From the NCBI GenBank assembly GCA_023663945.1, contig JAMPGL010000015.1:214-64213 (forward strand): a DNA stretch of 64,000 nucleotides, given 5' to 3'. This DNA comes from Lachnospiraceae bacterium. Its GTDB lineage: Bacteria > Bacillota > Clostridia > Lachnospirales > Lachnospiraceae. This document shows positions 1 through 64,000 of this stretch, piece after piece. The notes beneath the pieces were generated by a model. It did not search any database and was not told the origin of the DNA. It saw only the letters and a program-made list of their open reading frames with translations. Position 1 is the stretch's first letter; each line of letters begins with the position of its first letter. The translations under genes were made by a program, and so were the position numbers.

Positions 1-120
1 ACTCAATTTGGGAGTGTGAATCCGGCAGGCATTATTGCGCCAGCGATTGTGGCAACGTTTGTGAGCACGGCGGCAGCAGTGGTGTATTGTAAGGTGAAAG
101 ATATAAGGCGGAGGGCGTGA
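1..120 (+). CDS. spmA: 3' end of spore maturation protein A / nucleoside-recognition (Gate) membrane protein (partial)
   Basis: Frame 1 reads TQFGSVNPAGIIAPAIVATFVSTAAAVVYCKVKDIRRRA*, resembling the SpmA C-terminus (GSxNPxxI..P..IAT..ST); only 39 codons visible. Confidence 0.5.
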   Translation, partial: TQFGSVNPAGIIAPAIVATFVSTAAAVVYCKVKDIRRRA

Positions 121-260
121 AGCTCTCCGCGTTTGCATAAAAATTAAAAATTTACAGAAGTCCAACTGAATTAGCTGTCAGCTGTTGTATGTTTTGAATG
201 TTTCATGATAAAATGCAAATATAGAATATTATTAAAACAATTACATGAGAAGGAGAGAAG

Positions 261-977
261 ATGGGACAACGTACAAAAGGTAAGTGTAAATATTGTGGGA
301 AAGAATATACATTCAGCTATATGAGCAGGCATCTGTCGGTTTGTGAAGCGCGTCAGGAAAAACTGGCAAAAGAGGAGGACAGTAAAAAGTGCGGATATTT
401 TGAACTGGCTGTCTGCGGTAAATATAATAAGGACTACTGGCTGTTCATAGAAGTCAAAGAAACGGCGACACTGAAAGATATCGATCAATTTTTGCGGGAC
501 ATATGGGTGGAATGCTGCGGTCATTTGAGCGCGTTCGATATAGGCGGCATCAGCTATGAGCCTGCACCTAAGAATGATTTCTTTTGGGGAAGGGTAGCAA
601 AGAGCATGAGCTGCAAACTGAGTTCTGTGTTGAAGAAGGGCATGACTTTTGGCTATGAGTATGATTTTGGCTCCACGACGGAATTGACGATAACGGTGGT
701 GAATTATAGAATAGGGGCTGCAAGGAAAGAAAAATTGGTCATTCTGTCGCGGAATAACCCAATTGAAATTCTGTGTGATGAGTGCGGTAAAAAATCAGCA
801 GTATATTTATGCGCAGAGTGCATTTATGATGGAAACGGATTTCTGTGTGAGGATTGCGCTAAAACGCATGAATGCGGGGAGGACATGCTCCTAAACGTCT
901 GCAATTCGCCGCGTATGGGGGTTTGCGGTTATTGCGGAAGTGACAGTTATCCCGACCAGTTCGTTCCGGATGTTTAA
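261..977 (+). CDS. pRiA4b ORF-3-like domain protein with N- and C-terminal Cys/His zinc-binding motifs
   Basis: N-term CKYCG..RHLSVC; central TLKDIDQFLRDIWVECCGHLSAF and YEYDFGSTTEL typical of pRiA4b ORF-3 family; C-term CDECG..CAEC..CEDC..NSPRMGVCGY; RBS AGGAG. Confidence 0.7.
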   Translation: MGQRTKGKCKYCGKEYTFSYMSRHLSVCEARQEKLAKEEDSKKCGYFELAVCGKYNKDYWLFIEVKETATLKDIDQFLRDIWVECCGHLSAFDIGGISYEPAPKNDFFWGRVAKSMSCKLSSVLKKGMTFGYEYDFGSTTELTITVVNYRIGAARKEKLVILSRNNPIEILCDECGKKSAVYLCAECIYDGNGFLCEDCAKTHECGEDMLLNVCNSPRMGVCGYCGSDSYPDQFVPDV

Positions 978-1033
978 AGCGTGGATAAATTCATTTCAAA
1001 TACAAATGCTGAATGCAAAAGGAGATAGGGCAG

Positions 1034-1924
1034 ATGTACAATCCTCAACTTGATACTTTTATCCGGACGGCAGATGCGGGCAGTTTTAATAAGGCTGCGG
1101 AAAAGCTGTTCATCACGCCGACAGCGGTGATCAAACAGATTAATCTCCTGGAAGCATCTTTGGAGGTAAAGCTTTTTGAGAGGACGCATCGGGGGCTGGT
1201 TTTGACGAAGGCAGGAAGAACATTATATCAGGATTCAAAGTATATCATTCAGTATTGCAGGGATTCTGTGATACGTGCAAAGAATGCTATGCAGGAGGAT
1301 AAAGACATTATCCGCATAGGTACTTCCCCGATGACGCCGGCACAGCTCCTGATGCAGCTGTGGCCTCAGATTCAGCTGCATTGCCCTGATATGAAATTTC
1401 AGATTATTCCTTTTGAGAACACGCCGGAAAATGCCAGAGAAATATTGGCGAATTTAGGGGAAAATATTGATGTGGTAGGCGGAATCTTTGACGAGACAAT
1501 GTTAAACCTGCGCAGCTGTGCAGGGCTTCAGCTTTCCCGTGAGCCCTTATGCTGTGCGGTTTCCGTGCACCACCGGCTTGCGGCAAGGGACAAATTGCAG
1601 GTGGAGGATTTGCATGGAGAGAATCTGCTCCTTATGCACAGGGGCTGGAGCCATTACGTGGAACGGCTGCGTGATGATCTCTGGAAGAATCACAGCCAGA
1701 TTCATATTATAGATTTTGATTTTTATAATATGAGCATTTTCAACCGTTGTGAAAACAGTAATGACGTGCTTCTGGCAATTCCGGGATGGGCAAATGTGCA
1801 TCCGCTTCTTAAGGTGATTCCGGTAGAATGGGAGCATAGCATTCCTTATGGGTTGCTCTATTCGCCTCGCCCATCGGAAACGGTAAAACGTTTTCTGGAG
1901 GCAGCGAAGGCGGCGGTACGATAA
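1034..1924 (+). CDS. LysR family transcriptional regulator
   Basis: N-term HTH LDTFIRTADAGSFNKAAEKLFITPTAVIKQINLLEASLEVKLFERTHRGLVLTKAG; ATG 1034 follows AAGGAG. Confidence 0.95.
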   Translation: MYNPQLDTFIRTADAGSFNKAAEKLFITPTAVIKQINLLEASLEVKLFERTHRGLVLTKAGRTLYQDSKYIIQYCRDSVIRAKNAMQEDKDIIRIGTSPMTPAQLLMQLWPQIQLHCPDMKFQIIPFENTPENAREILANLGENIDVVGGIFDETMLNLRSCAGLQLSREPLCCAVSVHHRLAARDKLQVEDLHGENLLLMHRGWSHYVERLRDDLWKNHSQIHIIDFDFYNMSIFNRCENSNDVLLAIPGWANVHPLLKVIPVEWEHSIPYGLLYSPRPSETVKRFLEAAKAAVR

Positions 1925-1934
1925 ATTTTATAAG

Positions 1935-1953
1935 GGTTATAACCGTTAGGTTA
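1935..1953. promoter_or_regulatory. Candidate LysR operator (dyads GGTTATAACC and TAACC-N4-GGTTA)
   Basis: Overlapping palindromes between LysR and the first AKR; loosely similar TATAAACCTAAACGTATA at 12497-12514 upstream of the second AKR pair. Confidence 0.35.
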
Positions 1954-1965
1954 AAACTGATGAAC

Positions 1966-1999
1966 AAAACGAGACTTCTGTTGGAGTTTCGTTTTTTTT
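1966..1999 (+). terminator. Intrinsic terminator after LysR gene
   Basis: AAAACGAGACTTC-TGTT-GGAGTTTCGTTTT 13-bp stem (2 G-U) plus T-run. Confidence 0.7.
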
Positions 2000-2038
2000 A
2001 TACTTTGGCTATAAGGAAATGTTTTTAGGAGGAGAATT

Positions 2039-3043
2039 ATGGACAAACGTATATTAGGAAATGATTTAGAGGTTTCTGCCGTAGGGCTTGGCTGCATGGG
2101 CTTCAGCCATGCTTATGGTGCGCCCATGGAAAGGCACGAGGCTGTTTCAATGATCCGCAGTGCTTATGAAATGGGATATACGTTTTTTGACACTGCGGAA
2201 GTTTATGGAACGCCTGAGGATCCCCACCAGAACGAGGAGCTTGTGGGTGAGGCGCTTCGATGGGTTCGGAATCAGGTAAAGATTGTCAGCAAATTTGGGA
2301 TTCATTTTGATATGAGCAGTCCGCAGGTGAATCATCCGCTGGTTCCGGATGCAAGAGCAGAAGTAATCCGTGCTTCCGTGGAAGGGTCATTAAAACGTCT
2401 GCAGACCGACCATATTGATCTATATTTTCAGCATCGGATCGACCCGGCAGTGGAGCCGGAGGAGACAGCCGGTGTTATGGCGGATTTGATTCGGGAAGGA
2501 AAGATTCTGCATTGGGGCATTTCAGAGGCGAATGAGGAATATCTCCGCCGCGCTCATGCAGTCTGCCCCGTAACTGCTGTGGAAAACCGTTATTCCATGA
2601 TGGCAAGGCAGTGTGAGGAGCTTTTTCCGGTACTGGAAGAGCTGGGAGTCGGGCTGGTGGCATTTTCGCCTATGGCAAACGGATTTTTAACTGGAAAATA
2701 TGGAAAGGATTCGCAGTTTGACAAGAAATATGATTACCGCAGCAATATGCCTCAGTTTAAGGAAGAAGCTGTAGATAAAAACAGGGATTTGATTATGCTT
2801 CTTGAACGTGTGGCAGAGGGGAAAGGGGCAACGCCGGCGCAGATTTCCATGGCATGGATGCTCTGCAAGAAACCTTGGATTGTTCCGATTCCGGGAACCC
2901 GTAAGCTGGAACGGTTACAGGAAAATGCGGGAGCGGCGGACATAAAATTATCTGCAAAAGAGGTACAGACGCTGGATGATGTTCTTAGCAGGATAGAGAT
3001 GTCTGAAGTGTTTGGCGGTTCTAAAATTGTGAAAAGCAAATAA
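2039..3043 (+). CDS. Aldo/keto reductase (AKR13-like)
   Basis: VSAVGLGCMG, FFDTAEVYG, SLKRLQTDHIDLYFQHR, PIPGTRKLERLQEN. Confidence 0.95.
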   Translation: MDKRILGNDLEVSAVGLGCMGFSHAYGAPMERHEAVSMIRSAYEMGYTFFDTAEVYGTPEDPHQNEELVGEALRWVRNQVKIVSKFGIHFDMSSPQVNHPLVPDARAEVIRASVEGSLKRLQTDHIDLYFQHRIDPAVEPEETAGVMADLIREGKILHWGISEANEEYLRRAHAVCPVTAVENRYSMMARQCEELFPVLEELGVGLVAFSPMANGFLTGKYGKDSQFDKKYDYRSNMPQFKEEAVDKNRDLIMLLERVAEGKGATPAQISMAWMLCKKPWIVPIPGTRKLERLQENAGAADIKLSAKEVQTLDDVLSRIEMSEVFGGSKIVKSK

Positions 3044-3069
3044 GTTGAATGATTTGTGGGTAAAAATTT

Positions 3070-4125
3070 ATGAGATATGGAAAGATGATAAACATGTTAA
3101 ACATTTCTGTGATGTTTTGCGGTCTTGCTTTTGTGTTTTCCGCTTGCGGAAATACTGAAACGGACTCAGTCCCAAAAGCAGTTGTAGAATCGGAAGCAGG
3201 ATTGGATACAGAGGCGGAGGAAGTTATAGTGGAAAAAGAAGATGATGAAACTGCCTATACGCTGTTTTCTACTGTAGGTGATGTGATGAATGATCCTTAT
3301 TTTGAGGATTTTGGCTATCTTTTATTTCCGGCAGACCGATCTGTGTCCGAGGATATGACGCTGGAGGAAATCAGCAGCAGCGGCGTGTATGTCTGGTATA
3401 ACTATATCGATCCGGACAAAACAGTGGAAATTATACAGAGCCTGCATGACCGGGCGGCGGCAGGGGAGAGGGTTTTCTATGACATTTATTCAGAGCAGGA
3501 AAAGGAAGCTGACCCATCCAAGGAGGATACTGGCTTATTTTTCTTCAAAGGAAATCCGGGTGAAAAATTTGCGGTGGTAAATGCGGGAGGCGGTTTTATG
3601 TACGTGGGCGCTATGCATGACAGCTTTCCCCATGCCTTAGAGCTTTCCAAAATGGGGTACAACGGATTTGCCTTGATTTATCGTCCCGATGACCCTTATG
3701 CAGACCTTGCTCAGGCAATCAGTTTTATCTATGATCATGCAGAGGAACTGGAAGTAAACCCGGAGAATTATTCTCTGTGGGGCGGGTCGGCAGGCGCAAG
3801 GATGGCGGCTGCGCTGGGGAATGGGGATGCGCTTCCTTATTTTGGACGGGAGGATATTCCTCAGGCATCCGCAGTGATCATGCAGTATACAGGTTATAAC
3901 ACCGTTTCGGAAAAGGATGCGCCGACCTATGTATGTGTTGGAACCAGTGATGGGATAGCAGGCTGGAGAACCATGCAGTCAAGGCTGCAGAGCCTTGAAG
4001 CTCTTGGCATTCCGACGGAGTTTCATGCCTATGAAGGACTTCCCCATGGCTTCGGGATCGGGACAGGAACCGTGGCGGAAGGGTGGATAAATGACGCAGT
4101 GGCATTCTGGGAAGCGCAGACCTAA
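3070..4125 (+). CDS. Alpha/beta hydrolase, predicted lipoprotein
   Basis: Lipobox FVFSAC; nucleophile motif WGGSAG; GGGF oxyanion motif; Asp (GTSDG) and His (GLPHGFG). Confidence 0.85.
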   Translation: MRYGKMINMLNISVMFCGLAFVFSACGNTETDSVPKAVVESEAGLDTEAEEVIVEKEDDETAYTLFSTVGDVMNDPYFEDFGYLLFPADRSVSEDMTLEEISSSGVYVWYNYIDPDKTVEIIQSLHDRAAAGERVFYDIYSEQEKEADPSKEDTGLFFFKGNPGEKFAVVNAGGGFMYVGAMHDSFPHALELSKMGYNGFALIYRPDDPYADLAQAISFIYDHAEELEVNPENYSLWGGSAGARMAAALGNGDALPYFGREDIPQASAVIMQYTGYNTVSEKDAPTYVCVGTSDGIAGWRTMQSRLQSLEALGIPTEFHAYEGLPHGFGIGTGTVAEGWINDAVAFWEAQT

Positions 4126-4259
4126 AATGATTGACGGTGTTGGCAGATTTTGCGGGGCATTTGAATTGTCCGAACATACCTGAGATATGCACAGTGGCTG
4201 GAAAATGTATTTGCAAATAACTGAATTTTGATGGCAATGAGCAAGAGAGAGGAGCGAAT

Positions 4260-5360
4260 ATGACTGTAAAAAGAGGAAATGTAGTGATTTTGGCGGCAGT
4301 GATGATGCTGTGTACAGCATGTTCCGGGCAGAATGTGATGGAAGACGAACTTGTGCCTCTTAATATGCAGGAAGAGGCTGTAGAAAAAGAGCAGGAAGAG
4401 CGCATAGCGGCAGAGGCAGATCTGCCGGAGCAGGGAGGCGCTGTATCGATGGAGAATAAAGAAAATTTGACCCGCATTCCGCAGCAGCTATTGCAAATCC
4501 CGGCTGGATATGATTCTCCGGCATCGGAGCAGGGGACTTTGGAATGGCTGGACTATACGACGTATGAGTCTTTCACCTATGAGGAAAAGAGCAAACAGCT
4601 GACTAAGACAGCCTATGTATATCTGCCTTACGGTTATTCGGAAGAGAAACAGTACAATGTGTTTTATCTGATGCATGGGGGTTGGTCAAATGAGACAATG
4701 TATCTGGGCACGCCGGATCATCCAAGCGTGTTTAAGAATATTGTCGATCATGCGGTACAGAATGGTGAAATGGAGCCGGTGCTGATTGTCTGTCCGACCT
4801 ATAACAATGAGAATCCGAATGATAGTGACAGCTATAGTCTTGCACTTAGATTGACAGATAATTATCATAACGAGCTGGTAAATGACCTGCTGCCTGCCGT
4901 GGAAGGAAAGTACAGTACCTATGCAGAGGGAACGTCTGTGCAGGCATTGGAGGATTCCCGGGATCACCGCGCTTTTGCGGGATTTTCCATGGGCTCTGTT
5001 ACGACCTGGCATACGTTTGAGTACTGTCTGGATTATTTTCGCTATTTCTTTCCGTCCAGCGGGGACTTGACATCAGACGGACAGTACATGGAGAACATTG
5101 TGACCAGTTCAGGACATAATCCGGAGGACTTTTTTATCTTTGCCATGTCCGGCACGGAGGATTTTGATTATTCTGCGTTTTCCCGTCAGATTCAGGCTAT
5201 GTCAGAAGCGCCGGGCGGTATTTTTATTGAGGCGGATAATGAGGCGGACGGGAATCTGGCGTACCGGGTGCAGGAAGGCAATGCCCATGATGGTGCGGCG
5301 GCTATGCAGTATATGTACAATGGACTGACATGGTTGTGGAAAGGCGGATCTTCCGCATGA
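4260..5360 (+). CDS. Putative esterase (alpha/beta hydrolase), predicted lipoprotein
   Basis: Lipobox LCTAC; YLMHGG; nucleophile AGFSMGS; C-terminal GNAHD. Confidence 0.85.
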   Translation: MTVKRGNVVILAAVMMLCTACSGQNVMEDELVPLNMQEEAVEKEQEERIAAEADLPEQGGAVSMENKENLTRIPQQLLQIPAGYDSPASEQGTLEWLDYTTYESFTYEEKSKQLTKTAYVYLPYGYSEEKQYNVFYLMHGGWSNETMYLGTPDHPSVFKNIVDHAVQNGEMEPVLIVCPTYNNENPNDSDSYSLALRLTDNYHNELVNDLLPAVEGKYSTYAEGTSVQALEDSRDHRAFAGFSMGSVTTWHTFEYCLDYFRYFFPSSGDLTSDGQYMENIVTSSGHNPEDFFIFAMSGTEDFDYSAFSRQIQAMSEAPGGIFIEADNEADGNLAYRVQEGNAHDGAAAMQYMYNGLTWLWKGGSSA

Positions 5361-5456
5361 GAAAATTATTCTTCTAACCGGATCAAATTACTGATATAGG
5401 GACGCTCCCCGGCAGGCATCAGTATTAAAAATAATAAATAAATGGAGGAGAATCAG

Positions 5457-6074
5457 ATGAAAAGAAAAATGACAGCAGTATTTGCAGTATGTGGATTATT
5501 AATAATCGGTTTATTATCCGCCTGCGGGAGGCAGGATGAGGCTCCTGCGGCACCGCCCAGAGAAGTAATCGAGGATAGCGCTGATTCGGATGTGCCTGTA
5601 GGTGCGGATGTGCAGGAGAGCGCCGCTGGGACGGCAGATTCCGAAGCGGAAAGCGGTAACAGCATGCCGGGCATGACCATGCAGTTTGGCTATGACGGTC
5701 CGATTTATGATGTAGTGCTTGAGGACAATGACACAGCAGCGACACTTGCAGACTATGCGGCGCGCGGGGAATACAATCTTCCTATTTATACTTATGAAAA
5801 TTACGAGAATGAAGATATTCTACAGTTTTATGATATTCCCAGCCGCTATGAGATTCCGGATGACGCACAGCATTATACGGAGGAAAAAGCGGGAGAGCTT
5901 TACTATTCCTATCCGAATCGTGTCATCTTGTTTTATCAGGATGCGCAGGTAGAGGCGGACTACACGAAGATTGGCACGCTCACGAGCACAGAGGGGCTTG
6001 TGGACGCGGTGCAGAATAATGAACCTTTGGCGGACTGGAACTGCCTTGTAATCCCGGTACGGGTGGTACAGTAA
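5457..6074 (+). CDS. Cyclophilin-like fold protein, predicted lipoprotein
   Basis: Lipobox LLSAC; LEDNDTAATL..., GELYYSYPNRVILFY, YTKIG typical of cyclophilin-like family; RBS GGAGGA. Confidence 0.75.
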   Translation: MKRKMTAVFAVCGLLIIGLLSACGRQDEAPAAPPREVIEDSADSDVPVGADVQESAAGTADSEAESGNSMPGMTMQFGYDGPIYDVVLEDNDTAATLADYAARGEYNLPIYTYENYENEDILQFYDIPSRYEIPDDAQHYTEEKAGELYYSYPNRVILFYQDAQVEADYTKIGTLTSTEGLVDAVQNNEPLADWNCLVIPVRVVQ

Positions 6075-6090
6075 TAAGTGAGGAAACCAT

Positions 6091-7233
6091 ATGATTAAAG
6101 CGAAAGGCTGGATTGGCGTTTTTATGACGGTGGTGCTGTTGACGGGATGCGGCAATCATTCCGCAGTCGGAGACAGGACAGATGCGGCAGGTGAAGCAGA
6201 AGCTACGGCAACAGGATTAGGTGGGAACGCAGGAAATGCCGGGCAGGAACCGGCAGAATACATAGAGGCGGACAGTATTATTACAGAGTTGGAATCTGGT
6301 CTTTCGATGGTTCGTTTTGAGGGGAATGACGGTTTTGACGTATTCCTAAATCAAGGCGGCGCTGCGTCAGACCGGGAGGTGTTACAGTTTTTGACAGGCA
6401 CGATGCTTGGCGGTGCGGAGGGGCTTTCTTTTGAAGGCGCTGCCTTTGGATGCAGTACGATTTCCGTGGAAAATCCAGAAGGCGGTTATTACTTCGGACG
6501 GAATTTTGACTGGAATAAATGCGATACCCTGATTGTGGCTTCCTATCCGGAAAATGCTTATGCTTCCTTTTCCACGGTAAATGTGGACTTTATCAGACAG
6601 GGAGCCGGACCGGCGTCTCATTTTTTAAGTGATGACATGCTGAAGATTGCCACGCTCTATGCACCGTTGGACGGCATGAACGAAAAGGGTCTGTGTGTGT
6701 CCGTCAATATGATTCAGGATTCTGATACCATTTCGCAGGATACGGGAAAGCCTGATATCACGACAACAACGGCGATCAGGATGTTGTTAAACAAAGCGGC
6801 GGATGTGGAGGAAGCAGTTGCACTGCTTGCGCAATACGACCTTCATGCATCCAAGGATTATATGATCCATCTTGCCATTGCGGACAATACCGGCAGGAGT
6901 GTGGCTGTTGAATACGTGAATCAGGAGATGAACGTAATTGAGACGCCGATCCTCACAAACTTTTATCTTTCCGAGGGAGAAAAGCAGGGAATCGGAACCA
7001 AACAGTCTCATACGAGATTTGAAATTTTAGGGGAAACACTGGAAAATACGTCGGTAATGAACGGTGGGCAGGTGCGGGACGCCTTAAGCAGTGTCAGCAA
7101 GGGTAATTTCGGGGAATTTGAATCTACGGAATGGAGTGCGGTCTTTGATCAGTCGGCACTGACTGCAATGTATTACCACAGGGAAAACTACAGTAAAGGT
7201 TATGCGTTCAGACTTTTCGATGAGGGGAACTAA
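6091..7233 (+). CDS. Linear amide C-N hydrolase (Ntn, choloylglycine hydrolase superfamily), predicted lipoprotein
   Basis: Lipobox LLTGC; internal nucleophile GCSTI; FGRNFDW; LDGMNEKGL; TNFY. Confidence 0.85.
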   Translation: MIKAKGWIGVFMTVVLLTGCGNHSAVGDRTDAAGEAEATATGLGGNAGNAGQEPAEYIEADSIITELESGLSMVRFEGNDGFDVFLNQGGAASDREVLQFLTGTMLGGAEGLSFEGAAFGCSTISVENPEGGYYFGRNFDWNKCDTLIVASYPENAYASFSTVNVDFIRQGAGPASHFLSDDMLKIATLYAPLDGMNEKGLCVSVNMIQDSDTISQDTGKPDITTTTAIRMLLNKAADVEEAVALLAQYDLHASKDYMIHLAIADNTGRSVAVEYVNQEMNVIETPILTNFYLSEGEKQGIGTKQSHTRFEILGETLENTSVMNGGQVRDALSSVSKGNFGEFESTEWSAVFDQSALTAMYYHRENYSKGYAFRLFDEGN

Positions 7234-7292
7234 TCAGAAAAGGAGCGGTTTGTCGATGACCGTTTCCTAAAAAAGAAGAGGAGTGTACAGTT

Positions 7293-8054
7293 ATGGCTCA
7301 GCAAAAAGAGAAGACTTCCATAATTACGGGAAAACGTGTTGTTAAGACGTTTGGAGAAACAAAAGTCTTAAATGAAATAGATATTGAGATTTACAATGGT
7401 GATTTTACCGTGATCATGGGCACCTCCGGTTCTGGCAAATCGACGCTGTTATACTGCCTGAGCGGCATGGAACCGGCTTCGGATGGGACAATCTTATGCG
7501 GCGGTCAGAAGATTACGGGAGCATCGGAAAAGGAACTGACGAAGCTTCGGGCGGATGCATTTGGATTTGTATTTCAGAAGACGCATCTGGTCAGCAATCT
7601 GACTCTTTATGAAAATATCGTGATGGCGGGACTGATCAGCGGCGGACTTGGCGAAAAGGAAGTAAGGGAGCGGGCAAAAAAGCTGGCGGGACAGATGAAT
7701 TTACAAGAGGCAGCAGACAGGCTGCCCTCCCAAGTTTCCGGCGGAGAGGCACAGCGGGCGGCAGTGGCGAGAGCGGTTATGGGGAATCCGGCTATCCTGT
7801 TTGCGGATGAGCCGACCGGCGCTTTAAATAAGGCGAATACAAAGGAGGTTTTAAATTTGTTTAGCGGTCTTCACGATGCGGGGCAGACGATTCTTCTGGT
7901 GACGCATGATAAAGAGGCGGCGCTTAGGGGAAACCGCATTCTATATTTGGAGGACGGCAGGGTGATTTCAGAGCTTACATTGGCGGAATACAAGGGCAAA
8001 GACCCTGATCGGGAAAAAAGATTGAATACATGGCTGGAAGGGCTGGGGTGGTAG
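7293..8054 (+). CDS. ABC transporter ATP-binding protein (MacB/LolD type)
   Basis: Walker A GTSGSGKST, signature VSGGEAQR, Walker B ILFADEPTG, VTHD. Confidence 0.95.
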   Translation: MAQQKEKTSIITGKRVVKTFGETKVLNEIDIEIYNGDFTVIMGTSGSGKSTLLYCLSGMEPASDGTILCGGQKITGASEKELTKLRADAFGFVFQKTHLVSNLTLYENIVMAGLISGGLGEKEVRERAKKLAGQMNLQEAADRLPSQVSGGEAQRAAVARAVMGNPAILFADEPTGALNKANTKEVLNLFSGLHDAGQTILLVTHDKEAALRGNRILYLEDGRVISELTLAEYKGKDPDREKRLNTWLEGLGW

Positions 8055-8055
8055 G

Positions 8056-10392
8056 ATGAGCAAATATAAGATGTTGCTGCGTGCCGCCTGGAAACGGCAG
8101 AAATTTTCGGTACTCGCCTTATTTTTGATGATTACAATCTCTGCTTTGTGTCTTTTTTCAGCGATAACACTGTATGTCAGTGGGATGGCGGATGTGGAAC
8201 AGAAGATGGAACGGCTTGGGTTCGGTGATTTTACGGTGTGGGTGAGCGCCCAGCCGGAGCGGCTGCTTGCGGAAATAGAACAGATACCGGATGTGGAAAG
8301 CGCAGTTTTGCAGGATATCGTTTATGCAGGATACGAAGTCAACGGAAATCATTCGGATAATGAAGGACAGTTGACTGCTTATGACGGCGGAATTTCGTAT
8401 CGCTTTATTGATAGAAACGGAGAAGTGACAGATGTGTCAGAAATTTCACAGGGAAGCGTTTACGTCTCTCCGGCGATGGAAACTATGTTTGATGTGCATA
8501 TCGGCGATGAGATTCAGTTTAATCTTTCGCGCACAAACGGCAGAAAGGCATTTACGGTAGCCGGATATTTTGAGGATGCGTTCATGGGAAGTTCCATGAT
8601 TGACATGAAAAGCTTTCTCATAAGCGGTGCAGATTATGAAGCGGTACTTAAGATGATGGCGGATGCGGCGGCAATCGATGTGCTGGGGCGAAGCGGTGCA
8701 ATGATCCATATTGTCAAAGATGAGGCAGGCGGTCTTTCTGATGCGGCATTTTATGAGGAAATACAGGAGCATACGGAAATTGCGAGATATACGGAATTTA
8801 CCTATCGAAAGGATTCTATTTTAAGCTATATGCTTTTACTGCAAAATATTGTAGCGGGATTTTTGATGATTTTTTCTGTTGTCCTCTTTATCATCTGTCT
8901 GATCATGATAAAGCACAGTCTGACGCTTGTGATTGAGCAGGAAAAAGGCGATATGGCAATCCTGCGGACGATCGGGCTGTCAGGAAGCATCCTGCGGAGC
9001 GTGTATGTTACTCTTTACGGAGGAAGCGGTCTGCTGGGTCTGCTTTTGGGAGCGGCTTTTTGTGGAACGGCTGCAAGACATATTGCACAGGGGATGGTGA
9101 CATCCATAGGTATGCTTGTGGAAATAGAACTGCCTGCATTACCGCTTTTTATCGTGTTTGCGGTTTTTATGGCAGTCTTGGCGGGAAGTGTTTTAGGGCA
9201 GACCGGAAAGATTTTACAGATTGCGCCGATGCAGACGCTGCGGGAGACAAAAAGCACGGCAAAGGTACATTCCCGTTTTTCCAGAAACGGACTGCTTTAT
9301 TATATTGCATACAGAGAGGTTTTGGCAGACCGGAAGAAATATATTTCCCTGTGCCTGATTGCGCTGATCCTTACGGTTTTTCTTTCTGTGATTGGGCATA
9401 TGGGGGCGTGGCTGGGACCAAACGGCGAGGGGCTTATGAATGCTTTCAGTGTGGCGGCGCATGATCTTGGCGTACAGCCATTGAACCAGACGGTTCCTAT
9501 GGATGAGATTGAGCGGGTCATCAACTGGTATTCGCCGGTGACAGAAGTGTACGAGCTTGCCATGCAGAGTGTGACGGTAAACGGGCAGGAATATACGGCA
9601 AATGTGTTGGACGATACGGGATGGTTTCATGTTTTAAATGGAACTGTCTGCGATGAAGACAGCATTTTAATTACGGATACGGTTGCCGGGGAACTGGATT
9701 TACAGATTGGGGACACGGTCAGAGTGGCGGCAGAGGGCAGGATGCAGGAATATCAGGTGTCCGGCATTTATCAGTGCGCTAACGGCATGGGAAGCAATAT
9801 CGGCATGAGCCGGGAAGGTTATGCGAAAGTTGGAAATATTACAGGATATATCTGGTGCAGACATTACATTCTGGAAGATGGAAATATGCGGGATTATGCA
9901 TATGATTATCTGGAAGAGAATTACAGGGGAATTGACGTACACACCAACAGCTGGTCCGGACTTAGCGGCATCGTGTTTGTGATGCACGCGCTGATCGTCA
10001 TGCTGTATGTTGTGACGGCAGTCATAATTTTGATTACGGTGGCGCTGGCAGCAGGTAAGCTATTGCAATCGGAAAAGAGTGATATGGCGATATATAAAAG
10101 TCTGGGTCTGCATACGGAGAAACTCAGGATTTCCTTTGCCCTGCGGTTTTTGATTGTGACATTTGCCGGAGCGATTTTAGGATTTATCGCAGCGGGAATT
10201 TTGGCGGATCCTTTAATCGGAACCGTGTTTAAAAGCTTTGGAATTGGGGAATTTACGGTGGGATTCAGTGTATTGGGAAATGTTATGCCGCTTCTGGTGA
10301 TACCGGTTTTGTTTACGTTGTCTGCATGGATTTATTCTGCAAGGCTGTCAAAGGTCAGTATTGTAGAATTGATTGCAGAGAATGGGGAGTAA
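8056..10392 (+). CDS. ABC transporter permease with two FtsX-like domains
   Basis: Two repeats of TM + extracellular domain + 3 TM; E..DMAILRTIGL and EKSDMAIYKSLGL motifs. Confidence 0.9.
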   Translation: MSKYKMLLRAAWKRQKFSVLALFLMITISALCLFSAITLYVSGMADVEQKMERLGFGDFTVWVSAQPERLLAEIEQIPDVESAVLQDIVYAGYEVNGNHSDNEGQLTAYDGGISYRFIDRNGEVTDVSEISQGSVYVSPAMETMFDVHIGDEIQFNLSRTNGRKAFTVAGYFEDAFMGSSMIDMKSFLISGADYEAVLKMMADAAAIDVLGRSGAMIHIVKDEAGGLSDAAFYEEIQEHTEIARYTEFTYRKDSILSYMLLLQNIVAGFLMIFSVVLFIICLIMIKHSLTLVIEQEKGDMAILRTIGLSGSILRSVYVTLYGGSGLLGLLLGAAFCGTAARHIAQGMVTSIGMLVEIELPALPLFIVFAVFMAVLAGSVLGQTGKILQIAPMQTLRETKSTAKVHSRFSRNGLLYYIAYREVLADRKKYISLCLIALILTVFLSVIGHMGAWLGPNGEGLMNAFSVAAHDLGVQPLNQTVPMDEIERVINWYSPVTEVYELAMQSVTVNGQEYTANVLDDTGWFHVLNGTVCDEDSILITDTVAGELDLQIGDTVRVAAEGRMQEYQVSGIYQCANGMGSNIGMSREGYAKVGNITGYIWCRHYILEDGNMRDYAYDYLEENYRGIDVHTNSWSGLSGIVFVMHALIVMLYVVTAVIILITVALAAGKLLQSEKSDMAIYKSLGLHTEKLRISFALRFLIVTFAGAILGFIAAGILADPLIGTVFKSFGIGEFTVGFSVLGNVMPLLVIPVLFTLSAWIYSARLSKVSIVELIAENGE

Positions 10393-10476
10393 AGAAGAAC
10401 ATACTAAAAACTCAAACAGAAGTAAAAGGAGTGATGTATAATGAAAGAGATTCAGATTAGAAGGAGGACAAAAGTT

Positions 10477-11580
10477 ATGAAAAAGGTAATATCCGTTGTT
10501 TTAGTTCTCAGCCTGCTGTTTCTTATGACAGCATGCGGGGCAAATATTACGCCGGATGATGATGCACCTGCTGCTGCACCGCCATCCGTGGATGATGAAA
10601 ATCTTGTTGAGTCGTCGTCCCTGGATAATGAAAGCCCTGTAGAGCCATCGTCTGTTGAAGATGTGAGCCCTGTAGAGTCATCGTCTGTTGAAGATGTGAG
10701 CCCTGCAGCCCCGTCGTCTGTTGTCTATTTCACATCGGATATTTCTCCGGAGGGAATGACAGCGGTTTATGAAGCCCTTGGATGGACGCCTGCCGAAAAT
10801 GTTGCTGTAAAGCTTTCCACAGGCGAACCACCGGCGAGTAATTATCTGCGGCCTGAACTGATCGGAGAACTTGTGCAGTCTGTGGATGGCACAATTGTTG
10901 AGTGTAATACGGCGTATGGCGGATCCCGAACCGAGACCGCTATGCATATGCAGGTGGCAGAAGATCATGGTTTTACGGCGATTGCCAATGTGGATATTCT
11001 CGATGCAGAAGGTTCGGTGCAGCTTACGGTAGACGGCGGAAGCTATCTGGAAACGAACTACGTGGGTTCTCATTTCACTAATTATGATTCCTATGTTGTT
11101 CTTTCTCACTTTAAAGGCCATGCAATGGCGGGCTTCGGCGGCGCAATCAAGAATATTTCCATTGGTCTTGGTTCACAGGAAGGCAAGTGCCTGATTCACA
11201 CCGGAGGGCAGAGTCATACCAGTCCTTGGGGCGGAGACCAGACTGCGTTCACGGAATCTATGGCGGAGGCGGGGAAGTCCGTATCCGATTATCTCGGAAA
11301 CGGGGAACGCATCGTTTACATCAATGTCCTCAATAACATTTCCATCGACTGCGACTGTGATGGAAATCCTTCCGAGCCGGATATTCATGACATTGGAATC
11401 CTTGCGTCAACCGATCCCGTGGCAATTGATCAAGCGTCAATCGACCTGTGTTTTGCCGCTGAGGGCAGTGAGAGCCTGCAGCAGAGGGTGGAAAGACAGA
11501 ACGGGATCCACACGCTGGAGCACGCGCAGGAGATTGGGCTTGGCAGCCGCAGCTACGAGCTGGTGGACATTGATGAATGA
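10477..11580 (+). CDS. DUF362 domain protein, predicted lipoprotein
   Basis: Lipobox LMTAC; VAVKLSTGE, ECNTAYGGSR, SHFKGHAMAGFGGAIKNISIG, CDC, DIGILASTDPVAIDQAS; RBS AGGAGG. Confidence 0.85.
   Translation: MKKVISVVLVLSLLFLMTACGANITPDDDAPAAAPPSVDDENLVESSSLDNESPVEPSSVEDVSPVESSSVEDVSPAAPSSVVYFTSDISPEGMTAVYEALGWTPAENVAVKLSTGEPPASNYLRPELIGELVQSVDGTIVECNTAYGGSRTETAMHMQVAEDHGFTAIANVDILDAEGSVQLTVDGGSYLETNYVGSHFTNYDSYVVLSHFKGHAMAGFGGAIKNISIGLGSQEGKCLIHTGGQSHTSPWGGDQTAFTESMAEAGKSVSDYLGNGERIVYINVLNNISIDCDCDGNPSEPDIHDIGILASTDPVAIDQASIDLCFAAEGSESLQQRVERQNGIHTLEHAQEIGLGSRSYELVDIDE
10576..10723 (+). repeat. 33-bp tandem repeat (~4.5 copies) encoding an acidic Ser/Pro linker
   Basis: Units at 10576, 10609, 10642, 10675, 10708; e.g. 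GAGCCATCGTCTGTTGAAGATGTGAGCCCTGTA (EPSSVEDVSPV). Confidence 0.85.
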
Positions 11581-12487
11581 GATGTTTGAAATCCTCCAAC
11601 GGGAATTTGTTTATGTCAGTTATTACTTTATGGTTCAGCTCCGGCAGATTGCCGGATACTGGATTCTTGGCATGGTCATCGGCTCTCTGGTTTCGGTGTT
11701 CGCCAAGGACGCCATTCACGGAGCCTTCGACCGTATCCGGGATAAAAAGTGGGGAATCTGGGGCGTGATTCCTGCAAGCCTGCTGGGGGTTGCATCGCCC
11801 CTTTGCATGTACGGCACAATCCCTATTGCGGCGTCCTTTTCCCGGCATGGAATGCGGGATGACTGGCTGGCGGCGTTTATGATGTCCAGCGTACTCTTAA
11901 ATCCCCAGCTTATCATGTATTCAACGACGCTTGGAGCTGCAGCGCTGGCAATCCGCATCATTTCCTGCACAGTCTGTGGGATTGTGGCAGGGGTTGCAGT
12001 GCATATTTTTTATAAAAAGGAGTCCTTTTTCAATTTTGAAGGATTTGAGCCCCGGGCAAGCCATGATACCCATCCGAACCTGCTTTTGCGGTTTCTGTTT
12101 AATTTGGGCAGGAATGTTAAGGCGACGGCACTCTGGTTTCTTGTTGGAGTGCTGCTTTCCGCACTTTTTCAACGGTATGTTCCGGCGGAAGGGTTTGCAG
12201 AGCTGTTCGGAAAATCCAATGAAGGTTTTGGGGTTTTGATGGCGGCGACCATCGGCGTGCCTCTCTATGCCTGCGGCGGAGGCACGATTCCGCTGATTCG
12301 GGAATGGCTGGCGATGGGTATGAGCATGGGCAGTGCATCGGCATTTATGATTACCGGTCCGGCGACAAAGATTACGAACCTTGGCGCATTGAAGATTGTG
12401 CTTGGTCTTAAGCGGTTTATCCTTTATATCGCTTTTGTGATGGCATTTTCCCTTGTGACAGGGCTGATTGTGAATCTGATATTGTAA
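11573..12487 (+). CDS. Permease (DUF318/ArsP-like)
   Basis: Twin motifs SPLCMYGTIP and GVPLYACGGGTIP; multi-TM; ATG 11573 overlaps the upstream stop. Confidence 0.85.
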   Translation: MNEMFEILQREFVYVSYYFMVQLRQIAGYWILGMVIGSLVSVFAKDAIHGAFDRIRDKKWGIWGVIPASLLGVASPLCMYGTIPIAASFSRHGMRDDWLAAFMMSSVLLNPQLIMYSTTLGAAALAIRIISCTVCGIVAGVAVHIFYKKESFFNFEGFEPRASHDTHPNLLLRFLFNLGRNVKATALWFLVGVLLSALFQRYVPAEGFAELFGKSNEGFGVLMAATIGVPLYACGGGTIPLIREWLAMGMSMGSASAFMITGPATKITNLGALKIVLGLKRFILYIAFVMAFSLVTGLIVNLIL

Positions 12488-12603
12488 ATGAAGAAGTATA
12501 AACCTAAACGTATATAGTGAAAAACTTTTTGAGATTTCTCACGGGATTCTGTTTCTGCTAAAATATAGAAGAATTGACTGAGATGAAGGAAGGAGAGAGC
12601 AGT

Positions 12604-13491
12604 ATGGAATATGTAACGTTATCAAATGGAGTAAAAATGCCGATTTTAGGCTATGGCGTTTATCAGGTGACTGCCGATGAATGCGAGAGGTGCGTGCTGG
12701 ATGCATTGGAAGCGGGCTATCGTTCTATTGACACGGCACAGAGTTATTTCAACGAGGAGCAGGTAGGATCTGCCATCTGTAAATCCGGCGTGAAGCGTGA
12801 GGATATTTTCCTGACAACAAAGGTGTGGGTGGAGCATTACGGCTACGAGGAATGCCGGAAGTCCGTGGAGGAATCCCTGCGAAAGCTCAAGACGGATTAT
12901 ATCGACTTAATGCTGCTGCATCAGCCTTTTAACGATTATTACGGGGCATACAGGGCTTTGGAAGACCTGTATGAGGAAGGAAAGCTTAGGGCAATCGGCA
13001 TTTCCAATTTTTATCCGGACCGCATGGTAGATATTGCTTCCTTTGCCCGTATCCGTCCAATGGTAAATCAGGTGGAAACCCATGTCCTGAACCAGCAGAC
13101 AGAAGCAAAGAAATGGATGGATAAGTATGGAGTGCAGATTGAAGCGTGGGCGCCTTTTGGAGAGGGGCGCGGCGGTCTGTTTACCAATGAAACGCTGGTT
13201 CAGATTGGCGAAAAGTATGGTAAGACCTCTGCACAGGTTATGCTCCGCTGGAATATTCAGCGCGGAGTAGTCGTGCTTCCCAAATCCACCCATAAGGAGC
13301 GCATGATCCAGAATCTGGACGTGTTTGATTTTGCGCTGACGGATGAGGATATGACGGCAATTGCTGCTCTTGATACGGCAGCCAGCTCCTTCTTCTCCCA
13401 TTACGACCCGAATATGGTGGAGTGGTTTGTGAAGATGGTGGAAGAGCGGAAACAACAGCACGACAGCAGTAAAGAAAAGAAGAACTGGTAA
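12604..13491 (+). CDS. Aldo/keto reductase (2,5-DKG reductase-like)
   Basis: MPILGYGVYQ, IDTAQSYFNE, YIDLMLLHQP, LPKSTHKERM. Confidence 0.95.
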   Translation: MEYVTLSNGVKMPILGYGVYQVTADECERCVLDALEAGYRSIDTAQSYFNEEQVGSAICKSGVKREDIFLTTKVWVEHYGYEECRKSVEESLRKLKTDYIDLMLLHQPFNDYYGAYRALEDLYEEGKLRAIGISNFYPDRMVDIASFARIRPMVNQVETHVLNQQTEAKKWMDKYGVQIEAWAPFGEGRGGLFTNETLVQIGEKYGKTSAQVMLRWNIQRGVVVLPKSTHKERMIQNLDVFDFALTDEDMTAIAALDTAASSFFSHYDPNMVEWFVKMVEERKQQHDSSKEKKNW

Positions 13492-13508
13492 CATAAGGAG
13501 GGTGAAAA

Positions 13509-14363
13509 ATGAGTAATCAAGCATGCGTAACACTTAATAACGGCGTACAGATGCCGCTGGTGGGCATTGGAACCTTTCTGCTTTCCCCGGATGAGGCGGA
13601 AAACTCCTGCGTCAGCGCCCTGAAGGACGGCTATCGTCTGATTGATACTGCAAACGCCTATATGAACGAAAAAGCAGTAGGGCGTGCCATGAAAAAGTCA
13701 GGCGTGCCCAGAGAGGAGATTTTCCTTGAAACAAAGCTGTGGCCGTCCTTCTATGAACAGGAGGATGCTGTGGAAAAGACGTTAGAGCGCCTTGACACTG
13801 ACTATATCGATCTGCTTCTGATTCATCAGCCTGCCGGAAATTATATTGCAGGGTACAGGCTGATGGAAAAAGCATACAGGGCAGGAAAGGTGAAAGCTAT
13901 CGGTCTTTCCAACTTTACAGCAGAGCAGGTTCAGGAGATACTTGACGTTTGTGAAGTAAAACCCGCGGTTTTACAGACAGAAGTACATCCTTATTCTCAG
14001 GAAAAAGAGCTGAAAGAGTTTCTTGACAGGGAAGGAATTATCATTCAGGCATGGTATCCGCTGGGACACGGCGACAAGGCGCTCCAGCAGGAAAACGTGT
14101 TTACTGACCTTGCTGCGAAGTATGGCAAATCCAATGCCCAGATTATTCTGCGCTGGCATACTCAGGCGGGCAACATTGTTATTCCCGGCTCCAAGAATCC
14201 TGACCATATCCGCGCAAACTTTGACATTTTTGATTTCGCCCTGACAGATGAGGAAATGGCTAAAATCGCTGGATTAAATAAAGATGTGCGGTATTATCAC
14301 AGCACGCCCGAAATACTGGAAGGTTATGTGAAGATGGTTCCTCCGGTAGACGAGCAGAAGTAA
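13509..14363 (+). CDS. Aldo/keto reductase (2,5-DKG reductase-like)
   Basis: MPLVGIGTF, LIDTANAYMNE, YIDLLLIHQP, IPGSKNPDHI. Confidence 0.95.
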   Translation: MSNQACVTLNNGVQMPLVGIGTFLLSPDEAENSCVSALKDGYRLIDTANAYMNEKAVGRAMKKSGVPREEIFLETKLWPSFYEQEDAVEKTLERLDTDYIDLLLIHQPAGNYIAGYRLMEKAYRAGKVKAIGLSNFTAEQVQEILDVCEVKPAVLQTEVHPYSQEKELKEFLDREGIIIQAWYPLGHGDKALQQENVFTDLAAKYGKSNAQIILRWHTQAGNIVIPGSKNPDHIRANFDIFDFALTDEEMAKIAGLNKDVRYYHSTPEILEGYVKMVPPVDEQK

Positions 14364-14436
14364 AAAGGGAAGGTATATCCAGCTTTGTAACAGGGCAGAT
14401 TCAGGAGATACATGCCGTTTGTGAAGTTAAAGCCGG

Positions 14437-15255
14437 CTATTTATTTTTATAAAATTTATTATGCCATTTGACAGCTTCCTCGCGGTATTTTATGGCAGTG
14501 TTCATAAGCTCTTCGTACTGTCTGCGGATGCTTTGGATTAATTGATCGCGGGCGGAAAGATCCGATTGCAGCTTGGAGATTTGTTTTTGCGCCTCGGAAA
14601 GAAGCTCTTCGTTCTTGTTCCGTTCCGCTTGTGCAAAAGAGAGCATTTCCTGAGTTTTATTAAGCTTGTCGCATTGGAGCGATTCATTGATTGTAAAGAT
14701 ATATTCTTCCCTATCATGGGACTCCCTATCGTGGGACTTCCCATCGTGGGACAGATGTACAAGGAGCGCTCCATCGACAGGCAAAATGTGAAGTGCGGGC
14801 AGTGAACGGAATACTGCTTCGCCGGAGGCAGAGGGCGATGCTTCTGACGAAAAAAGAGTTCCTGAAAGTAAGAGCTTTTGTTCCGGTTGAAGCGGAAGGA
14901 GCGATTTCAGGCAGTAGCTGTTATTGACCGGATTTTTGACAAAATAGAACAGAATCAGCGTTTTGCGGATTACTGCAATCTGCGGGTAAAAGCAGTCCGG
15001 CGTGTTGCGGCTGCTTATGATGTATAAATTATTTTGCTCAATAACGCTCCGGAGTACGATATCCCGGTTTGTGTTTTGATAGACGTAGTAGATGGTGTCA
15101 TTATAAACCAGATCGGAAAGATTTGAAGCATAGTCATTGCAAAGAATAATAGGCCTGCTCAGGTTTTCTCCTGCCGAGGTTCTTAAACAGATATAATTTC
15201 CGGTACTGTACAGGATTAGATTTTTTTCCGCGTCAACTGCATATACATTTCCCAT
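14437..15255 (-). CDS. Hypothetical protein with C-terminal coiled coil (probable sporulation protein)
   Basis: 272-aa ORF, RBS GAGG; sigmaE-like promoter upstream; 15-bp triple repeat at 14709-14752 (SHDGKSHDRESHDRE). Confidence 0.65.
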   Translation of the reverse strand: MGNVYAVDAEKNLILYSTGNYICLRTSAGENLSRPIILCNDYASNLSDLVYNDTIYYVYQNTNRDIVLRSVIEQNNLYIISSRNTPDCFYPQIAVIRKTLILFYFVKNPVNNSYCLKSLLPLQPEQKLLLSGTLFSSEASPSASGEAVFRSLPALHILPVDGALLVHLSHDGKSHDRESHDREEYIFTINESLQCDKLNKTQEMLSFAQAERNKNEELLSEAQKQISKLQSDLSARDQLIQSIRRQYEELMNTAIKYREEAVKWHNKFYKNK

Positions 15256-15294
15256 AGAGTTCCCTCATTTTACATAATATTTCTTTTTCCTATC

Positions 15295-15332
15295 ATTATA
15301 TGGCACATGATAAGAAAAAATGACATATTATA
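15295..15332. promoter_or_regulatory. Overlapping divergent sigmaE-like (-) and sigmaK-like (+) promoters
   Basis: + strand: CACA-N16-CATATTATA (15304-15332); - strand: TCATTTT-N14-CATATAAT (15323-15295); both match Bacillus/Clostridium mother-cell consensus spacing. Confidence 0.6.
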
Positions 15333-15366
15333 AAGTAAAATAACTGGAAAGAAGAGTAAATGATTT

Positions 15367-16368
15367 ATGGCGAAATGTAAATCAGGAAAATGTGGATGCA
15401 AGGCAAGGATTGTCAGCAATGTGGTTCAGAATATGCAGGGTGATAACTGTATAGACGTATGTGTTAATCCAATCTGTGAGACTCCTAAGGTACTGAGCCT
15501 TATGGCGCCATTGATTTATGACGAAATCGGAATTAATCTCTGTGCGTCTTTTGCGCTGGGGACGGATATTTCAACAACTTATCCAACCGCGGTGTCGGCA
15601 ACGGCGCATGTGCTGAATATCGATTATACCTATGGGGATGGAGATGTTGTGATTGAGGCGATTACAGGCAGGCCGAACTGCTATGTTGTTACCTTGTCGA
15701 ATCTTTCAATCGAATTTGCAGTCAATCTTTATGATGAGAACTGCCGGCTGCTTGATACGCTTTATCCTACGGCTGTTTATCTGCCGCCGGAAACGACAGC
15801 GGCGACCTATGATGAAGACACAAATCCGACCTCTGTGGAACTGGAGATTTTTGCTCCGTACGGAATCAGTTATGATGCAGGAGCAACCGCTGATGCGGAT
15901 CCGACTCCGAATATCAATTATGTTGGTTTTTTGGGAAGCAATAATTATATCAGACAAGGTCTGAATCTCTATGCGATGGCGAAGGTTCTGGGATTTGATG
16001 CGGATGATGACACGGTTACTGTGGGTCTGACGCTTGTTCTACAGAGTCTGTATTTTGCAGGATACCGTGTGGAGAGTGCAGGCAGAATCAACACACCGAA
16101 GGGAAGCCTGATTACGCCGGATAACAGCAGCTGTCTGCAATTTGTTGCAGGCGATCTGCTGGATTTGGCAATCAAGCCCTTGGAGCTTGGTCCTCCGCTT
16201 TGTGAGGAGCGGTATAAAGAAAGCTGTAATACTACGTGCACCTCACGGTGCGGTGCGGGATCCGGCGCAGGCGATGATACGACCGTTCTCCCCGGCATTG
16301 GAGGCGGAACCGCGGCTGCTGGTGGAAATACCGGTGATACGGGAAATACTGGAAATACAGGAAGCTGA
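15367..16368 (+). CDS. Hypothetical Cys-rich-terminus protein, probable spore coat/exosporium component
   Basis: N-term MAKCKSGKCGC, C-term CNTTCTSRC then G/N/T triplets (GNTGDTGNTGNTGS); sigmaK-like promoter. Confidence 0.6.
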   Translation: MAKCKSGKCGCKARIVSNVVQNMQGDNCIDVCVNPICETPKVLSLMAPLIYDEIGINLCASFALGTDISTTYPTAVSATAHVLNIDYTYGDGDVVIEAITGRPNCYVVTLSNLSIEFAVNLYDENCRLLDTLYPTAVYLPPETTAATYDEDTNPTSVELEIFAPYGISYDAGATADADPTPNINYVGFLGSNNYIRQGLNLYAMAKVLGFDADDDTVTVGLTLVLQSLYFAGYRVESAGRINTPKGSLITPDNSSCLQFVAGDLLDLAIKPLELGPPLCEERYKESCNTTCTSRCGAGSGAGDDTTVLPGIGGGTAAAGGNTGDTGNTGNTGS

Positions 16369-16406
16369 TTCCCGTATGCCTGCATCGGGACTGCCGGCTG
16401 GCTGAA

Positions 16407-16504
16407 GGGAAGTAAAAGTATGGAGCTGTTGCAAAGTGGCTTAAAAAGCTGCCGGAGCGACAGCTCCTTTTTGTGCCTGAAACAAAAAGACTTTCTGCTT
16501 TTTT
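16407..16504 (+). repeat. 98-bp direct repeat, copy 1 (contains terminator-like hairpin)
   Basis: Identical to 18606-18703 except 2 nt; GGAGCTGTTGC...GCGACAGCTCC + TTTTT. Confidence 0.95.
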
Positions 16505-16692
16505 AAGTTCCCCATTTTTAAAATACGAATGCTCCGGAATCCTCTATTTTTATTATCACAGAGGAAAAATGGGGAACTCAAAGAAATTATAAGAGGAGGA
16601 TGCCATGTATATTTTTAGAGTATGGATTACTGGAAAAAACGGTGAAGGAATATATGCCAGTTAATGTAACTGCCTGCATATTTGATATGGAT

Positions 16693-16724
16693 ATAAAAGC
16701 TCTGGAATAATCCAGAGCTTTTAT
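16693..16724. terminator. Perfect 14-bp hairpin, probable bidirectional terminator
   Basis: ATAAAAGCTCTGGA-ATAA-TCCAGAGCTTTTAT downstream of hicB (-). Confidence 0.75.
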
Positions 16725-16787
16725 GATAACTACAACATTTTTTAATGCCCTATAGGCACAGTTTTAAGCAATTGAAAACCTCTTCCA

Positions 16788-17165
16788 TCAGGTCTGTATT
16801 TTGGAGAGAAGCGCTTCCTGCAAAATTTGGGAAAAGTTCAGTCCCATAGATACGGCGCGGTCATTTAACCATGAAGGAATAGTCAAAGTTTTCTTGACTG
16901 CCTTTGTATTTTTATATTGGTTAATATCGCATGATACGAGTGTTGAAAAACCATCTTCCGGATGATAGGCGGAAATGTCGGACGGAGTGGCAATGTCTTT
17001 TTCCTGCTCCAATACTGTCATGAGATAACCGGCAAGAGCTTCCTGCGCCATTTCCATAGTTTCCGGGACGGTAGAACCGTAACTGTAGCAACCTTTCAGA
17101 TCAGGAAATTCTACCCAATAGGATTCATTTTCCTTGTGAAAGATAGTGGGATACACAAAAATCAT
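16788..17165 (-). CDS. hicB: HicB family antitoxin (no adjacent hicA)
   Basis: FVYPTIFHKE..YWVEFPDLKGCYSYG.TVPETMEMAQEAL; C-term RHH-like KKTLTIPSWLN..A..LNFSQILQEAL; RBS GGAGG. Confidence 0.9.
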   Translation of the reverse strand: MIFVYPTIFHKENESYWVEFPDLKGCYSYGSTVPETMEMAQEALAGYLMTVLEQEKDIATPSDISAYHPEDGFSTLVSCDINQYKNTKAVKKTLTIPSWLNDRAVSMGLNFSQILQEALLSKIQT

Positions 17166-17268
17166 AGTGAAACCTCCTTGCATCAATAACTATAACACGC
17201 ATTACACGTATTGCCAACGACAAAATACGTGCTATACATATTTTGCTCTATATTACTTTATTTATACG

Positions 17269-17434
17269 CTAGTGTACTGACACGTTCATCTTTGAACTAA
17301 CAGTACGACCTATATCGCCATCTGTTGCGTTGTCATCGGTCAACGATGCCACCGCATCGCCTCCCTCTTCCGCCTTGCAGAGTGACGATATATCCCGCAC
17401 TGTTAGTTCAAAGATGAACGTGTCAGTACACTAG
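17269..17434. mobile_element. 166-bp MITE-like element with perfect 36-bp terminal inverted repeats ending in CTAG
   Basis: CTAGTGTACTGACACGTTCATCTTTGAACTAACAGT (17269-17304) and its exact reverse complement (17399-17434); no ORF. Confidence 0.8.
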
Positions 17435-17500
17435 AAGCAGAAAAGGATATTGCAGAAAATGAAACCGTTTTGCATAATGCTATAAATTGGGAATAAGGAG
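17433..17500 (+). pseudogene. 3' remnant of the 70-aa antitoxin-like gene
   Basis: 68 bp identical to 24500-24567 (EAEKDIAENETVLHNAINWE*). Confidence 0.85.
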
Positions 17501-17721
17501 CTGATTAAAATTTCAAGCTGGCATCAAGGGTATTTTTATGTGACAGATGTATGCAGTGCAATTGGTGTTATTCTATTTTGGGATTGAAAAAATCTAACTC
17601 ATCACTTGACAATGTTGTATGGATTTGATAAGTTTCGACAAATTATGACATCATAATATAGAAACATCTTGTTTCAGATGCTTTTAGGTCATAGTAGATC
17701 GTGTCTTGGAATGAGAGACAT

Positions 17722-17904
17722 TCATAATGATTTTTGCAATTTATGCTCCTGTATTTTTTTGTGTACTTCCAATCCGCGGCTGTTGTAATAGTCAATCCGC
17801 TCTTGCAGAGTCATATCTTTTGTTTGGTAATAATTATATTCCCTTAATTTATGGATGTCTTCAATGGTAAAATTGGGACTTAAAATCGGTTTATTCATAA
17901 TCAT
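17722..17904 (-). CDS. Small protein coupled to PIN gene (putative antitoxin)
   Basis: 60 aa; ATGA overlap with PIN stop; charged helical sequence. Confidence 0.6.
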   Translation of the reverse strand: MIMNKPILSPNFTIEDIHKLREYNYYQTKDMTLQERIDYYNSRGLEVHKKIQEHKLQKSL

Positions 17905-18377
17905 TCCTCACTGTCCAATAATACAGATGGGTTTAAAATTTCAATTGGCTTATGACCTTTTAAATTGGTTATAGCCCGTATGCCTCTGATTGTTTTTATA
18001 TTTACAATATGTTTAAAATTCCATGATATGATACAATCACATTCACTGATGATTGCTGCTCCGATATGTTGGCAGTCGTCATAGCTTTTCTTTGTAAGTA
18101 TGCCCATTTTAATGATCTGTTCAGCTATTTCTGCAACATTGTTGTTAATCTGGACTAATGTGTAATTAATTTCTTCCAGACAGTTTAAAAGGTGACTTCG
18201 CTTTGGCTCAGGGCAGTCTTCAATTTCTTCAAGAGTTACTGTGGACAGATATACATCATATTTTTCTTTGCGGAACATTTCCCATAGTTGTCTGGTATCG
18301 GCCATTTTTTCTGGTGCATCTTCTTGAGATAGATGGCTAATAACTGATGTATCCAGATAAACTTTTAATTTATTCAA
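17901..18377 (-). CDS. PIN domain protein (VapC-like)
   Basis: KVYLDTSVIS, STVTLEEI, DDCQHIGAA, IISWNFKHIVN; RBS GAGGTG before TTG. Confidence 0.9.
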   Translation of the reverse strand: MNKLKVYLDTSVISHLSQEDAPEKMADTRQLWEMFRKEKYDVYLSTVTLEEIEDCPEPKRSHLLNCLEEINYTLVQINNNVAEIAEQIIKMGILTKKSYDDCQHIGAAIISECDCIISWNFKHIVNIKTIRGIRAITNLKGHKPIEILNPSVLLDSEE

Positions 18378-18605
18378 AATTATCACCTCGCAATGTTTTT
18401 CGTGATTAAAGTATACAAAAGATTTCTAATAAAAACAATGGAAACTGAAAATTTTTGAATTTGGCTTTTTCAATTTATGCAGATACATACGGCGCATCTG
18501 TTATTGTATATAAAGCTATACATAAAACACAAAATGTTGACAAAAAATTTTCAGCGTCTACAAGGGGTTGCTGGATTATTCTGTAAATTCTGCTTCTAAA
18601 CTTAG

Positions 18606-18703
18606 GGGAAGTAAAAGTATGGAGCTGCTGCAAAGTGGCTTAAAAAGCTGCCGGAACGACAGCTCCTTTTTGTGCCTGAAACAAAAAGACTTTCTGCTTT
18701 TTT
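18606..18703 (+). repeat. 98-bp direct repeat, copy 2
   Basis: Matches 16407-16504 with 2 substitutions, both weakening the hairpin stem. Confidence 0.95.
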
Positions 18704-18746
18704 GCATGGTACAATGGCAGTGTTGATGCTATAATAAAGCCTATAA

Positions 18747-19157
18747 GGTGAATGCGGAAAAACTGAAGAGGAAATTAAAGCGGCAGAACAAATGCTTAAT
18801 GTGAACTTTTCAAATCAGTGCAGAGAGTTTTATGAAAAGTATGGTTACTTATCGTTCTTTGGCACTGAAATATATGGAATTGAGCCATATAGTAATTCCG
18901 GGGTATTGGAAGGAAATTCTGTTGCCTGCGCATTACATGACAGGGAAAAATATAATTTGTCAAGTGAGTGGATACCTATATATAATTTTGAAGATGGAAA
19001 TATGGCATATTTAGATTATTCTACTTTAAATTCAGAAAAAGAACCTAGAATTATAATGGCATTTTATAATGGGGCAGAATATGAAGTCGTTGAGGAATTG
19101 GCGGAAGATTTGGGGGATTTTATTTTGGAGCTGGTACAGGAGGAATTGGAGGAATGA
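18747..19157 (+). CDS. SMI1/KNR4 family immunity protein (probably 5'-truncated)
   Basis: In-frame GECGKTEEEIKAAEQMLNVNFSNQCREFYEKYG.. begins after TAA at 18744; first ATG 18792 lies inside the domain; C-term ELAEDLGDFILE. Confidence 0.8.
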   Translation, partial: GECGKTEEEIKAAEQMLNVNFSNQCREFYEKYGYLSFFGTEIYGIEPYSNSGVLEGNSVACALHDREKYNLSSEWIPIYNFEDGNMAYLDYSTLNSEKEPRIIMAFYNGAEYEVVEELAEDLGDFILELVQEELEE

Positions 19158-19294
19158 AATGAAGGCTCATCAGGGAACGGGCGGATTAATAGGGAAACAT
19201 CGGCAGCTGCAATGGGAAAAATGCATAAAGAAAGATGCTGTAGCAGAGTCTTACTCGGCGTTGATGTTTAGGTGAACTTAGAGAGGAGGAAAGG

Positions 19295-20113
19295 ATGAAA
19301 TATTGGGTAGTAGATGAAAATAATGTGTATATAGAAATAGACGACAGCGCTATTGAGGAGTACATTAATAATGGAGGTGAGATAAAACGAGAAATTGTAG
19401 GGGCAATGGGACAATCACATAGAGAAGAATATTTAAAATATTTGTATCCTGTTTTAAATCATCCACAGTATGATATGCGTTCTGATGCTGCTCTAGGAAT
19501 CTTCAATTTAAATGGGAAGCAGGGGCTGCAGAAACTAATAGAGAGAGAAACCATGATAGATGAATCAGAATTTATGGATATACCAAGTGAAAAAGGTGTA
19601 TTAAGAGCAATGATACTGAGGATTGAGGAAGGAATAGATGGAGTAAAAAAATATTTCTTGTCAGATGATGGGTATGAAATCGTTAAGTATGACATTCCTT
19701 TTTGCTATCGATCAGGATATAATTTTAAAGAAGAAGATGTTGAATTATTATGTTTTATTCTGGAAAACGCAGCTAAAAAGTCTGTTAAATGGATAAAAGA
19801 TTTAGAGAAAGAGGATTATAATGAGCTGATTTATTTTACACTGGAAAGTGTTTGGATGGCTGGCGAAGAAACAGGCATATTGAAAGGATTAAGCGATGAC
19901 TTGTCTGAAAGAATCCTTATAATATTTAAAACGCTTATTGACAAAAGGGTAAATAACGATACTAAGGAGATTATTGCTGAAACAGCAAAATATATGAAAA
20001 GAGATTATGCAATTAGTATTTTACAACTGTTAAAGAATAAAGTTAGCGGGGATGCCAAAAGAGAATACAAAAAAGCCTTAAAATACTGGGGAATTAAGGA
20101 GGAGGAATTGTAG
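19295..20113 (+). CDS. Hypothetical helical protein, putative immunity protein
   Basis: 272 aa, strong RBS GGAGGAAAGG, AT-rich, HEAT-like RSDAALGIF; context-based. Confidence 0.6.
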   Translation: MKYWVVDENNVYIEIDDSAIEEYINNGGEIKREIVGAMGQSHREEYLKYLYPVLNHPQYDMRSDAALGIFNLNGKQGLQKLIERETMIDESEFMDIPSEKGVLRAMILRIEEGIDGVKKYFLSDDGYEIVKYDIPFCYRSGYNFKEEDVELLCFILENAAKKSVKWIKDLEKEDYNELIYFTLESVWMAGEETGILKGLSDDLSERILIIFKTLIDKRVNNDTKEIIAETAKYMKRDYAISILQLLKNKVSGDAKREYKKALKYWGIKEEEL

Positions 20114-20704
20114 ATGAGCATGGAACATAAAGCATATTTGTTTGATTCAATAAGATACCATTCAGACATAGAAAAAATATTAGATAAGTGCTGCAAAGAG
20201 AAAAGCACTATAGAAGCAGAAATGTACATTGACAAGCATTGGAAAGAATTGTATTCGCCCTATACAGGTGAACCCTTGGATGAAGAATGGAAAAAGGAAT
20301 TAACAAGCGGAAACCTACAGGAGTATTTTGATATTCTGCTTACGGCGTGTTATGAATGGGAGAACGATATTGGTCTTGGCTATGCGTGGGATGGAGTTAA
20401 TGAAACTTTAAAACAGATAAACTTCATAAATAATATTGAAAAATGTGTGTTGGGTGAAACACTTGTTTTCCACGGCATAACGATTGATCCGGGGGCAATG
20501 GGATTGGGAATCATAGACGAAAAAGAAGTCAAGTTTATAAAAGAAAAATTAATACAGAATAAGGAAAAAATTGAAAGTGCAGATTTGCCTGAAGATCTTT
20601 TATACGAAATGGAAAAGGAAGAAATAGATGACGCATATGATGATCTGTGTGGAATATACACTCAGGCAGATAAGGAGAAGAAAGGCATTATGTTTACCTT
20701 TTAA
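20114..20704 (+). CDS. Hypothetical acidic protein, putative immunity protein
   Basis: 196 aa directly abutting the upstream stop; RBS GGAGGAGG; context-based. Confidence 0.6.
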   Translation: MSMEHKAYLFDSIRYHSDIEKILDKCCKEKSTIEAEMYIDKHWKELYSPYTGEPLDEEWKKELTSGNLQEYFDILLTACYEWENDIGLGYAWDGVNETLKQINFINNIEKCVLGETLVFHGITIDPGAMGLGIIDEKEVKFIKEKLIQNKEKIESADLPEDLLYEMEKEEIDDAYDDLCGIYTQADKEKKGIMFTF

Positions 20705-20890
20705 AATATGTGGAGAAAGAAGCCCGTTCCTTATAAGGAATGGAAAGTCCATAGGGAAAACAGATGCTTATCAAAGAGCCTTGGACGAACAGAAACAAGA
20801 AATTTTAATACAGACTTTAATATTAAAGGTGGTTATTGATTAGGCCGGGAATGTAATTACAGTATTTCCTAAAAAGCAGGAGTTTTTATC

Positions 20891-21223
20891 ATGAATTTCT
20901 ATATAGGCAATTCAATAAATGAGATTGATGAACAGGATGTTAATGTAGAATTTAGTGATGAGTTACTTGATTTTGTTTACAAGTTAAGCAAATGCGGTTC
21001 ATTCGATATGAGTAAGCTGTATGAGGTTAATCCATATGCTGATATTGAAATTTCTAAAAGTGATTTATCTCAAATAATTGAGGTATGCAATTATATCTTA
21101 GATGCATCGTTACTTCAGAATTATGAAGAACCAGACAAAGGTAATCAAATGTTGAAGGATTTAGTGGAGATTGCTCAAAAAGCACAGTCAAGAGATTTAG
21201 GATTGGTTTCCATAGGAGATTAA
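20891..21223 (+). CDS. Hypothetical acidic protein, putative immunity protein
   Basis: 110 aa, RBS CAGGAG, ends ...LVSIGD; context-based. Confidence 0.6.
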   Translation: MNFYIGNSINEIDEQDVNVEFSDELLDFVYKLSKCGSFDMSKLYEVNPYADIEISKSDLSQIIEVCNYILDASLLQNYEEPDKGNQMLKDLVEIAQKAQSRDLGLVSIGD

Positions 21224-21339
21224 TGCTTTACACAATATAGACAAAGAGTTTCTTGCTTCAGCAGAAAATTTTAAATGAACATACTGTGGTAATAGGACAT
21301 AAAGAATTAATGAATTTATTTGATGATATCAGATTGATA

Positions 21340-21515
21340 ATGCGAGTGCTGGTGGTAGTAGTCCTATTTCGGAAAAGTTAGTTGACGGTTCATCTATGAA
21401 GACAAGTGATGCATTAGATTTGGCAAGTGACTTTTTCAGAGAAGGATATACAGAACCAAAACCAGATAAAATGCAAGTAATTAAAGATACACGCATATAT
21501 TTTGGGGGATTGATC
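21340..21515 (+). pseudogene. Toxin C-terminal remnant fused in frame to the following immunity gene
   Basis: ...SSMKTSDALDLASDFFREGYTEPKP resembles polymorphic toxin C-termini; no own RBS/start context. Confidence 0.4.
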
Positions 21516-21776
21516 ATGAAAATAGAAATAGAAATTGAAGATTATAGTAAGGAAGAAGGAATAAAATTAAAGTGGGAAAGGGGATTTAGCATTAAAGTAG
21601 AGAAAGAAGGTGATAAAGTTTTAATTTTAGCAAATAAAGCAGGGTTAATTTCTTTGGCTAATCATTTACTTACTTTATCACAGGATGAAATATTAGAGGG
21701 AGCGCATATTCATCTTGATGAATATAATTCGTTGGAAGAAAATTCGTTAGATATAATAATTGAAAAAGCAAATTAA
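21516..21776 (+). CDS. Imm32-like immunity protein
   Basis: GIKLKWERGFSIKV, ANKAGLISLANHLLTLSQ, HIHLDEYNSLEE; RBS GGGGG before ATG 21516. Confidence 0.7.
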   Translation: MKIEIEIEDYSKEEGIKLKWERGFSIKVEKEGDKVLILANKAGLISLANHLLTLSQDEILEGAHIHLDEYNSLEENSLDIIIEKAN

Positions 21777-21980
21777 ATGAGTGAGGGATTCGGAGTCAGC
21801 CGAGTTCACAGTCATTGATTGCCTGCATGGCAACATCGAGGGAGCAGGAAAGTACTATGACTGAACCACTGGGAGGTGTTGCTGATGATATGACTGAGGA
21901 TTTAATAGCAAAGCTATTAGAGAATTTATCAAGTGCAACCAACAAGAAAGACCATTGCATACAAAATTAGGAGGCAAGAA

Positions 21981-22334
21981 ATGAGTAACAATTTAGATGA
22001 TTTCGGTGAGATATTTATTAGTGAGGTAAGAGATAATACACTTGAAATGTTTGAAAAAATGTTTGATGGTAGAATGAAAGGACTGACAGCACAAAGCGTT
22101 AGGGATAAAATATCAATATTTGATGAACAAGAGAAAAGTGTTTTATTGTGGCTTCTTTCAAAAACAGTAGATTATTGTATGCATAATATGTTGTTTATGC
22201 TGGAAGAACACGAAGAAGTTGAAATGCTATATGCAGGGGAAAACGTTGTTGAAGAAAGTGATGGATTATCAGGAGAATTATATACAGAAGATGGATGGAT
22301 AGAGAAATACAGTAAGAAAGTGTATGAAGAATAA
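21981..22334 (+). CDS. Putative polymorphic-toxin immunity protein
   Basis: RBS AGGAGG; FGEIFISEVRD...HNMLFMLEE...SDGLSGELYTEDGWIEKYSK, a pattern seen downstream of toxin CTs; family not named. Confidence 0.65.
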   Translation: MSNNLDDFGEIFISEVRDNTLEMFEKMFDGRMKGLTAQSVRDKISIFDEQEKSVLLWLLSKTVDYCMHNMLFMLEEHEEVEMLYAGENVVEESDGLSGELYTEDGWIEKYSKKVYEE

Positions 22335-22463
22335 AGTATTGCAGAGGGTATTTTAGAGTGTTGCTGTCCATAATTTAATATGAACCAAAGAAGATGATAG
22401 TTTAGATAATGTGAAGTGACCTTATATTTGTAGCAATGTGGTCTTGCGTCAAGATTTAGTTCA

Positions 22464-23010
22464 AAATATAATCCAGTAATTGGGAGATTCACACAGGAAG
22501 ATACCTACAGGGGAGACGGGCTGAACCCGTATGCGTACTGTAGGAATAACCCGGTGGTGTATTATGATCCTGACGGACATGCAGGGGCTGGAATCTGCCA
22601 CCACCTGATCAGGCAGAGTATGGTGGAAAGGTAAGTGGTGGTAAAGATAATGTATATACATATGAAAATGGAATTTATGAGAAAACAGATTATCACTCAG
22701 GGCAAACAACAGGAGTAAAAAGTAAAGCTCCAGCGGATGGACAATTTGCTCTTGATAATTCAGTTCCCATTGGAGACAATACAAATCGTAGAGTAGGATT
22801 GGATCGTAATAGTGATTTTATCGTTTTTGATGAAACAACTGTCGGAATATATCATGGACATGTAAGAACTTGGAAAAAAATGATAATGGTTTGAAGGGAT
22901 TGTCACAAGAGATGAAAAATGCGTTGCATAAAGCAGGATATGTTAAAAGTGTCAAGGGAACTAAAGCTAAATTTACAAAGTTCGCTAAGGCATCATTTGG
23001 AGGTAGCTGA
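22464..23010 (+). pseudogene. Orphan Rhs C-terminal cassette 1 (frameshifted twice)
   Basis: Rhs core end YNPVIGRFTQEDTYRGDGLNPYAYCRNNPVVYYDPDGH; -1 shifts near 22598 and in A7 at 22874-22880; toxin part KSKAPADGQFALDNSV..RRVG..YHGHVRTW..QEMKNAL. Confidence 0.85.
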
Positions 23011-23537
23011 TGCAAATTAATTTAAATATTAATGCTGATACAAGTTTACGATTGATAATTTTAAGTGAGAAAGTTGAGAGATTTTCTCCGTGCAGATTAG
23101 AATTAATTAATATTTATTTCAGGGTTAGCTTATGTGAAGAAGATTATCTGTATGTATTTGTTGAAAATATATATAAGAGACTGCAAAATTTACACAGTAT
23201 AGATGAAATACCTGATTTGCAGGGAGTGATTGGAAAATGGCAGGAATATTATTATTATGATAAACAGTTTGTATGTAATCATCAAAAGCAGATATCTTAT
23301 ATGGAGAAAACAACGCTTCTTAGCACAGAACTATATGGATTATTTCTTTATAAATATAAAGGAAAGGTATGGATAGAAATAGATAAAGGATATGAGGAAA
23401 GCGAAATATTTATTACACCAAAGGAGTATTATGATTCATTTAAAAACTACCGTGTAGTGCTGGAATCAGTTTCCGATGATAGAATTTCTGAATGGATGAC
23501 TAAAATAGGCGATATAGTATCATCAGTTGTTTTATAA
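23010..23537 (+). CDS. Putative cognate immunity protein of Rhs cassette 1
   Basis: ATG overlaps the toxin stop (TGATG at 23008-23012); intact 175 aa. Confidence 0.7.
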   Translation: MQINLNINADTSLRLIILSEKVERFSPCRLELINIYFRVSLCEEDYLYVFVENIYKRLQNLHSIDEIPDLQGVIGKWQEYYYYDKQFVCNHQKQISYMEKTTLLSTELYGLFLYKYKGKVWIEIDKGYEESEIFITPKEYYDSFKNYRVVLESVSDDRISEWMTKIGDIVSSVVL

Positions 23538-23542
23538 CAAGC

Positions 23543-24190
23543 ATCACGGGAAGAGATGGAACGGCGGAGAACTGTTATGTTTATGATGCTTTTGGAAATG
23601 CGCTGGAAAAGAAAGAAGATGTCCAGAACCGCATCCTGCATACGGGTCAGCAGTATGATCAGGAGACAGGGCAGTATTACTTGAGGGCAAGATACTATAA
23701 TCCAACGGTTGGGAGATTCATACAGGAAGATACCTACAGGGGAGACGGGCTGAATCTGTATGCGTACTGTGGGAATAACCCGGTGGCATATTATGACCCT
23801 GACGGACATGCCGGGGCTGGAATCTGCCCACCACCTAATCAGGCAGAGCAGGAAAATCAGGTAAGTGCTGGTGAGGGTGGCGGAGCAACAATTAAAAGTT
23901 CTGATTTAGTATTTGGAAGTAGTTCCAAATCGACATAAAAATTAATGAATCAAATGAATAGTAGAGGATGGGCAGAAGATTTAATACGAAACATAGTTGA
24001 TAATCCATATACTACTCGTATTAGTATAAATAAGGCAACAGGAAACTTTGTAACAGTGTTTTATACTCAGCAAGGTTCATATGTTATTGTTGATGATGAT
24101 ATAAAAGCGATAGTGCAAATTAGTGATAATATTAATCCATCGACATGGGCACCAGATTTAAGTATAGTTGACCCATACATACCAGATTGA
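23543..24190 (+). pseudogene. Orphan Rhs C-terminal cassette 2 with colicin E5-like tRNase domain (in-frame stop)
   Basis: YDAFGN..YDQETGQYYLRARYYNPTVGRFIQEDTYRGDGLNLYAYCGNNPVAYYDPDGH; TAA at 23936-23938; then QMNSRGW..SYVIVDD..IVQISD..W. Confidence 0.85.
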
Positions 24191-24200
24191 GGTGAATAAA

Positions 24201-24302
24201 ATGAGAATTACAGAAATAAGTACAGTTATCAAATCTGTTGAATATGCAGGAGAATATATAATTATGGTAAAAACGGAGAAATTACAGTATTATATATTAT
24301 GA
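24201..24302 (+). pseudogene. Truncated putative cognate immunity gene of cassette 2
   Basis: RBS GAGGTG, ATG 24201, only 33 codons (MRITEISTVIKSVEY...). Confidence 0.4.
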
Positions 24303-24350
24303 ATGTTGACACAAGGGGGCGATATTTATAAATAGAAAGGAAGTGTTTGT

Positions 24351-24563
24351 ATGAGCGCAGCAACAAAGGAAGCTATAAATCTTATGGAAATCTTACCAGA
24401 GAGTGATCAAAATTTTGCTCTTGAATTTATTAAAAAACTTGTTCTTGCGTGGGATCCGGATTATACAAAAGTTACACCCGCAGAAAGAAAAGCATTAGAA
24501 GAAGCAGAAAAGGATATTGCAGAAAATGAAACCGTTTTGCATAATGCTATAAATTGGGAATAA
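24351..24563 (+). CDS. Small antitoxin-like protein (no adjacent toxin)
   Basis: 70 aa MSAATKEAINLMEILPESDQNFALEFIKKLVLAWDPDYTKVTPAERKALEEAE; RBS GAAAGG; pattern typical of partners of RelE-type toxins. Confidence 0.6.
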   Translation: MSAATKEAINLMEILPESDQNFALEFIKKLVLAWDPDYTKVTPAERKALEEAEKDIAENETVLHNAINWE

Positions 24564-24626
24564 GGAGACGGCAACTTACACGCGCTAATTCGTACGACGG
24601 AAACAGATACACTAGAAAGGAAAACA

Positions 24627-25579
24627 ATGGTAAAAAAATTGGATATGATAATAAAAGTTGGAACACGTTAGAAAAAGAAAAAGTAATTGATTTAATAGAA
24701 AAATTCAGAGTTACTCCTGTTGTGGAGTCTGATGTTTTTGAAGAATTGGCTGATTATGTTTGGGATTCTGGAACATGTAAGCCACTTTTTTTTGTAGCTA
24801 TACCATATATTATTGAAATTGCGTCAGCAAATATTTTTGAAGTCACTAAGGATTTATGGTGCTATTTAGGAAGCTGGATAGCAACACACGAAAAGTACCG
24901 CGAAGGAATATCAGATGAAGCTTTAGAATGTTTTGATTTAGCATTGGTACATGCTGAAGAAAGATGTATAAATCAAATAGTTTTGGCTGACCGGGTAAGC
25001 GATATAGATGCACAGTATTTATATGCATGTTTATTTGCATTTGCAAAACATAGATTAGGTTATATGACAATGAGTAGTTATAAGGATGATATTGCAGGAA
25101 CATCTATAGCAGTATGTCAAAACGGTCATTTGAATGATGTAACTATATATAATTCTGGAATTGTACCCTATGAGATGGCGGAATGTCCATGCAATGTGCG
25201 GGAAGTCTATATAAAAGATATCACAATAGAAGACAGGAAAGATAATCCTTGGATTTTATTTGAAAAAAGAATTCAACAGGGATTAGCAATTCAAGGCACC
25301 AGTAAAGAGATAGTATCACATTTAAAACTTGCACAAGAAATTATTAGACACGGTGTTACTCCCAAACTTCCAATGGAATATGCTTTTTCACTATATGGCA
25401 GTTTACTGTATTGCAATGGATCGTTTAATGAAGGCATACGTATTTTGCATGGATGGGATGAATTTACATGTTTGGAATGTGGTGAAAAATTTATTTTTGC
25501 TAGTGGCTGGTGTGAGGATATGTACTCTCTGAGTATGGTAATACCTCTGCCTGTATTATACAGGGAGAGTAGATTTTAA
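24627..25579 (+). pseudogene. Hypothetical (putative immunity) protein with probable 5' frameshift
   Basis: RBS GAAAGG + ATG 24627 is out of frame with the long ORF (24554 frame) and stops after 14 codons; long ORF has CQNGH and CLECG motifs. Confidence 0.5.
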
Positions 25580-25597
25580 AAAAGTTGGAGGTTTATA

Positions 25598-25795
25598 ATG
25601 GCATACTTTAATACTGAAAATATTAAAGAACTTATGTTAAGGCATATATCCAAAGACGAATTTTTGGCTATGGAAAATTTAAGCGAAAATGATATGAAAG
25701 AATGCGTATACAAGGAACTGCTTATTATAGTTATGACACGCGGGAAGGTGGATTATGCAGAATGGAGAAATTCGTGCTGTCTATACACAGGATAG
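25598..25795 (+). pseudogene. Gene fragment (putative immunity N-terminus)
   Basis: RBS GGAGG, 65 aa, runs into the DUF4291 fragment. Confidence 0.35.
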
Positions 25796-26030
25796 TATAA
25801 GAGTATATCAGGCGTATTCAGATTTTATTGCAGATGATGCTGTTAAGAATGGCAGATTTGGCACGGGATTTAAAATGGAAAGGATGACATGGATTAAACC
25901 TTCGTTCTTATGGATGATATATCGGTGCGGATGGGCTGAGAAAAAGGCAGAAATAAAGAAAAATATTTCAATCAAAAACGGCAAGGCTGTTGCAAATATT
26001 ATTGGAAAGGATGAAGTAATATGGCTGTAG
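25755..26030 (+). pseudogene. Truncated DUF4291 protein fused to an unrelated tail
   Basis: EIRAVYTQDSIRVYQAYS..IA..A..RMTWIKPSFLWMIYRCGWAEK is the DUF4291 N-terminus; rest absent. Confidence 0.75.
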
Positions 26031-26173
26031 CATTGAAAGAAGATTACCAAAGAGCTTTGGACGAACAGAAACAAGAAGTCCGAGAGCTTGTTATGGCTGG
26101 CTTGGAACAAATAAAAGAGGGGAAGACGAAAGACTTTAATACTGTATGTAACAGATTGGATGCCAAATGGTGA
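26021..26173 (+). CDS. 50-aa antitoxin-like peptide (not in ORF track)
   Basis: MAVALKEDYQRALDEQKQEVRELVMAGLEQIKEGKTKDFNTVCNRLDAKW; RBS GAAAGG; 30-bp near-copy of part of it at 20772-20801. Confidence 0.45.
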   Translation: MAVALKEDYQRALDEQKQEVRELVMAGLEQIKEGKTKDFNTVCNRLDAKW

Positions 26174-26210
26174 CCTTGTAACAAAATTGAGGGTGGCTCA
26201 GGAAGCAAAT

Positions 26211-26532
26211 CAGGGCAGTATTATTTAAGGGCAAGATACTATAATCTAACGGTTGGGCGATTCACACAGGAAGATACCTACAGGGGGACGGGCTGAACCT
26301 GTATACGCACTGTGAGAATAACACGGTGGCGTATTATGATCCTAGTGGATATAATGGGATTGGAACTTGTCCCCCGCCTAATTAAGTGGGCTATGAAAGT
26401 GATAAGGAAATCAGTGTACCTAAAGAATATGTCAGAGCAAATGTTCGACGCGGCTGAAGTCTTCAGAATATGCGAAATGATTACTATGTCGAGCTGACAA
26501 GTTATCTTTACAAATTATTAGATAAGGGGTAA
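26211..26532 (+). pseudogene. Orphan Rhs C-terminal cassette 3 (degenerate, internally deleted)
   Basis: GQYYLRARYYNLTVGRFTQEDTYR, frameshift, LNLYTHCENNTVAYYDPSG..CPPPN*; short tail ..DYYVELTSYLYKLLDKG*. Confidence 0.8.
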
Positions 26533-26535
26533 ATT

Positions 26536-27048
26536 ATGATAAAAAAAATAATAGAAGAAATAAAAAATAAATCAAATTGCAGGGTTTTGCCAAGTACAAC
26601 AGTACCTGCTGATATATTTGACATATTACCTAGCGACATAAAAGAATTTTATACTTTATGTGGTGGAGTTATTTTATTTGAAGATATGCCATATTCAGTA
26701 AGAATAGTACCTCCGGAAGAGTTTGTATTGGCAAATCCAGTCATATTAGGAGAAGAAATTATCAATTCTGAAATCGCAAAAGGAAATTATGAAAATGAAA
26801 TTTCTAGAGAGTGGTATATCATTGCCGATTTGTATAATTCAGACTATATAGTAATTGATATGAATGAGAAAAGAAAAGGAAAATGCTATAAGGCATTTTG
26901 GGATAGCTATCCAGACGAAGGGGATACTTCAACTATTTCATTATCATTTACTGAACTGTTAGAAAAATTATCACAAAATGATGGTGAGCATTGGTTTTTT
27001 CTGAAAAAGGATTTTAAGTCTTATGGTGATGCTTACGATGAAACATAG
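26536..27048 (+). CDS. SMI1/KNR4 family immunity protein
   Basis: LPSDIKEFYTLCGG..LF, WYIIAD..SDYIVID, SFTELLEKL. Confidence 0.85.
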   Translation: MIKKIIEEIKNKSNCRVLPSTTVPADIFDILPSDIKEFYTLCGGVILFEDMPYSVRIVPPEEFVLANPVILGEEIINSEIAKGNYENEISREWYIIADLYNSDYIVIDMNEKRKGKCYKAFWDSYPDEGDTSTISLSFTELLEKLSQNDGEHWFFLKKDFKSYGDAYDET

Positions 27049-27273
27049 GCATATACAGTATCAAATGTCATAGTTTCTCTAATTTTCTAACCAATCTAAA
27101 AGTTACTTCATGGGCTGAACTGTTACTGAATTTTTGATTTTTTTGCAAGAACCACTTGCATTTTCATCTCATTAGTGTTAGACTAAACTTAACTATCAGG
27201 AAATTTGCAGTGATATGTTGTATATCAGGCGTTAGAACACGGATGTTCAAATTTATTCAAAGGAGTGATGACA

Positions 27274-28491
27274 ATGGGTATCGGTATTAATGTAGGTACA
27301 AATCGGGATTGTTCTTATTTATTTCAAGGGCTTTCATCCAGCGGTGGCGGAATGGGGAATCTGAATTTCCTTTCAGACTATGCCAGCATTAAGAACGGCA
27401 GCTACGGGAAGCTTATGAAGTCCTATTACGGCACAACGCAGAGCGCGAGTGCATCGAGCTCAAGCAAGAAGAGCGGCTCACGTGATGTTCTTGAGGAGAT
27501 TTTAGAGGCGAAGAAGAATCCGAAGGTTTCTAAAGAGGCACAGAAGGCAAATTCAGATTTGACAACGGGGCTTTCCAGTCTGAATAACTCCATTTCTGCA
27601 TTGCAGGGCGAGAAGATTTACTCAGACACGGAGAACGGCAGCAGTGCAGAGAGCAAGGTTGTTTCTGCAATGAAGGATTATGTGTCAAATTACAATAATG
27701 TTGTGAACGCGGCAAAGGGCTCCACGTTAACGGGCAAGACGGCATATGTGGCGAATATGATGAGCAGTACGGCGGCAAGTGCTGATAAGCTTGCGGAGAT
27801 TGGCGTTACGATCAATACAGACGGCACGCTTGAACTGAATGAAAGCAAGCTGAAAGCGGCAGGCGTTTCTAAGGTTCAGGAGTTATTCTCCTCCGATGAT
27901 CTTATGAGCTATGGCTCTAGAGTTGCATCTCGCGTTAAATTTGCAGGCGGTGCGTCCAGCACAAATGCTGCAACGGCGGACAGCACAGAGACGGGCAGCA
28001 CCACAGGCATCGGAGCGGCTTATCTCAAAGCGGACGCTAAGGCTCTTGCATCCGACAAGTTATACGAAATGATGAAGGATAAAGACGGCAACGAAACCAA
28101 TAAATACGATGTTGACAAGATTTTTGCTACAGCTAAGAGCTTTGTGAATAATTATAACAGTACGTTCAAGGCGGCTGAATCAAGTACTAATTCCGGCGTA
28201 TTAGCAAACTTATCTTACATCAGAGAGAAGACGGCATATAGTGAGAACACTTTAAAGCAGTTTGGCATCAGCTTAGATACGAAGGGCAGAATGCAGATTA
28301 ATGAGGACACATTCAAAAATTCAGATATGTCTCAGGTACAGGCATTTTTCAAGGATTATGGTTCTTCTATTGCAACCAATGCGTCACTGGTAGATTACTA
28401 TATGACCACGCAGGCAAGCGCTGCTGACGGTTATACATCTGACGGATCGTACAATGTACAGGGTAGTGTCCGTTATGCCGATACAATATAG
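27274..28491 (+). CDS. Protein with two tandem FliD C-terminal-like domains
   Basis: Twice: K.(F/Y)V.NYN ... L..(I/F)G(V/I)..(N/D)..G.(L/M).(L/I)NE..(L/F)K; RBS AAGGAG. Confidence 0.55.
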   Translation: MGIGINVGTNRDCSYLFQGLSSSGGGMGNLNFLSDYASIKNGSYGKLMKSYYGTTQSASASSSSKKSGSRDVLEEILEAKKNPKVSKEAQKANSDLTTGLSSLNNSISALQGEKIYSDTENGSSAESKVVSAMKDYVSNYNNVVNAAKGSTLTGKTAYVANMMSSTAASADKLAEIGVTINTDGTLELNESKLKAAGVSKVQELFSSDDLMSYGSRVASRVKFAGGASSTNAATADSTETGSTTGIGAAYLKADAKALASDKLYEMMKDKDGNETNKYDVDKIFATAKSFVNNYNSTFKAAESSTNSGVLANLSYIREKTAYSENTLKQFGISLDTKGRMQINEDTFKNSDMSQVQAFFKDYGSSIATNASLVDYYMTTQASAADGYTSDGSYNVQGSVRYADTI

Positions 28492-28519
28492 CTTTTCAGA
28501 ATATGGTATATAAATAAGC

Positions 28520-28565
28520 AAGGAGCGGACCGCTGGATTTTTATTCAGTGGTCCGCTCCTTTTTC
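28520..28565 (+). terminator. Intrinsic terminator
   Basis: AAGGAGCGGACCGCTGGA...TTCAGTGGTCCGCTCCTT + T-run. Confidence 0.85.
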
Positions 28566-28635
28566 TGCTTTTGAAGGTTGAAGAACGTAAGCAGGAAATG
28601 CTATAATAAAAAGAAAAAGAAAGAAGGTATTTGCT

Positions 28636-29778
28636 ATGGTTAATCGTTTTGTACTGAATGGAATTTCTTATCACGGGGCGGGTGCGATCAAGGAGATTCC
28701 GGAAATTATTAAGAGCAAAGGGTTTAAGAAGGCTTTTGTGGCATCGGATCCGGATCTGGTGAAATTTGGGGTAACTGCAAAGGTTACAAATCTTCTGGAT
28801 GCGGAAAATCTGGCGTATGAAGTGTATTCTGACATTAAGCCGAATCCGACGATTGAAAATGTGAAGGCAGGCGTGGCTGCATACAAAGCATCGGGTGCAG
28901 ATTATATGATTACGATTGGCGGCGGCTCCTCTATGGATACCGGTAAAGCAATCGGAATCATTATTAACAATCCGGAATTTGAGGACGTGCGTTCTTTGGA
29001 GGGCGTAGCGCCCACCAAAAATAAGACGGTGTATACCATTGCGGTTCCCACTACGGCAGGCACGGCGGCAGAGGCAACCATCAATTATGTAATTACGGAT
29101 GTTGAGAAAAAGAGAAAATTTGTGTGTGTGGATGTGAATGACATTCCGGATATTGCAGTTGTAGATCCTGAAATGATGTCCAGCATGCCGAAGAGCCTGA
29201 CGGCGGCAACGGGCATGGATGCACTGACTCATGCAATTGAGGGATATACTACAAAAGCGGCATGGAGACTGGCGGATTGCCTGAATTTAGAGGCAATCAG
29301 ATTGATTTCTGAAAATCTCAGAGGCGCGGTGGAGAATACGGAAGAGGGGCGCGAAGGAATGGCGCTTGGTCAGTTTGTAACAGGTATGGCGTTCTCTAAC
29401 GTAGGGCTTGGAATTGCACATTCTATGGCGCATACTTTGGGAGCAGTTTATGACACGCCTCACGGCGTAGCGTGCGCAATGATGCTGCCGATCGTTATGG
29501 AATACAACGCTGAGACCACCGGCGAAAAGTTTAAGGATATTGCGGAAGCAATGGGCGTAGACACTACAGGAATGTCTCAGGAAGAGTATCGCAAGGCGGC
29601 TATTGCGGCAGTGCGTCAGTTATCTGAGGATGTCGGAATCCCGGCAAAGCTGGAAGCGCTTAAGGAAGAAGATCTGGACTTTTTGGCAGAATCGGCGTTT
29701 GCAGATGCATGTTGTCCCGGCAACCCGAAGGATACCAATGTGGAAGACCTGAAAGAGTTATTCCGTAAGTTAATGTAA
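28636..29778 (+). CDS. fucO: Lactaldehyde reductase (iron-containing alcohol dehydrogenase)
   Basis: NRFVLNGISYHGAGA, GGGSSMDTGK, GMDALTHAIEG, HSMAH, PHGVACA. Confidence 0.9.
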   Translation: MVNRFVLNGISYHGAGAIKEIPEIIKSKGFKKAFVASDPDLVKFGVTAKVTNLLDAENLAYEVYSDIKPNPTIENVKAGVAAYKASGADYMITIGGGSSMDTGKAIGIIINNPEFEDVRSLEGVAPTKNKTVYTIAVPTTAGTAAEATINYVITDVEKKRKFVCVDVNDIPDIAVVDPEMMSSMPKSLTAATGMDALTHAIEGYTTKAAWRLADCLNLEAIRLISENLRGAVENTEEGREGMALGQFVTGMAFSNVGLGIAHSMAHTLGAVYDTPHGVACAMMLPIVMEYNAETTGEKFKDIAEAMGVDTTGMSQEEYRKAAIAAVRQLSEDVGIPAKLEALKEEDLDFLAESAFADACCPGNPKDTNVEDLKELFRKLM

Positions 29779-29806
29779 TCGAGATGAAAAGGAGCGGAGG
29801 GTCAGG

Positions 29807-30799
29807 ATGTACACGGCAGACAAGGCAAGATACGGGACAATGATTTACAACAGGTGCGGCAGGAGCGGTTTGAAACTGCCGGCGATTTCCCTTGGAATGT
29901 GGCATAATTTTGGGTCGGTCAATCAGATTGACAACATGAAACAGATTCTTTTTACCGCCTTTGACAGTGGGATTACGCATTTTGACCTTGCCAATAATTA
30001 TGGTCCGGCATATGGAAGCGCGGAGGCGAATCTGGGAAGGATCTTAAAGTCCGATTTAATGCCGTATCGAAATGAATTGGTAATTTCCACCAAGGCGGGA
30101 TATGATATGTGGAAAGGACCTTACGGGGACGGAGGTTCCCGCAAGTATCTGATTGCCAGCTTGGATGACAGCCTGAAAAGATTAGGGCTGGAATATGTTG
30201 ATATTTTTTATCATCACAGACCTGACCCGGATACTCCCATGGAAGAGACCATGCAGGCGTTAGACCAGATCGTGCGGTCGGGCAAGGCGCTTTATGTGGG
30301 GATTTCCAATTACAATCAGGAGCAGACCAGAGAGGCGTACCGCATTCTGCGTGAACAGAAAACGCCCTTTGTGGTTAATCAGGTTTCTTATTCGATGCTG
30401 AACCGCTGGATTGAAACGGACGGGGTAAAGGACTTCCTGTATCGGAACGGAATCGGCTGTATTGCATTCAGCCCCTTGGCGCAGGGAATCCTTACAGGAA
30501 AATATTTGAATGGCATTCCGCAGGATTCCAGAGCGGGAAGCGGAAAGAGCCCTTATCTCCGCAAGAGGGATATTTCGGAGGAAAAGTTAAGCAAGGTGAG
30601 AGAGCTTTCCGAAATAGCCAAGGAACGTGGGCAGTCTTTAACGCAGATGGCGCTGGCGTGGATTCTTAAGGATGGCAGGATAACCTCTGTCCTGATTGGA
30701 GCCAGCAGAGCGGAGCAGATTATCGAAAATTTAAAAGCACTTGAAAATATTCAATTTTCACGGGAAGAGAGTGAGCGGATCGATCAGATCCTAGAATGA
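29807..30799 (+). CDS. mgrA: Aldo/keto reductase, L-glyceraldehyde 3-phosphate reductase (YghZ/MgrA type)
   Basis: RCGRSGLKLPAISLGMWHNFG, HFDLANNYGP, KAGYDMWKGPYGDGGSRKYL. Confidence 0.85.
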   Translation: MYTADKARYGTMIYNRCGRSGLKLPAISLGMWHNFGSVNQIDNMKQILFTAFDSGITHFDLANNYGPAYGSAEANLGRILKSDLMPYRNELVISTKAGYDMWKGPYGDGGSRKYLIASLDDSLKRLGLEYVDIFYHHRPDPDTPMEETMQALDQIVRSGKALYVGISNYNQEQTREAYRILREQKTPFVVNQVSYSMLNRWIETDGVKDFLYRNGIGCIAFSPLAQGILTGKYLNGIPQDSRAGSGKSPYLRKRDISEEKLSKVRELSEIAKERGQSLTQMALAWILKDGRITSVLIGASRAEQIIENLKALENIQFSREESERIDQILE

Positions 30800-31633
30800 C
30801 ACTTTGTTTTCTTTGAAGCGGATGATCATTTCACGGGTAAGGCTGACATGGTCATCCTCCAAAGAAATTTCGTCCCGGGAAAACCAGCCGGCTTCCGACA
30901 GTTCACCGGTGTCTAAGGTGATTTGGTCGGAGCCGTCAAGCTGGGCGAAATATCCCAGCAGAAGACTTCCCGAAAAAGCCCAGGGCTGGCTTTTGTAGTA
31001 ACGGATATTCTTTACTTTCAGCCCCACCTCTTCCATCACTTCTCTTGCCACGGTCTGTTCGGCATTTTCGCCGATTTCCGTAAATCCGGCAATCAGGGCG
31101 TAGTTGGTGTAGGAACGCCCTGCATATTTACTCATCAATATTTTATCACCATGGATAACGCCTACAATGACAGCAGGAGAAATTCTGGGATAAACCATGT
31201 TGCGGCACTTAGGGCAAAAAAGCATCCGCTCCTTAGAGTCGGGAAGCATGGAGCTTTGGCAGCGTCCGCAGAATTGGTTGAGCTGATACCAGTTAAAAAG
31301 ATGGTAGCCGGTAATTCCGGCAAAGGCGCAGTGCTTAGGGAGCGCAGTCCGAAAAATACGCACTTCCTCATACTGATAGCCGGAGAGCAGAAAAGGGGCT
31401 TCAAAGCCCGTATCCGGAAAGGCAAGAAAATATTTCATGCTGTCAACGGAAAATAAATAGTAATAGCGAAAGGGAGCTCCCTGCATCTCCTGAAAAACAG
31501 GATAGCGCAGTTTTCCGTCCTGAAAACGAACCAGCGCTTTGTTCTGGTGAAATACCAAAATGCGGTGGCAGGATTCGGGACTTTGCAACTGATATTCACA
31601 GTGATAAATTCTAGGATAAATATCTTGTATCAT
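30791..31633 (-). CDS. nudC: NAD(+) diphosphatase
   Basis: Zn ribbon FCGRC..CPKC, YPRISPAVIV, Nudix box AGF.EIGENAEQTVAREVMEEVGL, SQPWAF. Confidence 0.92.
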   Translation of the reverse strand: MIQDIYPRIYHCEYQLQSPESCHRILVFHQNKALVRFQDGKLRYPVFQEMQGAPFRYYYLFSVDSMKYFLAFPDTGFEAPFLLSGYQYEEVRIFRTALPKHCAFAGITGYHLFNWYQLNQFCGRCQSSMLPDSKERMLFCPKCRNMVYPRISPAVIVGVIHGDKILMSKYAGRSYTNYALIAGFTEIGENAEQTVAREVMEEVGLKVKNIRYYKSQPWAFSGSLLLGYFAQLDGSDQITLDTGELSEAGWFSRDEISLEDDHVSLTREMIIRFKENKVSF

Positions 31634-31781
31634 AAGCTTTCTCCATTTGCCCTGCTTGTAGCTGTTTGATTTTTATGATAATATTAAAATTTGAAAGATG
31701 CAACTAATTTCAAACCGGAGAATGAGAAATATAAGATTTTTATCCCTGTCTGTGTATGCGTGAAAGGAATGGGTGATTAGT

Positions 31782-32795
31782 ATGAGATGGATGAAGTTTC
31801 GGATAAAGACGGTTACTGAGGCGGAGGATATTATTATCAGCAGCCTATATGATATTGGGCTGGAAGGGGCGCAGATTGAAGATAAGGTTCCGCTCAGCGC
31901 ATGGGAGAAGGAGCAGATGTTTGTGGATATTCTTCCTGACCAGCCGGAAGACGACGGAATTGCTTATCTGAGCTTCTTTGTGGAAGAAAAGGATGAGAAG
32001 GAAAAGGCGCAGGGCAGCCAGTATCCCCTGTTAATCCTTGGAGAGGAGGAGGTATCCGCAGAGGAGATTCTTTCCCGTGCCTATGCCGTGCTGGAGGAAG
32101 TCAAGGAATTTATGGAGATTGGCGAAGGCGGAATAGTCATAGAGGAGACAGAGGATTTAGACTGGATTAACAACTGGAAGCAGTATTTTCACCAGTTTAC
32201 CATTGATGATGTGCTGGTGATTCCGTCCTGGGAAAAAGTGGAGGCACAGGATGAGGATAAAATCATTCTTCACATTGACCCGGGAACTGCATTTGGTACG
32301 GGAATGCATGACACTACCCAGCTCTGCATCCGCAGTCTGCGCAAATATATTACGCCGGAGACGGTTCTTCTGGACGTGGGAACCGGAAGCGGGATTCTCG
32401 CCATTCTTTCGCTGATGTTTGGGGCAAAGAAAGCGGTAGGAACAGACCTAGACCCTTGTGCTGTGGAGGCAGTGAGAGAAAATAGGAAAGCAAACGGGAT
32501 TGCCGATGAGGACTTTTCTATGCTGATCGGCAATATCATCACGGATAAACAGATTCAGGACAGAGTGGGATATGAATGCTATGATATTGTAACGGCAAAC
32601 ATTCTTGCGGAGGTTTTGGTGGAGTTAACGCCGGTGATTGTGAATCATCTTAAAAAAGGCGGCATCTATATTACATCGGGAATTATCGATGATAAGGAGG
32701 ATACCGTGGTCAGCGCGGTGAAGGCGGCGGGACTGGAAGTTTTGGATGTGGCTTATCAGGGAGAGTGGGTCAGCGTGACGGCAAGAAAGAACTAA
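31782..32795 (+). CDS. prmA: 50S ribosomal protein L11 methyltransferase
   Basis: DWINNWKQYF, IDPGTAFGTGMH.TT, LDVGTGSGIL, ANILA. Confidence 0.95.
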   Translation: MRWMKFRIKTVTEAEDIIISSLYDIGLEGAQIEDKVPLSAWEKEQMFVDILPDQPEDDGIAYLSFFVEEKDEKEKAQGSQYPLLILGEEEVSAEEILSRAYAVLEEVKEFMEIGEGGIVIEETEDLDWINNWKQYFHQFTIDDVLVIPSWEKVEAQDEDKIILHIDPGTAFGTGMHDTTQLCIRSLRKYITPETVLLDVGTGSGILAILSLMFGAKKAVGTDLDPCAVEAVRENRKANGIADEDFSMLIGNIITDKQIQDRVGYECYDIVTANILAEVLVELTPVIVNHLKKGGIYITSGIIDDKEDTVVSAVKAAGLEVLDVAYQGEWVSVTARKN

Positions 32796-32870
32796 CACAT
32801 TAAAAAGTGTGTTTCTGGCTATACCGCACAGAATGGCAGGCGGAAGACGGACTTTGCTAGGGAGAATGGT

Positions 32871-33611
32871 ATGTATCAGTTTTTTGTGGATCCTTCACAG
32901 ATTCTGGACAAAGAGGCGCTAATCACAGGGAAGGATGTCAATCATATTAAACATGTGCTTCGGATGAAGCCCGGGGAGAGGGTTGCCCTGAGAACCGGAT
33001 GCGATAATCATAAGTATCTTTGCAGAATTGAAACCCTTGACGAAGAGGAAATCAGATGCAAAATCTGCGAAACAGAAGACAGCAGCGCGGAGCTTCCCTC
33101 CAAGGTATATCTTTTTCAGGGACTTCCCAAGGGAGACAAGATGGAGCTGATTATTCAGAAAGCGGTGGAGCTTGGGGTCTATGAGATTATTCCGGTAGCG
33201 TGTAAACGCGCCGTGGTGAAGTTAGATGAGAAGAAAGAGCGGTCAAAGCTTGCACGGTGGCAGGGAATTTCGGAGGCGGCGGCAAAGCAGAGCAAGAGGG
33301 AGCTGATTCCTAAGATAAAAGGCGTAATGAGCTTCCGGGAGGCAGTCTCCTACAGCAGATGCGCCAAGGTGCGGGTGATTCCTTACGAATGTTGGGAAGG
33401 GATGAACCGGACCAGAGAGATTTTGGGCGGATTGAAGCCCTCAGAGGACGCAGCGGTCTTTATCGGACCGGAAGGCGGATTCGCAGAAGAAGAAATTGAG
33501 ACGGCAGTGCAGGAGGGAATACTGCCAATCACGCTTGGAAAACGCATTCTCAGAACAGAGACGGCGGGAATAACGGTTTTGTCCATTATAATGTACCATT
33601 TAGAACAATAA
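32871..33611 (+). CDS. rsmE: 16S rRNA m3U1498 methyltransferase
   Basis: HIKHVLRM, KGDKMELIIQKAVELG, IGPEGGF, LGKRILRTETA. Confidence 0.95.
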   Translation: MYQFFVDPSQILDKEALITGKDVNHIKHVLRMKPGERVALRTGCDNHKYLCRIETLDEEEIRCKICETEDSSAELPSKVYLFQGLPKGDKMELIIQKAVELGVYEIIPVACKRAVVKLDEKKERSKLARWQGISEAAAKQSKRELIPKIKGVMSFREAVSYSRCAKVRVIPYECWEGMNRTREILGGLKPSEDAAVFIGPEGGFAEEEIETAVQEGILPITLGKRILRTETAGITVLSIIMYHLEQ

Positions 33612-33626
33612 ACATATAATATACTA

Positions 33627-33790
33627 ACCGCAAAAGAAAAACAAGCGACTGCGGAGCAGGCATTTGTTTTTCTTGCGGTAGTAACGAGCAAACGTCCGAT
33701 GAAATCGGACGAAGAGCGCGTAAGCGCGGGTTTGCGAGTTAAAAAAAAGAGCAAAAGAAAAACAAGCGACTGCGGAGCAGGCATTTGTTT
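33627..33790. repeat. Intergenic structured repeat: two identical 40-bp units flanking hairpins
   Basis: GCAAAAGAAAAACAAGCGACTGCGGAGCAGGCATTTGTTT at 33630-33669 and 33751-33790; CGTCCGAT-GAA-ATCGGACG and GCGC-GTAA-GCGC between. Confidence 0.85.
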
Positions 33791-33821
33791 GAAGGCAGAC
33801 TTTAGAAAGGCCGGTAATCAT

Positions 33822-34976
33822 ATGGAGGTATATTTGGATAATTCGGCAACTACCAGATGTTTTGATCAGGCAGCGGAGCTGACGGCGCATATCATGTGTG
33901 AAGACTACGGAAATCCCTCAAGTCTCCATAGAAAGGGCGTGCAGGCAGAAAAATACACCCGCTATGCAAAAGAGGTAATTGCAGGAAATTTAAAGGTCAA
34001 TGAAAAAGAAATCTTTTTTACATCAGGAGGAACGGAGTCGGATAATCTTGCATTGATGGGATGCGCTCGCGCGAACTGCCGCAGCGGCAGGCATTTGATT
34101 ACAACACAGATTGAGCACCCGGCTGTTTTACAGACTATGAAGCACTTGGAGGAGGAGGGGTTTCGCGTAACCTACCTTCCGGTAGATAAAAGAGGCTGTA
34201 TCAGGCTGGAGGACTTGGAGAGGGCGATTACGGGAGAGACTATCTTGGTTTCCATCATGCATACGAATAACGAAGTGGGCGCGGTGCAGCCGGTCGGTGA
34301 AGCGGGCGCTTTGATTAAAGGAATGAATCCCAGAATCTTATTTCATGTGGATGCGGTTCAGGGTTACGGAAAATTTCGGATTTATCCCAAGCGGATGAAA
34401 ATTGATCTGCTGTCAGCCAGCGGGCACAAGATTCACGGACCCAAGGGCACAGGGCTTCTCTACGTAGATGAGAAGGTTAAGATAAAGCCTATTTTATATG
34501 GAGGAGGACAGCAGGGCGGTATGCGTTCGGGAACAGAAAACGTTCCGGGGGCGGCAGGATTTGCCAAGGCAGTGGAGCTTATTTATCGGAATCTGGATGA
34601 AGACGTGTCAAAAATGTATCGGTTAAAAAAGGCTTTTACAGACGGCATACAAAAACTGGACGGTGTGGTGATAAACAGCGGATTAGGGGAAACCGGAGCG
34701 CCTCATATCGTCAGCGTATCCTTCCGGGGAGTCCGCAGCGAAGTGATTCTTCATGCGCTGGAGGACAAGGGAATTTATGTTTCCGCCGGAAGCGCATGTT
34801 CCGCCCGGAAGCCGCAGCCATCCGCAACGTTACAGGCAATGGGACTGGAAAAGGAGCTTTTGGGGTCAACCATCCGGTTCAGCTTTTCGGTCTTTACCAC
34901 AATGGATGAGATTAACTATACTTTAAAGACGTTATATGATATAATTCCTATGCTCAGAAGATACACACGCAAATAA
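33822..34976 (+). CDS. iscS: Cysteine desulfurase (ThiI-associated)
   Basis: YLDNSATT, FTSGGTES, EHPAV, HVDAVQ, SGHKIHGPKG, VSAGSACS. Confidence 0.93.
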   Translation: MEVYLDNSATTRCFDQAAELTAHIMCEDYGNPSSLHRKGVQAEKYTRYAKEVIAGNLKVNEKEIFFTSGGTESDNLALMGCARANCRSGRHLITTQIEHPAVLQTMKHLEEEGFRVTYLPVDKRGCIRLEDLERAITGETILVSIMHTNNEVGAVQPVGEAGALIKGMNPRILFHVDAVQGYGKFRIYPKRMKIDLLSASGHKIHGPKGTGLLYVDEKVKIKPILYGGGQQGGMRSGTENVPGAAGFAKAVELIYRNLDEDVSKMYRLKKAFTDGIQKLDGVVINSGLGETGAPHIVSVSFRGVRSEVILHALEDKGIYVSAGSACSARKPQPSATLQAMGLEKELLGSTIRFSFSVFTTMDEINYTLKTLYDIIPMLRRYTRK

Positions 34977-35143
34977 CAACGAGGATGTCGCATTAAGACC
35001 GAGCCATACAATATACAGTTGATTCCCGCGGGCAACGAGTCAAGTGGCTGCCTGCATCGGGGCTGTTGACTACATTCTGTAAAATATTCATATATTGTAT
35101 GTGCTTTGCTTATTGCGACAGCCCCATGAAATAAGGAGTCGGC

Positions 35144-36328
35144 ATGTTCAGTGCGTTTTTGATTAAATACGCGGAAATCGGCGTAAAAGGGAAAAACAAA
35201 TATTTATTTGAGGAGGCGCTGGCGCAGCAGATTAAGTATGCATTAAAGCGCTGTGAAGGAGAATTTAAGGTTACCAGGACGGAGGGCAGAATTTATGTTC
35301 ATGCACTGTCCGGCTTTGATTATGAGGAGACGGTGGACAACCTGAAGACGGTGTTTGGCGTTTCGGGAATCTGTCCGGTTGTCTATGAGGACGATAGGGG
35401 GTTCGAGGAGCTTGCAAAGACGGTGGTCTCTTACGTGGATGAGGTCTATCCGGATAAGCATATGACCTTTAAGGTGCAGGCAAGAAGAGCCCGAAAGAAT
35501 TATCCCATGAATTCCATGGAAATCAACGGGGCGCTTGGAGAGGCGGTTCTGACGGCTTATCCGGAAATGAAGGTGGACGTGCACCATCCGGATGTAATGC
35601 TCTATGTGGAGATTCGGGAGAAGATATATATTTATTCCATTGAAATTCCCGGACCCGGCGGTATGCCGGTGGGAAGCAACGGAAAGGCAATGCTGCTTTT
35701 GTCCGGCGGAATTGATTCGCCGGTGGCAGGGTATATGATTGCCAAGCGCGGAGTGAAGATTGACGCGGTTTATTTTCATGCGCCCCCTTATACCAGCGAC
35801 CGTGCCAAGCAGAAGGTGCTCGATCTGGCAAAGCAGGTGTCCCGCTATGCAGGACCGGTTTATCTCCATATCATTAATTTTACGGATATTCAGCTTTATA
35901 TTTATGAGAAATGCCCCCACGAGGAGCTTACCATTATCATGCGCCGGTATATGATGAAGATTGCGGAAATGCTTGCGAAGGAAAATGACTGTCTGGGGCT
36001 GATCACGGGGGAGAGCATCGGTCAGGTTGCTTCCCAGACGGTGCAGTCGCTGGCGGTGACCAACGAGGTCTGCACCCTGCCTGTGTTCCGCCCGCTGATT
36101 GGATTTGACAAGATGGAGATTGTGGAGGTTTCGGAAAGAATCGGCACTTATGAGACGTCGATTCTCCCCTATGAGGACTGCTGTACCATTTTTGTGGCAA
36201 AGCATCCGGTGACAAAGCCGAATTTAAATGTGATCAAGCGTCATGAGCAGAATTTGACGGAAAAGATTGACGAGCTGGTCAGAGAGGCGATAGATTCTGA
36301 TGAGACAGTGGTCGTTAAATGGACGTAA
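35144..36328 (+). CDS. thiI: tRNA 4-thiouridine synthase
   Basis: THUMP domain; LLSGGIDSPVA; TGESIGQVASQT; EDCC. Confidence 0.95.
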   Translation: MFSAFLIKYAEIGVKGKNKYLFEEALAQQIKYALKRCEGEFKVTRTEGRIYVHALSGFDYEETVDNLKTVFGVSGICPVVYEDDRGFEELAKTVVSYVDEVYPDKHMTFKVQARRARKNYPMNSMEINGALGEAVLTAYPEMKVDVHHPDVMLYVEIREKIYIYSIEIPGPGGMPVGSNGKAMLLLSGGIDSPVAGYMIAKRGVKIDAVYFHAPPYTSDRAKQKVLDLAKQVSRYAGPVYLHIINFTDIQLYIYEKCPHEELTIIMRRYMMKIAEMLAKENDCLGLITGESIGQVASQTVQSLAVTNEVCTLPVFRPLIGFDKMEIVEVSERIGTYETSILPYEDCCTIFVAKHPVTKPNLNVIKRHEQNLTEKIDELVREAIDSDETVVVKWT

Positions 36329-36348
36329 AAAGGACTGCCATCCGGCAG
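36329..36348. terminator. Hairpin between convergent thiI and HPr-like genes
   Basis: GGACTGCC-ATCC-GGCAGTCC. Confidence 0.55.
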
Positions 36349-36376
36349 TCCCTGCTTTCGCCTTGCGGCTGTTTCA

Positions 36377-36607
36377 CTAGATCATGTAAGGCTTCAATGC
36401 TTCCAAAATCTCTTCCACATTGTCTTCCACATGAATATTCAGATCGATAGGCTTAGATAAATCCAAACTGAAAATGCCCATGATAGACTTTGCATCGATA
36501 ACATATCTTCCGGATACCAGATCAAAGTCATAATCAAATTTTGTAATATCATTTACGAACGATTTTACTTTGTCGATTGAATTTAATGAAATCTGAACTG
36601 TTTTCAT
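36377..36607 (-). CDS. HPr family protein (lacks His15)
   Basis: IDAKSIMGIFSLDL (Ser46 region) retained; no GLHARP motif. Confidence 0.8.
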   Translation of the reverse strand: MKTVQISLNSIDKVKSFVNDITKFDYDFDLVSGRYVIDAKSIMGIFSLDLSKPIDLNIHVEDNVEEILEALKPYMI

Positions 36608-36710
36608 GGTAAGTTACCTCCTTCAAATTGTTCATACCTTCTGCTATTATAGTAAGGGGTAACGTGTGAAAAGTCAATGATAAAACAATACAAAAAAATT
36701 GGTGATTAAT

Positions 36711-38057
36711 ATGAAAAGTGTAGCATTTCACAATCTCGGCTGTAAAGTGAACGGATATGAGATGGACTTTATGCAACAAACATTAGAAGAAAGAGGATAT
36801 AAAATTGTATCTTTTGAGGAACGTGCCGATATTTATATTATAAATACCTGCACGGTGACCAATATAGCCGACCGGAAGAGCCGGCAGATGCTTCACCGCG
36901 CCAAGAAATTAAATCCGGATGCGGTGGTGGTGGCGGTGGGCTGCTATGTGCAGACGGGGAATGAAGACGCCTTAAAGGACATGAGCATTGACCTTGCCGT
37001 GGGAAACAACCGGAAAAAGGATCTTGCTTTCATTTTGGAGGAATACTTAAAGGAAAGGGAAAATAAGGGGGAGTCTCCCGACAAAACGCTCAGCGGAAAA
37101 ACTATCATTGACATTGGAAATACCAGTGAATATGAGACGATGGAGTTAAAGCATACCGCCGGGCATACCAGAGCGTTTATCAAGGTACAGGATGGATGTA
37201 ATCAGTTCTGCTCTTACTGCATTATTCCCTATGCAAGAGGACGAATCCGAAGCCGTGAGACTGCGGATGTAACCGCCGAGGTGAAGAGGCTTGCCGAAAA
37301 CGGATACCGGGAAGTAGTCCTGACGGGAATACACTTAAGTTCCTATGGGCTATCCGGGGGAAATGACTTTTCAGAGAGCAGACTGCTTGAATTGATAAGG
37401 GCAGTGGAACAGGTTCCCGGAATAGAGCGCATTCGGTTAGGCTCCTTAGAGCCGCGGATTATCACGGAGGAGTTTGTGCGCGGGCTGTCGGAATGTTCAA
37501 AGCTCTGCCCTCACTTTCATTTATCTCTGCAGAGCGGATGCGATGCCGTGCTGAAGCGGATGAATAGAAAGTACACTGCAGGGGAATACTATGAAAAGGT
37601 ATGTATGCTCAGAGACTTCTTTGAACAGCCTGCGGTTACTACGGATGTGATTGTGGGGTTTCCGGGGGAGAGTGAGCAGGAGTTTGACGAGACAGTAAGT
37701 TTCCTTAAAAAGACAGAGTTTTATGAAATGCATATTTTTAAATATTCCAAACGCAAGGGAACGCCTGCCGCTAAAATGAAGGAGCAGATTCCGGAGGAAA
37801 TTAAGGGATTAAGGAGCACCGCATTGATGGAATTAGAAGCGGCAATGTCTTATCAGTACCGGGAAAGCTTTTTACATAAAAAAGCAGAAGTTTTGTTTGA
37901 GGAAACAAAGCTCATAAACGGGAAGAGCTATCAGATCGGTCACACCAGAGAGTATATTAAGGCGGCGCGTGAAATAAGAGAAACCCTTTCCGGACAGATT
38001 GCTGTCGGTGTTTTGGAAAGGTTTCTGCAGCCCGATATTTTGCTGTTTCAGGCGTAA
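36711..38057 (+). CDS. mtaB: tRNA t6A37 methylthiotransferase
   Basis: NLGCKVN, INTCTVT..ADRKSRQ, radical SAM QDGCNQFCSYC, LQSGCD. Confidence 0.93.
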   Translation: MKSVAFHNLGCKVNGYEMDFMQQTLEERGYKIVSFEERADIYIINTCTVTNIADRKSRQMLHRAKKLNPDAVVVAVGCYVQTGNEDALKDMSIDLAVGNNRKKDLAFILEEYLKERENKGESPDKTLSGKTIIDIGNTSEYETMELKHTAGHTRAFIKVQDGCNQFCSYCIIPYARGRIRSRETADVTAEVKRLAENGYREVVLTGIHLSSYGLSGGNDFSESRLLELIRAVEQVPGIERIRLGSLEPRIITEEFVRGLSECSKLCPHFHLSLQSGCDAVLKRMNRKYTAGEYYEKVCMLRDFFEQPAVTTDVIVGFPGESEQEFDETVSFLKKTEFYEMHIFKYSKRKGTPAAKMKEQIPEEIKGLRSTALMELEAAMSYQYRESFLHKKAEVLFEETKLINGKSYQIGHTREYIKAAREIRETLSGQIAVGVLERFLQPDILLFQA

Positions 38058-38126
38058 ATGCATTGAATTTTGGAAAAAGATGGAGTATGATAAATAATGA
38101 GAATGTTTTGGTAAGGGGTGCGGCTT

Positions 38127-38387
38127 ATGCAGGATTTGGGCAATACACGTTATTTTAAAGTGGAGACAGACAAAACTACCGTAAAGGAAATTCTGGCAGA
38201 GGTATATCAGGCGCTGACAGAAAAAGGTTATAACCCTGTTAACCAGATTGTTGGGTATATTATGTCCGGCGATCCTACTTATATTACCAGCTACAAGAAC
38301 GCCAGAAGCTTGATTATGAAGGTGGAACGGGACGAGCTGGTAGAAGAGATGCTGACGGAATACATTAAGAGCAGCCACTGGAAATAA
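38127..38387 (+). CDS. ireB: IreB family regulatory protein (UPF0297)
   Basis: [39 protein letters not shown]. Confidence 0.93.
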
Positions 38388-38407
38388 ACGGACAGAGGGT
38401 GGGTTAT

Positions 38408-38842
38408 ATGCGGATTATGGGGTTGGATTTTGGGTCGAAGACGGTAGGGGTAGCGGTCAGCGATCCGTTATTAATCACTGCGCAGGGAATTGAGATCATC
38501 AGAAGAAAAGACGAAAATAAACTGCGTCAGACGCTTGCAAGGATTGAAGAACTGATACAGGAGTATGAGGTAGAAGAAATCGTATTAGGACTGCCGAAGA
38601 ACATGAATGACACGGAAGGCGTAAGGGTTATGCTGACCATGGAATTTAAGGAGAAGCTGGAAAGAAGAACCGGGCTGGCTGTACATACCTGGGATGAAAG
38701 ACTGACCACCGTAGCCGCAGAGAAAACGATGATGGAAGCGGGAGTCAGGCGGGAGAACCGTAAGGAGTATGTAGATAAGATTGCAGCGGTTCTTATTTTG
38801 CAGGGATATTTGGATTTTAGAGGAAGAAAGCAGGAAGATTAA
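38408..38842 (+). CDS. ruvX: Holliday junction resolvase-like RuvX/YqgF
   Basis: [38 protein letters not shown]. Confidence 0.93.
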
Positions 38843-38843
38843 A

Positions 38844-39101
38844 TTGGAAAAAATTAAATTTATGCTGGATACACAGGAGAGTGCAGAGTTTTTTGTGCTG
38901 GAGCAGACAAAGCTGGGCGGAAAACAATATATACTGGTAACGGATGCCCCGGAGGGCGATGCGGATGCTTTAATTCTCAGGGAGAGCCCCTTAAGCGAAG
39001 GGAAAAGCGAAAGCATTTACGAGGTAGTAGAGGACGATACGGAGCTTGCCGCGGTTGCCGCTGTGTTTGAAAATTTGCTGGAGGATACGAAAATTTCGTA
39101 G
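38844..39101 (+). CDS. DUF1292 domain protein
   Basis: FFVLEQTKLGGKQYILV..DALIL..YEVVEDDTELAAV; conserved position after ruvX. Confidence 0.85.
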   Translation: MEKIKFMLDTQESAEFFVLEQTKLGGKQYILVTDAPEGDADALILRESPLSEGKSESIYEVVEDDTELAAVAAVFENLLEDTKIS

Positions 39102-39117
39102 AAGAGAGGTAAACTGA

Positions 39118-40791
39118 TTGAAAAAAACGGAACAAAAAAATAGCCTGAAACTCAAGATTATTCCCCTTGGAGGGCTTGAGCAGATTGGCATGAACATTAC
39201 TGCTTTTGAGTATGAGGACAGTATTATTGTGGTTGACTGCGGTCTTTCCTTTCCGGAAGATGATATGCTTGGGATTGACCTGGTCATTCCGGATGTGACG
39301 TATCTTAAGAATAATATCGAAAAGGTAAAGGGTTTTGTGATCACTCACGGGCATGAGGATCATATTGGAGCGCTTCCCTATGTGCTTAGGGATGTGAACA
39401 TTCCTATCTATGCAACGAAGCTGACAATGGGAATCATTGAAAATAAATTAAAAGAGCACAACTTGACATCGAACACCAAGCGCAAAGTAGTCAAATTCGG
39501 ACAGTCCATTAATTTGGGGCAGTTCCGGATTGAATTTATTAAGACAAATCACAGCATTGTGGATGCGGCCGCGCTGGCGATTTATTCTCCCGCAGGAATT
39601 GTGGTGCATACGGGTGATTTTAAAGTGGACTATACCCCGGTGTTCGGCGATGCCATCGACCTGCAGCGCTTTGCCGAAATCGGCAAAAAGGGCGTTCTCG
39701 CCCTGATGTGCGATTCCACCAATGCGGAGAGACCGGGATTTACGCCTTCGGAACGGACGGTTGGAAAGACCTTCGATATTCTTTTTCAGGAGCATAAGAA
39801 TACGAGGATTATTATCGCAACCTTTGCGTCCAATGTGGACAGGGTACAGCAGATTATCAATACGGCGTACCGGTTTGGAAGAAAAGTCGTGGTAGAAGGC
39901 AGGAGCATGGTAAACATCATCGATACGGCTACGAGTTTGGGGTATTTGAGTATTCCGGAGAATACGCTGATTGATATTGAGCAGTTAAAAAATTATCCGG
40001 ATGAAAAGACGGTTATCATCACCACCGGAAGCCAAGGGGAAAGTATGGCGGCGTTAAGCCGTATGGCAGGCGATAATCACCGCAAAATATCCATCGGACC
40101 TACGGACACGGTAATCTTTTCGTCCCATCCGATTCCCGGCAATGAAAAAGCGGTGACAAATGTAATCAACGAACTTCTCTTGAAGGGCGCCGATGTGATT
40201 TTTCAGGATGTGCATGTGTCGGGGCATGCCTGTCAGGAAGAGATTAAGCTGATTTATACGCTGGTTCATCCCCAGTACGCAATTCCGGTTCATGGAGAGT
40301 TCAAGCACTTGAAGGCGCAGGCAAAGATAGCTCAGGAGCTTGGCATTCCCAAAGAGAATATCTTTATCATCCAGTCCGGGGATGTGTTAGAGCTTTCTGA
40401 GGAAAGCGCACAGGTGACCGGAAAGGTGCCTGTAGGGGACATTTTAGTAGACGGATTGGGAGTCGGCGATGTAGGAAATATTGTCTTAAGAGACAGACAG
40501 CATTTGGCGGAAGATGGAATTTTGATTGTGGTACTGGGACTGGATGGAGCAACGGATGAGCTGGTGAGCGGTCCGGATATTGTCTCAAGAGGCTTTGTCT
40601 ATGTCCGGGAGTCCGATGAACTGATGGATGAAGCAAGGATCGTTGTAAATGATGCAGTGGAAGGATGTCTCGGAAGAGGAATTTCCGATTGGGGAAAACT
40701 TAAGAGCTCCATCAAGGATTCCCTTGGTGAGTATGTCTGGAAAAAGACAAAGCGCCGTCCAATGATTCTGCCAATCATTATGGAAATATAA
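39118..40791 (+). CDS. rnj: Ribonuclease J
   Basis: PLGGLEQIGMN, THGHEDHIG, HTGDFK, HVSGHA, PVHGE, RPMILP. Confidence 0.95.
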   Translation: MKKTEQKNSLKLKIIPLGGLEQIGMNITAFEYEDSIIVVDCGLSFPEDDMLGIDLVIPDVTYLKNNIEKVKGFVITHGHEDHIGALPYVLRDVNIPIYATKLTMGIIENKLKEHNLTSNTKRKVVKFGQSINLGQFRIEFIKTNHSIVDAAALAIYSPAGIVVHTGDFKVDYTPVFGDAIDLQRFAEIGKKGVLALMCDSTNAERPGFTPSERTVGKTFDILFQEHKNTRIIIATFASNVDRVQQIINTAYRFGRKVVVEGRSMVNIIDTATSLGYLSIPENTLIDIEQLKNYPDEKTVIITTGSQGESMAALSRMAGDNHRKISIGPTDTVIFSSHPIPGNEKAVTNVINELLLKGADVIFQDVHVSGHACQEEIKLIYTLVHPQYAIPVHGEFKHLKAQAKIAQELGIPKENIFIIQSGDVLELSEESAQVTGKVPVGDILVDGLGVGDVGNIVLRDRQHLAEDGILIVVLGLDGATDELVSGPDIVSRGFVYVRESDELMDEARIVVNDAVEGCLGRGISDWGKLKSSIKDSLGEYVWKKTKRRPMILPIIMEI

Positions 40792-40804
40792 GGAGAGACG
40801 CGAT

Positions 40805-41137
40805 ATGCTTGGAAGCAGCATGGAAACGGCGGCAGTCCGGTTTGTAAAATCGATTAAGGAAACAGAGGTTTACAAAAGATACTATTTTCAATTGCAGAAG
40901 CTTAAGGAAGAGCCGGAGCTTTACGCGGAGGTTAATGAGTATCGCAAGCGCAACTTTGAGCTGCAGAATACCAGCCAGGTTGACGAGCTTTTTGATAAGA
41001 TGTATGCCTTTGAAAGAGAATATGAGAAGTTTCGTGAGAATCCGCTGGTTGATGAGTTTTTGACGGCGGAGCTGGCTTTTTGCAGAATGATGCAGGAGCT
41101 TGATATTTATATCACGAAAGAATTGAATTTTGAGTAG
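40805..41137 (+). CDS. YlbF family regulator
   Basis: IKETEVYKRY..., NPLVDEFLTAELAFCRM. Confidence 0.8.
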   Translation: MLGSSMETAAVRFVKSIKETEVYKRYYFQLQKLKEEPELYAEVNEYRKRNFELQNTSQVDELFDKMYAFEREYEKFRENPLVDEFLTAELAFCRMMQELDIYITKELNFE

Positions 41138-41177
41138 CCTGCGCAAAGGCGGACTTAAGAAGGAACAGGTGGTTTTG

Positions 41178-41654
41178 ATGAAAGCAGGGTATCTGATAGG
41201 CGCTGCGCTGGAAATGATTGTAAAAGTGGTGGTCATTGCGGCAGTGGTTGTGTTTGTTTTTCGCGGAGCAACACAGGCATATGAGTTTGGATATAAGGTA
41301 TTTGCGGACGAACCAGTGTCAATATCGGGCGGACGTACCATAACGGTAGGGATTTCCGACAACATGAGCATAACGGATATTGCTCAGATGCTGGAGGAGA
41401 AGGGTCTTATCGAAGACTCCAAGCTGTTTGTTGTGCAGGAATTACTTTCCGCTTATCATGACGAGATTACGCCGGGGATTTACGACCTCAGCACAGCCAT
41501 GACGGCGCAGGAAATGCTTGCAGTGATGTCGGTTCCGGCAGAAGAGGATGAAGAGGAGGCGGAAGCGGCGCCCAGCCCGGAACCGGAGGCAGAACCGGAA
41601 CCGGAGGCGGAACCGGGAGCAGAGGCAGAACCGGAGGCAGGCGGAGAGCCATGA
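41178..41654 (+). CDS. Short MltG/YceG N-terminal-like membrane protein with Pro/Glu tail
   Basis: TM; MSITDIAQMLEEKGLI, PGIYDLSTAMTAQEML; no catalytic domain; EPEAEPEPEAEP tail. Confidence 0.7.
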   Translation: MKAGYLIGAALEMIVKVVVIAAVVVFVFRGATQAYEFGYKVFADEPVSISGGRTITVGISDNMSITDIAQMLEEKGLIEDSKLFVVQELLSAYHDEITPGIYDLSTAMTAQEMLAVMSVPAEEDEEEAEAAPSPEPEAEPEPEAEPGAEAEPEAGGEP

Positions 41655-42295
41655 TTACGGAAGAGAGACTCAGCGATTTTATCGGTTCTTTTGATACGGG
41701 AAACACTCCCCTTTTAGATGAATTGGAGCAGACTGCGCTAGAGATGAGTGTGCCGATTATCCGTCCTCAGATGCAGAGCTTTTTAAAGCTCATGCTTGCG
41801 GTTAAACAGCCGCAAAAGATTTTGGAGGTGGGGACGGCGGTAGGCTTTTCAGCGCTTCTTATGAGTGAGTATGCGCCAAAGGGCTGCCGGATTACCACAA
41901 TCGAAAATTATGCAAAGAGAATCCCCGTTGCCAGAGAGAATTTTCAAAGAGCAGGGCGGGAGGAGCAGATTACCTTGTTAGAAGGAGATGCATCCGTAAT
42001 TTTAAGGGAGCTTTCCGATGAGTATGATTTTATTTTTATGGATGCGGCGAAGGGGCAGTACATTCACTTTTTGCCGGATCTTTTAAGGCTGATGCCTTGC
42101 GGTGGTCTGCTTATTTCCGATAATGTATTGCAGGATGGCGATATTCCGGAGTCCCGGTATGCGGTGACGAGGAGGGATCGGACGATCCATGCAAGGATGA
42201 GGGAATATCTGTATGAGTTAAAGCATCAGGAACAGCTTGTGACGGATATCCTGCCGATTGGAGACGGCGTTACGGTGAGCGTCAGAGTCAAATAA
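41651..42295 (+). CDS. O-methyltransferase (TrmR/YrrM-like)
   Basis: VPII, ILEVGTAVGFS, FIFMDAAKGQY, DNVL. Confidence 0.9.
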   Translation: MITEERLSDFIGSFDTGNTPLLDELEQTALEMSVPIIRPQMQSFLKLMLAVKQPQKILEVGTAVGFSALLMSEYAPKGCRITTIENYAKRIPVARENFQRAGREEQITLLEGDASVILRELSDEYDFIFMDAAKGQYIHFLPDLLRLMPCGGLLISDNVLQDGDIPESRYAVTRRDRTIHARMREYLYELKHQEQLVTDILPIGDGVTVSVRVK

Positions 42296-42340
42296 GGACA
42301 GAGGAAGATAAGCGGCTTTGCAGCAGGCGGGGGAAACAGA

Positions 42341-43618
42341 ATGAAGAAACCGGAATTATTGATACCTGCCAGTTCGCTGGAGGTTTTAAAAACGGCAGTG
42401 CTGTTTGGGGCAGATGCCGTATATATTGGCGGAGAGGCTTATGGACTGCGCGCCAAAGCCAAGAACTTTTCTCCTGAGGAGATGAGGCAGGGAATAGAAT
42501 TTGCCCACCGGCATCAGGTGAAGGTACATGTGACGGCTAATATTCTGGCGCACAACGGCGACCTTGCAGGTGCGGAAAAGTATTTTCAGGAGTTAAAGGA
42601 GTTAAAACCGGATGCGCTGATCATTGCCGATCCCGGAATGTTTACCCTTGCAAGGGAAATCTGTCCGGAGATTGATATTCATATTTCTACGCAGGCAAAT
42701 AATACCAATTATCTTACCTTTCTGTTTTGGCATAAGCTTGGTGCCAAGAGAGTGGTCTGCGCCAGAGAGCTTTCCCTTCAAGAAATAAAAGAGATCAAGG
42801 AGAAGATTCCGGCGGATATGGAGATTGAAAGCTTTATCCATGGAGCTATGTGCATCTCCTATTCCGGAAGGTGTCTGCTCAGCAATTATTTTACGGGGCG
42901 GGATGCCAATCACGGCGCCTGCACGCATCCATGCAGGTGGAAGTACGCCGTGGCAGAGGAGACAAGACCGGGAGAATATCTGCCGGTTTATGAGAATGAC
43001 CGCGGAACTTATATTTTTAATTCCAAGGATCTCTGCATGATTGAATATATTCCAGAGATGATTCATGCCGGGATAGACAGCTTTAAGATTGAAGGAAGGA
43101 TGAAGACGGCGCTTTATGTTGCGGCTGTTGCGCGGACTTACCGGAGGGCGATTGATGATTACCTGGAATCGGAAGAGAAGTACCGCGCTAACATGGACTG
43201 GTATCGGTCGGAGATTTCCAAGTGCACTTACCGCAAGTTTACGACAGGATTTTACTTTCATAAGCCGGACGAAAACGCACAGATTTACGACAACAATACT
43301 TACGTCAACGAATATGTCTATCTGGGAATGGCATCCCGGACGGCGGAGAGCGTTAAGGATCTGCAGTCGGGGGAACAGCGCGGATTTTTTGTAAGAATTG
43401 AACAGAAAAATAAATTCTGCGTGGGGAATGAGATTGAAATTATGAAGCCGGACGGCAGAAATATTCCGGTGAAGGTTCTGACGATGCTCACGGAGGATGG
43501 ACAGAGGGTGGACAGCGCGCCCCATCCCGGACAGGTTCTATGGGTGGGTTTAAGCAGCCCTGCCGAGGAATACGACCTTTTAAGAGTCTCCAAGGAGAAG
43601 AGCAGCCAGGGGCAGTGA
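42341..43618 (+). CDS. U32 family peptidase (TrhP-like tRNA hydroxylase)
   Basis: ELLIPA, GADAVYIG, STQAN, HGAMCISYSGRCLLS, CTHPCRW, KIEGR. Confidence 0.92.
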   Translation: MKKPELLIPASSLEVLKTAVLFGADAVYIGGEAYGLRAKAKNFSPEEMRQGIEFAHRHQVKVHVTANILAHNGDLAGAEKYFQELKELKPDALIIADPGMFTLAREICPEIDIHISTQANNTNYLTFLFWHKLGAKRVVCARELSLQEIKEIKEKIPADMEIESFIHGAMCISYSGRCLLSNYFTGRDANHGACTHPCRWKYAVAEETRPGEYLPVYENDRGTYIFNSKDLCMIEYIPEMIHAGIDSFKIEGRMKTALYVAAVARTYRRAIDDYLESEEKYRANMDWYRSEISKCTYRKFTTGFYFHKPDENAQIYDNNTYVNEYVYLGMASRTAESVKDLQSGEQRGFFVRIEQKNKFCVGNEIEIMKPDGRNIPVKVLTMLTEDGQRVDSAPHPGQVLWVGLSSPAEEYDLLRVSKEKSSQGQ

Positions 43619-43739
43619 CAGCACTGCATCATCAGCAGTATAGAAACAGAAATCGAAGGATCTTGTTGTACAACATGCACACTGGAAAGGGCAGGTTTTT
43701 TCATTTTTTTGCTAAAACATCTAAAAATGAAAAAGGGTA

Positions 43740-43768
43740 TTGCATTTTTGCAGATTATCGCATATAGT
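43740..43768 (+). promoter_or_regulatory. SigmaA-type promoter of glutamine synthetase gene
   Basis: TTGCAT-N17-TATAGT. Confidence 0.6.
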
Positions 43769-43775
43769 ATTTTTT

Positions 43776-43813
43776 GAACAAAGATGTTCCAAAGGTATTT
43801 GGGGCATTTTTTT
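43776..43813 (+). promoter_or_regulatory. Leader terminator with overlapping ANTAR-like hairpin
   Basis: GAAC-AAAGAT-GTTC (hexaloop A1/G4) overlapping ATGTTCCAAA-GGTA-TTTGGGGCAT + T7. Confidence 0.5.
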
Positions 43814-43852
43814 CTTTTTAAGAGGAAGAGTTTAAGGAAAGGAAGTATAAAA

Positions 43853-45964
43853 ATGAGCGAAGTAATCAATGTAGAAGAGATTTTTGCCAGCAAGGTATTT
43901 ACCCGTGCAATGATGAAAGAACGTTTACCCAAGAGCGTCTACAAAGAGGTTGTAAGCGTGATGGACAACGGAGGCGAGCTTTCCCTGGAGGCAGCGGATG
44001 TAGTTGCAAAGGAGATGAAGGATTGGGCGGTAGAACACGGTGCTACCCATTATACCCACTGGTTCCAGCCGCTTACGGGAATTACCGCTGAAAAGCATGA
44101 TTCCTTTGTATCTCATCCGGATGAGAGCGGAAAGATGATCATGGAATTTTCCGGAAAAGAATTAATCAAGGGGGAGCCGGATGCCTCATCGTTCCCTTCC
44201 GGAGGGCTTCGTGCAACCTTTGAGGCAAGGGGATACACGGCATGGGATATTACTTCACCTGCATTTTTGAAGGAGGACGCTACCGGAGTGATTCTCTGTA
44301 TTCCCACGGCATTCTGCTCTTACACGGGAGAAGCTCTTGACAAGAAAACGCCTCTGCTCCGGTCTATGGAGGCAGTCAGTGAGCAGGCAATCCGTATTGT
44401 GCGTCTGTTTGGCAACAAGAGAGCAACCAAGGTGGTTGCAAGCGTAGGACCGGAACAGGAATATTTCTTGGTAGACCGGGAGAAATATTTAAAGAGACCC
44501 GACTTGATTTTTGCAGGGCGCACCCTGTTTGGAGCTCCGGCGCCCAAAGGGCAGGAGATGGAAGACCACTATTTCGGCACTATCCGTGAGAGAATCGGCG
44601 CTTATATGAAGGATTTGAACATTGAACTTTGGAAGCTGGGCGTCACGGCAAAGACGCAGCACAATGAGGTTGCCCCTGCGCAGCATGAATTGGCGCCTAT
44701 CTATGAGACAGCCAATATCGCGGTGGATCATAACCAGCTGGTGATGGAGACCATGAAAAAGGTAGCGGGACGTCATGGAATGACCTGCCTGCTTCACGAG
44801 AAGCCCTTTGCGGGAGTTAACGGTTCCGGCAAGCATAATAACTGGTCCCTGACCACGGATAACGGCGTGAACCTTCTTGATCCGGGCGACACACCCAATG
44901 AAAATATTCAGTTTTTGCTTGTTCTGGCATGTATTATCAAGGCGGTGGACATTCATGCGGATCTGCTCCGCCAGAGCGCGTCGGATGTAGGAAACGATCA
45001 CAGGCTGGGAGCTAACGAAGCGCCTCCGGCTATTATCTCTATTTTCCTTGGAGAGCAGCTTGAGGACGTGGTGAAGCAGTTAGTTGAAACCGGTGAGGCG
45101 GCGCATGTGCTGCAGGGCGGGAAGCTTGCAACCGGCGTTTCCACACTGCCTGATTTTGAAAAGGATGCCACCGATAGAAACAGGACTTCGCCGTTTGCAT
45201 TTACAGGAAATAAGTTTGAGTTTCGTATGGTGGGATCGGCGGACTCCATTGCAAGCCCGAATACCATACTGAACGCCATCGTCGCAGAAGCTTTTTGCGA
45301 AGCCGCTGACGTTTTGGAAAAGGCGGATGATTTTGATCTGGCAGTTCACGATTTGATCAAGAAATATCTCACCGACCACCAGAGAATCATTTTTAACGGC
45401 AACGGCTATGCGCCGGAATGGGTGGCGGAGGCTGAACGCAGGGGACTTCCCAATATTAAGTCTATGGTGGAAGCGGTGGATACGCTGACAACCGAGAAGT
45501 CCGTCAAGCTGTTTGAAAAGTTCGGCATCTTTACAAAGGCGGAGCTGGAATCAAGAGAAGAGGTTCTCTATGAAACCTATGCAAAGAGCATTAACATAGA
45601 AGCGCTTACCATGATTGATATGGCTTCCAAGCAGATTATTCCGGCAGTGATCAAGTACAGCAGATCGCTGGCAGATACGGTTATCGCAGTGAAGGAAGCG
45701 GGAGCGGATGCGTCCGTGACGGCAGACTTGTTGAAGGAGCTTTCCGGAAAGCTTTCGGCTATGAAGGCGGCTCTTGCCAAATTGCAGGAAGTGGAAGAAA
45801 AGGCGGGAACCATTGCGGATGTCAAAGAGCAGGCTTTCTATTATAAAGATGTGGTAAAGAAGGCAATGGATGAACTGAGAGCGCCCGCGGATGAAGCGGA
45901 GATGCTGGTTGACAAGAAAGTATGGCCTATACCTACATACGGAGACCTTATCTTTGAAGTGTAA
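43853..45964 (+). CDS. glnA: Glutamine synthetase type III
   Basis: [71 protein letters not shown]. Confidence 0.95.
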
Positions 45965-45989
45965 GATTATCCTGCGTGAAAGTTAAAAA

Positions 45990-46017
45990 TACAGCCCCGT
46001 CTTAGGATGGGGCTGTA
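45990..46017. terminator. Bidirectional terminator
   Basis: TACAGCCCCGTC-TTAG-GATGGGGCTGTA between convergent genes. Confidence 0.8.
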
Positions 46018-46046
46018 AACATGCATAAATAGCCGAAACAGGATGA

Positions 46047-46718
46047 TCAGTCAACTTTTACTTCCAGATAACCTAACAGCTTGCTCATGTCGTATTCCTG
46101 AAGGACGCCTAAGTTGGAATCATAAAACTTGCCGTCAAAATGAACCAGATAATGGCAGTAAAGCCCCATCTTTTCCATCATGATACAGCATTTGGGAAGA
46201 GTAGCCTCCTGCCCTTCGGTGTACATAATAATATCATTGTGGTCGATGCCGTAATAGTTAAGGGCAGAAATGACGCGTCCCATGGTCGCCTGCCATTCCC
46301 GGCAGTCCATAACGCTGATTACTTCTGCAATCGTGACCCCTGCAAGCATTGCCACGCAGGTTTGTCCGCAAAGCCCATCCTCGGGCTGGATAATCACATC
46401 GATATGGTCGATTTTGCGGATCGGGTTGTCAAAGCTGTAAGGGCTGTTTTGGTTCATCTGAATGAGGCTTCCGTTAATGTGGAGCAGAATTTTGTGGTTC
46501 TGGTCGATATTGATGTGGGACACATCCTCATCTTTTAAATGAATTTTGTAGTTGCCTTTTGCCTCCGGGAGAAGCTCGCAGCTTATGATCTTGTTGTCCA
46601 AAACCAGATCAGCCTTGATAATGTCCCTGAGCTTGCACACTTCCCATACATTAAAGGGAATGCGGACACAGTAAATGTCGTCTTGCTTTTCGATTTTGCC
46701 GTCAAAAAAATACCTCAT
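46047..46718 (-). CDS. DUF1905-like N-domain fused to a C39-like (papain-fold) domain
   Basis: N-term F.GKI..YCVRIPF; C-term QPEDGLCGQTCVAML...HYLVHFDGKFYDS. Confidence 0.55.
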   Translation of the reverse strand: MRYFFDGKIEKQDDIYCVRIPFNVWEVCKLRDIIKADLVLDNKIISCELLPEAKGNYKIHLKDEDVSHINIDQNHKILLHINGSLIQMNQNSPYSFDNPIRKIDHIDVIIQPEDGLCGQTCVAMLAGVTIAEVISVMDCREWQATMGRVISALNYYGIDHNDIIMYTEGQEATLPKCCIMMEKMGLYCHYLVHFDGKFYDSNLGVLQEYDMSKLLGYLEVKVD

Positions 46719-46851
46719 AGAAATAACCTGCCTTTCTGAAGCATATGTGAAATTTATACGCTTCTGTTATGTCGTTTACTATATGTTTAAACGATAACAA
46801 ATTTTGAGGGAAAAGAAAACCGTTTTTACAATAAAATTTTTAATTTTTTAC

Positions 46852-46880
46852 TTGCCAAACAGGTATTATTCGTGTATAAT
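46852..46880 (+). promoter_or_regulatory. SigmaA promoter of tRNA-Gln
   Basis: TTGCCA-N17-TATAAT with extended TG. Confidence 0.8.
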
Positions 46881-46898
46881 ACCAAAAGTAATCTACTT

Positions 46899-46970
46899 TG
46901 GGCTATCGCCAAACGGTAAGGCAACGGACTCTGACTCCGTCATTTCAAGGTTCGAATCCTTGTAGCCCAG
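46899..46970 (+). tRNA. tRNA-Gln (anticodon CTG)
   Basis: Acceptor TGGGCTA/TAGCCCA, anticodon arm ACGGA-CTCTGAC-TCCGT, T-loop GGTTCGAATCC; CCA not encoded. Confidence 0.97.
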
Positions 46971-46978
46971 CGAAATTG

Positions 46979-47008
46979 ACCCGGTGAACATGGTTCATCG
47001 GGTTTTGT
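46979..47008 (+). terminator. Terminator after tRNA-Gln
   Basis: ACCCGGTGAAC-ATG-GTTCATCGGGT + TTT. Confidence 0.7.
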
Positions 47009-47116
47009 GCTGTGAAATATTAAAAGAGAGCCGAGCTTTCTGCTTTATTGTAATTGGAAGGAAAGATGTGTATAATACTTAGAGAAAAGAAATAAAGCCG
47101 GCTTCGGAGGTGGCAG

Positions 47117-48610
47117 ATGTTCGATTTATCCCAATTTGAACGATATAAAGAAGACAATAAAATGGAAGTCAAGAAAGCGAAATGCGGCTTGCCGGATTCT
47201 TTGTGGAGTACCTATTCAGCATTTGCTAATTGTTACGGAGGCGTGATTATTCTCGGTGTTGCAGAAAATGAAGATGGAAGCTGGTATACAACAGGTTTAC
47301 GGGATGAGAATAAGTTACGCAGAGATTTTTGGAATATAATTAATAACAAGCAAAAAGTGAGTGCCAATTTTTTGCTGGATAGAGATGTGCAGACATATCA
47401 AATGAATCAGGATACGATAATGGTTATTTATGTCCCGGCGGCAAAGCGGGAGCAAAAACCTGTGTATATCAATGATGACCTGTTCGGGGGAACTTTCCGA
47501 AGAAATTGGGAAGGAGATTATCATTGCACGCCAAGTGAGGTAAAGGCGATGCTCCGCGATCAGACGGAAGACACTATGGATATGAAAATCCTTGAAAATA
47601 TGCAGATGGATGTGTTTAATATGGAAACAGTACATGCTTACCGGAATCGTCATATAGCATATCGGCGAGAGCATGTATGGGAACAGTTGGAAGATGAGGA
47701 TTATTTAGAGCGAATTGGAGCGGCAAAAGTGCTCAGCACCGATGGTAAGCTGCATCCTACGGCGGCAGGACTTTTGATGTTTGGAAATGAATATAAAATT
47801 TTATATGAATACCCAGATTATTTTTTGGATTTCAGGGAATTATTGGATCCGTCAATTCGATGGACAGACCGGTTGCAATCCAGCTCGGGAGATTGGACAG
47901 GTAATCTGTTTGATTTCTTTTTCAGGGTATATGGAAAGCTGGTAAAGGATGTTAAAATCCCTTTTAAACTGGAGGGAGTGGTAAGAATTGATGATACGCC
48001 CGTACATAAGGCAATTAGGGAAGCACTTGCAAATTGCCTTGTGAATACGGATTTCTATCTGCCGCGCGGTATTGTTATTAAAAAGGATGCTGACAGTATT
48101 GTTATGGAAAATCCCGGAAGCATACGTACAGGAAAAAAACAAATGTTGAAAGGCGGCATATCTGACCCAAGAAATAAGACACTTATGAAGATGCTAAATA
48201 TGATTGGCATTGGAGAACGCGCAGGCAGTGGCGTACCGGATATTTATTCTGTATGGGAGAATCAAGGCTGGATTGCACCGGAGGTGATAGAAGAGTACGC
48301 ACCGGATAGAACAATTTTAAAACTGTCATTTGTCAATGTGGAGGTTAAAAAAGTGACAGAAAAAAGTGACAGAAAAAAAGTGACAGAAAAAAGTGACAGA
48401 AAAAAAGTGACAGAAAAAACGGAGAAGCAAATGTTGCAGATTTTAAGCCGAATGCAGCCGGATATAAAATATAAAGTAGAAGATGTGGCAGAATGGTTGG
48501 ATGTAGGCAGGACAAGAGCAAGAACATTATTAAAAATATTGGCTGCAGATGGAAAAATTTTAGAAACAGGCTCAACAAAGATGAAAAGATATCAATTGAG
48601 AGAATATTAA
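47117..48610 (+). CDS. Schlafen/AlbA_2 domain protein with HATPase_c_4-like domain and C-terminal HTH
   Basis: KEDNKMEVKKA..LWSTYSAFANCYGGVIILGV; AIREALANCLVNTDF; SDPRNKTL..GERAGSG..I; C-term VAEWLDVGRTRARTLL. Confidence 0.85.
   Translation: MFDLSQFERYKEDNKMEVKKAKCGLPDSLWSTYSAFANCYGGVIILGVAENEDGSWYTTGLRDENKLRRDFWNIINNKQKVSANFLLDRDVQTYQMNQDTIMVIYVPAAKREQKPVYINDDLFGGTFRRNWEGDYHCTPSEVKAMLRDQTEDTMDMKILENMQMDVFNMETVHAYRNRHIAYRREHVWEQLEDEDYLERIGAAKVLSTDGKLHPTAAGLLMFGNEYKILYEYPDYFLDFRELLDPSIRWTDRLQSSSGDWTGNLFDFFFRVYGKLVKDVKIPFKLEGVVRIDDTPVHKAIREALANCLVNTDFYLPRGIVIKKDADSIVMENPGSIRTGKKQMLKGGISDPRNKTLMKMLNMIGIGERAGSGVPDIYSVWENQGWIAPEVIEEYAPDRTILKLSFVNVEVKKVTEKSDRKKVTEKSDRKKVTEKTEKQMLQILSRMQPDIKYKVEDVAEWLDVGRTRARTLLKILAADGKILETGSTKMKRYQLREY
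48347..48413 (+). repeat. Five tandem A6-7GTGACAG units inside the Schlafen gene
   Basis: Units of 13,13,14,13,14 bp; encodes KKVTEKSDRKKVTEKSDRKKVTE. Confidence 0.9.
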
Positions 48611-48621
48611 ATATAAGAAGA

Positions 48622-48792
48622 ATGGAGGTATATGCAGAATATGATGAAGCAACAAAGTCTGATATACTTATTCCGGATGAGAAGGACAGAATGTTTTATG
48701 ATATTGCAAAATGCTGTCATGCCAGATTGATAACAGGTAATAATAAGTATTATCCAATAGATGAACTCGTAACTTCATTATGGGAGATGTAA
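48622..48792 (+). pseudogene. C-terminal remnant of a PIN domain toxin
   Basis: PDEKDRMFYDIAK..ARLITGN.KYYP; N-terminal half missing. Confidence 0.65.
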
Positions 48793-48922
48793 AATAATTT
48801 ATGTAAACTTTTTATTTCCAAAATACGGAATTAGTATTGATTTTCTGCGACGAATGCAGTATGATGAGTTTACATAATCTTATTATTATGGTAATCCAAT
48901 ATGAATGTTACGGAGGATACAT

Positions 48923-49990
48923 ATGAGAACAAGAAAAATCGTTAAAAAGTGTATGGCGGTCTGTCTTGCGCTGGGGCTGTTCATGACAGCAGGAAATCCG
49001 CAGGCAGTACGCGCGGAGGAGGCAGTTACCGTACAGGGGACTGTTCAATCAGGAACAACCTCTGAGCTTCTTTTGCTTTCCACAGACGGTGGAAGGATGG
49101 AGATTAAGCTGGACAGCGGAACAGATACCAGCGGCTGTAAGATTTTGCTTCCCGGCAAAAAAATTAGTGTTTCTGTCGTTCATGGCTCCGATGAGTATTT
49201 ACATGCAACCAGGCTTTCAACGGACGAGCAGGTGGTTTCCTTAAGCATAGACACATCATCTGCGGCTGCCGTGACGGGAACCATCAGCGACAAGACGAAA
49301 GGCGACGTCCTGTATTTTAACACTCCTCAGGGCGAAATGCAGATTAAGCTGGACACAACTACCAACATGAGCGGATGTTCCGTTTTGGTTGTGGATAAGA
49401 GTTATAGCATTGTCTGTGCAAGAGGATCGGATGCCTACATGCATGCAATCAGTATTTCGGATTCTTCCTCCGCAGCTGCGGGGACGGGAACGGTTGACAC
49501 GTCCATTACGCCTGCGCCTGCATCGGCAGTGACGGCTAAGACCATGTCCGTAACGGGAACCGTATCCGATAAGACCAAGGAGAATCTTCTTTATCTGTCA
49601 ACCAATGACGGAGAAATGCAGATTGTGATTGACAACAATACGGACAGCAGAAACGGTCTGGTTCTCACTTCCGGAAGGAAGCTGTCGGTTTCCGTATATA
49701 ACGGCTCGGATGCTTATCTCCACGCAGCCAGCATTACAGGGACAAAAGAGAGCGTATTTCCGGCACAGATTGACATGAACACGAAAGCAGAGGTAAGCGG
49801 AACGGTAGGCAGTAAGTCAACGGAAAACATACTGTTTCTTAAGACGCCTCAGGGAGAGATGGAATTAAAGTTAGATGCACTGAGCAGCGTTGTGGGCTGT
49901 AAGGTATTTGTCAGTGGGAAGAAGCTTACCGTAACCTGTGCAAGAGGAGCGGACGCTTACATGCACGCGCTTGATATTAAGGGAATGTAA
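48923..49990 (+). CDS. Secreted protein with four ~65-aa beta-rich repeats
   Basis: Signal peptide ending VRA-EE; four copies of V.GTV..GxM(E/Q)IxLD..G(S/A)D(A/E)Y(L/M)HA. Confidence 0.75.
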   Translation: MRTRKIVKKCMAVCLALGLFMTAGNPQAVRAEEAVTVQGTVQSGTTSELLLLSTDGGRMEIKLDSGTDTSGCKILLPGKKISVSVVHGSDEYLHATRLSTDEQVVSLSIDTSSAAAVTGTISDKTKGDVLYFNTPQGEMQIKLDTTTNMSGCSVLVVDKSYSIVCARGSDAYMHAISISDSSSAAAGTGTVDTSITPAPASAVTAKTMSVTGTVSDKTKENLLYLSTNDGEMQIVIDNNTDSRNGLVLTSGRKLSVSVYNGSDAYLHAASITGTKESVFPAQIDMNTKAEVSGTVGSKSTENILFLKTPQGEMELKLDALSSVVGCKVFVSGKKLTVTCARGADAYMHALDIKGM

Positions 49991-50041
49991 ACAGTGTACA
50001 GGGAATGAAAAGTGCACAGGGAATGGAAATCATGTAGTTTG

Positions 50042-50069
50042 ACTCCGGCAGAAATCTGCCGGAGTTTTA
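50042..50069 (+). terminator. Intrinsic terminator
   Basis: ACTCCGGCAG-AAAT-CTGCCGGAGT + TTT. Confidence 0.8.
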
Positions 50070-50160
50070 ATGTTTCATGGAAAAATGACAAAGAGCATTG
50101 TCTCTTTCTGAAAGTTCATGCTATAATCAATAAGATTACAATTTGAAAAGAGGGAAAACG

Positions 50161-50889
50161 ATGTATACTTTTCAGAGCCGGATACGATACAGTGAGACGG
50201 ATCAGACAGGGCATTTAAAATTGGAATCCCTGCTGGATTATTTTCAGGATTGCTCCACTTTTCATTCGGAGGATATTGGTCTTGGGCTGGATTATTGCTG
50301 GGAGCATCATGTGGTATGGGTGATGTCATCCTGGCAGATTGTGGTAAAGCGGTATCCGCAGATGGGTGAAAGGGTGACCATCGGAACACTGCCTTACGAG
50401 TTTAAGGGATTTGTCGGGTATCGGAATTTTTGTATGACGGATGAGCAGGGAGGGGAGATTGCCTGCGCAAATACGATTTGGAGCCTGCTCAGCACGGATA
50501 CAGGGAAACCGGCAAAACCGGATGCAAGGATGCTGGAAGGATATAAGCTGGAGCAAAGGCTTCCGATGGAGTATGCTCCCAGAAGGATAAGGATTCCGGA
50601 TGAGAGCGTTTCGGGGGAACCGATTGTGATTAAAAGCCATCATCTTGACACGAACCAGCATGTCAATAACGGTCAGTTTATCAGGATTGCAGTGGACTCT
50701 TTGGAACAGGGCTTTCCCATTGCCCAGCTCCGGGCGGAGTACAAAAGGCAAGTGCTGCTTGGGGAGGTTCTCACGCCGCATATTTCCCGGACGCAGGAGG
50801 GAAGGCATGTGGTTGTGCTGTATAATTCAGAAGGTGATGTGTGCTGCGTTACGGAGTTTGAAGAAGGCGTGAAAGGAATTGAGGATTAA
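50161..50889 (+). CDS. Acyl-ACP thioesterase
   Basis: RIRYSETD, LDYFQDCSTFHS, HLDTNQHVNNGQFI. Confidence 0.9.
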   Translation: MYTFQSRIRYSETDQTGHLKLESLLDYFQDCSTFHSEDIGLGLDYCWEHHVVWVMSSWQIVVKRYPQMGERVTIGTLPYEFKGFVGYRNFCMTDEQGGEIACANTIWSLLSTDTGKPAKPDARMLEGYKLEQRLPMEYAPRRIRIPDESVSGEPIVIKSHHLDTNQHVNNGQFIRIAVDSLEQGFPIAQLRAEYKRQVLLGEVLTPHISRTQEGRHVVVLYNSEGDVCCVTEFEEGVKGIED

Positions 50890-50891
50890 TT

Positions 50892-51746
50892 ATGATGGAG
50901 CTTGGAAAAAGGCAGATTTTGAAGATTGTCAAAAAGGTAGAGTTTGGAGTATATCTTGCGGACGAAAAGGACGGAAACCCGGAGGAAAAGGTTCTTCTGC
51001 CGAAGAAGGAGGTGCCGGAGACGGCGCAGATCGGTGATGAGATGGAGGTGTTTCTCTACCGGGATTCCAAAGACAGGCTGATTGCGACTACAAGGCAGAC
51101 TTCCCTTACGGTAGGGCACGTGGCGCTGCTTAAGGTTAAGGAGGTCGGCAAAATCGGTGCTTTCCTTTCCTGGGAGCTGGAAAAGGATCTGCTTTTGCCG
51201 TTCCGGGAGCAGACGGCGCCCGTAAAGGAGCAGGATGAGTGCCTTGTGGCGCTTTATGTGGACAAAAGCAATCGGCTGTGCACCACCATGAAAGTTTATC
51301 ATTATCTGGAAACGGACAGCCCTTACAAGAAGGATGATACGGTGCAGGGGCTGGTTTACGAGATCAGTGAACAGTTTGGAGTGTTTGTGGCAGTGGATGA
51401 TAGGTACAGCGGATTGATTCCGGCGAAAGAGCCTGCAAAGGACGTGAAGGTAGGCGAACGGGTACAGGCAAGGGTTGCAGGCGTTCTTGAGGATGGAAAG
51501 CTGACCTTGAGCCTTCGGGAAAAGGCTTATATTCAGATTGGAAAAGACGCAGAGAAAATATTAGAAATGCTGGAGCGGGCAGGGGGAAGACTGCCTCTTC
51601 ACGATAAGGCAGATCCAGAGCTTATCCGGGAGCAGACCGGCATGAGCAAGAATGAATTTAAGAGGGCTGTTGGAAGCCTGTATAAACAGCGTCTTATTCT
51701 CATAGAGCCGGATGGGATTCGGAGAGTGCAGGGGGAAACGGTATGA
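50892..51746 (+). CDS. cvfB: S1 RNA-binding domain protein (CvfB family)
   Basis: FGVYL..VLLP, VFLYRDSKDRLIATT, GAFL.W.LEKDLLLPF, C-term MSKNEFKRAVGSLYK. Confidence 0.88.
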   Translation: MMELGKRQILKIVKKVEFGVYLADEKDGNPEEKVLLPKKEVPETAQIGDEMEVFLYRDSKDRLIATTRQTSLTVGHVALLKVKEVGKIGAFLSWELEKDLLLPFREQTAPVKEQDECLVALYVDKSNRLCTTMKVYHYLETDSPYKKDDTVQGLVYEISEQFGVFVAVDDRYSGLIPAKEPAKDVKVGERVQARVAGVLEDGKLTLSLREKAYIQIGKDAEKILEMLERAGGRLPLHDKADPELIREQTGMSKNEFKRAVGSLYKQRLILIEPDGIRRVQGETV

Positions 51747-52720
51747 ACGCGAAAAGGGCAAATTGGGCATTTTTCTTTATGATCGTATCGTATCTTGGCG
51801 TGGCAATTCTGGCGGCATGGGTTTTTCCGGCGCTGACAAGTAATATTGTGCTGTCAAACCTGATGGTAGAAATTGCTATTTTTATTCCGATTATGATTTT
51901 TGTGCTCTGTTCGAAGGAAAAGATAACAAGCTTTTTGGGATTTCACAAAATGAAACCGGGAACGCTGCTTATGACCGGGTTATACACCTTTTTGACGCTT
52001 CCGGTTATAACGCTTTTTAATGTGATTTCTCAGTTTTGGGTGGAGAATGAAGTGACGGAGATGATAAGCGGCTATCAGGTGGCGGAGATGTCCTTTCTGC
52101 CGTTATGGTTTTCCATGGGAGTTGTCGCACCGGTGTTTGAAGAGGTAATCTGCAGGGGAGCCGTCTACCGCTCTTATCGTAGAAGCGGAAGCGCATTCCG
52201 TGCAATGATTCTTTCGGCGGTTGTCTTTGCCTGCCTGCACATGAATTTTAATCAGGCGGCATATGCGGTGGTTATGGGAATTTTGGCGGTTCTGCTGGTG
52301 GAGGCTACAGGAAGCTTATGGTCTTCCATTATTTATCATGGGTTGATTAACGGAGGAAACTGTGTGCTGATGTATATAGAGTTAAAGATGAATCCGGAGG
52401 TTTTCAGCCAATCTGAGGTTTCACTGGAGGCTTTATTTTATGTCACGGGAGCGTATCTGATGCTGGCGGCGCTGTTCCTTCCCTTTGCATTTGCGGTGCT
52501 GGCGTGGATGGAAAGACACGAGGGAAGAGAGGGAACCCTCAGAAGAATCTGGACGGAAAGAAAATGGACGCCTGAGCCTTACGAGAACAAAAAAGGGAAA
52601 ATGAAAAAGGATAAGCTGATTACCGTACCGCTGGTACTTACGCTTATCCTCTGCCTGCTTGTGATGACCGGTATATTCTTTGAAATAATTGTGCAGATAA
52701 TCTTAGCTGTCCGCGGATAA
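51743..52720 (+). CDS. CPBP (CAAX) family intramembrane metalloprotease
   Basis: APVFEEVICRG, FACLHMN, HGLIN. Confidence 0.9.
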   Translation: MNAKRANWAFFFMIVSYLGVAILAAWVFPALTSNIVLSNLMVEIAIFIPIMIFVLCSKEKITSFLGFHKMKPGTLLMTGLYTFLTLPVITLFNVISQFWVENEVTEMISGYQVAEMSFLPLWFSMGVVAPVFEEVICRGAVYRSYRRSGSAFRAMILSAVVFACLHMNFNQAAYAVVMGILAVLLVEATGSLWSSIIYHGLINGGNCVLMYIELKMNPEVFSQSEVSLEALFYVTGAYLMLAALFLPFAFAVLAWMERHEGREGTLRRIWTERKWTPEPYENKKGKMKKDKLITVPLVLTLILCLLVMTGIFFEIIVQIILAVRG

Positions 52721-52728
52721 CGGACAGT

Positions 52729-52770
52729 TAGTGTGCTGACACGTTCATAATCAAACTAACAGCACACTAG
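52729..52770. repeat. 42-bp collapsed relative of the 17269-17434 element
   Basis: TAGTGTGCTGACACGTTCATAATCAAACTAACAGCACACTAG: one arm plus terminal ACACTAG. Confidence 0.75.
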
Positions 52771-52955
52771 ACATACATGTCAAAATTACTTCCGACAGCC
52801 GGATTGACGGATAACTCCATGGAGCGATCCATCATGTTAATCAGGCTGGCGCCTGCTGATTCTGAGTTGTCCATTGCCTTATCAAGAACAGCGATTCCTA
52901 CCTGACTCATCAGATTGACGTTTGCCAAAGCGGTTGATAACTCTGGAATATTCAT
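52767..52955 (-). CDS. YjfB family (putative motility) protein
   Basis: IPELSTALAN..VGIAVLDKAMD..MELSVNPAVGSNFDMYV. Confidence 0.85.
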   Translation of the reverse strand: MNIPELSTALANVNLMSQVGIAVLDKAMDNSESAGASLINMMDRSMELSVNPAVGSNFDMYV

Positions 52956-53281
52956 CTAATCACTCCTTTCCGATTCTGGTGCATCCATTTGCAGTGCATA
53001 TAAGGAAAACTTATGGTTTCCTTATCACTTCCAGTATATCACAAAGAGAACGAAAATGCCACGGTATGGGCATTATTTTTTTGTATAGGTTGACGAGACG
53101 AAAAATAGGTAAAAATCGGCAAAATGCATTAAAAATACACAAAAATTTCATAATTAGAGGTAGATTTATTTGTACATTTATATTAAAATAAAAAGTGAGT
53201 TTGTCAGAATTTCTTTTTATGGGCAGGAAATATTGTTTAAATTGTATAATGCGCAGGTGTTTTTAAAGGGGGAAAAGGCAT

Positions 53282-54370
53282 ATGATTTCTAATCAGATTT
53301 TGCAGAATACGATTGACGGTCTTAAGGGAATAGCAAGGGTAGACTTCTGTATTATGGACACGGATGGCAAGGAGACGGCTTCCACTGCATCCAGTATGTC
53401 AGGCTGTGCCACGGAAGCGGCGGAGTTTGCCAAATCGCCTGCCGATTCGCAGGAGATCCGGGGGTTTCAGTATTTTAAAATTTACGATGAGCAGCAGCTT
53501 GAGTATATTTTAATTGCGGCAGGAACCGGTGAGGATGTCTATATGGCGGGGAAGATGACGGCGTTTCAGATTCAAAATCTTCTGGTGGCGTATAAGGAGC
53601 GGTTTGACAAGGACAACTTTATCAAAAATCTCCTTTTGGACAACCTGCTTTTGATTGATATTTACAGCCGTGCCAAGAAGCTTCACATTCAGACCGATGT
53701 GAAACGCGTGGTTATGGTCGTGGAGACGGCGGACGGCAGGGACAATAATGTGTTAGAGGCAATGAGGATTTATTTTGGAAGCGGCAGCAGGGACTTTATT
53801 ACGGCTGTGGATGAGAATAACGTAATCGTGGTCAAGGATCTTTCGGATGGAGACAACGCCTCCGATATTGGGAAGGCTGCTTTGGGGATAGAGGGCTATT
53901 TAACCAAAGAAGGAATGAAGGATATTCATATTGCATATGGAACGGTGGTAAAGGAGATTAAGGAGGTCAGCCGTTCCTACAAGGAAGCCAAAATGGCGAT
54001 GGATGTAGGCAAGATCTTTTTTGACGACCGCAATATTATGGCATACAGCGAACTTGGAATCGGGCGTCTGATTTATCAGCTCCCCATACCTCTGTGCAAG
54101 ATGTTCATCAAAGAGATTTTTGGAGGGAAGAGTCCGGATGATTTTGACGAGGAGACGCTCACCACGATCAACAAGTTTTTTGAGAACAGCCTGAATGTAT
54201 CAGAAACGTCCAGACAGCTTTTTATCCATAGAAATACCTTGGTATACCGCTTGGACAAATTACAGAAGAACACAGGGCTGGATCTGCGTGTTTTTGAAGA
54301 TGCAATCACATTCCGCATTGCGCTGATGGTTGTCAAGTATATGAATTATATGGAGAGCTTTGAGTACTAA
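53282..54370 (+). CDS. CdaR/PucR family transcriptional regulator
   Basis: GGDEF-like middle domain; C-term HTH NSLNVSETSRQLFIHRNTLVYRLDK. Confidence 0.88.
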   Translation: MISNQILQNTIDGLKGIARVDFCIMDTDGKETASTASSMSGCATEAAEFAKSPADSQEIRGFQYFKIYDEQQLEYILIAAGTGEDVYMAGKMTAFQIQNLLVAYKERFDKDNFIKNLLLDNLLLIDIYSRAKKLHIQTDVKRVVMVVETADGRDNNVLEAMRIYFGSGSRDFITAVDENNVIVVKDLSDGDNASDIGKAALGIEGYLTKEGMKDIHIAYGTVVKEIKEVSRSYKEAKMAMDVGKIFFDDRNIMAYSELGIGRLIYQLPIPLCKMFIKEIFGGKSPDDFDEETLTTINKFFENSLNVSETSRQLFIHRNTLVYRLDKLQKNTGLDLRVFEDAITFRIALMVVKYMNYMESFEY

Positions 54371-54406
54371 AAGATCAATAAGAATAATCAACAGAGGTGA
54401 AAGATT

Positions 54407-55153
54407 TTGGCAAAGAGTGAAGTAAAAGGCAGGAAGAGAAGAAGGCAGTCCGGAGGCAGTGAAGAGATTATTACGCTTAACAATGTAAGCAAGGCGTATG
54501 CTACCGGGGCGCCTGCATTAAACGGCGTGGATCTGCATATCCGGAAGGGAGAATTTGTTTTTATCGTGGGGGACAGCGGTTCCGGAAAGTCAACCATGAT
54601 CAAGCTTCTTCTCCGTGAACTGGTTCCCACATCCGGAAACATTAATGTGATGGGATACGACCTGGTGCGGATCCGTCACCGGAAAATACCGAAGTTCCGC
54701 AGAAATCTAGGGATTGTATTTCAGGATTTCCGCTTATTGAAGGATAGAAATGTCTACGAGAACGTGGCGTTTGCGCAGCGCGTTATCCAAGCATCCAGCA
54801 AGGAGATTAAGCGCAACGTGCCCAGCATTCTGGCAACGGTGGGGCTTGCAGGCAAATATAAGGCGAAGCCCAGACAGCTTTCCGGGGGGGAGCAGCAGAG
54901 AGTGGCGATTGCCAGAGCGCTTGTGAACCGCCCCAGCATCCTGCTGGCGGATGAGCCTACCGGTAATCTGGATCCCAAGAATACTTGGGAGATTATGAAG
55001 CTTCTGGAACAGATCAATGAAAATGGTACAACCGTATTGGTGGTAACTCACAACAGAGAAATAGTCAATGCTATGCAGAAGAGAGTTGTGACTATGAAGA
55101 AAGGCGTCATAGTAAGCGACGAAGAAAAAGGTGGTTATATCGATGAGGATTAG
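54407..55153 (+). CDS. ftsE: Cell division ATP-binding protein FtsE
   Basis: GDSGSGKST, RRNLGIVFQDFRLL, LSGGEQQRVAIARA, ADEPTGNLDP. Confidence 0.93.
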   Translation: MAKSEVKGRKRRRQSGGSEEIITLNNVSKAYATGAPALNGVDLHIRKGEFVFIVGDSGSGKSTMIKLLLRELVPTSGNINVMGYDLVRIRHRKIPKFRRNLGIVFQDFRLLKDRNVYENVAFAQRVIQASSKEIKRNVPSILATVGLAGKYKAKPRQLSGGEQQRVAIARALVNRPSILLADEPTGNLDPKNTWEIMKLLEQINENGTTVLVVTHNREIVNAMQKRVVTMKKGVIVSDEEKGGYIDED

Positions 55154-56039
55154 TACATTTTTTTATACGATCAAACAGGGGATCATAAATATTTTTCGGA
55201 ACAAGTGGTTCTCACTGGCATCCATAGCCACAATAGGGGCATGCTTATTTTTGTTTGGGTTATTCTATGCGGTGATAGCTAATTTTCAGAACATTGTCAA
55301 AACGGCACAGGAGGGTGTGTCCGTCACCGTGTTTTTTGACGAGGGAATCAGTCAGGAAAAGATTGAAGAGATTGGCGCATTGATAGATAAGCGCGTGGAG
55401 GTGTCGCGCAAGGAATTTATCTCGGCTGATGAGGCGTGGGAAAGCTTTAAAGAGGAATATCTGGGCGAGTATGCCGACGGTTTTACGGAGAATCCTCTTG
55501 CGGACTCCGCAAGCTATGAGATTTATTTAAATGACGTATCCATGCAGCCGGCGCTGGTAAGTTATCTGGAAGGAGTAGACGGGATAAGGACGGTAAACCG
55601 CTCGGAGATTACGGCTTCCACTCTGACAGGCGTAAATGGGCTGGTGGCGTATATTTCCGTAGGCATTATCGCTATTCTTTTTGCGGTTTCCATTTTCCTG
55701 ATCAGCAATACGGTAACGATTGGCATTGCGGTGCGCAAGGAAGAGATCACCATCATGAAATACATAGGAGCCACCGACTTTTTCGTGAGGGCGCCTTTTG
55801 TGATTGAAGGTATGCTGATTGGCGTGTTTGGCTCTCTGATACCGATTGGAATCATTTATGTTCTTTATAACAAGGTGATTGAATATATTATGTTAAAATT
55901 TCATATGTTGACATCGCTGTTGTCTTTCCTTCCGGTAGAGCAGGTCTTTGGCACGCTCCTTCCGGTATCCGTCCTTATGGGTGTGGGAATCGGTTTTCTT
56001 GGAAGTATCACAACAGTCAGAAAGCACTTAAGAGTATAG
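55143..56039 (+). CDS. ftsX: Cell division permease FtsX
   Basis: NIFRNKWFSLAS, NPLADS, ISNTV..VRKEEITIMKYIGAT.FFVRAPFVIEG. Confidence 0.93.
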   Translation: MRISTFFYTIKQGIINIFRNKWFSLASIATIGACLFLFGLFYAVIANFQNIVKTAQEGVSVTVFFDEGISQEKIEEIGALIDKRVEVSRKEFISADEAWESFKEEYLGEYADGFTENPLADSASYEIYLNDVSMQPALVSYLEGVDGIRTVNRSEITASTLTGVNGLVAYISVGIIAILFAVSIFLISNTVTIGIAVRKEEITIMKYIGATDFFVRAPFVIEGMLIGVFGSLIPIGIIYVLYNKVIEYIMLKFHMLTSLLSFLPVEQVFGTLLPVSVLMGVGIGFLGSITTVRKHLRV

Positions 56040-56054
56040 GCATAGGAGATTACA

Positions 56055-64000: not shown

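Follow-up and report, generated by a model that had tools for sequence, protein, structure and literature searches.

A probable polyimmunity locus derived from Rhs toxin cassettes in a gut Lachnospiraceae chromosome

Polyimmunity loci (Zhang, de Souza, Anantharaman, Iyer, and Aravind 2012, Biol Direct 7:18; PMC3482391) are found in firmicutes too; they were proposed to provide pre-emptive defence against non-kin toxins and, by the strict definition, contain no intervening toxin cassettes. Gut MAGs, including those of Lachnospiraceae, carry 10-fold more orphan tdi genes than tde/tdi pairs (PMC13556189). The island described here (positions 16505–27130, ~10.6 kb) lay within the window, i.e., the whole 64-kb stretch of DNA analyzed, and it was probably a chromosomal heterogeneous polyimmunity (orphan-immunity) locus of a gut Lachnospiraceae, made from Rhs C-terminal-toxin (CT)/immunity cassettes. 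It is a clear example of a locus kind already in the literature, not a new kind: as in polyimmunity loci (PMC3482391), immunity genes from SUKH, Imm32, and other unrelated families were arranged in tandem, co-directionally, and closely spaced, and the content varied between strains of one species.

The island displayed a GC content of 0.33–0.37 in each 1-kb bin from 17001 to 27000, compared to 0.44–0.50 in the housekeeping flanks, in agreement with the initial annotation of an AT-richer region. Its start (16505) was the base directly 3' of copy 1 of a 103-nt direct repeat (16402–16504), which was 96% identical to copy 2 (18601–18703), and the immunity array started directly 3' of the latter. 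The sequence comparison was applied to strain X4, a ~97% identical sister strain whose sequence came from Logan contigs of one metagenome run; X4 had its joint (16468 to 18667) at the direct repeat copies. At the right edge (27130/27131), homology to a 91.6% identical contig (L001) and to X4 picked up again, and the right border (27131–27160, forward strand) was composed of conserved flank from 27131 with a terminator-like hairpin at 27144–27160; from the repeat copy at 18653 up to this hairpin, no credible intrinsic terminator was predicted. Repeat copy 1 also included the terminator-like hairpin of the upstream gene (site 16454–16467).

The island contained no full-length Rhs, secretion gene, or integrase, and the remaining long ORFs examined, as far as 10 kb on the upstream side and over the 37 kb downstream, were housekeeping or uncharacterised, with no Rhs, secretion, or integrase gene among them; the absences noted initially were thereby borne out, and the term "stand-alone" holds for the 64 kb of the window, beyond which the genome was out of view. 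The FliD-like gene of the right flank was confirmed by a FliD_C domain, while the left-flank ORF 15367–16368, once labelled a spore gene, had no Pfam or NCBIfam match. The Rhs core fragment had its close relatives in Lachnospiraceae or Clostridia only, consistent with the assignment to Lachnospiraceae.

The left 2.1 kb, bracketed by the 103-nt repeat, was a separate strain-variable insert composed of a HicB-like gene, a palindromic element, and a PIN pair. The solo HicB-like antitoxin gene (16788–17186, reverse strand; HicB_lk_antitox, E 4e-16) had no HicA partner, probably started at an internal ATG preceded by AAGGAGG, and was absent from X4 (depth 0.35). The palindromic element (17269–17434) had 52-nt arms that were 90% complementary, was multicopy in the community (~3x depth), and had no Rfam match. 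It was followed by a 68-nt copy (17433–17500, forward strand; 100% identity, family D5) of the 3' end (24500–24567) of a 70-aa ORF of the array, which is a scar of recent internal rearrangement. On the reverse strand, a PIN_3-domain gene (17901–18386; PIN_3, E 1e-7) and a 60-aa partner gene (17722–17904) overlapped by 4 nt and apparently made up an intact TA-like pair (17722–18386), so that not every toxin-like gene of the island was disabled, as had been proposed for its recognisable toxin cassettes; in X4, a 425-nt deletion took out most of the PIN gene.

The immunity-type array was one-directional (all genes on the forward strand) and composed of two SUKH genes, one Imm32 gene, and six unnamed genes (272, 196, 110, 133, 175, and ~300 aa); the SUKH genes (18792–19157 and 26536–27048) and the Imm32 gene (21396–21776) were all above Pfam cut-offs, and homologues of the unnamed genes were located directly 3' of intact toxins or within toxin-free immunity arrays. 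The intact genes were preceded by Shine–Dalgarno (SD) sites. The first SUKH/SMI1-KNR4 gene (18747–19157; SUKH_6, E 2e-12, profile entered at position 11–33) was 5'-truncated: its ORF from ATG 18792 encoded 121 aa with no SD before the ATG and without the first helix, which was still encoded in frame upstream but separated by a stop; the gene had 86 extra nt in X4 and a pN/pS of 0.12. The intact 272-aa gene (p272; 19295–20113) had a strong SD and a pN/pS of 0.24, and showed 60% full-length identity to the gene directly after an orphan Rhs-CT in L009; it was abutted without a gap by the intact 196-aa gene (p196; 20114–20704), which showed 66% full-length identity to L009 11744–12331 and differed from X4 by four synonymous and no non-synonymous changes. 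The intact 110-aa gene (p110; 20891–21223) showed 59% full-length identity to L031 13782–14111, located directly after a 166-aa toxin-like ORF, and was missing in X4 (joint 20724 to 21338). The Imm32-family gene (E 1.6e-15; pN/pS 0.18) likely had its true start at ATG 21516, as read from the sequence. The p133 ORF was listed from GTG 21933, with its real start at Met17, giving an intact 117-aa gene (21981–22334; AGGAGG SD; pN/pS 0.21) that was 42–45% identical to genes located directly after the full-length Rhs of L019 and an orphan CT of L039.

The three remaining genes lay among the larger toxin remnants. The intact 175-aa gene (p175; 23010–23537; pN/pS 0.24) was cognate to cassette 1 (CT1; see below): its homologue in L072 was located directly 3' of a 183-aa CT1 homologue, while those in L070 and L071 paired with SUKH, with no toxin present. 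The ~300-aa family gene (24554–25579; pN/pS 0.19) had A7 instead of A8 at 24632–24638; this slip put the conserved start ATG 24627 (SD GAAAGGA) out of frame, leaving only a TTG without SD as a start, and the family stop was lost with a gain of 17 aa. Members of this family (AF2 model pLDDT 91.5, no PDB analogue) occurred in L076, where a full-length Rhs preceded the gene, and in L077 and L078, within arrays of 14 genes that contained no toxin. The intact 170-aa SUKH gene (26536–27048), cognate to Tox-SHH, showed 88% full-length identity to the gene directly after the full-length Rhs (Tox-SHH) of L002, and was missing in X4 (depth 0 at 26364–27130). Since SUKH 26536, p110, and HicB were missing in X4, all three are dispensable at least in this sister strain.

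Four additional small forward-strand ORFs were present in the array: the 70-aa ORF (24351–24563), antitoxin-like by eye, assigned to no family, and with its 3' end duplicated at 17433–17500; a 65-aa ORF assigned to no family, with an SD (25598–25795); a DUF4291 fragment (25755–26030) covering only the N-terminal third (profile positions 1–62 of 180); and a 50-aa ORF (26021–26173) with a C-terminus antitoxin-like by eye, no Pfam match, and multicopy occurrence in the community (7–9x depth in X4). Compared to the roughly ten mostly intact immunity ORFs initially counted, the two SUKH genes, Imm32, and the unnamed genes were supported, but two of them (SUKH 18792 and the ~300-aa family gene) carried 5' lesions, and DUF4291 was a mere fragment.

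Five toxin remnants were found in the array, all of them dead and without starts and SD sites: three Rhs-core/CT cassettes, all broken as first described, plus two short tails (20795–20870 and 21815–21980) that raised the earlier count of three. The three Rhs core-end fragments (…YYNPxxGRFxQEDTYRGDGLN…YYDPxG) were located at ~22438, 23540, and 26205. Cassette 1 (22438–23010, forward strand) was composed of an Rhs core end plus a CdiA-CT (PDB 5T87)-like toxin domain with two -1 frameshifts: (i) loss of C at ~22597, common to the window strain and X4, and (ii) A7 instead of A8 at 22866–22872, in the window lineage only; the cassette had a pN/pS of 0.89. Cassette 2 (23540–24190, forward strand) contained ~88 codons of Rhs core end and linker, an in-frame TAA (23939–23941), and a colicin-E5-type tRNase domain (Colicin_E5, 23945–24190, E 1.5e-18) without its own SD; no recognisable immunity gene was found downstream, and its CT was absent from X4 (depth 0 at 23895–24220). 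Cassette 3 (26205–26535, forward strand) harbored an Rhs core end and what is left of a Tox-SHH (HNH/EndoVII) nuclease, assigned through the CT of L002 (Tox-SHH, E 8e-18); it carried a -1 frameshift at 26283, CAA>TAA at 26383, a deletion of 422 nt that removed the catalytic core (joint 9939 to 10362 on L002), and a further -1 frameshift. Remnant 4 (21815–21980, forward strand) was the 3' end (~50 codons) of an L019/L039-type Rhs-CT (…EDLIAKLLENLS…), was 5'-deleted and frameshifted near its end, and had seven differences from X4 (five non-synonymous and two synonymous). Remnant 5 (20795–20870, forward strand) was the 3' end (~22 codons) of an L031-type toxin (…TLILKVVID*AGNVITVFPKK, compared with the L031 toxin end …NTLKVVIDKTGNVITAFPKK*) with an in-frame stop, and was fused upstream to a repeated junction sequence (20762–20801 identical to 26038–26077, family D8). 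The cassette lesions were identical in unitigs of three sequencing runs (0 differences) and are thus real.

The initially proposed origin from Rhs-CT/immunity cassettes was borne out. The island's cassettes once had the usual form (Rhs core end, toxin domain, and immunity gene), and their toxin parts were destroyed in the window lineage by frameshifts, nonsense codons, and deletions, being reduced in two cases to a 20–50-codon tail; the locus appears to have formed by decay of Rhs toxin cassettes.

A neutral relic is an unlikely explanation. In this reading, the island would be the end of an rhs locus in decay, with the main gene deleted or never passed on; no part of it would still function, and the immunity genes would look intact merely as they are short and decay is recent. 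The relic would account for the three to four immunity-type genes already lesioned, for the gene content greatly different between two ~97% identical strains, and for relatives in which 27% of orphan cassettes were cut short and some immunity genes were broken too (the second p272 copy of L009); at this rate, three broken out of three would occur by chance with p ~0.02. Against it, at least 11 disabling lesions were found in ~1.9 kb of toxin-derived DNA vs. three to four in ~5 kb of immunity genes, an ~8-fold higher density. Compared to X4 (small counts, over the differences listed, from which a few are missing), pN/pS was 0.16 for the pooled immunity genes (non-synonymous changes, 30.5; synonymous changes, 43.5) and 0.81 for the toxin remnants (18 and 6, respectively; Fisher p=0.0045 for the change counts); the remnants evolved at the synonymous rate, and the immunity genes did not decay at the toxin rate. 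The cassette 1 toxin diverged from X4 by 5.8%, approximately the synonymous rate, compared to 1.5% for the adjacent p175 (p=1.5e-4), and because the first CT1 frameshift was common to both strains, p175 was conserved after toxin death, remaining constrained although its toxin had been frameshifted in the common ancestor. Seven immunity genes were full length relative to homologues (42–88% identity) and kept SD sites. These comparisons argue strongly that most immunity genes evolve under purifying selection, stay full length, and keep their SD sites, and the initial claim that antidotes were kept and toxins dropped was upheld. The array was not uniformly maintained, because SUKH 18792 and the ~300-aa gene were damaged, DUF4291 was a fragment, and the ColE5 cassette had no recognisable immunity gene; the earlier defence-island picture therefore stood for origin and asymmetry but was less clean than drawn, with damaged immunity 5' ends, an unpaired ColE5, and strain-variable content.

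It is quite improbable that the genes are not orphan, i.e., that a full-length rhs or other polymorphic toxin elsewhere in the genome contains or swaps these toxin domains, with the immunity genes kept for self-protection or as a recombination reservoir in toxin switching. The genome was visible over 64 kb, a main rhs normally precedes orphan cassettes (the relatives had 27 full-length genes), and the cassettes retained 35–90 codons homologous to the core, over which recombination could take place; yet all three, if recombined in, would yield a truncated or frameshifted product, and two further toxins were reduced to short tails. None of the X1–X3 contigs matched the L002-type Rhs body at ≥80% identity, and neither did any contig showing the depth signature of the organism (~43/12/13), a search that a divergent rhs would escape. 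An intracellular TA or phage-defence island, with the small genes as antitoxins of resident TA modules or abortive-infection components, is hardly credible: HicB, the PIN-domain gene with its small partner, and the antitoxin-like-by-eye 70-aa and 50-aa ORFs were present, and orphan Rhs toxins were reported as TA-like modules in Salmonella (PMC7043789), but the TA-type genes lay in the 2.1-kb insert, which was separate, strain-variable, and on the opposite strand, the main array was composed of SUKH, Imm32, and families found directly after secreted Rhs toxins, and the toxin ORFs had no starts and SD sites.

For the favored polyimmunity reading, the co-directional genes at ~18.7–27.1 kb would be read from one or few promoters, and their products would be small cytoplasmic proteins, each blocking by binding one incoming toxin-domain family. 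The target toxins, delivered by neighboring bacteria, would include the Tox-SHH nuclease, 5T87-type CdiA-CT, L019-type CT, and others, and the cell would be protected without producing toxins or a delivery machine. Gene content turns over fast between strains, and some immunity genes are beginning to decay. None of the RNA runs contained the locus. As to intact cognate toxins in the co-resident community, no L002-type Tox-SHH or Rhs body was found in samples holding the organism. The suggested T7SS link was not supported: full-length relatives had a weak VgrG-like Phage_GPD match, DUF6531, and RHS repeats, with no LXG domain detected.

Compared to AID-1/rAID-1 of Bacteroidales (Ross et al. 2019; preprint 10.1101/471110), the island was likewise a low-GC, co-directional orphan immunity cluster of a gut commensal, with the same proposed function and immunity genes against other organisms' toxins. 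It was located in Bacillota, displayed no 5' XerD-like recombinase, no integron-like intergenic repeats that were noticed, and no sign of an ICE or other mobile element, and its cognate toxins were Rhs-borne instead of Bacteroidales T6SS effectors; lacking a recombinase, it is AID-like in predicted function but not rAID. As in the Vibrio cholerae T6SS immunity arrays from sequential effector displacement (Kirchberger et al. 2017, PMC5361080), old immunity genes were kept and effectors lost or displaced, while system, phylum, and delivery machine differed. The T7SS immunity strings (esaG, tsaI) of Staphylococcus and other firmicutes (Garrett et al. 2022, PMC9484751) shared with the island an excess of immunity genes over toxins in Gram-positives, but these strings and orphan tdi are homogeneous paralogue strings or single families, while the island was heterogeneous and Rhs-cassette-derived, with no T7SS or LXG link found. 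Like orphan rhs-CT/rhsI and cdiA-CT/cdiI modules (Poole et al. 2011, PMC3150448; Koskiniemi et al. 2014, PMC3967940), its cassettes displayed a core-end piece to DPxG, a variable toxin, and an immunity gene; relatives showed the classical arrangement of orphan modules downstream of a full-length rhs, while none was located within 16 kb upstream or 37 kb downstream of the island, and its toxin parts, all being inactivated, were no toxin-switching reservoir. Unlike polyimmunity loci (PMC3482391), the island had no adjacent XerC/D recombinase and contained three degenerate Rhs-CT cassettes in its right half and 20–50-codon toxin tails in its left half; because these cassettes and tails remain, it appears to stand between an array of orphan cassettes and a clean polyimmunity locus.

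The island was set apart from its surroundings by base composition, the GC content per 1-kb bin being 0.33–0.37 throughout 17001–27000 versus 0.44–0.50 on either side, as the AT-rich island of the initial annotation had implied. Its left coordinate, 16505, was the base directly after one copy of a 103-nt direct repeat (16402–16504 and 18601–18703; copies 96% identical), and its right edge was sharp: the matches to L001 (a 91.6% identical locus from another sample) and to a contig of X4 (a metagenome run containing a second strain, ~97% identical) started at 27131. The long flank ORFs tested, extending up to 10 kb upstream and 37 kb downstream, were housekeeping or uncharacterised, with products including MacB/FtsX transporter, DUF362, aldo-keto reductases, Fe-ADH, NUDIX, PrmA, ThiI, RNase J, and glutamine synthetase III; full-length Rhs, secretion genes, and integrase were absent among them, as had been claimed, and no RHS repeats were found in the window ORFs of >450 aa tested. 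The longest window ORF (1058 aa, 60265–63441) had no Pfam match. The right flank gene taken for FliD-like displayed the FliD_C domain, while the presumed spore gene on the left (15367–16368) gave no match in Pfam and NCBIfam. Exact-protein look-ups of island and flank proteins returned nothing or only a 4.7-kb contig stopping at the island border. Orthologues of the FliD-like gene were found at 73 loci in metagenome contigs (55–75% amino acid identity), with no conserved synteny, and the 10 kb upstream of them contained neither island genes nor Rhs cores; these loci were too distant for an empty insertion site to be defined. The sole tRNA of the window was located at 46.9 kb. A second low-GC stretch (0.36–0.40; 46899–49000) adjoined tRNA-Gln, encoded a 497-aa protein in which Schlafen AlbA_2 and HATPase_c_4 domains were recognised (47117–48610), and could be another small acquired island.

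The two repeat copies flanked a 2.1-kb left insert composed of a solo HicB antitoxin gene (16788–17186, minus strand) without HicA partner, a gene with a PIN_3 domain that overlapped its 60-aa partner gene (minus strand), and a 166-nt palindromic element (17269–17434) with 52-nt arms, 90% complementary, around a 62-nt loop. No ORF flanking hicB resembled HicA, the palindromic element lying upstream; unlike a HicAB type II toxin–antitoxin system, the locus showed no HicA toxin gene adjacent to hicB. Four metagenome loci, L100, L101, L103, and L104, also had a gene of HicB type, with 33% identity to that of the window, on the strand opposite to the FliD-like orthologue and ~1.2 kb upstream of it; HicB may be a long-standing companion of the FliD-like gene and not a member of the immunity array. 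The palindromic element had ~3-fold the local read depth in three metagenome runs and was thus considered multicopy in the community; it gave no Rfam match, nor did the rest of 16000–27500, and may be a MITE-like element or a recombination site. Abutting its right arm, 17433–17500 was a perfect 68-nt copy of 24500–24567, the 3′ end of a 70-aa ORF lying 7 kb to the right, including the stop of that ORF and the following AAGGAG; this duplicate suggests that the island was rearranged internally very recently.

From 18.7 kb rightward, the whole array was on the plus strand and displayed the organization SUKH (ORF from 18792)–272-aa gene–196-aa gene–toxin tail–110-aa gene–Imm32–second toxin tail–117-aa gene–cassette 1 plus 175-aa gene–cassette 2–70-aa ORF–~300-aa-family gene–65-aa ORF–DUF4291 fragment–50-aa ORF–cassette 3–SUKH (26536–27048). 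Six immunity-family genes stood in a row at 18792–22334, namely SUKH, p272, p196, p110, Imm32, and p133 (the 117-aa gene when read from an upstream GTG), and three more were found further right: p175, the ~300-aa-family gene, and the second SUKH. Intergenic gaps in the left half were 0–204 nt, and no credible internal terminator was predicted in the array; promoter-like sites (56) were not above the shuffled expectation (48±7), and no promoter is therefore claimed. The 65-aa ORF showed no homology (E 0.7) to the 175-aa gene of L009, a locus from a relative. The 50-aa ORF (26020–26160) was antitoxin-like by eye (…YQRALDEQKQE…GLEQIKEGKTKDF…), and a 40-nt piece of it (20762–20801) was joined to the toxin tail that precedes the 110-aa gene.

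The initial annotation had counted three Rhs-CT cassettes (Rhs core-end fragment plus C-terminal toxin, CT), all of them broken; all three were indeed broken, but the toxin remnants numbered five in total. The three Rhs core-end copies shared 78–93% DNA identity with one another, and after each core fragment, which ended in a DPxG-type motif, came a variable CT, whose frame was open and continuous with the core in none of the three cassettes: (i) cassette 1 (22438–23010) had lost one C at ~22597, splitting the toxin from the core, and had A7 instead of A8 at 22866–22872; (ii) cassette 2 (23540–24190) had an in-frame TAA (23939–23941) between the linker and a colicin-E5-type domain, and no recognisable immunity gene followed it; and (iii) cassette 3 (26205–26535), of the Tox-SHH type found in L002, had acquired a –1 frameshift within its core fragment, a TAA stop in place of CAA, and a second –1 frameshift, and a 422-nt deletion had removed the catalytic core. 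The remaining two were toxin tails, one comprising the last ~50 codons of an L019-type toxin (21815–21980) and the other the last ~22 codons of an L031-type toxin with an internal stop (20795–20870). The toxin family of cassette 1 had the invariant motif DYH…DGQ.ALDNS…RRVG.D.N…D.T…HGH.R.W, and some members had a pre-toxin HINT domain; its profile matched the CdiA toxin of Cupriavidus taiwanensis (PDB 5T87; E 1e-23), and its structural model superposed on 5T87 at 1.0 Å.

Assembly error was ruled out as the source of the frameshifts, which were identical in X1–X3, the three metagenome runs matching the window: their unitigs had 0 differences from the window over the three cassettes, so the lesions were not single-run assembly errors. 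Programmed read-through at the stop of cassette 2 was likewise ruled out, the stop being TAA and the ATG three bases after it having no Shine–Dalgarno (SD) site. Broken orphan cassettes accounted for 22 of 81 (27%) in relatives, which makes three of three broken in the window only mildly unusual (p ~0.02). Both lineage-specific frameshifts between the window and X4 were A7-versus-A8 changes in poly-A runs (22866–22872 and 24632–24638), one in a dead toxin and the other in an immunity gene, directly behind its start codon; poly-A slippage could in principle switch such genes on and off.

SUKH and Imm32 were matched in Pfam, in line with their earlier family assignment, and the unnamed immunity-type genes were placed by their context in relatives, using 68 loci taken from other Lachnospiraceae and Clostridia that shared the Rhs core end (best Rhs-core protein matches, Lachnospiraceae core ends, 74–81% identical). 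The core-end motif occurred there in 132 copies, 27 ending full-length Rhs (~2,300–2,500 aa), 83 in orphan cassettes, and 22 cut by contig ends. The SUKH protein encoded from 26536 was 88% identical to that of the gene directly after the full-length Rhs of L002, the CT of which was a Tox-SHH HNH nuclease by profile match; SUKH is among the listed immunity partners of the Tox-SHH family (PMC3482391). The 117-aa protein matched the gene directly after the full-length Rhs of L019 and also that after an orphan CT in L039, a homologue of the 110-aa protein was encoded behind a 166-aa toxin-like ORF of L031, and the 272- and 196-aa proteins matched the two genes that followed an orphan Rhs-CT of L009. 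The 175-aa family was rare (five clusters among 5.8 billion proteins): one member followed a 183-aa homologue of the cassette 1 toxin in L072, and in L070 and L071 the family occurred with a SUKH gene between housekeeping genes, without toxin. The ~300-aa family comprised 31 clusters, all unannotated; one member followed a full-length Rhs in L076, and in L077 and L078 the family occurred alongside SUKH-3, Imm19, SMI1_KNR4, Imm1, and DUF1266 in an array of 14 co-directional genes devoid of toxins, which is a textbook heterogeneous polyimmunity locus. The AlphaFold model of this family was of high confidence, with a pLDDT of 91.5 and a pTM of 0.91; a fold search of it against PDB gave no significant match, and its invariant Cys/His residues were C164, H168, C282, and C285 (alignment A4 of the family; window gene 24627–25579).

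The antidote genes had been described as mostly intact. This held for seven of them (the 272-, 196-, 110-, 117-, and 175-aa genes, Imm32, and SUKH 26536), which were full length compared with homologues and preceded by an SD site; two others were damaged at the 5′ end, and DUF4291 was a fragment. SUKH 18792 lacked its original start together with the first helix; the sequence for this helix persisted in frame upstream but ran into a stop, the remaining ATG had no SD site, and X4 had 86 more bases there. In the ~300-aa-family gene, the conserved start MVKKI… (ATG 24627, with SD site) had been shifted out of the reading frame by slippage in a poly-A run (A7; A8 in X4), leaving only a TTG without SD site as start, and the family stop was mutated, adding 17 residues.

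Selection was assessed between the window and X4 by Nei–Gojobori counts of the substitutions listed by the read-laying tool. The pN/pS values of the immunity genes were 0.12 for SUKH 18792, 0.24 for the 272-aa gene, 0 for the 196-aa gene, 0.18 for Imm32, 0.21 for the 117-aa gene, 0.24 for the 175-aa gene, and 0.19 for the ~300-aa-family gene, giving 0.16 when pooled (30.5 non-synonymous and 43.5 synonymous). Those of the toxin remnants were 0.89 for the cassette 1 toxin and 0.64 for the tail at 21815, or 0.81 when pooled (18 non-synonymous and 6 synonymous). The contrast between the two pools had a Fisher p of 0.0045, from one strain pair in metagenome contigs, with small counts and a few differences missing from the listing. 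On one X4 contig, the dead-toxin stretch was 5.8% divergent, about the synonymous rate, versus 1.5% for the adjoining 175-aa gene (p=1.5e-4). The first frameshift of cassette 1 was common to both strains, and the 175-aa antidote has thus been conserved since the death of the toxin. The proposal that antidotes are kept while toxins are dropped is accordingly supported by the pooled contrast, in this one strain pair.

Comparison of the locus across strains, one of the checks suggested for the island, revealed differing content: X4 lacked HicB, most of the PIN gene, the 110-aa gene, the ColE5 CT, cassette 3, and SUKH 26536. Read depth in X1–X4 was flat over genes and spacers, and these runs were therefore treated as DNA metagenomes; a search for RNA runs with the locus yielded none. 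The region of the 110-aa gene (20721–21237) showed a 5- to 10-fold excess of depth in X2 and X3, from ~95% identical copies, and the 50-aa ORF was 7- to 9-fold over-represented in X4, with several variant contigs; these excesses indicate near-identical copies in other, more abundant organisms. An intact cognate toxin in co-resident species, for which the initial annotation had suggested a search, was not recovered: no X1–X3 contig had ≥80% DNA identity to the Rhs body or the intact Tox-SHH of L002, a threshold that misses diverged Rhs genes, and searching X1–X3 with the full-length Rhs of L002 recovered only cassette 3 and SUKH of the window itself.

In the gut and other dense communities, orphan immunity genes are believed to influence which bacteria can coexist as neighbours, and experimental work has been done mostly on Bacteroidales and proteobacteria. 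The present locus provides a Lachnospiraceae example in which antidotes are matched to intact toxins in named relatives, making the pairs directly testable, and in which two-strain sequence evidence places antidotes under selection after toxin death; it also gives a view of a possible route from Rhs cassette tails to immunity arrays free of toxins. Both the phenomenon and the defensive reading of it are already established. This locus adds a case and leaves the current picture unchanged; new here are some toxin/immunity pairings and one immunity family unmatched in the PDB search. A bolder reading, which we hold tentatively and with somewhat less than even confidence, is that the locus might represent a working Gram-positive counterpart of the Bacteroidales AID systems: an expressed, selected antidote archive protecting a gut Lachnospiraceae against VgrG-like Rhs toxins of neighbours, caught during in situ toxin decay toward a clean polyimmunity locus and including the ~300-aa Cys/His-rich immunity family without structural precedent plus previously unpaired couples (5T87-type CdiA-CT/175-aa protein and L019-type CT/117-aa protein). 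Of the initial annotation, the observation was confirmed with corrections and the interpretation was supported in part, namely for the differential selection; the T7SS link was not supported: the full-length Rhs proteins of relatives (L019 3206–10714 and L002 2892–10466; ~2,500 aa) contained DUF6531 and 12 RHS repeats but no LXG, and they started with a Phage_GPD-like (VgrG-like) region, a weak match of 26.6 bits that was below the Pfam cut-off.

The sequence features were also compared with those of known systems. Orphan immunity arrays protect in vivo in Bacteroidales, as AID and rAID-1 (10.1101/471110). The window array resembled rAID-1 (Ross et al. 2019) in having at least two co-directional genes at a GC content of ≤41% (0.33–0.37 here); no recombinase or integrase was found among island and flank ORFs, and membership in rAID-1 was ruled out by the lack of a XerD-like recombinase. 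Membership in AID-1 was ruled out because there was no sign of a mobile element: no tRNA, integrase, conjugation, or transposase gene was found in or next to the island, and the only repeats were those of the 103-nt direct repeat around the toxin–antitoxin insert. In gut MAGs, those of Lachnospiraceae among them, orphan tdi exceed tde/tdi pairs in number by 10:1 (PMC13556189), and by analogy the window locus may be likened in function to polyimmunity loci, AID/rAID-1, and orphan tdi. Like an orphan Rhs-CT/immunity module, it had core fragments running to a DPxG-type motif and then a variable CT; unlike such a module, its toxin frames were closed and a full-length rhs was absent nearby (64-kb window). 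Polyimmunity loci of both homogeneous and heterogeneous type have been known since 2011–2012, also from firmicutes, as co-directional, closely spaced genes varying between strains (PMC3482391), and were defined by at least four tandem immunity genes never interrupted by toxin genes or cassettes (Zhang et al. 2012; PMC3482391). The window array likewise had at least four tandem immunity-family genes in one orientation with small gaps, an arrangement taken to suggest a polycistronic message, and with strain-variable content, but, unlike a strict polyimmunity locus, it was interrupted by three degenerate cassettes and two tails, none of them functional. The locus is thus best described as an intermediate, a Rhs cassette tail without working toxins that is becoming a polyimmunity locus.
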